Below, one piece after another: positions 1 through 53,334 of a stretch of DNA of 53,334 nt (position 1 is the stretch's first letter; the number at the start of each line of letters is the position of its first letter). The translations under genes and the position numbers were made by a program. Below the pieces are notes generated by a model. The model had not been told where the DNA came from and made no database searches. It saw only the letters and a list, made by a program, of their open reading frames with translations. The DNA is from Nemertoderma westbladi. Lineage: Eukaryota > Animalia > Xenacoelomorpha. Where the stretch lies: contig JAUCBJ010001021.1 in the NCBI GenBank assembly GCA_032718475.1, positions 1-53,334 on the forward strand, in the 5' to 3' direction.

Positions 1-1200
1 CCCTGATAACAATTGCATGTTATTTTAACGTTTATATCACATTTTTATTGAACATGGCAAACGTTTGAAAAAACGTTTGCGACACGTCCAGAAATAGATC
101 ATTTTCATGTTATTTTGTCCAAGCGGGTGGCATGTAATAAACGTTTAGAAGTAAACGTGTAAATAGCATGAAACAAACGTTACCCAATCGCCGGTTCTTT
201 ATGACGTTTGAATTAAACGTGTGTCTAGCATGTGTAACTAACGTGAATCATGCGTCGGTTCTTTCGTAATTGCTTGGAAATATACGTTTTTTTAATGCAA
301 AGGAAACGTTTGTTTTAAACGTTGTAAATCGTTATTCTCTAAACTAATTTGGTCATCCATTGATTCGACCACCGGATTCTTCCCATGGTATGCAATTGTT
401 CGAATTAAGATAATTTATGTGTAAAACATGAATATTATTAAGCACAAGGTAGTAGTAGCACAGCACAACTTACAACACCTATTAAACAAATGAACTGCAT
501 TGCACAACTTTAAGTAAAATTGTACTGTAATACAGTATACATATAATATACAAAAGTGAAACAGAATTCCATTTGAACTGTAATAATATAGACCAACCGC
601 AGCCTTCTTTAACGCTATTTGGCCTGGGGGGGGGGGGGGGGGGGGTGAGGGTCATTTAAATTTTTTTGAAATTAATCTGTATCTTTGAAACAGATATGTT
701 GTGAAAACCGAGATTCTGTGACTTTTCCTAAAATTTTATAGGCTATCCATCAGAGCACAAAGGAAATTGTTATCCAATATTGAAATATAATAAATAGTTT
801 CAAAAATTTCCCTGTTCACTTCAATGTTCCAAAATCGCAAACCTCATCTTGGCGAATTAATATCCCGCCTCAATGTTAAATTCTCAATTTAGGGAAAGGA
901 GCAGGTTACAGTGGCACATTATTTTAACCAAAACAATAAACTAAACACAATAGAACAGGTTACAGTTTTATTTTTGAGAGAAATCAGACGTTATTTGCGT
1001 CGAATTTCCCCTGGAGAGGGATGAATTTTTATTGCGTCGAAAGCCCCCCCCCCCCCCCCCCCTCCCACCCACCCCGGGGCAATACATTGTAAAATAGACA
1101 ACAATTAACATTTACGATAAAACAAATTACAATTAAAACAACAATGTTGGGACGTCTCGGGGAGTTTTCAGTTACATTGATCATTCAGTTTCAGCCACAG

Positions 1201-1535
1201 CGATATCACTGAATCCGGAGTCCGTTCCGCCAAGGAACCGTCGATATCACTGAATCCGGAGTCCGTTCCACCAAGGATCCGTCGATATCACTGAATCCGG
1301 AGTCCGTTCCGCCAAGGATCCGTCGATATCACTGAATCCGGAGTCCGTTCCGCCAAGGATCCGTCGATATCACTGAATCCGGAGTCCGTTCCGCCAAGGA
1401 TCCGTCGATATCACTGAATCCGGAGTCCGTTCCGCCAAGGATCCGTCGATATCACTGAATCCGGAGTCCGTTCCACCAAGGATCCGTCGATATCACTGAA
1501 TCCGGAGTCCGTTCCACCAAGGATATCCGTCGATA
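1201..1535. repeat. 41-bp tandem repeat, about 8 near-identical copies
   Basis: Unit GTCGATATCACTGAATCCGGAGTCCGTTCCGCCAAGGATCC recurs at 1240, 1281, 1322, 1363, 1404, 1445 and 1486. Confidence 0.95.
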
Positions 1536-1762
1536 GCAAAGTGGAATAACTTTCCCGTTTCTTGGATCTGGAAAATTAATTTATTTATGTGTTAAAAAAA
1601 TATAAGGCTCGGACTAGGACTATATTAGACTAAGACTTCATCATCTACAATAAATATCTGTTAAAGAAATGTTATTTCATTAATATCTTCGTTGGCTATT
1701 CGTGTCATTCATTACCGGTATCTACTAGATGTAAACCTAAATAAAAATAAATGGGGAATTGT

Positions 1763-3110
1763 TGAGTGGCTGTCGCTGTGACTTAGCGTTGAGTGGCTGT
1801 GACGTAGCGTTGACCGTTGATTGGCTGTGACATAGCGTTGGGTGGCCAGCGTTGGGTGGCCAGCGTTGGGTGGCCAGCGTTGGGTGGCCAGCAATGGGTG
1901 GCCAGCGTTGGGTGACTGACATAGCGTTGGGTGGCTGTGGCATAGCGTTGAGTGGCTGTGACATAGCGTTGAGTGGCTGTGACATAGCGTTGAGTGACTG
2001 TGACATAGCTTTGAGTGGCTGTGACAAAGCATTGATCGGCTGTGACATAGCGTTGAGTGGCTGTGACATAGCTTTGAGTGGCTGTGACATAGCGTTGAGT
2101 GGCTGTGACATAGCGTTGGGTGGCTGTGGCATGGCATTGAGCGGCTGTGACATAGCATTGATCGGCTGTGACATAGCGTTGGGTGGTTGTGATGTGACAT
2201 AACTTTGGGTGGTTGTGGCATAGCGTTGAGTGGTTGTTGTGACAAAGCGTTGAGTGGCTGTGACATAGCGTTGGGTGGCTGTGACAATACGTTGAGTGGC
2301 TGTGACATAGCGTTGGGTGGCTGTGACATAGCTTTGAGTGGCTGTGACATAGCGTTGAGTGGCTGTGACATAGCGTTGGGTGGCTGTGACATGGCATTGA
2401 GCGCCTGTGAGATAGCGTTGAGTGGCTGTGGCTGTGACATAGCGTTGGGTGGCTGTGGCATAGCGTTGAGTGGTTGTGACATAGCATTGAGCGGCTGTGA
2501 CATAGCGTTGGGTGGCCAGGTTGTGATGTGACATAACTTTGGGTGGCTGTGGCATAGCGTTGAGTGGCTGTGACATAGCGTTGAGTGGCTGTGACATAGC
2601 GTTGAGTGACTGTGACATAGCTTGATGGCTGTGACAAGCATTGATCGGCTGTGACATAGCGTTGAGTGGCTGTAACATAGCTTTGAGTGGCTGTGACATA
2701 GCGTTGAGTGGCTGTGACATAGCGTTGCGTGGCTGTGACATGGCATTGAGCGGCTGTGACATAGCATTGATCGGCTGTGACATAGCGTTGGGTGGTTGTG
2801 ATGTGACATAACTTTGGGTGGCTGTGGCATAGCGTTGAGTGGTTGTTGTGTCAAAGCGTTGAGTGGCTGTGACATAGCGTTGGGTGGCTGTGACAATACG
2901 TTGAATGGCTGTGACATAGCGTTGGGTGGCTGTGACATAGCTTTGAGTGGCTGTGACATAGCGTTGAGTGGCTGTGACATAGCGTTGGGTGGCTGTGACA
3001 TGGCATTGAGCGCCTGTGAGATAGCGTTGAGTGGCTGTGGCTGTGACATAGCGTTGGGTGGCTGTGGCATAGCGTTGAGTGGTTGTAACATAGCTTTGAG
3101 TGGCTGTGAC
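1763..3110. repeat. 21-bp minisatellite with a higher-order (~609 bp) duplication and a shorter-unit variant block
   Basis: Unit GTGGCTGTGACATAGCGTTGA. The variant GATGTGACATAACTTTGGG recurs at ~2191, ~2525 and ~2800. A GCGTTGGGTGGCCA block lies at ~1836-1912. Confidence 0.95.
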
Positions 3111-5467
3111 TTCTGTCTCGCCCAACTTCTGTCTCTGCTTCCAAAAGTATAAAAAAGCGTCTCGATATATAAAATATCGAGACTGGAAAAATATTTCGAG
3201 AAAATATCGCCATGGGATATATAGTGGTAGCTTAGTGAAAGGGTTTGGTTAGGTAAGTCTAGAGTTTAGTGTTGTCTTAGGATAGGGTTAGGTTGTAGAT
3301 AGAGGGAGAGGCGGTATCACAACTCACCTCTGAGTATCAATGATCCAAGTATTGTTAGTTGTCTGGGTAATCAGTGTGAGTATCGTATTGGAAACATGAT
3401 TGGATTCATTGTCGCTCATATATCTGTATATTCCACCTAAAAGGATAATAATATATACATATAGCATTGCAGCAATTAGATCAACGTGCACAAGTCACCA
3501 CAACCCATCACAGACTGTTTCACATTGACACTGCACTGGGGAATAAAGCAAACATTTACTTACCTACCATAGATAGCCAGAGTAAGGCATGTTTTATTTT
3601 AAATTACAGTTTAAGCATATGCACGATCTGACGATTTATAAACGGCCCAAAGTACCAAGTGGACCTAACCTAACAGCAAGGCCTAGTACAGTAGTAGTAA
3701 GTAAAATAATAACCTCATCGCCAGAATCTGATGCGTATCTTTTACCTGGGACTGGGACCGCATGTGTAATTTACTTCCGGCCGCCGGCGCTTTTTCCCTC
3801 TACAGCTCTATTTGATCCAAATAGATTACAGGATTAGGATTTTCATCACTTGAATCACTGAAATAACGATATGTAAGAAGCCTATTCAAGTTCAATACAA
3901 ACCTGTTAAGTGAAGAACCTTCGCATTAAATGTGGGCCAACTTGACAGTTGACAGAACGCATCTGGATTCGAAAATTCTTTCCAACGTACCGTAGTACTA
4001 GTAGGCCGGCATTTCGAGGAGGCCATAATATTTTTCCAGTCAGCCAGTGCAGCCCTTGCCGCTTGCCTGTTGTTTCGACCAACCAGAGCCAGGAAGACAG
4101 AGCCCAATCTAAACTCACCAAACTGTCGTCGTCATCGAATTACTGGCACTGCACTGCCTGACTCGCATTACATACAGACATATTAGGCCTACTGTATTAC
4201 TACAATACAATAAGGCTAGGCTGCTAGGCCTATATAATGTACAGATATATGACAGTCAGACAGTATGAAGCTTGATTAAAAATAACTTAAACAGTCAGAC
4301 AGTTAATATAGGCATACGGCAGTAAACAAACATATGGCCAGATCGCAGTATGGTCAACCCTATTGCAGCACTTAAACCAGTAAACAGCTGGCCTACACTG
4401 CAGCACTACTGTCAAGCTCTCAGAATGTGGCTGAGTGCTGGAGTCTGGGCGTGGGTGCTGGTAGGCTGGGGCAGGCAGTGGAGTGTCTACTGACTGACTG
4501 ATGTACTGCAGTACTGCATGCACTGCCAGATGCTGCATGATTTACTGATTTATAGGCCTATAAACGAATTTGGCGGTAAATTTTAGGCGGTTTATTCAAA
4601 CAGCCTTAAGACAGATTGGCAATGATGTGCAGGACGTTTGTTCAACACGACAAAGTAGCATTTAACAAACAGCTGGAATAAACATGTATGATTTATGTTA
4701 CACAATAACGTGTAAAACAAATGTTAAATAATTACATGATAAAACATGTTACATTTAGGTATCATAAAAACGTGATCAACAAATGTTTGATTATAACATG
4801 ATTGAATATTATGTTATTTAGATGTTAAAATAACATGTTGATTAAAACAAGTTTAGAAAAAAAACATGTCAACATGATTCAAGCATATAAACGAACGTTT
4901 GGTATAATAACGTGTAGCGTGTCTGGTTAGCAGGGCTGTGGGCGTTTTTTTAATGTAAATTTTCATATTATAGCTCGTTATAGGTGGTTATAGCTTGTTT
5001 ATAGGAATTTATAGCCAGTTATAGATCGTTATAGCCCGTTATAGATCGTTCTACCTTTTAGTACGTACCCTACATCTGTCTGTCTGTACAATAGACTGTA
5101 CATGTCCCTACAGCACTAGGCCTACTGCAGTACTGGAACAGGCTGACAGGCAGACTGCTGGACTAGTTAACAGGTACAGGCCTAACCGAACAGCTGATCG
5201 GGCAGCTCTGATCAGGTAATTTATTTTGGAGGATATGGAAAACCGCCATTTAATTTAAATATGTAATTGACATCTTACAGTTGTATGATTAAATCCGGTA
5301 CTTTCCCAAGTGTGTTATTTTTTGGTGTAGATTTTAATTACAGCTGTGTTCGCCTATGTTCCGCCTGTATTCTATTGTGTTCTGCTGTGTTCTACTGTGT
5401 TCTGCTGTGTTCTGTAAAAAGATATATCCGATGGTTCTGAATTCAATTAGTATAGCAAATTCAACAT

Positions 5468-6560
5468 ACAGTATCACTTAAACAGCTGCTGTTTGTATCA
5501 GTACAACCCAAACAGCTGCTATTTGTACCATTATCACACAAACAGCTGTTGTTTGTACCAAACTGCTTCTGCTTATACCACTATCACCAAACGGCTTCTG
5601 TTTGTACCAAACTGCTTCTGTTTGTACCTGTATCACCCAAACAGCTGCTGTTTGTACCAGTATCACTCAAACAGCTGCTGTTTGTACCAGTATCAACCAA
5701 ACAGCTGCTGTTTGTACCAGTATCACCCAAACAGCTGCTGTTTGTACTAGTATTACCCAAACAGCTGTTGCCTATACCAGTATGATCCAACCAGCGACTG
5801 TCTGTACAAGTATCACCCAAACAGCTGTTGTTTGTACCAGTATCACTCAAACAACTGCTGTTTGTACCAGTAACACCCAAACAGCTGCTGTTTGTATCAT
5901 TATCACACAAACAGCTGTTGTTTGTACCAAACTGCTTCTGCTTATACCAGTATCACCAAAACGGCTACCCAAACAACTGCTGTTTGTACCAGCATCACCC
6001 AGACAGCTGCTGTTTGTACCAGTATCACCCAAACAGCTGCTGTTTGTACCAGTATCACTTAAACAGCTGCTGTTTGTACCAGTAACACCCAAACAGCTGC
6101 TGTTTGTATCATTATCACACAAACAGCTGTTGTTTGTACCAAACTGCTTCTGCTTATACCACTATCACCAAAACGGCTTCTGTTTGTACCAAACTGCTTC
6201 TGTTTGTACCTGTATCACCCAAACAGCTGCTGTTTGTACAAGTATCACCCAGACAGCTGCTGTTTGTACCAGTATCACCCAAACAGCTGCTGTTTGTACC
6301 AGTATCACTCAAACAGCTGCTGTTTGTACCAGTACCAACCAAACAGCTGCTGTTTGTACCAGTATCAACCAAACAGCTTCTGTTTGTATCAGTATCACCA
6401 AAGCGCTGCTGCTGTATGTACCAAACAGCATCTGTTTGTACCAGTATCACCCAAACAGCTGCTGTTTGTACCAGTATCAACCAAACAGCTGATGTTTGTA
6501 CCAGTAACAACTTAACAACTTTTGCTAGTATCAGTATCACTTGAGCAGCTGTTTGATCCA
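5468..6560. repeat. 30-bp minisatellite directly 3' of the TTC39 stop codon
   Basis: Unit ACCAGTATCACCCAAACAGCTGCTGTTTGT with internal variants. It explains the many repetitive ORFs called here. Confidence 0.95.
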
Positions 6561-6992
6561 GTTCACAGGCCCCGCTGATTCATCCCCAGACGGCCGACGG
6601 CTGTGACCCGATGTCCTTTCAGCAGGTCCCCCTTGATTAGAAGCCGCACCTTTTCCCATTTCCTGGCTGAGTTTCACAATCTCTGTTAGAGCTGCATGAA
6701 CCCGGAAATGCAACCTTGATTCCAATGCAAAATGTTCGTATTTAGATTTTGCTTTGTTAAGCATTTTCTTAGCTTCACTGAATCGATTTGTTTCTATGCA
6801 AATGAGAGACATTTCCACCAGCGTATTCGGAAGAAGAAATCTATCGAATCGTATGGATTTTTCTAATCCAATAATCTTTTCAAAATACTCTTCCGCCTGA
6901 GGTAAACAGTCCTTATTGTGCCTCAGACACATTCCTTTTAGAAGGTAGATAAGGGCTTTGTTATCCGCACACCAATAATTGCTATCATCAAT
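6537..6992 (-). CDS. TTC39B: TTC39-family protein, last coding exon
   Basis: Acceptor ttttcactgtag|ATT at 6993, phase 0. It translates IDDSNYWCADNKALIYLLKGMCLRH...YEHFALESRLHFRVHAAL, matching the TTC39 C-terminal signature. The A/B/C paralogue assignment is uncertain. Confidence 0.85.
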   Translation of the reverse strand: MDDSNYWCADNKALIYLLKGMCLRHNKDCLPQAEEYFEKIIGLEKSIRFDRFLLPNTLVEMSLICIETNRFSEAKKMLNKAKSKYEHFALESRLHFRVHAALTEIVKLSQEMGKGAASNQGGPAERTSGHSRRPSGDESAGPVNWIKQLLK

Positions 6993-7834
6993 CTACAGTG
7001 AAAATAAATTAATAGTTATTTTCAGTAATAATGTTTACTAACTATAATACCGTTATGTTCTGCACCACAACAAAACCCTAACGCTTCGTCCTGCGTTGCA
7101 TAATATATTCACTCACTAATTAATGTGTTAGCATCATTGCTCTAACTCCATTATGCAGTTGTAAAATGCTAATCAACATATCATGGAGCAGTTTCGTACA
7201 GCAAGGAAGTACTTGAGGCCCCCTGTGCACCCTATTAAACTGTGGGCTCCTGTCACTGGTGGCAGCTTCACAAGCCCTACTGGCCTAGTAAACAGTTTTA
7301 GTGAAAAGGATAATCAATTACTGCCCAGTGAAACGCCTAAGTAAGCCTAATAGCCACAGGGCACTTCTCGTAGCCGGCGTAAGTAATAGATTAGTTGGTT
7401 TCCTAGAACGATCAGCACCATAATATTGGAAATGAGTATTTGTGAAACTGGATGTAATGTACAGTAATTTGGTGTAAAGGTAATTTTCAAAGTATTAAAT
7501 AAAGTTGAAGTATATCAGAGTATGTAGTTGAAAACGGATGCCTTTGTGCTTGCTCGTATGCTCTTTCGCTCTTATATATTTTATATCGGCGTTCTATGTT
7601 ACTTTACAACCCCCCCCCCCCCTTCCCCCTTATGTAATTCTCATCTATTATTATGGTTATTATTAAGGACTTTTCGGTACCAATTCATTCTTTTATTATT
7701 TATTAAAGTTGTATTATCAGCGCTAACCCAATTCATTTATTTATACACACTATAACATTAATAAACACACAAACCTAAATAGTTAATAATTTTCTAGCAC
7801 TTACACGCATGTTTCTATTACCAAGCAAACTTAC

Positions 7835-9133
7835 CTTTGCTAATGTTTCATCGACAAGTTCGATTACAGGATTAAACAATTCCGGCTTCTTCGAAATAAT
7901 CCTAAATCCGTTCCACAGGTAGATTAGTTCCAGCCCGGGTAATGGTGATGGACCAAGTTTGGCGAACTTCGTGCATTTGTTAATGGCATACTTCTCGAGT
8001 GGTAAGCTTTTCCCTGCTATTCGTTGCTTTAGTTTCGGAACGTCATCATAGAAGTTAGCTATTGCAATCTCATTATCATCTCCCTTGTTACACATTTCGA
8101 GAATAACAGCGTTAAAAAACGTATAGCTAGCCTTACTCCAGACGCTCTGTCGGCGTAGTAGATCTGCGTAGATGAGAGCTTTACCCCAATTGAGACTCAG
8201 AATGTGATTCCACATAAGTTCCCAATAGCAGGCATGATGGAATTGTCTCCAATCGTTCTGTTTATTGATACAATCCTCGAATAGTGCAATGGATGCTTCA
8301 ATGTTTCCTCGAATTTCCTCGATTCTTCCTGCATAGAAAAGAAACAGAACACCGCCTGGATGCTGATCTAAACAGGTGTTGACAACATCATTTGAGTATT
8401 CGAGGTCGCCTTCTTTGTTTTCTAGAAGGATGACCAGGAAGTTATGGTACGCGAGGATAACGCAAGCAGCTAATTCCATGCGAATACTAGTTGTAACTCT
8501 AGATTGTTCGAGGCTCTCCAATCCATATAATTTATCCCCTGAAAAACCAACGAATTCTAAAAGTTTCAAAATTCTTGTCGGAAGCATAGAAATGAATAAA
8601 TTAAACATGCCTATCCCCAATTTTACCCCGCCTTGGAACTGATCTTTCAGCGCGTCCGTTTTCCATCGTCGCGTGTTCAATATACGGAGACATTCCTTGT
8701 AACACTGGTAACTGCAACGGACCTTCCAGCCGCCACGAATGAAACTCGCAAAGTTTTCATCCTGTGTGAATGTAAGAACAGCTCTGAGTAGGAGACATTC
8801 AGCATAGATGAGCTCGGCATGGCATTCTTCTTCGGTGTATTTGTTATAATTCGGTGGGATCACAATGTGTCCGATAGTCGCGGTCACTGTGTGCTGCTTA
8901 CGGAATCGCTGACAAACTTGGCTGCATTCCCGCAAGGCTTTCATTGCCACTTTCATCTCATCCGTAGTGAATGTCAATGCAGCTTGCATATAAACAATCA
9001 TACCATATCCGAAGGCTGGGTAGACAGCTCTGTTGCGAATTGCTTTTAGGTACTCCTTGGCTTCCATAAAGCGATTACTGTAGAACATTCGCATCGCCTT
9101 TTCTGTCTCTTCAATCGATGTTACGATATCCAT
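7835..9133 (-). CDS. TTC39B: TTC39-family (IML2/DUF3808 TPR) protein, main 1299-nt exon
   Basis: Motifs HAELIYAECLLLRAVLTF, GGVKLGIGMFNL, LLEFVGFSGDK, CYWELMW and RIAGKSLPLEK. Acceptor ttcttgatgcag|ATG at 9134 and donor AAG|GTAAGT at 7834, both phase 0. Confidence 0.92.
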
Positions 9134-10833
9134 CTGCATCAAGAAGAGATAATGTTATATTAAATAACTTAAATTAAATTGTGAATTATGTACAGTATGT
9201 TTAACAAAGTTAAACACAATTTAAATTCTAATGGTTGATTATTGATCATGGTTGATAGTCTTAAAGACAATGTATCATAATAGGAGAAATTATAGACCAC
9301 TCTTACATGTTATTTGAGTATTCCAACATAAAACTAAAAAAAATATTAGAAAGCCCCCCCCCCCCCCCCCCCTCGCTTAAGATGATTTACTATTAAGTAG
9401 TTGTAGGCAGGTTATTTATGTTTATTTACAAGTTTTATCATGTTTTAGTATGTTTTATTACAGTTATTGTTTATTATTTCAGTTAACTATCATCAGCCTC
9501 ACATAATATAGGAGACTATAAAGGATGGTGAGACTATTCGGCTTTGTGAGTTAGTGTGGGTCCCATCCTGCTTTACCTGTAACAGCCAAATAAGCTTTCG
9601 GGTTATCTCCGGTGTTTTTTGTTTCATATTTACCTATCACCTTTGCTTTACTTTTACTTTAATTACTTTAATTAAATGATGCTATTTTTTTAACTAGTTT
9701 AACTAAATATAATGATTTAATAAATGCATATTGCAAATTCTAAATATAAAGTTACCAGGCGGGTAATTCAAACTTAATGGTGGTTGAAATTAATAATTAG
9801 GCCACCCAGAAGTAGAACTACTTCTTAAACTACTGAAGGATTTACAACAAATTTTGGCGGCAAACTTATTGCACATAAGAACTATATAGCCTTAATACTG
9901 TATTATCTAAAAATTAGCTAAATTTGTAATTTCTAATTGAAACCATACTCAAGTATTTAAATAATACAAAAAAAAATCTGGCAGTGTGTAGTGATAGTGG
10001 CAGTGATAGTGAAAATTGTACCCCACTGGGATTGGTAATGCGTTTATTATTATTATTATTATTATATATACATAAACATAGAAGTATGGGAATGGCAGGG
10101 AAATATGGGGTATATTTGAAGGGCGAATGTAGTGTCCATTGCAATCATATAACATTGCCTGCGATGAAATCCAAAATGAAGCAGAGTACAGGCCTATCTC
10201 ATTAAGTATTGAGTGGAGACCGCTATGTCCCATGCAATTTGCTTTCCAACTACTCCCCTTGAAAGTTGAAGTAGCCCCTGCTAGCCGCAACCAAATGATA
10301 AAAATTGGATGAACAATTTACGTGATTCATGGTAAATAAAGTGGACTAATAACTAATGGATTGCCGTCGATGATCAACTGATGAATATAAATTGACATAA
10401 TAATTCAAAATTCAAAACTTCCACAAACATGAATGACAAACCATCACACAACTGAATAAATGCACCAAAGTAGTTATTCAAACAGTCGTTTCGAAAAACA
10501 GTCCACCCTAAAAATCGTTTTCGCTACAATTCTAGAATAAAATGTATAGAATCAATATGAATCCTGCTTTGGGTTGGTTGTACAATTTGGAGACAAGTCA
10601 GTGAGTTCTGTTGGTCCTGGTTCGGTTAATCACAGTTAGTGTAAGAGCTGACTTTGCTTCTCTCAAAGACCATCCATCCATCATATTTAGTGCCAATGTA
10701 TTTACGCATTAATTGTCATAATTTTTAATATTATGTACAATTTACAGAACACTCAAATAGCATACTGGCACAAAATGAATTTGTTTTAATCCATTTTAAA
10801 TTATGATTTATATTTTATTATTTTAATAAATAA

Positions 10834-10875
10834 ACCGCTGATGACGCCCGAGGAGGAGTGAAATGCGCATACGGT
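10834..10875 (+). ncRNA. Degenerate minimal type I hammerhead ribozyme (possible Penelope pLTR remnant)
   Basis: ACCG-CTGATGA-(imperfect stem II)-GAAA-TGCGCA-TA-CGGT, followed by AATAAA. Stem I is ACCG/CGGT and loop III is palindromic. Confidence 0.5.
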
Positions 10876-11164
10876 GAAATAAACATATTATTTATACACG
10901 TGGTGAAAGACCCTTAATATAAATTAACTTATTCGTTTGTAATGTCAAATATGGAAATTCTATGTAATGACTTTAGGGAGGTTTTATGGATTTGATGGCA
11001 ACAATATTTCTTATATTAATTTTCATAAACTATTGATAAAGATCAAGTTTGGGATGGAAATTTTATTAAAGTTAAGAAATTGCGGTAATAATATTATAAA
11101 TCAAAATATTAAAATCTTCCCTATTTATCATCTTTACCTTTCTTGATTCATAACCTGCTACTAC

Positions 11165-11425
11165 TACTAATGTAGCAGGACACTTGCAGGACATTGCTTT
11201 CGCCGTGAGGACCAGTCAGTGCATAATCTTGTGCTTTGGCGTCCTCATGGACGGAATAAGCATGGTGGACAGCCCATGACATTCTTGATACGCATCTTAA
11301 AGAAACTTGCCTTGAAGATGCGGATGATCTAGCAAATGTCATGGGTGATAGGGAGTTGTGGCGGCGCAATTTTGTCGACAAGCCGGTACAGCATTATTAA
11401 AAATGCAGCTGCAATGTAGTAGTAG
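11165..11425 (+). mobile_element. 3' fragment of an RTE-like LINE
   Basis: Closely similar to 18980-19255 (GCAGGACATTGCTTTC...CATGGTGGACAGCCCATGAC...GTAGTAG). Confidence 0.7.
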
Positions 11426-14089
11426 TTGTTGATAGGATCTAGTCCAGATGTGCTTTGGTTCAATTTGGCTATTGAAAAAAATCCACAGAGGGTCGTGCCC
11501 TTAATTATTTCTAGGATATGGGCTTGTTGAACGATCTGCTCTGTAGCTATGGTAACTCAATGGAAGAGATATCACATGGTTTGTGAAACTTCCTGATTCG
11601 TATCCTGGTTAATAATGTATGTTATGTTAAATGTATGTTATATTAGATAGGATTGTAGTTTAGGAATGTTGTATGATATGGGATGAGACTTTATTAATGA
11701 TATATGGGATATGGTATGGAAAAGTACTTCAGGTAAGTTGTACGGGATTTTGCATAGGGTAGGGAGAATTTAGTAGGAGCATAGATATATCTAATGGAAT
11801 GGGATGTAAGTTTAGGGATGTTGAGTGGATGGGATTTATGGATGGGGTTTATGGATGGCACTTCTGGAGTGTTTGTATGATGGAATTTAACTTGGGGATG
11901 TATGAAAGCGAGTGACCGCTCCACCCGCTAGCTGGTTAGAGTGATGGCATTTTAGGAATGAAATATAAACCTACATCAAAATATTTTCTATTCATGAACA
12001 TTACCGACCCGGACAGATGGGTGGCGATTACTGGGTTAACTGCTATTAACATTAACTTGTTATTTATTTGCACCATAGATGGTAATTATATACTATCAAG
12101 ATATATTTTTCTGAGCAAAGTTCTTGTTAATAAGAAAAGCAATTAATTAGCCTTAATTAGGGTACCACCATATGGCCAATTGCCTCTAATTATCTCTCAT
12201 TTAATATGTCGGTTCGTACCATACAAACGTTGCAATGTAAGTTAAACTCTATGCAGAGGGGATGATGTTAATATTGCTTCTATTTCTTATACATCATTTT
12301 GCATGTCTCTATAATTTCCTTTAACACTCTACCATGACAGCAGCTTAGTAACAAAAAACTCAAGCAGGTACGCAAAAATTTTAATAACAAATTCTACATG
12401 AATTTTGGTTGCGCAGAAGACTGTATATTTTTATGTGGCGTTTCGACAACGGGTCCACTGAAAAATAGCCGTTTTGAAAATTTAAAGTCGAATTTCACCG
12501 ATTTCAACTCGTCGAGTATGCACCAACTTTTTTATTTGGGCTATTCAGTCATTTGAGCAACATATTTGAGCCTCAGAATCTTTTTCAAATATCGCCAATC
12601 TCCGACATACGTCGCCAAAGTTTGTTAGTCCGGCAAAAAAAAACGCACAAATTCGTCTAAAAGAGTAAATTATTTGGTTGCAGAATAATATGATTCAACT
12701 AGAAAGGCCAGCAAGCTGGCTATAAGGAGACCGTCTATAACTCTATAGACAAACGTAGTGTTAGTTGGGTCCTTCCCCATTCATTATTATTAACCAACTC
12801 CCTTGCGAACTTGAAATTCTTCATAGGGTAGCATTAGTGTGTGTTAAATATTTTATACAAGCTGATAGCCTTCTCAGTCAAGGTATGAGCGACTGTGAAT
12901 ATTATTACTAATTCCAGGTGAATGATTTTAGTAATAATGTAGGCCTTCAACTTTAGTACTGCAATCATTGGTGTAATTAGAATTATGAGAGGGAAACGTA
13001 TAGGTATTTTTGTTTCAGCTAATGGTATATGTCTGTGTTGTGTATGTAGTAATGGTGAAGATTTACATCCCGCGTGCTTGCACGCCACTAGTTTATTACT
13101 GTAATAATTCTTCACTGACCCCCAGTGGTAGAGTCCTTCGTTATTGAGGCCTCCTTAAGAGAAGCAATGATTTACCATCATACCCTCAATATCATGAATA
13201 TGTTAGGGATATGTTTATATGAGGGTGCGATTTCGAAATGAACATTCTTTTTAAAACGCTTATATAAAAAATTTAAAGGCAAAATCGAAAATTCCGACTT
13301 CATTTTAACAAACACGGTGAGTTGAACTAGTTGTGTTTCAAATTCCAAGCAATATGATAAAGATTTGTAGAAAAAATTTGGGGGGGGGGGGGCGGTCCGT
13401 GTCATCAGAAACAGAAAATGACACTATATTACAGGTAGGTCATCATGGTGTATATTAAATTAATATTTTGTTAAAAAAGATGATAATGCAGATAAGCAGA
13501 AGACGCTGACATGTAAATTGTGCCGAGTAGCAGATACTGCTCAAAGGCACCAAGTTTACAATGGCAAAGTGATATTAGATATATATTATTAAACAGAGTT
13601 GGTCTGAGTTATTAATATTGCACACAAGAATTAAATTTTTGTATTCGGTGAAAGGAATACATTACAGATCCAATCCTAGTGAAAGATAAGCATTCTCCAC
13701 TAATTGAATACCAAATGAACCCCAAATGAGATGATTTCTCCCCAAAAAAATTATTTAGCACCAAATATATTTTTTTGTAGCACCAATTTACATCTCCCAA
13801 TTTCGAATATCACTCTTACATAAAACAATTATTCATCCCCCAAAAACAAGAATTCATCACCAAAAACAATTATTCACACCAAACCCCCCCCCCCCCCCCC
13901 CAAAAAAAAAAAAACAATTATTCATACCCCAGAAACAATTATTCAAGGTCCCTAAAATAATTACTTGTCAACCAAAAACAATTCTTCCAGCACCAAATAT
14001 TTCATGGAAAATATAATTATACAAATTCATTCATTATTTATTTCCATAAATCAAACAAAATGTTTAATCATATTATACCGACGATCCTC

Positions 14090-14593
14090 GGGTGAGTACA
14101 AAACAAAAACCAAAGACCCAATTATAAAGACCTGCAAAATCTTGTAACATGTGTTAATTTCGATTATTGTTTGGTTCCCTCAACAAGCCTCTGGAACCTG
14201 CTCCTTTACTAACCTGCTCCTTTAAATGGAAATGGGACCTAACACTCTTTGGGACCTACCGCTCTTTGGGACCTAACGCTCTTTGGGACCTACCGCTCTT
14301 TGGGACCTAACGCTCTTTGGGACCTGACGCTCTTTGGGACCTACCGCTCTTTGGGACCTACCGCTCTTTGGGACCTAACGCTCTTTGGGACCTGACGCTC
14401 TTTGGGACCTACCGCTCTTTGGGAACTAACGCTCTTTGGGAACTAACGCTCTTTGGGAACTAACGCTCTTTGGGAACTAATGCGACTTTACTTCTTTGTT
14501 TTGTACAGAACGGGCAGTAAAGTCTTGGGTCTTTGTTTTGTACAGAACGGGCAGTAAAGTCTTGGGTCTTTGGTGATTATTTTGTACTCACCC
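14090..14593. mobile_element. Small TIR element (Mutator-like MITE) with a 10-bp TSD
   Basis: TIRs GGGTGAGTACAAAA...CCAAAGACCCAA and their inverse. Flanks are GACGATCCTC (14080-14089) and GACGATTCTC (14594-14603). Confidence 0.65.
14234..14480. repeat. 17-bp tandem repeat, about 14 copies, inside the MITE
   Basis: Unit GGGACCTAACGCTCTTT at 14234, 14251, 14268 and onward. Confidence 0.95.
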
Positions 14594-15499
14594 GACGATT
14601 CTCTTAACACTAGTCTGCAACTGAGAGTCTGTAACTAAGAGTCTGTTTATTTTGGTAGAATAATTGATTATTTTGGGGGAATAAGCATTTATTTTGGGGG
14701 AATATGTATTTATTTTGGGGAAAATTATGCTTATATTTTGGGGGAATATTATGTATTTATTTTCTGGAATTATGTATTTATTTTGGGGGATTATGTATAT
14801 ATTTTGGGAAAATTTGTATTTATTTTGGGAATATTTGTATATATTTTGGGAAAATTTGTATTTATATTGTGGTTTTTTCATTTATTTTGGTGTGAATAAT
14901 TGGTTTTGGGGAGCATTTATTTATTTTGGTGTTGAATAGTTGTTTGGTTAACATTATTTAAATTGGTGTAATATAATTTTTTCGGTTAAATTTTCATCAA
15001 TTTTGGTGTCACTTTAATTGGTAGCCATAAGCTTAACTAGTTTGTTTCCACAGGCATGACATCAGATATACTGAGCCCCTGTGGTGTAACGACTACAAAA
15101 AAACTGGGTAACAAAATACAATGTAGAGACTTGTTGGAAGCTCGACAGACGTGTATATAAAAATAATTGAGTCACATGCTCTCTAGTCTGATTATGACTG
15201 TATCTTCCAAATCTATAGCTTTGGATAAAATTAGCAGAAAAGTAAATTGCTGATTACAAAAAATAACCAACACCAGGTTGCTTTTATTGAGGCGGTTTCC
15301 TATACATTGTATACAGGGGGTTGTGTACAATAAAATTGTTACAGGTAAGCAAAATAATAGAATGCATGTAAATTCAGCCATTGTGTTAGTCATGGTCTCA
15401 TGGAAAAGGAAAAGGGAGTTAAACAAAATCTGATATTAGTTTGTTATAGTTTATATAGAGGAATAAAAGGGCGACACCCTTTTATAATTTGTGCTTTAA

Positions 15500-15725
15500 G
15501 CAACAAAGCCGCCTCCGCTTTACAGGACATTGCTTTCGCCGTGAGGACCAGGCAGTGCATAATCTTGTGCTTTGGCAGCCCCATGGAGAAAATAAGCATG
15601 GTGAACAGCCCATGACTTTCTTGAGACACCCTTTGAGGGACACTGGCCTTGAAGATGCGGACAATAGGATAGCATCTCAATATGCGGTTTCAAAGAAACA
15701 GGCCGATTATAGTAGTAGTATATTA
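15500..15725 (+). mobile_element. 3' fragment of an RTE-like LINE
   Basis: Similar to 18965-19130 and 11185-11330, and ends in GTAGTAGTA. Confidence 0.7.
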
Positions 15726-16599
15726 CTGTAAGATTTTTACAAGTTAGTTTACTTATATTTACAATGTACTACTCAATATAATTGGTGGCCCATAGTGAGT
15801 ATAGAAATAGTATAGGCTACGATGAGATTAGATTAGGGTAACGTTTTACCTACATTTTAGGTAGATACTCTGACTATAATGTGATAGTGTGGAATGCTTG
15901 GGATCAGATAGTATCTGGTAGAAATAGTATCATGGGAAATAAGATATTAGATTAGCTGGAATAATGATGAAGGATTTAGGCCGTAATATAGAGCAGACTG
16001 TTCATCATAATTTTTTATGAGTATTTTTTAATTTAATATTTATTGCAGATATGTATACTTGTCCATATAGACATCCATAAACTAATTTATATTATACATT
16101 ATTACTCTACTCATCAACGTTAAAATGACTCATAAATTTTAGAGATAAACAAACGTTACGGATATGTAAAGAATAATGTTTGGACGCACACACTATTAAA
16201 TAAGCTACTAATTGAATATCTTCTAATGATCTATAGTATACACGAAGTGGGGCCTTCGCGCAGCACGTGACTTAAATTTAATTTAAGTACTAATTCGAAA
16301 GTATTACTGTATTAGCAAATTTTAAGCAGATTTCGCCTAATCACTTTTTACCTCTTTCATTTCTATTCAGACATTTCTGACTCTAGCGGTATAGTGAGAA
16401 CTGAAGATGGATTAGGGTCTCCAGCCCCACAAAGACACAGCCTATGGATGAATAGTACATACGTACATCGGCCAAGTTTCATCTTGAATAACGGATAACG
16501 AAATGAGAGACGGATCTCACTTTCAGAAATTTCGTCGTATAGCGGCAGACCGATTAAATCTCCCCCCCCCCCCCCCCCCACAAAGACGCAGCATGTGGT

Positions 16600-18012
16600 C
16601 CAGAATATATGGCAAGATTCAGCTTAAACTGATTAAAATCAATGAGACGGGAGAATCTATTCACTTTCAGGCATAAAGTAGTCCTATAGCGGGTGACTGT
16701 TGAACTGATTTTCAACAAAACAAATTTTCAACTTGGCAGCTTTAAATTCGACAAAGTTATAAGCATGTCAATATCATAACGACGACAACGATTTCACTTT
16801 CAGACATTTGGCCCTCTAGCGGCAGACTGGAGAACTGCAGATGGATTCGCCTCCTTTGAAAGTCACAGCTAATGGTCTAATACATATCTGCCAAGTTTCA
16901 GCTTAAACGGATTAAAAGCAAAGAAATGGGAGGGCATTTAATGTTTAGACATGTGGCCCTCTAGCGGGAGACCATTGCACTGATGGTGTCTGAAAGTCTC
17001 TCAAAAATCTCAACTTTAGCTCATATTGATACCTACAAATTTTCAACTTGGCAGCTTTAAATCCGACAAAGTTATTAGCATGTCAAAATCGTAACGACGA
17101 CAACGATTTCACTTTCAGACCTTTGGCCCTCTAGCGGCAGACTGGAGAACTGCAGATGGATTCGCCTCCTTTGAAAGTCACAGCTAATGGTCTAATACAT
17201 ATCTGCCAAGTTTCAGCTTAAACGGATTAAAAGCAAAGAAATGGGAGGGCATTTAATGTTTAGACATGTGGCCCTCTAGCGGCAGACTGGAGAACTGCAG
17301 ATGGATTCGCCTCCTTTGAAAGTCACAGCTAATGGTCTAATACATATCTGCCAAGTTTCAGCTTAAACGGATTAAAAGCAAAGAAATGGGAGGGCATTTA
17401 ATGTTTAGACATGTGGCCCTCTAGCGGGAGACCATTGCACTGATGGTGTCTGAAAGTCTCTCAAAAATCTCAACTTTAGCTCATATTGATACCTACAAAT
17501 TTTCAACTTGGCAGCTTTAAATCCGACACAGTTATTAGCATGTCAAAATCGTAACGACGACAACGATTTCACTTTCAGACCTTTGGCCCTCTAGCGGCAG
17601 ACTGGAGAACTGCAGATGGATTCGCCTCCTTTGAAAGTCACAGCTAATGGTCTAATACATATCTGCCAAGTTTCAGCTTAAACGGATTAAAAGCAAAGAA
17701 ATGGGAGGGCATTTAATGTTTAGACATGTGGCCCTCTAGCGGGAGACCATTGCACTGATGGTGTCTGAAAGTCTCTCAAAAATCTCAACTTTTGCTCATA
17801 TTGATACCTACAAATTTTCAACTTGGCAGCTTTAAATCCGACAAAGTTATTAGCATGTCAAAATCGTAACGACGACGACGACGACAACGACGACGACGAC
17901 AACGACGACGACGACAACGACGACGACGACGACGACGACAACGACGACGACGACAACTATTTGCATAAATTGACCCACCCCCTAACAGTGTCAATTCGCT
18001 AAGGCTCCGCCA
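16600..18012 (+). repeat. 145/170-bp satellite-like array plus (GAC/AAC)n tail, probably the core of a Helentron/DINE-type element
   Basis: GGCCCTCTAGC anchors at 16810, 16955, 17125, 17270, 17415, 17585 and 17730. Microsatellite at 17868-17957, then a GCTAAGGCTC 3' motif like that at ~53024. Confidence 0.7.
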
Positions 18013-18400
18013 ACTTCGTGATACTGCCCATAGGCTCCTCTGCTCATTGGAGCAGGTTGCTTCTAGTGTTGGTCTTTTTGTAAATACCAAGAAGACCAAA
18101 ATCATCACAGTCAACCTACACAGCCCACAAGAAATGTCGGATCTCAAGGGCATAAGCTCTAAGGATGGCTTGCTTGAGCACGTGGATGACTTCTGCTACT
18201 CGGGATCATGGATCAGAAAGCCAGGTGAAGACCAAGATCGGTATGTAAGGGGAAGGCATGGGCAGCGTTAGATAGTCTGTCTAGGATTTGGAAGTCCCAT
18301 AAAATAAAAGGAACCTTAAGGTTCGATTATTTATAGATGTAATATTATGGTTTTGTTCAGAAATGGAAAAATTAGAAAGCGCGTCACCGGGGGTTGAACC

Positions 18401-18446
18401 AGTGCTATACGTACGTTTCAGCCTATCATGCCTCATCAGTAGCGCT
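18401..18446 (-). ncRNA. Minimal type I hammerhead ribozyme
   Basis: Minus strand reads AGCGCTA-CTGATGA-GGCAT GAT AGGCT-GAAA-CGTACG-TA-TAGCACT. Core intact, with single mismatches in stems I and II. Confidence 0.75.
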
Positions 18447-18607
18447 AACCAGTTCAGCCACTTGTCCCTGACATTCTCTATCCCACCTAATCCACTTCTA
18501 TTGAACAGGCAGTCTTAAGTTGTTGGATATGAAACTTAAGACTGTCTGTTCAATAGATGTGGATTAGGTGGGATAGTGAATGTCAGGGACAAGTGGCTGA
18601 ACTGGTT

Positions 18608-18653
18608 AGCGCTACTGATGAGGCCTGATGGGCTGAAACGTAGGTATAGCGCT
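18608..18653 (+). ncRNA. Minimal type I hammerhead ribozyme between tRNA-like A and B boxes
   Basis: AGCGCTA-CTGATGA-GGCCT GAT GGGCT-GAAA-CGTAGG-TA-TAGCGCT, with a perfect 7-bp stem I and predicted cleavage after GUA at 18646. A box TGGCTGAACTGG at 18594-18605, B-box-like GGTTCAACACCC at 18654-18665, T-run at 18683-18687. Confidence 0.8.
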
Positions 18654-19676
18654 GGTTCAACACCCAGTGACGCACTTTCTCATTTTTCCATTTCTGAACA
18701 GAACCATAATATTACATCTTTAATTACAGTTGCATTAACAGCTCAACTCCAATTTATCGATTATTTATGGCAGCAGTAGTACCAGTACATATATGGGAGT
18801 CCATGCTTGGCTCTAACTGCAGAGGATACCAAATCTCTGGATGGCACTTTCACAAGAATGCTGCGCCGGGTTCATTGTGTCAAGTATAATGAACACATCT
18901 CCAATCAGACTCTATACAACATTGCATGTGTTCCATTAGTCTCCCCTAGCTTGACATTTGAACAGAACCGCGTCCGCTTTGCAGGATATTGCTTTCACTG
19001 TGAGGGCCAGCCAGTGCATAATCTTTTGCTTTGGCGCACTCATGGAGCGAAGAAGCATGGTGGACAGCCCATGACATTCTTGAGACGCATCTTAAGGACA
19101 CTGGCCTTGATGATGCAGATGATCTAGCAAATTGCAAATGTCATGGGTGATAGGGAGTTGTGGCGGCGCAACTTTGTCGACTAGCCGACAGCATTCTTAA
19201 TATATATGTAATATATATATAATGCAGCTACAATGCAGTATGTCGATCGTAGTAGTATACTCCCCATAGGAAACTCCAGTACACATTTAGTTACCTGAAA
19301 TGTATATGAGTAAACTATATATAAACTATATTAGTACCAGGTTATTTCAGAGCGAGAAGTTCAGGGAGGGACCGCTATGGACATAGTCGCCATACTTTCT
19401 GTGTAATTCCCCATTAATTGGTTATTCTGTTCTGTACATAGGTGTTGACCAAAGTGATATTTAGTCAGATTTCCATTATAAACTTACCGCATATTAAGTT
19501 AATTAATTGAAATACAGCATATAATTATGTAATATAGTTTAGCTGTTACCATTACCCTCATAATATTAACAATGAACGTACATTAACGTACAGCGAGTAC
19601 TGCTTTAATAAATATAATATTAAGATAACAACCCTAAACAAATATGGTTTTTATTTATTTTTAATCCCAAACTTAC

Positions 19677-20224
19677 CGGAGATTCGTCTCCTTCTATTAT
19701 CTCAACATCATCTATGTCGCTATCAGTCATCTCGTCCTCACAATCTATCGATTCATTAATCCCTAGTATAATTTCTTCTTGAGGCAAGTCAATCGGATGG
19801 GTATTATCGTTTAATAATTTGGATTCGTTAACATGATGGCCATTAGTTGACCCTGAGTGGCCATTACTTGGCCCTGAGTGGCCATTAGTTGACCCTGAGT
19901 GGCCATTACTTGACATTGGATGAGTATTACTTGATCCAGAATTGGCAATACCCGACGTTACTGGATGGATGTTATCCGAGTCTGATTGAGTTTTATTGAA
20001 GTCTGAATGGGAATGATTTGTATTTGAATGTGTATTATTGCAAATTAACTGTGATTTATTGGGCTGGGAATTACAACGGTGGGACACCGCAGTGGATCTC
20101 GTTTGAGCACCGGTTCCGACATTGGTACCGCTATTTGTTTCTGTTTCCAGCAAACAATCACCCCCAGAAATTAATGGTCCAACTGTATCTACTTTATCTT
20201 CTGTCCATTCGTTCCCCATGTCAA
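19677..20224 (-). CDS. TTC39B: TTC39 gene, exon encoding a low-complexity N-terminal extension
   Basis: Acceptor tttctatttccag|TT at 20225 and donor CCG|GTAAGT at 19676 (phase 0, matching 9133). Open frame rich in S/N/H with an acidic end. Linkage to TTC39 is inferred from strand and phase. Confidence 0.7.
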
Positions 20225-20930
20225 CTGGAAATAGAAACAACAATTTAGATTAGGTAAAACTACCTTCCGCTTAGCAGCCTACACATAACCAAATCTTACA
20301 CCCGTACCAATCTCAATAAGTTGTAATGAATATGAAATCTGAAACTGAATCTGAACAGCTTTAAAATGAAATATATGACTTATATGTCAGTGTGAGGGTG
20401 AGCCTGGAATTCATCACGACCATAAAACAAGTATAATGATACGCATTTCAGGCCATTAACAAAAGTATCCAATAGTCCAGACTCTAGCCTGACCAGACGC
20501 AAAAATTCAACCACATATAAAATTTCACATAACATATATCCTGTTTTACATATGGAGTTGTACAATATTGTACTTTGTTAGCGAACTTAGCGAAGTTATT
20601 ATGCTACTCATTCCACTTCCCCAGCGTTCTTTATATAGCTAACACCCAGTCCCATACCAATAATAAACTAAGCAAGCCAAATTGTTCGCAAATTAACCCA
20701 ACCTTATAAGTCTGACGGAATCGCAGATTATTTGTCATTATTGTGTTATTATGAGAAATTATCGGTGCAGTTAATCAACCGCATTCGCATACTGCTCTCA
20801 GTAAACAAATTATCACCTAACTGTATTATTATAGTTCTTATTGTTTGGTTTTAGATGGTGCTGATGTGCTTTGGTACGATACTACCATCAAAGTGATCTA
20901 GTTATGTGATATCTTGCACTTAACATTCAT

Positions 20931-21117
20931 GATGTAATATAAAGGTTTTTGTTCAGAAAGGGAAAAAATGAGGAAGCAGGTCACCGGGGTTTGAACCAGC
21001 GCTATAAGTACTTATCGACCTATCAGGCCTCATCAGTAGCGCTAACCATTTCAGCGACTTGCCCCTGACACTGGCTCTCCCACCTAATTCAATTCCATTG
21101 AACAGGCAGTCTTAACA
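20931..21117 (-). mobile_element. Third, single copy of the hammerhead/tRNA-like unit (ribozyme at 20998-21043, core GAAA mutated to GATA)
   Basis: Aligns by eye with 18336-18518. Confidence 0.75.
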
Positions 21118-21271
21118 TTCATACAGTATAACACCTATCTACCCAGACCTATCAAGTGACAATGACCCGGTCGCGGTCACCCATAGCGAGACCTGTCGTG
21201 TCTCGGAACAACCTTAAGTTTTCTCAATCCGAATTTAACATAAATATTGTTAATAGGCTTACTTTACTAAC

Positions 21272-21293
21272 CTAACATTGAAGGCGAAGCCAT
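21272..21293 (-). CDS. TTC39B: Candidate first coding exon of TTC39 (MASPSML + 1 nt)
   Basis: ATG at 21293 and donor AG|GTTAGT at 21271. Phase 1 joins the TT at 20224 to give an open frame. The four exons total 2325 nt (774 aa). Confidence 0.45.
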
Positions 21294-22239
21294 TCTGCAA
21301 GTATAACTCTACAGCCCCTGATAAGAGTTCAGCGATGTCCAACAAACTCGAAAGTCCACCGCTTCCCCAATCGATACAGAAATCTGTTTAATTAGGTTAT
21401 CGTCGTCCCATTACATTAACAGCAAAACAGCATCACACAATAATATAAAATTATATAATATCTTATTTTATATAAAACTTACGGTATGAAACAGCACAAT
21501 GATACTATATAGTGAATCGTTTAATTTATGACTTTTTTTAACATTAACAATAAAATTGAACCTTTACATTAAGCAATCTTGAAGTAGGTTAAATATAATT
21601 TTTTAAAAGTCAGTGTTGTTATTTATAAATAATGCTAACATTAAAAATAGTTAGTGAGACACTGTAGGATATTTGATGCCAACTTGATGACAGTAGGTAT
21701 GTACATGTAGTATGTATTACATTAGTAAGTATGTGCGTACTGTGCGAAATATGTTCAACCAGCTTTTTACTTATATAACAACATACGACACAATCGGTTC
21801 TATGTTGTATACATAAGTGTTGTGTTAATTCCACATCGGGGCCTCTGAAGGGTATTAATTAGCTCACAGCAGCAGTTACACAGCAAGTGCAATAGTGCTT
21901 GTAGCACAAGTATAGTGGCAACACATGTCATTGCCTACTATTGATTATTTTTGTTACAACAACAACAGCAGGACTACTAATGTAGGAGGTCTTCCTTCTT
22001 TCAAACTATGCTCCACACTGTTATGTTATCGGTGAACTGGAAACAAGAATCGAAACTCCATAGGCGACCTCAAGGTTCCCTCTCTTGACTATTCCCTGTA
22101 AGCTGTAAGGAAAGGGACGAGGCCCCTTTTATTCCAAGGTTGAATACTTTGATAAACCCCATTTTTACTCACTCGGACTAATAAAGGTTTCCATTACAGC
22201 TGTATGAGCTGAGACCGATTCCTTAAGGTTGGGTGCAAC

Positions 22240-22615
22240 CTTCGCCCACAGGGCAATCTTCGCCCGCGACTAACCTTGGCCCACTAAGATTTGTGTTAGT
22301 AAACATTTTAGTTACCAATTTAGGGAAATGAGCAGGTTATAGAGACGGCTTTTTCTAACCAAAACAATAAACGATGTTGTTACCATTTAAGGGAAATGAG
22401 CAGGTTACAGAGACGGCTTTTTCTAACCAAAACAATAAACGATGTTGTTACCATTTAAGGGAAATGAGCAGGTTAGAGAGACCGCTTTTTCTAACCAAAA
22501 CAATAATTCTTTAGTGGGCGAAAGTTGCTCGCGGGCGAAGATTTCCTGCGGGCGAAGGTTTCCGCCGGGCGATAGTTGCTCATTTTGAGGGCGAAGATAG
22601 CTCCGGGCGAAGTTT
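22240..22615. mobile_element. MITE/foldback with inverted TTCGCCC/GGGCGAA repeats and a ~68-bp internal tandem
   Basis: CTTCGCCC...CCCACTAAG on the left and TTAGTGGGCGAA... on the right. Three AGGGAAATGAGCAGGTT units inside, with a related unit at ~885-940. Confidence 0.55.
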
Positions 22616-25181
22616 ACTGCGTACTGTTCCTTGGGATAAGTTAACAACCGAACGAAAACTGGGCTGTTCCTCGACTCGCGAAACTTTATGTTGGAAGACC
22701 AACTCTCTAATCATCTGGGTCATCTATACTACAGTAGACACGTGGATACAGAGAAGTCTTACCGGTATTTAACAGAGTGCTCTAACTATTTTCCTACAAA
22801 TCGAAAGTACTATAATACCGTGAATTATTCTACTGCAAATAGTACAGTTTTTTCGGTCGTATTTCCAGTGCGGTCCCCCAGAACTACACTCCCCAGAGGA
22901 AACTACAGTTCTCATTTAGCTAACATTTAAGGATGCAAGGCAGGGTTGAAGAGAAACGTACATTAGTAGCGTTAGGTACCGTTTTGCTTGGGAATTTGCT
23001 GACAGGTTTTTGGGACGTTTTTTTGGCGACGTTCTTTATTCTTTGGTTCTATAATCTTTTTATTTAGATAACGCCAGTTTTTCTTTCTGGAATAAAGTGG
23101 GCATAACAGGTCCTAAAAAGCAAGGATGTCACATGTTAGTACATACATGATGTCAGATTTCAGATTAATAGCAAAGCCTTAGATGTTAAAAGTTATTAAA
23201 AATTAATGTAACAAACAATAACAAATAATTTGGATCACCCAAATAAGCAATACAGCCTACATCTGTAGGACAGACAACATGAAGTGCACATTTAGGTTAT
23301 CGTCACCTATGCCTGTATGCTTATAGTTCTAATGGTGATACTAGTTTACATTTTGTAACAGAGAATAATAATATACAGTTTTATAAACTACTTAGTTGGT
23401 ACACACTGTATTCGTTCACATGGCGAAACAAGTAAGTGTGCAATTAAATTATAGTAGCTGTGGTCAGTATACCGCAACAATTCACAATTATAGGAGGATG
23501 CAGCCATACTCAACGCATTCCTGTTACAGCCAGTAGTAAACCAGCTGCAATACGAATTATTATGAGTGCGGTATAAAATATAAGGCACACCGCCTAGCGA
23601 ACTGTATGTGAATATTACAGCAAACAATAGTTTGTGCCTCCAACCGCTGGATGGCGATAATTAATATTGTATTGTTTTTTATTCAGTATGTTTCTACGTA
23701 CGCCACACGTGTATGATATGTCCCGCTTTAGGTACTTAAAACCAACTATATAATAATAGGAATAAGTGACTTTATTTTACCCGACGGTTAAGTAATACCG
23801 GTAAACTCCCATTTAAAATAAAATAACAATAACCAAAAAACAAACTTAAAAATAGGTACGATCAAAATTATACAATCATAACGTTCAAACTTGTATTTAG
23901 CCGAAACTCAAACTTGTGAGCAGAAATAGATAATTTATACAGAAAATAAATAGGAAAATAAGTACTGCCTACATGGCGATTATTAATAAAGAATCAGATA
24001 AAAAGAATGTAACAAGACAAAAACCAATTTAAATTTAAAAGGTAAAATGGGATATGTGTTCTATATTTTTATACATTTACAGTATATGTATAGCTGGGTT
24101 GCTGAATAGCAGAAGCGGTATACACAGGGTAGGTAGGCCTAGCGCATAGGATAAAGCAACTAATGTATATGGAATTGCGTATTAAAATTATTTATTATCA
24201 ATAATAATCACTTTTTTCCATAATTTTTTGCGTGGTTGCTATGGGGGGGGGGGGGGGGGGGGGGGAGGGGGTCGGGATGAGGCGCGAAGGTTTGCACTGT
24301 CCGGGGCTCGAAAATCAATAATCCGTCCCACCTTGGTTAGCTCAGAATCGCACTCTGCCAAAAATTGGACTTTGATTTTAATCTTTGAAAATAATTCACA
24401 TCTCATGTGTATTAATTTGCTGTGAATTTGACGTGCATTTCAAGTTAATTCGTAACTTTTCTACTGTATTTCTATATTTCTACTGTAAAACATTGTATAC
24501 AGTATAAGTCGTAATGCGTAGAGTATTTTTAATAAAAATCAAATTCGTTAAATATTGCAATTATTGCATACAGTAAATAATATATACCCGCTCTATTGAC
24601 TGGTGTTACTTAACATAACAGCAATACTTACGAGGTTAGGTAAATAATTTGGGATTCTCAATGAATAATTTGGCACTGTGAGTCGTAAGTTATGAGTCAT
24701 TGCTTGTGTAGTAAATTATGTTTATACTGTAGGAGGAATAATTTAGTGGGCGATATAAGAAGAGAGATTGACACACGTGATTGTAACCAATGATCTTCCA
24801 GTTTCCTTTAAGTTTCCCCATTCGATTTAATTATATTTCTTATCATTTCAATGTAAATCATTAAATTCAATTGTTAACTGATTGGGCGAACACCCGTCTG
24901 TTTATAAATAATATATGTTTACGGATTCCTAATATAATGATGCTATGGCTAGTGAGAGAGGGAGAGTATATGAAAACAAGACGCTAAACTAAAGTTTAAG
25001 CTAATAATAATGTTTGTTGCAAAGAAATACCGTAACCAATGCCAAATATCTGTTATTGTATGAGTTATGATGAGTAATTGATACTGGACGTGCCCGTCCC
25101 AGGATCATTGAACTCACGAAAATGATTGATTATTCACTGTATTCGGGGTAATTGACAAATAATTGGCATTACTATGGTATG

Positions 25182-25345
25182 TACTAGAAATCCAGCAAGC
25201 TGGCTGGAAGGAGCCCGGGGGAAAAATCCTAGCCAAGACTATTACAAAGAACTATGTCAGTCAGCAGTAAGTAAACTAAACATAAACAATTGTCTAAACT
25301 GCAAGGCGTGAGGCTAGCTGATTTTGTGGCTCGCCCCACATAATA
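25182..25345 (+). mobile_element. Short interspersed Helentron/DINE-like element (inverted copy at 45539-45700)
   Basis: ACTAGAAA.CCAGCAAGCTGGCT start and GTGGCTCGCCCCACA end. Partial copies lie at ~12698 and ~53040. Confidence 0.55.
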
Positions 25346-25384
25346 AAAAATGCAACTTAGCTACCACTAACAAAAATATAATAT

Positions 25385-27605
25385 TTTGAGATCCTTTACG
25401 GTAAGAACTATCCTAAAGCCTACAAATCTACTAATATTAAGCTATAGAATATCTTCTACTGTAAAGTCCAGTAGTATACCGCTTACCGGATCCTAGTAAC
25501 GATGTATCCTACCGTAAGATCTAGTAATGTACACGGGCTCGTACAGTATCTGGTAATAAATCCAAGTCCAGGGTGTCTAAATAAACAGATACAAGTACGC
25601 GAACAACTACTGGCGAGGAGCAGAGCCTAGTGTCTATTCTAGGTTCGTGAGCGAATCTAATGCCTACGAACTAGACAAAAGGATACATGTCCTCTAACCG
25701 GTGAGGCAGATGTACAGTCTATGGTGACAGACCAAACTCACGGGAAAACAATCCCCGCGCAGCAAATCCTAACTATCGCTAACAGACCTAAATACCGTAC
25801 ACTTGCCGCGGTGTGATTTATATGGTTTATATACGAGCTAGTGGATTAACAGACTAGCGTAACAATACTGACCAGTACTCAATCAGTCTAAAGGGGGTCG
25901 TGCCTAATGTAACAATACTGTGAGCAGAAAAAACAGTCTAATAAGTAAATACTCCTTTTGCCGTAACTAAATATCAGATCCTAAATTTACAAACTACGAA
26001 TAGTAAATTACAGATAGATTCTGCCTGAGAGTAATCTAAAATAAGCTATAACTAGTAGAGCTCTAAGGGTACATGTTCTAGGGCGTGTGTGTGTGAGTGT
26101 GTTACAAATAAAACAATTTTGATGTACTCCATTATACTAGGTTTTAGTGATTTTCTGACCGAAACAATACCGTGCGCTAGCTACGAAAATAAGCTAGTCG
26201 CGCTCTGTAGAACTTTATACTTACTAAATGACGTCAAAGCTCTCTCCTTCCTATCCACAACTCAACCGGGCAATTACGGCGTTAGTAACTACACCCGTGA
26301 TCGGCACAAATACCAGATTCTGGTTGTAAGATAAGAAATAGGGGTTAATTGCTACCGTACGTTAGCTGATCTGGTAAACAAATTTGATTCTAGAATTTTG
26401 TTGCCGCGGTGGTTAGCAGCAAAACCTATCAGTACGTGGCAAGGCGCGGTAGGATATTAATAAACCTCCCTAGGCCAAGCGAAGTGCCGGTAGCAGAAAT
26501 ACTCCTTTCCTGATCAAATAACTCGGGTTCAGGCAGGGGGGGGGGGGGGGGGGGGGGTAGTAATGTATAAACTACAAAGCAAACCGGTACCGAACTGTCA
26601 GTATTGCGAATCACTAAATTATGTAACATATGCTGTCTGTACCTAATATGTACTCGCATACTGACCAATGGCAATAGTTCACACCTATAGGGAATACAGG
26701 TTAATCCAGGGATTTGCAGTACAGGTTCTGCTCTGTAGCCTAGCTATTTGATCCTAAATTTTGCGGCGTCCCAGGACGGCGTCACGCTTACCCTGATCTA
26801 TAGGTCTTACGGCGGGCAAGGGCGTCAAACAAAGTCTTACCTTCCTCGGAATCGGGCGCTGCATGGCAAAGGTGGAGTTTTTCGAAGGGGCGAAGGGGGT
26901 GCGTGGGCTAATCTAATGTGGGCGCTAGTGTGTTGTGGACATCTTCCCTGCGTTGCTGACGGCTTAACGGTCTAGGCAGCCATCCTACCAATGCTTGGCT
27001 GTCCCAATGGTGGACAAAGGGAAATATACATGTTCAAAGTTTACAGTATATTTAGAGTAATTTACAAAAGAGTTTATCAACCAAATTTACATAAGTTTCA
27101 ACAAGAAACTAACAAATGTAACTAAAGAATGGTGATAAAGCAAATATTGTTAGAAATAACAATGTATACGATTAGGCATAAGTGAGTGATAACCGAAGGC
27201 AAACCAGCCCTTATATAGCAAATCTGGGACATAGAATCCACTAGAACATTCCAGAGTATTCCATGGCCTCACATTGGAGCAATAAGATATTCTATGCCCT
27301 ATGATTGGCCCAACTCATCGTTCCATACGTTGTACGCACCTCATTGGCTTATCTAATTAGATCAAAGTGAAAATAAATTGCCCAAAAATGCAAATTTCCC
27401 GACCGGGATTCGAACTCGTAACCTAGTTGTAATGTAACCAATGCCTTAACCATCTGACCACTGCGCCAATCGAGTTAACTATGTGTTTATGTGTACCAAT
27501 ATGAATAGGCATATTACATTACTGTAATTTAATCAAAATGCGTCGGATTTTAGAAAGTTTTTGAGTCAAACTACAAATGCTGCCTTATAGTGAAATAATC
27601 CATCA
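25385..27605 (-). repeat. 3' LTR
   Basis: Direct repeat of 42413-44611, with roughly 50 substitutions by eye plus a few indels. Sense strand reads TGATGG...GGATCTCAAA. Confidence 0.95.
27398..27467 (-). other. tRNA-like Pol III cassette in U3 of the 3' LTR
   Basis: GGCGCAG-TGGTCAGATGG(A box)...GAGTTCGAATCC(B box)-CGGTCGGG, with TTTTT about 10 nt downstream. No complete cloverleaf. Confidence 0.65.
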
Positions 27606-28258
27606 CCGCTCCATGGAAACAGTAAGTAAGACTGTTTTCACCAATCGAAATATAAACTATTTACAAAATATCTCTTAGGTCTAATGGTGGGGCCTAAAAT
27701 ATAAAATAATCACTACCTAATTATTGCATACTTATTATTGCAGGTACAGCGTAAATACATTCTATCATACATACAAAATACAAATTTACCAATTAACTTC
27801 AGTGCATAAAATACAAAAAAAAGAGGACTTTCGGTTATCAAGGTAAACAAATTATACAAATTAGAACAAATCAAAACAAATAATTTTAAGGCTTTCAATA
27901 ATCTTTCATATATTACAAATATACATAATAAACTTTCCAAATTAAATCAGTTCAAATATAAACAAACATAATATGCTAATAACTTCCAAATAAGTCTTAA
28001 AGTGTCCTCCTGACGAGCTCAAAAGTTCGTCCTGCTGGTCTGGATATCTTCTCCTGAGCACTGATTGCTAACGGTAGGCTCGCAAGCCTTCCTTCTCTAC
28101 CTCGCTCCTCCAAACCCAACATCCAAACGCAATGTCCAATATAATATCCAAACATAAATATCCAAATATAATATCCAAATATAAATATCCAAATATAATA
28201 TCCAATATGATATACAAATCGGTAGGCTCGCAAGCCTTCCTTCCTTCATCTCGCTCTC

Positions 28259-31200
28259 CTAATCCTTGGTCGAACGGGCTCGTCCACGCCCTCTAATACG
28301 ATTGGGTGGTGGTCGGGATCGAACTGGACTCGGACTTCGGCGTCGAGCTGTCGGTGGTTCTAAAACGCTAGGAAAGGGGACGACGGGAGTTTCACACATC
28401 CGTCGTGCACTCAGTCCTCTAAATCCTCGTCTGATTCCAATCGTTCGCTTCGTAGCATCGGATCGAGTCTCTACAATGCTAGGAGGAAGTCTAAGGGGTG
28501 GGACCGTTCCGTCCGTTGACACCTCGCTCTCTGACGTCGTCTGAATTCTAATAGGTTCTGGTAAAGCATATCCTGTCCCTCCGCGTGGTTCTCTAGGAAG
28601 GGAAACCGTGCCCCGAGTCATCCGGATTTGCGACTTCGATGTCGTCCTCTCGGCGACATTTACTACTTTCTTCATTTCCTGTCCGGCTTTCTGGGCTCTG
28701 AGTATACGAAGTTGCGGATCTTCCTGTGGGTGTCGTGTCCTTTCGGCCAACGGTGTGGCTCTGAAGCCAGTCTCACGCAAAACGTCCGCCTCATCTAGAA
28801 TACACGATGTTACGCGTTTGTGATAAAATGCGCTCCGGTATGCCCAAGCTATCAAATGCCAGGCTCCTCGATTCCGCTTTTCGTCTCGCAATTTGTCGAA
28901 TTCCCCGGCGGTAATCTTATTCACCACAGTCTGAAAGTTCCATGTGTTCTTATTGTCAGGGTGTACCTGTAGAAAGTAGTCCCGAACAACCTTGAATCCG
29001 CTATCCAACGCAATATATCTAGCACCTCCAAGAGTTCATCATATTGAGGCATAGCTGACATGTATCCTTCTTTCGACAATATGGGAGGGTTTACGGCCCA
29101 AAATCCCAAATGCGCTCTCATGGGGAAACGGCGTCGCTGTGTCGACACATGCTCGTCTGCTAGATTCTCCCAATGGTCGAATAGCTGTCTAACGATTTTA
29201 ACTGACATATGCTCATAGGGAACGTCCCTAAGTTGGCACTCTGATGCCCTATGACCTTTAATATTGCAATACGTGCACTGCGCCACGAAACGCCAACAAG
29301 TGTAGAAAGTGTGTGAACGTTGATCCCCACACCAGTTGCACACTAAGTCCGGTAGAGATATATGTTTCGCTCCACATTTCTTTGCGTGGTGGCCAGTTGC
29401 CCCGCATCTGCCACAAATGGTATTGGCAGGATACCAAACTCACTCATAGTTGAGGTCTCTGATGGGGCGAGCGCTACCGTCCACGTGATAATTCTCATCA
29501 TCCGGGTCAGTCGGTATGTTCATCTCCGTAGGTTGTACACAAACCATGGCATCGCTTTTCTCTAACTCACGTATCTCAGTTCGCGTCTTCCTCGGAAGAT
29601 TCTCTTCTATCTCTATGAGTTGCCGCAACGGTTCGTCTATTATCGCGAACTCGGTCAGATCCACATCGTCATGATGGGCGGTAGGCTCGCGAGCCTTCCA
29701 GGATCCTACTGGGCCTTTGAATTCCGCGTGGCGTTCCCCGTCGTGGGGTACTAACATCAACATCGACGGTCTGTCGACTAAGCTTCCCGCGTGAGTGAGA
29801 TAAACGTTCCTGAAAACGCTAAGTCCCGCTCGCGTGAAAACTTCGCAGTGCGCATTGGTGTTATAAAAGGGTTGGAGAAATCGGCAGAATACATCAGTAT
29901 GCGTCCTTCCTCCATCGTAAATGGTATGTCCTTCACCGAGACATAACGGATGTCGCTTTAGGATTCTAGACACTACATCGGCGATGAAGCAAACGTTCAC
30001 CGAAGATTCTATCGCCAAATAGTATTGCAAGATTATTCGTGGAGGTGAGGTAATCGCCCAGTACACGCAACCTCTCCACTTCAACTGTGACTCGAACTCG
30101 TTTACGCCGGGGGTATCTCCCTCACCGTATACGTCTGTGTATTTGCTCCTCTTACTCTCTTTATATTCCCAACTAAACATTAGGTATGAGATATAACCCA
30201 TTCCAGTTTTTAGCGTGTTATACTCCCTAAAATATCCTTGTTCAATAGCCCAAAGCAACAATGGTCTAGTATCCACGTATGGCGTAGGCAATCGATCCTC
30301 CTCCTCGGGCATTCCCACGAAATCGCTAATGAGGTCATCTCGTACACCGGATCCGATCTTGACGATACTCTTATCAAGTACAACGTCTCGCACGGCCTTT
30401 GGCAACATCCCAGCTTCTATGCTACAAGCCAGGTCCATGGATTTAACTATCCGTTTTATCATCGCGTGTCTTTGCATCGTTCCTTCTGGCATAGGCATCT
30501 ATCTATCGCTCCTCTGTTGGCTGAAGACATGTAACACGCCATCGGGTGCTCGAATTTGTTTGGTCTTTGAAGTGAGGCTTTGCTGATGGCTTCCTCCTTC
30601 ATTATCGTAAAACATATAACCATTCTCCTGCAGAGATCGGCTGGTTGCATCCCAATCGTCGAGTAAATCGTAGGTAGGGTTCCAAATTCTCCCTATGGAC
30701 TTTTCATCGTCGAAACTAATAGGTTTTCCGGTCCAATTGGTCGCAATATCGGTGTCGGTTTCAAACGTGCCAACTCCGATCCATAATCGAATCGTTTTCG
30801 CTAAATATCCTCGCAAGTTACAAGGTGCGATATCCGTCCCCGCGCGATCCACTTCCTTAAAGTCCGTAATATGTGGAGGCATGTTGCGTACGATTTTCTG
30901 AACTATCGTTCTACGCAACTCCGCTGCCTCTAACACATCACCAAAGGTAACTGATGGGAGGAAATCCAGGTTCGAAATGATCTTCGGGTGTTCAACTATA
31001 GGAATCTCGTTAGTTGTCTCCTCTCGGGTTGGTATGCTAATAGGAAAGCTGGTTGGTCTCGCGACTGGTACTACCGCTTTAGTAGGATATCTGTAGTCTC
31101 TGCGACAAACGCTGAGCAAAGGTGATACTATCGAAGAGTTTGGGTATCATCTCCTTAGGTTCGGTTTGATCGTGGGATATCCAGTAAAATGGTAGGCTCG

Positions 31201-31384
31201 CGAGCCTTCCGCCGAACTCCTCGATCTCGCCTTTCTCGTACGCCTTGTACGCCCTGTAGAGGCTCAAAGCTTCCCGTTTCTCTTGTGTCGACTTATTAGA
31301 CTCGTCCACTATCATACTATAGAGGTCTGGTTCGACTAATTTGGGTTCGTAAATAACAATTTCGCCCACGTTTGGTCCACTCAT
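28259..31384 (-). pseudogene. Accessory ORF3: DEDDy (WRN/EXD/Mut-7-like) 3'-5' exonuclease, three CCHC knuckles and an RS/RG-rich tail (disrupted)
   Basis: ExoI YMFYDNEG, then KQIRAPDGVLHVF; ExoII LPKAVRDVVLDKSIVKIGSGVRDD; YVDT; ExoIII-like W..PPRIILQYYLAIES. Knuckles at 29415-29236. In-frame stops at 30499-30501 and 29440-29442, frameshifts near 31100 and 29010. Confidence 0.75.
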
Positions 31385-31396
31385 TTTAAACGAATG

Positions 31397-31983
31397 TTAC
31401 GGATTCATCAAAGGGTAGCCGCCTTCTTGGTAACGCAGACTTTGGTGGTATGAACATCGTGCTAATATCAGCTTGGGGTTCTCCGAGTTCAAGCGCATAG
31501 GAATCGCGTTGTCTTGCTCGCGCATACATGCTCCACATTTGTAAAACAGTTTATAAATGGAGAACGCGTCCTTTGTCTCTGGATCCGCTCCTCAAGCGCG
31601 TCTATAAAGATGCATTCCATCGAATTCATCCCTGGCTGCAGGCAAGGATTCGCTCGCCGTCAAATATTGCAGCGTTGATATAATCGGCGTATCTCCGTGT
31701 CTGGATCCTCGCAAATGTCACTGGCGTCGCATAACGCATCATAGGGGTTTAACGCATTGAATTCCGCGCGTAACTCCTCCGCTCTTTTGTTATAAGCGTC
31801 CAATCGCTGTCTCATAACATTCGGGTCCGCCTTGGATTTAGTGAGCTTGGCTGTACTCCTAGCCATACTTTCCACTCCAAACACGTTAAAGTTTTTGGCT
31901 CCATAATGATTAAACGGTGCCTGGTGCTCTTGTTCCTGTGTAAACCCCTGATGTAACTCCTTATAAATCTTCTCCGCCATCAT
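31397..31983 (-). pseudogene. Second accessory ORF (~190 aa reconstructed), function unknown
   Basis: The 107-aa ORF at 31983-31660 continues, after a stop and a frameshift, as ...YKLFYKCGACMREQ...ARCSYHQ...NP*, ending 13 nt before the ORF3 ATG. Confidence 0.45.
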
Positions 31984-32701
31984 ATACGCATATATATGGT
32001 TACATATCGTTACGTTTCTACTAGATGAAGCCCAAAATAGAGGTTAGATGTGAGGAGACTTAGAGTTTGTCGGCTTTTGGCTCAACTTTGCTCTAAAACC
32101 CCTACCCATTTGCCTAATGACTTCGGGTTTCACTGGCTCCTAATCCAAAAAATGTGCCGATAAAAAACGAATTCCGGGTAAACTAACCGTGAGTCTAAAA
32201 TACTCACCTTTTAATTTCCTAAACTACTTCCCAAAGAAAATAGTGCAGTCAAGAATTAATTTGGTCTAAATAATAGGAGACACGACTACGTAGAACAAGG
32301 CCGATTTTCTTTTCCAAAAAAATTTATCGGAAGGCTCGGAAGCCTACCGCTCTTGTCCTCCCCAATTTTAATTTTTATCTAGCTGTATTCTAGAATTCGC
32401 ATTCACTGGAGAATCATTTTTCTTAAATTTAAATCCAACCAAATGGATTTGTCTAATAATTTTTGAAAAATTGTCTCACTTGTGTGTTCCAAGTGGAATT
32501 CCATTCATACTGTACACACAATCCCGCTCCTATGTGATACATAAGGGTACTACCCTCCATGTTCACATATAAAGACAATGGAATTCCACCGCTGTCTCTA
32601 TCTACAGTGAAGAGGAATACAAATGCACATACAGTAATACAAAATACTAAATTACTAAAATATGGTAAGTCTATGTGGCGGCCATCAAGGGTCCCACATC
32701 T

Positions 32702-34200
32702 CTATTTACTAAGATTGGGTGGAGATTTGTAGTCTCCTGTCTCGTTTCTAGACTCCTCAAGGAGCACGAGACGTTGTACAGGCCTATCTACGGTACGTCC
32801 GTCAATAGTCCGCACAGTAACTGTCCTTACTACACCAGATGTAGGGTGCGTGGTCAAAATGACTCCAGTCAGCCAAAACCGTCTCTTCAGATTGGTTTCA
32901 GCCAATAAAACATGGTCACCTCGTCTCAAACATCGGGTATTAAGATACCAAGAGGTTCTGGTAGAAATAGAGGGCAAATAGTGCTTCTGCCATATTTCCC
33001 AGAATTTGTTGGCTAGCAACTGAGTGATTTTCCAAGCTTTGTTGCCGTATCCATAGCTATCGACAGGTACCAAAGTGGGCAACAATGTCGTCGGCGCCTG
33101 CATAAGCAGGTGTGCTGGTGTCAAGGCAAACTGTGAGTCATTATTGTCTGGGATCAAAGCGATCGGTCTAGTATTCAATACCGCTTCGATTTCTATTAAC
33201 AACGTCGTCAGTTGGTCGTCTGTTAATATGTGTTGCGTCGGTATTACTTTCGCCATAGCCATTTTTATTGACCCAATCAGCCTTTCCCAAACGCCGCCTC
33301 TCCATGGACTGTTGGAAGTGTTAAAGCTCCAAACAATACGGTGAGGACGTAGGTTTTGGTCCAACTTCTTTAAAGCTCTGGTAATTTCATTCCGTGCACC
33401 CACAAAGTTAGTCCCTTGGTCGCAATAAATGGATTTCACCAATCCACGTCTAGCGATAAATCGATGTAAGGCTAGGATAAAGGCGTTGGTGGTCAAGTCT
33501 GTCACACGCTCAATATGGACAGCTCTGATGGCCATGCAAGTGAAGATCAATCCCCAACGTTTTACCTGTACCCTTCCGCATTTCGCGATTATGGGTCCAA
33601 AACAGTCTATCCCTGACTCAGTGAAAGGGGGTCTAAAAGCCTGTAATCTTGCTAATGGTAGTTCACTCATTTCTTGGTGTCCTATCCTCGCGTGCACCTT
33701 CTTACAAATTATACAGTTCCGTGTTACCGAACTCAGTGCCTTGCTAGGCCTAATCAGTACGAACCTCGAGCATAAGTGTGATAAACAGTGATGTCTACCT
33801 ACGTGTTTGAGTCATACATGTGCATCCAGTATCATAGCGCGCAGTAACTCGTGGTGTTGCGGTATGATGAAGTCAAGTGCAAAGTCAATGTTTTGGAGTC
33901 TGGACTTGTGACAAAGTAAGCCCCTATAGATAATCGGACTCTAACTCAAAATCGGTGAAGACTTGATCTGTTTACCCTGATTGATCGCTGTGAACTCTCG
34001 TGCAAAATATCGCAATTGATAATGACGAATAATATCAACTTCACAAAGACCAACTTCCTCTAAGGTAAGTCTCCTAGGAAAGTCGCATTTGCCTCTGGCA
34101 TATAGTCTCAAACGTTTGAGCCATGCTAACTTGCGGCACGCGTCAGTCCATGATCTAGTTAGGTTTACTATCCTGTCAACGTAAGTGTTAGTGACGTCAT
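32702..34200 (-). pseudogene. Bel/Pao integrase
   Basis: HHCC region (H..KH...CIIC, containing a stop), GIDCFGP, IYCDQGTNF and GGVWERLIGS (DDE), and the C-terminal FWEIWQKHYL...GVVRTVTVRT...RPVQRL. Confidence 0.93.
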
Positions 34201-35099
34201 CAGGTAAGGTATAGTCAAAATGTGGATACTTGTTCGGACTTGGTAGGCCCACGGGCCTTCCGGTAGGTGTCTCCCTTTGTGCAATAGGTTTGTCTAAGTC
34301 CCCAAGTGATTCAATCTCCACAGTCTTACCTTTACCATCCACACCCAGTGAATTGACTGGCAGTAACGGTTTCAACTCTACAGTACAAGTGTGTTCCTGT
34401 GAGCTTGTAAGCTTCCTAACCTTAGTCACACGTTTACCTGTAGACGGTAAGTCAAGTATTTTCCTTGAGCGGAGTGTGATCGCTGTGGCCACACCTTCGT
34501 CCAAAGAAGTCAAATTTGGTAAGTTGTCAATCGCTAATGGGTGTGTACTAGTCCGCTCCAATGGATTCATTGCGTCCTTAGAGTACACGTCGTTACCTTC
34601 CAATTGTTTGTCTAATGGAAAGTCTAGTAGACAGTCTGATGAGGCATCCGGTGAACAGTCTGGTGAGATGTCTGGTGAGACATAGAACGGAACTTCCGGC
34701 TAATTGTCCTGTCGTCGGTCCCAAAGAAAGTCTGGTGTAGCTTCTGTCAGAAAGTCTGGTCTAATGTCTAGTGGACAGTCTGTCGAGATGTTTGGTGGAA
34801 AGTCTGGTGAGATGTCTGGTAGACAATATGTCGAGTGTTCTATAAAACAATCTGGCGAATATTCTGGAGAACAATCTGGTGTCGCTTCTGGTGAATAATC
34901 TGGCGAGTCATCTGGTGAACAATCCAGCGAAACGTCTGGTGAAATCTCCCGCAGAACATCCGGTGAAAGATTCGTACGAACGTCTGGTCGAGAGTCTGGT
35001 GAGACATCTGGCGTAATGTCAGGTCTAACGTCCAGGTCATCAGATTTCGTCCGTCCTTGTTTCCTCTTGACCTTGGCGTTGGCTTTCGCTTTAGATTTG

Positions 35100-35603
35100 A
35101 CAACTGTGTCGATTTTTATCTCGGCACCCTCCGTTATGGTATTAGTTGTCGCGTCGAAAAACGGTGGCCATTCGTCTGATGGTCGTTGTAGGAAATCGGG
35201 TCCTCTAAACCAAAAGGATTTATTGTCCGGTTTACAAAAGTCAATCGGTAGCATCCCCCGTGACGCGATGTCAGCTGGGTTCAGCTTCCCTGGACAGTGA
35301 CGCCAATCTTGTTTGACCGACCGGTCTAATATTTCAGCCCATCTGTTGGCTACGAAAGTCTTGAACTTGAATGTTTCGTTGTTTATGTACCAAAGTACCA
35401 ACGTCGCATCTGTCCAATATGTGACCTTCAAGTTAGCCTCCAGCTCGCGTTGAACTAGACTGACAATATCGGAGGATATCGTCCTGGTTTGCAGCTCTCC
35501 ACGAGGTACAGTCATATACTTCAACGGCATTGTTCTAGCCCTTGAAGTAACGAGAGACACTTCGTAGCTGTCCGATGTTAGCGTCACTGAAGCTGTGAAG
35601 CTC
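35100..35603 (-). pseudogene. Bel/Pao RNase H region
   Basis: LHSFSDA (35600-35580), then a frameshift and apparent short deletion, then VPRGEL, WTDATLVL, FVANR and WRHCPGKLNPADIASRG. Confidence 0.88.
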
Positions 35604-36827
35604 TCAATTGGCAGGAAAGGTGGTCTGCAAAGGAAAGTATACCCTTGGTATGGTATAGTCTTGTAAGAACGTCAGTTGGGCTTCCCAGTCCCTCCATTGC
35701 TCAGCTAACTTTTCTGGAATGGGATCGTCCCATTCCAGTCCGGCTTGCCAAATGCTGCGGAGTATGATCCTGGCATGTAGGATCACTGTACTAATGAAAC
35801 ACAATGGGTCATACAATCGACTCATGGTCGATAAGCAAGTCCTCTTAGTGAGAGGTCTAGTCTGTCCGTTGGACCTTACACATACCCTAAAGTTGTCGGT
35901 GTTCGGGTCCCAACTAAGTCCTAATACCTTGGTCGTAGGTAGAGGTTCTAGGTCTAAGTCAAAATCACCTCCACTGCGATCCGTCGGGTCGAATGAGTTC
36001 ACTAATTCGGGTTTGTTGGAAACAAACTTCGTGAGGCGGAATCCATCCTCAGCGAGACAATCTTGGAGTTGGTGTGCTACGGTCATAGCGCGCTCCAGAG
36101 TGTCACAACTCTTGAGGCCGTCATCCACGTAGAAGTCTCGTTCCACTGTCCGAACTACTTCTGCGTCAAATTGGTCTTGTCTGTCCAATGCAGTCTGCTT
36201 TAAGGCATACATGGTGCAGTTGGGGCTGTCCCTGGCTCCTAAAACTCTTACCTGCATTTGGTAAGTTTCTGGCGGAAGTTCTAAATTTCCATCCGGATAC
36301 CAAAGAAACCTCAAACTGTCCCTGTCCCGCTCCAAAGCCTTAACCTGGTGAAACATGGCCTCTACGTCACATGTGAAAGCCACTTTGCATTGTCTAAAAT
36401 GCATTAGGACTCCCATGAGGTAATTATTCATATTCGGCCCATCCATCAGTTCGCTGTTCATAGACATCCCTTGGTAAAGCGCAGCGCAGTCGTTGACTAC
36501 ACGCACCTTGCCAGGTTTGTCCGGGTGTCGAACAAAATGATGTGGCAGGTAATATGTCTGATCTGTGGTTACCTCGGGATTTAACATCCTAATGGCGTAT
36601 CCCTTTTGGAGATACGTCTGAAGTTGCGCATAGTATTGCATATGGGCCGTGTCATCACGCAACAATCGCTGCCTTATTGATTTGAGTAGCCTCAAAGCAA
36701 GCGGGTAGTTGTTAACGAGCTTAGGTTGTCCATTGCCCCAAAACATGCCTACTTTGTAGTGGCCATTCACAGTCTGGCGAATGGTATCTCTCATAATATT
36801 TAATGACCATTTTTCCTGTTCTGACAT
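35604..36827 (-). CDS. Bel/Pao reverse transcriptase domain (open segment of a disrupted pol)
   Basis: YYLPHH, KVRVVNDCAA, DVEAMFHQV, LRFLW, FYVDD, KVLGLSWD and YDPL. Confidence 0.95.
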   Translation of the reverse strand: MSEQEKWSLNIMRDTIRQTVNGHYKVGMFWGNGQPKLVNNYPLALRLLKSIRQRLLRDDTAHMQYYAQLQTYLQKGYAIRMLNPEVTTDQTYYLPHHFVRHPDKPGKVRVVNDCAALYQGMSMNSELMDGPNMNNYLMGVLMHFRQCKVAFTCDVEAMFHQVKALERDRDSLRFLWYPDGNLELPPETYQMQVRVLGARDSPNCTMYALKQTALDRQDQFDAEVVRTVERDFYVDDGLKSCDTLERAMTVAHQLQDCLAEDGFRLTKFVSNKPELVNSFDPTDRSGGDFDLDLEPLPTTKVLGLSWDPNTDNFRVCVRSNGQTRPLTKRTCLSTMSRLYDPLCFISTVILHARIILRSIWQAGLEWDDPIPEKLAEQWRDWEAQLTFLQDYTIPRVYFPLQTTFPAN

Positions 36828-37213
36828 AGCGGTCTCGTAACTACCGGGTTTGCTGAGTCCTGTTCTAACAATTTAATGGTCCGTTCAGTCAGCAGTCGGT
36901 CAAGCGCTGCTTGCACTGCGCCATGGTCCTCATCCACGTCTTCGTCCACTGCGGTGGCTAGTATCAATGTGTCTGGTAGGCTCGCAAGCCTTCCGGTGTC
37001 ACTAGTCCGCATCGAAAAGTTGTGAGGCGGTTTGACAACCTTCTGATCTGTCGGTAGGCTCGCAAGCCTTCCAAGATCAATGACCGGTGTCGAAGCCTGG
37101 TGGGTGGGGTCAATGACCTTCGGATTTTTCGGTAGGCTAGCAAGCCTTCCAAAACCCTCGTTCATCGAGTCATCCACAGCAACAACCCTTTGGTCTTCAG
37201 TAGTCAATACAAC

Positions 37214-37930
37214 CTAGTTTACTGCAAGTAGTTGTAAGTCAGAGGTCCATGTGGTTGTGTCCAGATCAGTTACGTCAGTATCGGTTACGTCAGCATTAGC
37301 GACGCAAGTCTGTCGTAGTGCAGTCTGTACAATTGGACCACAGGAGTGTGTAGGAGAATTATCTATCGTGGTAGTCAATAAACTACACGTACTCAAAACG
37401 TCGTCCTCCTGGTCACTTACCTCTAGTGAACGCACTGGTGCTCTAGTATACCAACCTATGGGAGTTCTACATGCGTATGGGTTGCCCGCTGTAATAACAG
37501 ATGGGTGTGTCTCCCATACCTGATGTAAGTTAAACTGGTCTGTCCCAATCAACATCGCGATTGAACGATAGTTAACAGGACATTCCGGTATTCCAAGATG
37601 TCGGAAATACTTACGATCTTCCGGTGATTGCTCTGGCACAGGGCTGAGCAACTTACTAAAGTCCTTCGTAGCTGCAAAGGTCAAATTTCTTACCGGAAGT
37701 AATGAGCGCTCCTCCTTGTTGTGTTCCGCTTTGGAAAGAAGAGTGTCTAAGGTTAATTTTACTCTCGTCACTGGGATCGCTCTCTTACCATGCATGCTGC
37801 TTACAGTATACTGAGCAGTCTTACCTTTACTCATGTCCGTAACTATGTCTGCTACTTGTTCGTCGACGTACTATGCGATGACGCAGAGTCTAAGATAGCG
37901 TATATACACTTGCTCCCTCGGGTTCCGGTA
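37214..37930 (-). pseudogene. Bel/Pao aspartic protease (frameshifted)
   Basis: YAILDSASSHS with the catalytic D at 37888-37890, then MLIGTD and PYACRTPIGW. Confidence 0.8.
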
Positions 37931-37935
37931 ATCTT

Positions 37936-40900
37936 TCAAGGAATCACGCTAAACCCTTTCAATTGGTTCTTTGTGAGGAGTGTTATCGATGGTTGTTCCT
38001 CCCCCACATGCACATAAAAGGTGTCGTCTTCCTCCTCGTCCTCATCCGATGATCTTGATTGATCCATACAATCTGTATAGAACGTGCGAATCTCGCGTGG
38101 CGCATGCTCTTTATAAAGTGCGTCGCATCTAGCCGCCTTATCTGGATGCTCTCGTCGAAAGCGTTTGGTCGGAGTATGACTATTTGTGTGAAGTAACGCG
38201 TCGTGGTTACGTCCACATAGAGGACATATATCGTCGCTCGGGCAATCCTTCCGGACGTGTCCAGGCTTGGTACATCTCCAACAAGAATCCAAAGATCGAA
38301 TTTGAAGTCTCCTTTCTTCAACTCCCAACTCTTTAAAAGCGCGACATCCACGTAGTTTATGTCTTCTGTGGTTTCTGCCGTTCCTTTCGCAATATGAGCA
38401 TCCCACAAATTCTGCCGGCAACTGTTTTCGTGGCTGCTTGGTGCCGATAGGCGTCAGAACTTTAGAAGTTTCTGTTGGGGTGGCATAAGTCACAGCCTTC
38501 GCGTTCGTCGGAAATGGTTTGGTCCGAGTCGGCACAGCAATAGCTATTCCTTCTGCTGCTATATGGTGGTCAGTGTAGTTTGATTGAGTCTCAACTACGG
38601 CCTCCCGCGAAATCAGTTGGTAGACGTCGGTAAGTTTTAATAGCCCACCGGCCTCTTCATGCTGATACTCATTACGTCGCCATTCTCGTCGTAATCGATG
38701 ATGGAGTCGACCGATTATCCTAATGAGAACTGTCGGTGCATTGGCATACTCGAGTTGTCCAATGGACCGTAAAGTCCCTATAGTGTTCTTTATTTCATCC
38801 GCGAGTCGTAGAAGATCGATCGGTTTCGAAATGCTTCCTCCTCTACAGAGGTCTTCGATAATAGATTTAGCCATAGCTACGTTGCCACCGTAAATCGAAT
38901 ACAAGCGGTCGTACACCAACTCAAAGGCATCTGGAACACCAATAAAGGTCTCCGCTAATCGTTTCGGCTACCAGACAGAACCTGGAGCAAGTAGTTAAAC
39001 TTCTCCGTCGAGGTGAAGGCACACTTTTCGATCTGGGACTCTACATAGTCTACCAGCGTATGCCAGTGCTTTGCGTTGCCAGAGAACTTCGGCGGTAATC
39101 CATGTCTAGCCGCAATCTTCGCAATCTCGCTAACTAAATCCAACTGTCCGCGTCCCTGTTCAGTTGCATCGTCCAGTCGTTCCCTTCTGCGCGTCGTCCG
39201 TCGGTAAGAAATATTAACGGGATCTTCTTCTCGATGGTTCGGAGTCTGTCTAGTCTCCTGTTCTCTCCTTGGTGGTTGATGTTGTCTAGGTTGTTCCAAC
39301 TCCACGCTGGTTCGCGATCGATCCGACGGTTGCGCTTCGAGTCACTCTTCGAGTTGAGCTAGTCGGTCCGTTACAGGTAGCATTATTTCGGTGAGTCTGT
39401 TGGTGCAGATCGCTTCCGCTGGTTGCAATGTGGGTTTCTGCAAAGGTGTTGCTCATGGAGGATTGCCGATGTATTGGTTGGTCGATCTCTCCTCCCGTTT
39501 GTAATCAGCTGCCACTGCCACTCCAGTACGGAATATTTCCCATTCCGTCGACTCCGAGTCACTGGATGAGTCGCTGTCATCCGGATAAGGTGGTTGGCGG
39601 GTTCGCGTACAGCGTATTATTCTTCGTCGTGTTCGTTGTGGTCTGGGATCTATGGCTCTCCGTCGTTCGGTAGGCTCGCAAGCCTTCCACGAAGTCGTAG
39701 GTCTCATTAAACTTGGTTCGATCCTGTGGGTACTACCCACATCCGTTGTCCTTCATTGTTTGGTAGGCTCACAAGCCTTCCACGAAGTCATAGGTCTCGT
39801 CGAACATTGTGTCAACGGTCGAATAAAATAGTCGGGTTTCGTAGTCGGTCTGTAAATGACTGGGTTCGCGCAGCACATCACAGGTTTAACTGCTAACGGC
39901 TTACTTACCTGCTTAATTGTCATAAATACAGATTCCTCTCTCCCTACAAGTAGACTACGACTTACTGTAGGTGGACGATTTACTTTACCTTTTAGGATTG
40001 GCGATGAAGTTGCCCTAGGTTGCGGTATTTCCGTCACAACAAACCTGTTACCTTGCGTTGAGCGCACAGGTGATATTTCTTTAGGTTTCGTAACAAAAAC
40101 CGGTTTTATTGGAGTTGTAGGTTTGAGCATAGGAATCACTTGTGGAAAACGTTTACAGTAATCCTCGACGAACTCCTCTCCTCCATCTATCGCTCCCACA
40201 CTTCCTTCCTCGATTTGCTTCTGAATCCCGCGATATCGTGTCTCCATGCGATCCAGGGCAGACAAGTCATGTCCAGCTCGAGATCTTATATATCTACCTC
40301 TCGCGTCGAGTTCGAGGTCCTCTTGCGCATTCGCTGCCTCGCGCGATCTGCGATTTAGTTCGAACTGGAGTTGCATCTCCCTTTCGTGTTGATCTGCTAC
40401 CTGTTGTTGTGCCGCTAACTCCGCTTCCTGTATAGCTAAACGAGCGTTTATTTGTCTCGCTTCCAACTTGGCATGAGCGTCGGATGCTGCTTTCTTCCAT
40501 GCTAACTCGTCAGCTGCCGCCTGTCGTGCTAACTCATCGGCTGCTGCCGCTGCGGCCGCTTCTCGCGCTAAGTCCTCCTCTAATCTCCACATCTCAGATG
40601 CTTCGAACTCAGCTTGAGCTTGGAGTTTCGCAAGTTTTGCTACATCCTCTCTGCCCTGTCTTTCTCCTTCGATGGTGATCTGTGCCATCTGCCATTGCGC
40701 TTCTTCCTCGGCGACTTGTTGTCGGCGTGCGACCTCCTGTTGTTGTCGAGTAATTACAGACGATGTCCTACTAATGTTGCCAACGTCGCTCCGTACACTA
40801 ACGAACGATCTATCCAGTGGTGGAATTTGGTAGGCTCACGAGCCTTCCATCGTTAGAACTTCCGTCGTCCCTTGCAGTTCGACTTCCGGTTCTTCGATCG

Positions 40901-41573
40901 GTACGCCGTTTCTACGAAGAAAATTGGTGAGCGTCTCCAACCTCCCGTCCAGGCGATAGAGTTCTTCTTCCTCTTCGGGTTGCAACAACACGTCCAAAAC
41001 TGACTCACCTAGCAGTTGGTCGAACTGCTCCTGTTGAGCCAATCTTATTACTGACTTAAACTGGATGAGGCTTTCCCTCGCACTTACCAACTTATCTATT
41101 ATCTTTACCTGAGTAAAGTTGTCGCCACGCAACTCTGCAAGTTCGTGTAAACCTTTAAGTTTATCTACGGAAAAATGTACCCTACTTTCTATCCTTACCT
41201 GTAAGGTGTAGAACTCGTATCTCGACATCAGGGCAGTTAGCTCGCGTAAAACGCGAAAACCTTCTCCGAAGTTTCGAGTTATCTGGGCCATGTGTCCTCC
41301 TATACTCCTAATAACATTTTCTTGGCTTCCCGCCAAGCTTACCATGTCTGGTTCCCGCGACCTGGTCTGCGGGACGGTAAGGAAATCTTCGATTCTGCCG
41401 TCGCCACGATTTGCCACTTCCGGTGTTTCCGTTCGGGGCACCGGCGACGCACGCGGTGTGACATCGGTGGAATCTCGGGTTCTCCTTCTCGGTTCGTCTA
41501 CTGTCGATCTGTCCGGGTCGCACGAGTCATAGTCGGTAGGTGGGTATCGAGTCGAATGTGGTGTGTCACTCAT
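37936..41573 (-). pseudogene. Bel/Pao gag (long, disrupted)
   Basis: Coiled-coil N-terminal half, DUF1759-like LPPKFSGNAKHW...EKFNYL, and the triple Cys/His array CSYC..H..C, CWRCTKPGHVRKDC, CPLCGRNHDALLH. In-frame TGA stops at 40836 and 39753, plus frameshifts. Confidence 0.9.
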
Positions 41574-44224
41574 GTCTTATTATATACGTCAAGTACGGGT
41601 AATAAAATGTCAAAGTATCAGAATGTCGAAATGTCAAAATGTCAAAATGTCAAACTTACCTTGGTATATATATATACTATATATATATACCCTAACCGGT
41701 ACAAATAAAATCAAAGTATATAATAAAATATGTAATAATCTAGCCCACCGGCTAAATTTGTACGAATAAGTGAGATAACGGTATACGTTACCAAAATGTA
41801 GATCAACAAGTACAACTAATAGGCAAAACAGCAACGTCTAACGGGAAATAAGTACCAACAACACTACTAATTAGACAGTGAAACCCACAAATTTTGAGTA
41901 CTACTATGCTCTTAAGTTTGAATGACACGAGTCGTAAAACTTACGCTCCTTTGATCTTCCAGTCGTGCAAATTCCCAAATACAAACCGGACGTGGGTCGT
42001 TCGACGTCGCGGACGAATTTTGTGTCTCCCAAACTTTGCGAAAAGCGGTCTAATCCCTCGAAGCGTTCCAGAAATGAGTCCTTGAGTCCTGAAAAGTCGA
42101 AGGTGAGAGTTTTACTTCTACTCTATGAAAAATCTTCCTAGGTACCGATACAACCTGGTCTTTAAACCCTATGTAACTTTTCAAGTACCGAAAGTAACAC
42201 CGCACACACACGGTGTAAAACAAATTGCTATAAACTAACTATTAGCTAGTCAAATATTAAATACGAAACTACTAGCTACCCTAAAAGCCTACTGAAGCAA
42301 CGTACAAAATGTTGCCTTACAGAAGGAACGAATACTATTTTATATATTCTCCGGCAGGGTCTACCTTACTTTTTAACTAATCTAGAATATTTAATAATAA
42401 AATATTCCATACTTTGAGATCCTTTACAGTAAGAACTATCCTAAAGCCTACAAATCTACTAATATTAAGCTATAGAATATCTCCTACTGTAAAGTCCAGT
42501 AGTATACCACTTACCGGATCCTAGTAACGATGTATCTTACCGTAAGATCTAGTAATGTACACGGGCTCGTACAGTATCTGGTAATAAATCCAAGTCCAGG
42601 GTGTCTAAATAAACAGCTACAAGTACGCGAACAACTACTGGCGAGGAGCAGAGCCTAGTGTCTATTCTAGGTTCGTGAGCGAGTCTAATGCCTACGAACT
42701 AGACAAAAGGATACCTGTCCTCTAACCGGTGAGGCAGATGTACAGTCTATGGTGACAGACCAAACTCAGGGGAAAACAATCCCCGCGCAGCAAATCCTAA
42801 CTATCGCTAACAGACCTAAATACCGTAAACTTGCCACGGTGTGATTTATATGGTTTATATACGAGCTAGTGGATTAACAGACTAGCGTAACAATACTGAC
42901 CAGTACTCAATCAGTCTAAAGGGGGTCGTGTCTAATGTAACAATACTGTGAGCAGAAAAAACAGTCTAATAAGTAAATACCCCTTTTGCCGTAACTAAAT
43001 ATCAGATCCTAAATTTACAAACTACGAATAGTAAATTACAGATAGATTCTGCCTGAGAGTAATCTAAAATAAGCTATAACTAGTAGAGCTCTAAGGGTAC
43101 ATATGTTCTACATGTACATATGTATGGGTACATATGTACATATGCGTACATGTGTTATAAATAAAACAATTTTGATGTACTCCATTGTACTAGGTTTTAG
43201 TGATTTTCTGACCGAAACAATACCGTGCGCTAGCTACGAAAATAAGCTAGTCGCGCTCTGTAGAACTTTATACTTACAAAATGACGTCAAACCTCTCTCC
43301 TTCCTATCCACAACTCAACCGGGCAATTACGGTGTTAGTAACTACACCCGTGATCGGCACAAATACCAGATTCTTGTTGTAAGATAAGAAATAGGGGTTA
43401 ATTGCTACCGTACATTAGCTGATCTGGTATACAAATTTGATTCTAGAATTTTGTTGCCGCGGTGGTTCGCAGCAATACCTATCAGTACGTGGCAAGGCGC
43501 GGTAGGATATTAATAAACTTCCCTAGGCCAAGCGAAGTGCCGGTAGCAGAAATACTCCTTGCCTGATCAAATAACTCGGGTTCAGGCAGGGGGGGGGGGG
43601 GTAGTAATGTATAAACTACAAAGCAAACCGGTACCGAACTGTCAGTATTGCGAATCACTAAATTATGGAACATATGCTGTCTGTACCTAATATGTACTCG
43701 CATATTGACGAATGGCAATAGTTCACACCTATAGGGAATACAGGTTAATCCAGGGATTTGCAGTACAGGTTCTGCTCTGTAGCCTAGCTATTTGATCCTA
43801 AATTTTGCGGCGTCCCAGGATGGCGTCACGCTTACCCTGATCTATAGGTTTTACGGCGGGCAAGGGCGTCAAACAAAGTCTTACCTTCCTCGGAATCGGG
43901 CGCTGCATGGCAAAGGTGGAGTATTTCGAAGGGGCGAAGGGGGTGTGTGGGCTAATCTAATGTGGGCGCTAGCGTGTTGTGGACATCTTCCCTGCGTTGC
44001 TGACGGCCTAACGGTCTAGGCAGCCATCCTCCCAATGCTTGGCTGTCCCAATGGTGGACAAAGGGAAATATACATGTTCAGAGTTTACAGTATATTTACA
44101 GTAATTTACAAAAGAGTTTATCAACCAAATTTACATAAGTTTCAACAAGAAACTAACAAATGTAACTAAAGAATGGTGATAAAGCAAAGATTGTTAGAAA
44201 TAACAATGTATACGATTAGGTATA

Positions 44225-44380
44225 AGTGAGTGATAACCGAAGGCAAACCAGCCCTTATATAGCAAATCTGGGACATAGAATCCACTAGAACATTCCAGAG
44301 TATTCCATGGCCTCACAGATGTTCTATGCCCTATGATTGGCCCAACTCATCGTTCCATACGTTGTACACACCTCATTGGC
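44225..44380 (-). promoter_or_regulatory. LTR Pol II promoter: CCAAT boxes, TATA and Inr
   Basis: TATATAA at 44261-44255, TCACTC Inr with its A at 44231 (30 nt downstream), and CCAAT at ~44340 and ~44379. Same layout at 27217/27187 in the other LTR. Confidence 0.7.
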
Positions 44381-44403
44381 TTATGTAATTAGAATGCAAA
44401 TTT

Positions 44404-44473
44404 CCCAACCGGGATTCGAACTCATAACCTAGTTGTAATGTAACCAACACCTTATCCATCTGACCACTGCGCC
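44404..44473 (-). other. tRNA-like Pol III cassette in U3 of the 5' LTR
   Basis: Same A/B boxes as 27398-27467. The downstream T5 run is absent because of a ~26-bp indel. Confidence 0.6.
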
Positions 44474-44754
44474 AATGGAGTTACCTATGTGTTTATGTGT
44501 ACCAATATGAATAGGCATATTACATTACTGTAATTTAATCAAAATGCGTCGGATTTTAGAAAGTTTTTACGTCAAACTGCAAATGCTACCTTATAGTGAA
44601 ATAATCCATCAAATATGAAGCAAATAATTTCATTATCAAGCACGTTTACAAGATATAAGATACGATTACCGAATATTTATAAAAAATGCCCATGATGCAC
44701 AACCAGATAAATAACAACGAATAGAGCCAAATAATAAATTTAGTTTCCTATATT

Positions 44755-45025
44755 TAGGAGCCCGCTCGACAGGCGGGATACTTACTGTAAAAATCTGCGG
44801 GATACTTACTGTAACAATCTCAGGATATATATCACTGACTGACTGACTGACTGGTAATTATTCAGGTTCGGCACTTCTTGCCTGGCGATTTTGTTGAAAT
44901 TTTACAAGTAAATTGGTTTGGTAGTTCATAATCGCATTACAAAATATCAGATCGATTCTATGTGTGGTATTCGTTATATTTCATTTTTTGAAATTATTTT
45001 GTCGCGAAATTAAAAGCAATGGTTT
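44755..45025 (-). mobile_element. Helentron/DINE-like element fragment, inverted relative to 45993-46141
   Basis: 44870-45022 is the reverse complement of 45993-46141 and adjoins a short (CTGA)4 at ~44835-44852. Confidence 0.55.
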
Positions 45026-45538
45026 TAAAGTAACAACTCCTGCCTGAGCTGCTGCAGCAGCTAGCTGTGTAGGAATGGTGGAGTGCAGGGCTGCCTGATA
45101 TAGAATTCCATCCAGACCATCAAGGCAGAATTTCTTGATTTCTTGACCCTCCTGCTGCTGGCTGAGTCTACACATCCTTTATCAGCTCTCAGGGATAGAC
45201 AGAAAATAGTTGCGTTGTCAATAAACAAAATAAATTATACCACTGCAGTAGGATTATATTATTATTCCACGAATCAATGGGCTGATTGTTTTGTATAGGA
45301 TATATGTAGAATGTTCTTAAAAATAATATTCTTATTTTTTTTTCCTTAGGATTAGCATCATTTTTTAGCTGAAGCATTAATAGTGTAAATTAATTTAATT
45401 ATATTTTAATACCATTACTACATTGGCATACTGTAAGATAATTTTAACATTTCTTACAAATAGTGGTGCGAGCATAAAAATCAAATCACGCGAATTTAAA
45501 AGAACCGAGTGTGTTGTCATAGCAAAGTTTCATTTTTT

Positions 45539-45700
45539 ATTATGTGGGACGAGCCACAAAGTCAGCTAGCCTCACGCCTTACAGTTTAGACAATTGTTTA
45601 TGTTTAGTTTACTTACTGCTGACTGAAATAGTTCTTTGTAATAGTCTTGGCTATGATTCTTCCCCGGGTTCCTTCCAGCCAGCTTGCTGGCTTTCTAGTT
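45539..45700 (-). mobile_element. Second copy of the 25182-25345 element
   Basis: Reverse-complement match by eye. Confidence 0.6.
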
Positions 45701-46141
45701 ATATTAGGTATTACCCCGTCGACAAGCGGAATATCACTTTCCATTGAATCCTATGTGAATATGTAATATAGGTTACTCCTGCTAAGGTAGGCCAGAGCGG
45801 GCTCCTTAAATACATGCAACTACTGTATTATACTGTAAGTCAACTATAAAACATTTTGCAATCCACAGTGAGTAACAACGTCGATAGGACACAACACACT
45901 GCTTTGTGTAACTAAAATTCAACCAACACGTTTTACTATGACTGTGTATAACATATTAAGCATTATTTCATCATGAACACCAGCTGTTATTTTACCATTG
46001 CTTTTAATTTCGCGACAAAATAATGTCAAAAAACTAAATATCTCGAATACCACACATAGATTCGATCTAAAATTTTGTAACGCGATTATGAACCACCAAA
46101 GCAATGTACATGCAAAATTTCATTAAAATTGCCAGGCAGTA

Positions 46142-48694
46142 AGTCAGTCAGTCAGTCAGTCAGTCAGTCAGTCAGTCAGTCAGTCAGTCAGTCAGTCAGT
46201 CAGTCAGTCAGTCAGTCAGTCAGTCAGTCAGTCAGTCAGTCAGTCAGTCAGTCAGTCAGTCAGTCAGTCAGTCAGTCAGTCAGTCAGTCAGTCAGTCAGT
46301 CAGTCAGTCAGTCAGTCAGTCAGTCAGTCAGTCAGTCAGTCAGTCAGTCAGTCAGTCAGTCAGTCAGTCAGTCAGTCAGTCAGTCAGTCAGTCAGTCAGT
46401 CAGTCAGTCAGTCAGTCAGTCAGTCAGTCAGTCAGTCAGTCAGTCAGTCAGTCAGTCAGTCAGTCAGTCAGTCAGTCAGTCAGTCAGTCAGTCAGTCAGT
46501 CAGTCAGTCAGTCAGTCAGTCAGTCAGTCAGTCAGTCAGTCAGTCAGTCAGTCAGTCAGTCAGTCAGTCAGTCAGTCAGTCAGTCAGTCAGTCAGTCAGT
46601 CAGTCAGTCAGTCAGTCAGTCAGTCAGTCAGTCAGTCAGTCAGTCAGTCAGTCAGTCAGTCAGTCAGTCAGTCAGTCAGTCAGTCAGTCAGTCAGTCAGT
46701 CAGTCAGTCAGTCAGTCAGTCAGTCAGTCAGTCAGTCAGTCAGTCAGTCAGTCAGTCAGTCAGTCAGTCAGTCAGTCAGTCAGTCAGTCAGTCAGTCAGT
46801 CAGTCAGTCAGTCAGTCAGTCAGTCAGTCAGTCAGTCAGTCAGTCAGTCAGTCAGTCAGTCAGTCAGTCAGTCAGTCAGTCAGTCAGTCAGTCAGTCAGT
46901 CAGTCAGTCAGTCAGTCAGTCAGTCAGTCAGTCAGTCAGTCAGTCAGTCAGTCAGTCAGTCAGTCAGTCAGTCAGTCAGTCAGTCAGTCAGTCAGTCAGT
47001 CAGTCAGTCAGTCAGTCAGTCAGTCAGTCAGTCAGTCAGTCAGTCAGTCAGTCAGTCAGTCAGTCAGTCAGTCAGTCAGTCAGTCAGTCAGTCAGTCAGT
47101 CAGTCAGTCAGTCAGTCAGTCAGTCAGTCAGTCAGTCAGTCAGTCAGTCAGTCAGTCAGTCAGTCAGTCAGTCAGTCAGTCAGTCAGTCAGTCAGTCAGT
47201 CAGTCAGTCAGTCAGTCAGTCAGTCAGTCAGTCAGTCAGTCAGTCAGTCAGTCAGTCAGTCAGTCAGTCAGTCAGTCAGTCAGTCAGTCAGTCAGTCAGT
47301 CAGTCAGTCAGTCAGTCAGTCAGTCAGTCAGTCAGTCAGTCAGTCAGTCAGTCAGTCAGTCAGTCAGTCAGTCAGTCAGTCAGTCAGTCAGTCAGTCAGT
47401 CAGTCAGTCAGTCAGTCAGTCAGTCAGTCAGTCAGTCAGTCAGTCAGTCAGTCAGTCAGTCAGTCAGTCAGTCAGTCAGTCAGTCAGTCAGTCAGTCAGT
47501 CAGTCAGTCAGTCAGTCAGTCAGTCAGTCAGTCAGTCAGTCAGTCAGTCAGTCAGTCAGTCAGTCAGTCAGTCAGTCAGTCAGTCAGTCAGTCAGTCAGT
47601 CAGTCAGTCAGTCAGTCAGTCAGTCAGTCAGTCAGTCAGTCAGTCAGTCAGTCAGTCAGTCAGTCAGTCAGTCAGTCAGTCAGTCAGTCAGTCAGTCAGT
47701 CAGTCAGTCAGTCAGTCAGTCAGTCAGTCAGTCAGTCAGTCAGTCAGTCAGTCAGTCAGTCAGTCAGTCAGTCAGTCAGTCAGTCAGTCAGTCAGTCAGT
47801 CAGTCAGTCAGTCAGTCAGTCAGTCAGTCAGTCAGTCAGTCAGTCAGTCAGTCAGTCAGTCAGTCAGTCAGTCAGTCAGTCAGTCAGTCAGTCAGTCAGT
47901 CAGTCAGTCAGTCAGTCAGTCAGTCAGTCAGTCAGTCAGTCAGTCAGTCAGTCAGTCAGTCAGTCAGTCAGTCAGTCAGTCAGTCAGTCAGTCAGTCAGT
48001 CAGTCAGTCAGTCAGTCAGTCAGTCAGTCAGTCAGTCAGTCAGTCAGTCAGTCAGTCAGTCAGTCAGTCAGTCAGTCAGTCAGTCAGTCAGTCAGTCAGT
48101 CAGTCAGTCAGTCAGTCAGTCAGTCAGTCAGTCAGTCAGTCAGTCAGTCAGTCAGTCAGTCAGTCAGTCAGTCAGTCAGTCAGTCAGTCAGTCAGTCAGT
48201 CAGTCAGTCAGTCAGTCAGTCAGTCAGTCAGTCAGTCAGTCAGTCAGTCAGTCAGTCAGTCAGTCAGTCAGTCAGTCAGTCAGTCAGTCAGTCAGTCAGT
48301 CAGTCAGTCAGTCAGTCAGTCAGTCAGTCAGTCAGTCAGTCAGTCAGTCAGTCAGTCAGTCAGTCAGTCAGTCAGTCAGTCAGTCAGTCAGTCAGTCAGT
48401 CAGTCAGTCAGTCAGTCAGTCAGTCAGTCAGTCAGTCAGTCAGTCAGTCAGTCAGTCAGTCAGTCAGTCAGTCAGTCAGTCAGTCAGTCAGTCAGTCAGT
48501 CAGTCAGTCAGTCAGTCAGTCAGTCAGTCAGTCAGTCAGTCAGTCAGTCAGTCAGTCAGTCAGTCAGTCAGTCAGTCAGTCAGTCAGTCAGTCAGTCAGT
48601 CAGTCAGTCAGTCAGTCAGTCAGTCAGTCAGTCAGTCAGTCAGTCAGTCAGTCAGTCAGTCAGTCAGTCAGTCAGTCAGTCAGTCAGTCAGTCA
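46142..48694. repeat. Perfect (TCAG)n microsatellite, about 638 units
   Basis: Uninterrupted AGTC repeats over 2553 bp. Confidence 0.98.
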
Positions 48695-49844
48695 CTGTGT
48701 GCACTGACTGCATGGCTGCACTGTGTGAGATGTTTCCGGGTTTGGCTTTCTAATTACAATTTATATGGTGTGCAACGCGTGGTGTATTGCGCCATTAGAA
48801 AAGTCCTTCTAAGAAATTATAAATTGCCTGATCAAAAGTCCCTTTAGTTGATGTACCGGTACATTTGATTATGTCATAATTAGGCTGTCTTGACCTGAAC
48901 CTCATCTTTACCAGATGATTTAATGGCATGCAAAAAATATTTGAGAGATGTAGTTTACAGAGAGTTATTTTTGGAAGAAACAGCCATTAGTTTTCTTGTT
49001 GAATTCAGTCACATCTATTTTTGTGCTAAAAATTTTTAAAAATATTTTTGCGATATACAGTGTTTGTTTCGGATGATGATAACGATTATTATAGAATACA
49101 AATATAACATTCGAGAACATTTTTTCTAATTTTGAATGTGCCCCCTAGTGCAAGAAAAAAAGTAGTGCAAATTTGACAATAAAATATCACCATGTAATCT
49201 TATTACTGATTTTACAATCTTATTGGTTTTATGGAATGCTCGACAACCAAATATGAAACCAAATTCAATTTTTGGTGTTTGAAATTGTATGCTACTTGTA
49301 TTTTTTGATCTAACAGACAAGCACCAAAAACTATAGTTGCGTTACAATGAAAGATATGTAACGATTTGTATTGTGATCAGCCACCTCGAAAACCGGATAT
49401 CTTCCGCAATTTCAAACACAACATTTTTTAGTTTGAAATTTATATACTTATACTTTTCATCCTGGGCGGGGGCAGAATGCAGCAAAAATGATGGTTGCAA
49501 TGCCCAAAAATATTTGAAACATGTTATGTCATGATCATCAACCTCAAAACTCTTATACCTTCAAAATTGTATCTAATGTAATGTAATCAAAATTATAAAA
49601 AGATCCAGGGAGGGGGGGGGGGGGGGTTGGGGGGCTTGGGGCAGGCAAATTATGTTTTAAAAACAACCTGGGCCAGATATGGTTAACTGCGGTCAACCAA
49701 TGAAGACAATCTATCCTTCAATCGCGGGTATGCACACGGAAAAAGTTATTCGCTAAGTGTTCTAGAACATGGCATTTATGTGGGGTGAGCCACGAAATTG
49801 ATGGAGCCCCATCGAACTGACACTGTTAAGGGGGATAGGTCATT

Positions 49845-50030
49845 AATGACAAATAGTCGTCATTGTCATCATCATTGCCGTTGTCGTTGTTGTCACGGCA
49901 GTCATCATCATTGCCGTTGTCATCATTGTAACCGTTATCATGATTATCACCATTGTCGCCATCATTGCTGTCGTCATTGATGTGGTCATCGTCGATGCCA
50001 TTGTTGTCGTCACCATCGTTACGATTTTCA
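49845..50030. repeat. Degenerate trinucleotide low-complexity tract (CAT/CGT/TGT)
   Basis: Seen directly. Confidence 0.8.
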
Positions 50031-51508
50031 CTGTAAATGAATTTGTTGCATTTACTTATCTACTACTAATTATATTTCCTGATGTCATTATATTTACTTA
50101 CATAGTTTATTGCATTAAAATATTACTACATATGGTAAATATAGAATCGTGTTCCCGATAATCCTATATAGTGTGACTGCTCAGTCATTGTAACGTCTCT
50201 TTGAATCTCCAGGTGCTGCTTCCTTCCCTAATTGAGATGCCACTCGTTTCCCAAGGCCAATGAGAGGAGGTGCGTCCGCCCTCCTCCATTTTGTTTCTGG
50301 ACCCTTGTGGTGGCTTTCGTCACACAACCTTGTTGTCTCCCACATTTGAATTTCCCCTGCCACTGCTGGGATGTTCTGGTCAATGAAGTGTATAACTCCA
50401 GGCATCGCGTAAGTGTTGGACCTTCTCCAGGGCTCTTCGCGAGGCTGCAGTCTTTATTTCTATGTGAATTACTCCAAAATTCTGAGCAACTATCGCTGGG
50501 TAGATATGCACCTTAATGTGCATTAAGGTAATTACGCCATGGTCTGCGTAGCCTTTGAAAGAATGGCACTTCCTCTTCACACTTGTTGCCGTGCAGTATC
50601 GCACCTCTTGTCCTCGATGGTAGTGGTACTTATCACAGTGGTTGTGAAGTATTGGACATGCTTTCACGAGATGGTTCGAGTTGTCAAAATAGAGGCAGGT
50701 CACCTGTGGGATGTGTTGGTATAAACAATCGACGATGACCTTTACACCCACAGTAACTTCATCCATCTAGAATGGTACTACGTCCGAACTCATCTTTGGT
50801 ATCATCTTGCGAGTGTGGTTTACGGAAGCCTCTGTAGATCACAATTTTATTCTTCTTAACTGATGTGAGATGTCAGCGCTTCCTGCTGCAGGGGTGGTCA
50901 AAGAGGGGGGGGGGGGGGGGGGGGGGTGTCAGGGGGGACAATGCCCTGGGCGCAGAGTACAAAGGGGGTGCAAAATTTTAATGAACTAACTAATATAATG
51001 CGTATTATTGCACTCAAACTTGAAATTTTTTTGAAATTCATTCCTTTTTTATTGATAAACTTGAGACATATACTTAGATATTATACTATACAGTCAGACA
51101 GTAGGTAACTCCATTCTTGAAATACCGTGCACACAAAGTGAAGGTGAATTGGATACTACCTCTATTCTGTATTCCACACCTGGCAGACACTTATGAATCG
51201 GGTGTCCGATGGTGCCCCCACTTTTGCCACCAAAAATTAGTTATTGAAACATTGCCTACTGTACCTTCCAGGTAGTGTTGTAGTGAGGGTATTATATCTC
51301 CCATATAAAAATATTGTATGTAATCGATTTGTCACGCCTTCGTAGGCAGCACTATAAAAACACACTCTCTCATGATACTAATTTAGATGCAGTATATAAA
51401 TGACCATATTATTTCCGTCCACATCCCTCTTTCAAACCTCCTATCATTGCCATTCAATATTCAACTGCCCTTTGCCCTTTGCAGTCACCTTCAAACGCCC
51501 AATAAAAC

Positions 51509-51598
51509 CAACACGTTCGTGGGGCCTTCGCGCAGCACGAGGCCTAGTTATTATATACAAATTAAAATTGAGCGACTGTATCACAAAATCAGGTTTTG
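51509..51598 (+). mobile_element. Possible Helitron-like 3' end, duplicated at 53247-53334
   Basis: GC-rich hairpin GGCCTTCGCGCAGCACGAGGCC followed by TAGT (CTAG|T). A related core lies at ~16248-16268. Confidence 0.4.
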
Positions 51599-53334
51599 AG
51601 AAATTTACCCACACCACCAATCAATCAAAGAAAGGGGGACAGTACGTTCACCCCTTTTAATCTCCCCCCCCCCCCCCCCCACCCTTCCCAACCACCAATA
51701 CATAACCGCGACATCTTCCACCCACGGAAGGGTAGCACGAACTTATTTCCAATCGCACGTTAAATATGCAAAGCCAGGTAGTTTATAGGAATATAATAAA
51801 CGCAGTACTCGTTTTCATTATAAGCCTCTTTGCGTTCGTCCTGTTTTGTATTTAAATATATTTCTTAAACGCAGGCTAGGACGATCTTTATAATAATAAT
51901 AACTAGGGATGCGATTAATATGTGAAGCCAGGTGGTTTATATAATAATTTAGTCAACGCAGTACTCGTCTTCATTATATGCCTCGTTGCGCTCGTCGCTT
52001 GTCCTGTTTTGTCATAAAATATTTTTCCTAAACGCAGACTGACGATCTTTATACAGTTATAACTATACGAAGTTTCGAAACTGTGCGAGTAACTGTTGAT
52101 ACATCTATGTGGAGATGTGTGATATGTGGAGATGTGTGATACAACGCCAACGCATCTTATGCCGATGTAGTAATATGGGTATTGAAATAATATTAAATCA
52201 ATGTACACTCTTAAAGCTGCAGCGAAAAAATGTAGCTAATTTCCTAGGTTACATATAAAATAATAATATTATTTTTAAGAACATTAATTTTACTACTTTG
52301 CAAAAATTCAATTAAAAAATAACCAGACATATACATTGTGGAATAAACTATTTCAGAAGCCTACAACAGCCATGCCATGGATTGTATTTATGTTATTATA
52401 TCTGTTATTTAACTGAGATAGCAATAGTAGTAGTAGTCGAACGGTTATGCGGCCCGTCCAGCCTATAATAAACACAATTCAGTGATTGGGCTGGAATAGC
52501 AATACTGGTTGCCTCTATTACAATTCCTCTCAGGTTAGTCTACAGCCACAACTCCCAGCAGCTAGCTCTACACCAGCAGAGACTTGACCAATAATGGGAA
52601 GGATTAAATCTGTACTCAATAATTGTGCGGTTTAATTACGTTTAGATCAATTAAAGACACATTTATTAAAGCAAATCACTTAAACTAATTAAAAACTATA
52701 ATAGAATGGCGTATGGGGATTATATCTGTATAATTTTTAAGTATAATTATTTAAATCTTATACTGTAAAACAATTAATTTCCTTTAAAAGTCAGGTTGAA
52801 AATGGCGTTTTCACCGCAATCAACTTAATTAACTAATTAACTGCTATTATCTTAGCTTCTCGAAGGCCACACGGAAATTCTACTTGGAAAATTTCTAAAC
52901 TTTTGCCAAACAACATGTGTACCAAGTTTGGATAGATTTCATCAAAGATTGGCCGAGTTATTAACGTTTAAAATTGAACACGACAGAACGACAGAACGAC
53001 AGGTTGATTAATGGTACCACTACGCTAAGGCTCACTCACTTCGTGGCTCGCCCCACAGTCAGTAAGATCTTCCCTGGCATCTCTCCCAATAGGAGAGCCT
53101 CACTCTCATTAGCCTGCCTAAACCTCTATTACACACATCATCCAGGGAAGCTCTGTTAAATTATTATATCCAATAAACTCTCAGTAAGATAAAGTTTTAT
53201 TGGACAGATTTCACCTGTCAATTTCAATTATAACTTTAAGGTGTATTAACACGTTCGTGGGGCCTTCGCGCAGCACGAGGCCCAGTTATGAGATACAAAT
53301 TAAAATTGTGCGACTGTATCACAAAATCAGGTTA

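What the first reader, a model, noticed from the sequence alone, without database searches (positions are those of the whole stretch)
28073..40848. Twelve copies of a 20-nt hairpin written into all three reading frames of the element, with covariation
Seen: GG-A-AGGCT-[loop]-AGCCT-A-CC (sense strand) occurs at 28073, 28221, 29680, 31191, 32329 (reversed), 34242, 36975, 37053, 37131, 39669, 39762 and 40829. I saw none in the LTRs or the flanks. It is read as GRLASLP, as WKA(C/R)EPT and as EGS(R)AY in coding regions, and it also occurs in non-coding DNA, so the constraint is on nucleotides rather than protein. The arms are invariant while the loop varies (UGCG x5, CGCG x2, CGUG x2, UGUG, UGCU). 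The 34242 copy changes the top pair U-A to C-G on both sides. Inference: a dispersed cis signal, either an RNA stem-loop with an A.A mismatch (packaging, dimerisation, export or self-recognition) or a palindromic DNA site for a dimeric protein.
Basis: partly seen in the sequence, partly recalled or inferred. Interest (0 to 1): 0.88.

Follow-up and report, generated by a model that had tools for sequence, protein, structure and literature searches.

The report
Retrotransposon evenly studded with self-pairing hairpins
A large BEL/Pao jumping element carries twelve near-identical copies of one 20-letter self-complementary sequence, spread evenly through its genes and absent from its ends; they are likely an RNA signal by which the element would recognise, pair up or package its own genome, which is untested.

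Summary
Real. All 12 copies are at the stated places (shuffles: mean 0.62, maximum 3), inside a decayed BEL/Pao LTR retrotransposon with an orphan zinc-knuckle ORF3. None lies in its LTRs or flanks. They form 8 independent sites, avoid conserved domains and are spaced more evenly than chance (P about 0.002-0.03). In the 78-nt triplet, arm columns are invariant 16 of 16 against 7 of 58 flank columns.

The covariation claim shrinks. Family contigs from three studies carry the ordinary form at 32329, so the 'reversed' copy is private to this window and all sites face one way. One loop variant is private too. A single paired change (34242) remains, and its family status is unknown.

Ten of 11 standard loops are YGYG, self-complementary through G.U pairs on the sense RNA, so two copies are predicted to form a near-full duplex, like the Ty1 dimer hairpin. 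The motif is absent from 78 other BEL loci and 237 related proteins.

Best reading: a selected, family-specific RNA signal for dimer linkage or packaging along the whole genome. A DNA binding site is not excluded. No host genome was held, so confinement genome-wide is untested.

The parts
42399..44611 (-). 5' LTR (approximate ends; begins TG); no motif copy
   Evidence: 94% match to 25373-27605; 60 mismatches in 2186 aligned columns
25373..27605 (-). 3' LTR (approximate ends); no motif copy
37939..41576 (-). gag region, broken by stops and frameshifts: long low-complexity N-terminal part, DUF1759, zinc knuckle
   Evidence: DUF1759 E 0.0019, below cut-off; zf-CCHC E 0.00083
32705..37870 (-). 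pol region, broken: putative protease part, RT, Peptidase_A17/RNase H region, long low-complexity insert, integrase with DUF5641
   Evidence: Peptidase_A17 E 2.9e-18; DUF5641 E 4e-19; BEL/Pao polyproteins, at most 46% and 39% identity
28924..31396 (-). ORF3 region, broken: orphan protein ending in three CCHC-like arrays; exonuclease-like look by eye not confirmed
   Evidence: zf-CCHC E 0.00014; no homologue; exonuclease test negative
40829..40848 (-). motif, site 1, in gag; a loop position is private to this copy
39762..39781 (-). motif, site 2a, in gag (loop UGUG)
39669..39688 (-). motif, site 2b, in gag (loop UGCG), 93 nt from 2a
37131..37150 (-). motif, site 3a, linker before RT (loop UGCU)
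37053..37072 (-). motif, site 3b (loop UGCG), 78 nt from 3a
36975..36994 (-). motif, site 3c (loop UGCG), 78 nt from 3b
34242..34261 (-). motif, site 4, insert before integrase; top pair C-G instead of U-A (loop CGUG)
32329..32348 (-). motif, site 5, spacer after pol; looks reversed only in this copy, ordinary form in the family
31191..31210 (-). motif, site 6, start of ORF3 region (loop CGCG)
29680..29699 (-). motif, site 7, ORF3 before the knuckles (loop CGCG)
28221..28240 (-). motif, site 8a, 3' untranslated part (loop UGCG)
28073..28092 (-). motif, site 8b, 3' untranslated part (loop UGCG), 148 nt from 8a

Best explanation
The element carries a conserved, one-way-facing 20-22-nt self-complementary motif at eight evenly spaced sites, which likely acts as an RNA signal: each copy is predicted to fold into a small hairpin that an element-encoded zinc-knuckle protein (Gag or ORF3) would bind and could convert into a duplex with another copy, so that the unusually long genomic RNA would be dimerised, compacted and packaged through many contacts instead of one 5' signal. 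Shown: copies, positions, orientation, arm invariance, even spacing, family specificity among the elements tested. Predicted: hairpin (-7.6 kcal/mol) and two-copy duplex (about -31 to -35 kcal/mol for YGCG loops). Inferred, untested: that it acts as RNA, the binding protein, and the dimer/packaging role.
For: Arms 16 of 16 invariant versus 7 of 58 flank columns in the 78-nt triplet, third codon positions 4 of 4 versus 3 of 20. Both arms always occur together at a 4-nt spacing; no lone 8-nt half-site lies inside the element. 8 of 8 sites co-oriented with the sense strand once the private change at 32329 is set aside. Spacing is more even than random: P 0.008 (CV) and 0.006 (minimum gap) under a uniform null; 0.004, 0.002 and 0.027 (CV, minimum gap, maximum gap) when conserved domains are excluded. 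11 of 12 copies lie where none of 171 related polyproteins aligns, the twelfth where about 5 do. In 10 of 11 standard copies the loop is YGYG, which pairs with itself through G.U on the sense RNA but gives C.A mismatches on the other strand; duplex energies favour sense in 8 of 11 and tie in 3. The one arm change keeps the pair (34242). Precedent: the Ty1 SL1 hairpin converts to an intermolecular duplex with Gag (PMC6844567, passages); dispersed packaging signals whose spacing matters are known in RNA viruses (PMC6281560, passages). The internal region is 14.8 kb, against a median of 7.0 kb for the whole contigs holding other BEL loci.
Against: No RNA data: no listed run is on record as RNA. 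Hairpins fold about equally on both strands (inner stem probability at least 0.8 in 10 of 12 sense and 9 of 12 antisense), and folding z-scores are modest (-0.26 to -3.66). Co-orientation and shared loop variants also follow if copies spread by template switching, so they are not independent events. At least one C-to-U-looking loop variant is private decay. Near-invariant sequence with almost no covariation fits a sequence-read site as well as a structure, and the flanking Y and R bases do not covary as a pair (no C-G among family forms). Known dimer signals are single and at the 5' end. Four or five copies would also lie in any ORF3 subgenomic RNA, which argues against selection of the full-length genome (inference). 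Twelve near-identical palindromes would risk mis-register and deletions (inference).
Confidence: 0.45

Rival explanations
1. A double-stranded DNA site: a pseudo-palindromic 22-bp box (YGGWAGGCT half-sites) bound by a dimeric protein, perhaps ORF3 or a host factor, spread along the provirus to keep it transcribed or unsilenced, as VANC proteins do for VANDAL transposons.
For: Near-invariant sequence with little covariation. Y/R flanks are symmetric but do not pair consistently. An orphan accessory ORF goes with the motif: 0 of 78 other BEL loci have the motif or a tblastn match to ORF3. VANC21 binds a short family-specific DNA motif (PMC5735166, passages). Sirevirus palindromic repeated motifs are a retrotransposon precedent (PMC2829016, passages). 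CpG observed/expected is 1.06 inside against 0.66 in the flanks, though coding content alone may explain that.
Against: No copy in either 2.2-kb LTR, where the promoter lies (chance absence is not unlikely, about 0.3 by my arithmetic). VANC and Sirevirus motifs cluster in non-coding regions and LTRs, whereas 9 of 12 copies here are in coding sequence. The spacer is constrained and all sites face one way. ORF3 has CCHC knuckles, which usually bind single-stranded nucleic acid (own knowledge).
Confidence: 0.22
2. An RNA hairpin read as a monomer by ORF3 or a host protein for RNA handling other than packaging: nuclear export, transport, or protection from silencing or decay every 1-3 kb along a long intronless transcript (Rev/RRE-like logic, dispersed).
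For: Even spacing over both gag-pol and ORF3 parts. 7 of 11 standard loops fit YNMG, a structured tetraloop class that includes a protein-bound viral loop (PMC2346598, passages). A conserved A.A mismatch would suit protein recognition (inference). Extra ORF3s, including DEDDy-like ones, are known in LTR elements (PMC5408684, passages).
Against: The closing pair is U-A in 11 of 12 copies, not the C-G of the most stable YNMG loop. ORF3 has no homologue and the exonuclease-like look was not confirmed. A monomer model does not need a self-complementary loop.
Confidence: 0.22
3. No function: a short quasi-palindrome copied about by reverse-transcriptase template switching or gene conversion, tolerated only in linkers and kept uniform by recent copying.
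For: Copies lie only where protein constraint is low. Clusters at 78, 93 and 148 nt show local duplication. The site at 32329 took several clustered changes in this copy, so the motif may be mutagenic.
Against: Flanks of independent sites are at background identity (2.3 and 2.9 of 10) while exactly the same 20 nt are shared. Spacing is over-dispersed rather than clumped. No degenerate or half copies lie in the element, as neutral turnover would leave. No such family in 78 other BEL loci.
Confidence: 0.11

Closest known systems
Ty1 SL1 (PAL1-PAL2) and Ty3 PAL6 dimerisation sites; retroviral dimer-linkage palindromes and GACG tetraloops
   Same: [quoted passage not shown]
   Different: Those are one or a few unlike sites near the 5' end. 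Here one sequence recurs 12 times over 12.8 kb, in coding frames and the 3' part, with none in the leader. Dimerisation is not shown here.
Multiple dispersed packaging signals of RNA viruses (MS2, picornaviruses, hepatitis B virus pregenome)
   Same: Many stem-loops along the genome, in coding sequence, where spacing matters (PMC6281560, passages).
   Different: Those vary in sequence around a minimal recognition motif; these are near-identical 20-mers, only eight sites, self-complementary, and in a retrotransposon.
VANC target motifs of Arabidopsis VANDAL transposons
   Same: Family-specific repeated cis motif together with an element-encoded accessory protein (PMC5735166, passages).
   Different: VANC motifs are 8-9-bp DNA words in tandem arrays in non-coding regions of a DNA transposon. 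This motif is a 20-nt quasi-palindrome mostly inside coding sequence, and no binding is shown.
Sirevirus palindromic repeated motifs (RM)
   Same: High-copy palindromic boxes specific to one LTR-retrotransposon group, with extra copies tied to an extra ORF (PMC2829016, passages).
   Different: RMs cluster in the LTRs and upstream of the envelope-like gene; these copies are absent from the LTRs and evenly dispersed through gag, pol and ORF3.
BEL/Pao LTR retrotransposons with an extra ORF3 (host element)
   Same: DUF1759, knuckle, RT, Peptidase_A17, integrase and DUF5641 in BEL order between two LTRs.
   Different: About twice the usual length, at most 46% RT identity to anything found, an orphan ORF3, and the motif, which 78 of 78 other loci lack.

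Membership tests
BEL/Pao LTR retrotransposon (host element) | Two direct LTRs flanking gag-pol | tested here: met
   2.2-kb direct repeats, 94% identical; no clear target-site duplication or primer site was pinned down
BEL/Pao LTR retrotransposon (host element) | Pao-type domains in the order gag, RT, RNase H region, integrase | tested here: met
   DUF1759 (weak), zf-CCHC, RVT_1 (weak), Peptidase_A17, Integrase_H2C2 (weak), DUF5641; the 120 best RT hits are nearly all Peptidase_A17-bearing proteins
Ty1/retroviral dimer-linkage palindrome | Self-complementary sequence able to form an intermolecular duplex | tested here: met
   Predicted 2+14+2-bp duplex with two A.A mismatches for 10 of 12 copies; computation only
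Ty1/retroviral dimer-linkage palindrome | Located near the 5' end of the genomic RNA, one or few sites | tested here: not met
   First copy is about 1.55 kb past the 5' LTR, inside gag; 8 sites over 12.8 kb
Ty1/retroviral dimer-linkage palindrome | Needed for RNA dimer formation and mobility | not testable with these tools
   Needs biochemistry
Multiple dispersed packaging signals | Many stem-loops spread along the genome with a shared motif | tested here: met
Multiple dispersed packaging signals | Bound by the capsid protein and promoting assembly | not testable with these tools
   No binding data
VANC/VANDAL anti-silencing motif | Motif in tandem arrays in non-coding regions | tested here: not met
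   9 of 12 copies in coding sequence, none in the LTRs
VANC/VANDAL anti-silencing motif | Element-encoded protein binds the DNA motif and removes silencing | not testable with these tools
   ORF3 has no homologue
YNMG tetraloop hairpin | Loop Y-N-M-G | tested here: inconclusive
   7 of 11 standard loops fit; CGUG x2, UGUG and UGCU do not, one of these being private to the copy; definition from PMC2346598
Known Rfam family | Match to an Rfam model | tested here: not met
   4 matches at E up to 5 in 25000-45000, all in an AT-rich LTR palindrome, none at a motif copy
DEDDy exonuclease ORF3 (bdelloid Juno/Vesta type) | Detectable DEDDy domain in ORF3 | tested here: inconclusive
   No Pfam hit; a profile from 17 bacterial PolA exonuclease domains scored -1.4 bits, reached by 29 of 500 shuffles; both folds had pLDDT 36 or less

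The most novel reading that the evidence does not exclude
A giant retrotransposon has replaced the single 5' dimer/packaging signal with a genome-long zipper: one self-complementary hairpin written into every tolerant linker, in any reading frame, that pairs copy-to-copy to hold two long genomes in register or to condense one, with an orphan knuckle protein (ORF3) as its dedicated reader.
Probability: 0.22. Interest if true: 0.88.

Novelty: new variant of a known kind. Interest (0 to 1): 0.66.

Why it matters
How LTR retrotransposons other than yeast Ty1/Ty3 recognise, dimerise and package their own RNA is largely unknown, and my searches found no cis signal described for BEL/Pao elements. This family offers a sharply defined 20-nt candidate and two candidate readers, testable with short oligonucleotides. 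If it holds, it shows a retroelement solving the long-genome problem with evenly spaced identical signals written into protein-coding sequence. If the DNA rival holds, it would be an animal retrotransposon counterpart of VANC-type self-recognition.

Tried and rejected
No host genome is held, so the genome-wide count could not be made. No RNA holder listed. Laying contigs on 32270-32410 gave only 3 substitution rows at 2% or more, too few to compare arms with neighbours; run X5 laid nothing there. The whole-element lay showed only 40 of 2123 difference rows, so the family state of the 34242 pair is unknown. Pattern scans: 6 single matches in viral contigs, none with a second copy nearby, four of them sharing the same flanks; 0 doublets in metagenomes; 2 single matches in prokaryote genomes, about the chance number. 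A REP-like bacterial origin is therefore rejected. No BEL relative in viral contigs. ORF3: no homologue, no convincing solved-structure match, two unusable folds, atlas look-up unavailable, exonuclease test negative, so 'exonuclease' is not claimed. No complex prediction was run, as there was no usable model or protein pair. Dispersed 11-mers in L025, L052 and L065 trace to duplicated contig parts. A recombinase-site reading (loxP-like arms and spacer) was dropped: 4-nt spacer, 8-nt arms and no recombinase domain found (own knowledge). An A.A-to-U.U covariation at 32329 was considered and refuted.

Full report
Observation. The degenerate pattern has 12 exact matches in the window and one 3-mismatch match outside the element; 100 shuffles give a mean of 0.62 and at most 3, even with three mismatches allowed. 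The copies lie between two 2.2-kb direct repeats (25373-27605 and 42399-44611) that differ at 60 of 2186 aligned columns. None lies in those repeats.

The element. On the minus strand the interval holds DUF1759, a zinc knuckle, RT, Peptidase_A17, an integrase zinc finger and DUF5641, in pieces broken by stops and frameshifts. This is a decayed BEL/Pao LTR retrotransposon. Its best relatives are 43-46% identical in RT and at most 39% in integrase; named ones come from molluscs, cnidarians, echinoderms and fish, so the host is likely an animal (inference). After pol lies an ORF3 region with three CCHC-like arrays and no homologue in two very large searches. By eye it recalls a DEDDy exonuclease (recalled), as in bdelloid ORF3s (PMC5408684, passages), but Pfam, a home-made profile and two folds did not confirm this. 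The family is present in many variant copies in one organism (16,024 and 8,281 contigs laid from two studies) and, in 39 contigs, in a second organism.

Anatomy of the motif. The sense form is GG-A-AGGCU-YGYG-AGCCU-A-CC, with a purine after it in 12 of 12 copies and a pyrimidine before it in 10 of 12. The 12 copies make 8 independent sites. In the triplet spaced at exactly 78 nt, 16 of 16 arm columns are invariant against 7 of 58 flank columns, and 4 of 4 third-codon positions in the arms against 3 of 20 outside. The motif was picked for being invariant, so the Fisher P of 4e-11 overstates the case; the contrast still needs selection or repeated copying. Flanks of independent sites are at background identity. 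No 8-nt half-site stands alone in the element. Eleven copies lie where none of 171 related polyproteins aligns and one where about 5 do, although such alignments cover 49% of the gag-pol span. The eight sites are more evenly spaced than random placement: P 0.008 and 0.006 under a uniform null, and 0.004, 0.002 and 0.027 with conserved domains excluded. These statistics were chosen after seeing the data.

What family data changed. At the 'reversed' copy, contigs differ from the window at 32331 in 25,727 of 25,727, 17,669 of 17,696 and 64 of 64 depth units (runs X1, X3, X4), and at 32339 in all laid depth. Their loose ends read the ordinary motif in the orientation of the other eleven. The reversed look comes from a cluster of private changes, or an assembly error, in this copy. 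All 8 sites therefore face one way (chance 0.008 by my arithmetic, though copying by template switching would also keep orientation). A loop position of the 40829 copy differs from the window in 98-100% of laid depth. What remains of 'covariation' is the U-A to C-G change at 34242, one event, whose family status the cut tables do not show. The 141-nt lay had only 3 substitution rows, so arms could not be compared with neighbours.

Specificity. Of 78 other BEL loci from metagenomes (34-43% RT identity, 574 kb, 62 of them 6 kb or longer), none has the motif at fewer than 3 mismatches, and 9 have one or two 3-mismatch hits. A de novo scan that recovers the motif in the window found one weak 3-copy palindrome, in a contig with a duplicated part. 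The three-frame peptide signatures occur in 0 of 237 related proteins. Collection scans gave only single hits and no doublet. Within the host, only the 38.5 kb of LTR and flank in this window could be checked.

How it likely works. Each copy is predicted to fold as a 2+5-bp hairpin with an A.A mismatch, on either strand about equally. The loop adds a strand hint: UGCG, CGCG, CGUG and UGUG all pair with themselves through G.U on the sense RNA, so two copies give a 2+14+2-bp duplex (-22.6 to -34.9 kcal/mol), against weaker or equal values for the other strand. That is the hairpin-to-duplex switch described for Ty1 SL1, driven by Gag (PMC6844567, passages), and it resembles Ty3 and retroviral dimer sites (PMC11381356, PMC516450, passages). 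Even spacing recalls dispersed packaging signals (PMC6281560, passages). I therefore favour an RNA signal used many times along a very long genome for dimer linkage, compaction and packaging (0.45). A monomeric RNA mark for export or protection (0.22), a DNA site of VANC or Sirevirus type (0.22; PMC5735166, PMC2829016, passages) and neutral copying (0.11) remain. The loop hint is weak, because variants may share descent and some are decay. Nothing here shows transcription, folding or binding.

Novelty. Six of my nine literature searches (listings and abstract starts only) looked for a repeated hairpin dispersed through an LTR retrotransposon or a BEL/Pao cis signal and showed none; subscription journals are largely outside the library. 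I also saw part 1 of 4 of PMC6338049 and passages of PMC2346598. No supplements were read; those of the comparison papers are unlikely to bear on the claim, and those of preprints were closed. Rfam has no match at the copies. The scan's notes hold nothing on this DNA and one unchecked note on a tandem hairpin array in the leader of another retroelement. The parts resemble known signals; the layout appears undescribed. Verdict: new variant of a known kind, interest 0.66.

Noticed in passing
window 44400-44490 and 27394-27484 (minus strand, inside both LTRs): A tRNA-like stretch with A-box and B-box look (motif names recalled) near the 5' end of each LTR; ARAGORN calls no tRNA. Possibly a SINE-derived or Pol III promoter piece built into the LTR.
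   Followed up: partly
window 28389-31419 and 31480-31708: Contigs in runs X3 and X4 skip 3029 nt (most of ORF3, with two motif sites) and 227 nt, at similar depths: likely a deleted subfamily lacking ORF3.
   Followed up: no
window 32329-32348: Two substitutions and a short deletion cluster within about 20 nt in this copy only, making the motif look inverted, where about 1.4% divergence is expected. Hairpin-templated mutation or assembly error; unexplained.
   Followed up: partly
L065:7113-7287: Another BEL locus has three local copies, 66-68 nt apart, of a 41-nt unit with an 8-bp inverted repeat; clustered, not dispersed. A possible simpler analogue.
   Followed up: no
window 34600-35040: A 24-nt tandem repeat (at least 8 copies) encoding an S/P/D-rich insert between the RNase H region and integrase.
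   Followed up: no
window 25183-25363 and 45520-45699: A 181-bp inverted match (94%) on the two sides of the element; probably two copies of another repeat. No clean target-site duplication was found for the element.
   Followed up: no
window 7775-9154 (minus): A single 459-codon frame matching Iml2/TTC39 (E 8e-129), intronless over this span: host gene or retrocopy.
   Followed up: no
window 41663-41691: A 29-nt AT-rich palindrome in the leader, next to short tandem TTTGACA-type repeats.
   Followed up: no
window 1160-1565, 1712-3265, 5439-6634, 14182-14521, 46081-48847: Several minisatellite arrays in the flanks (41, 21, 30 and 17 nt) and a stop-free stretch of about 2.7 kb in all three plus-strand frames, probably also repeat-derived.
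   Followed up: no
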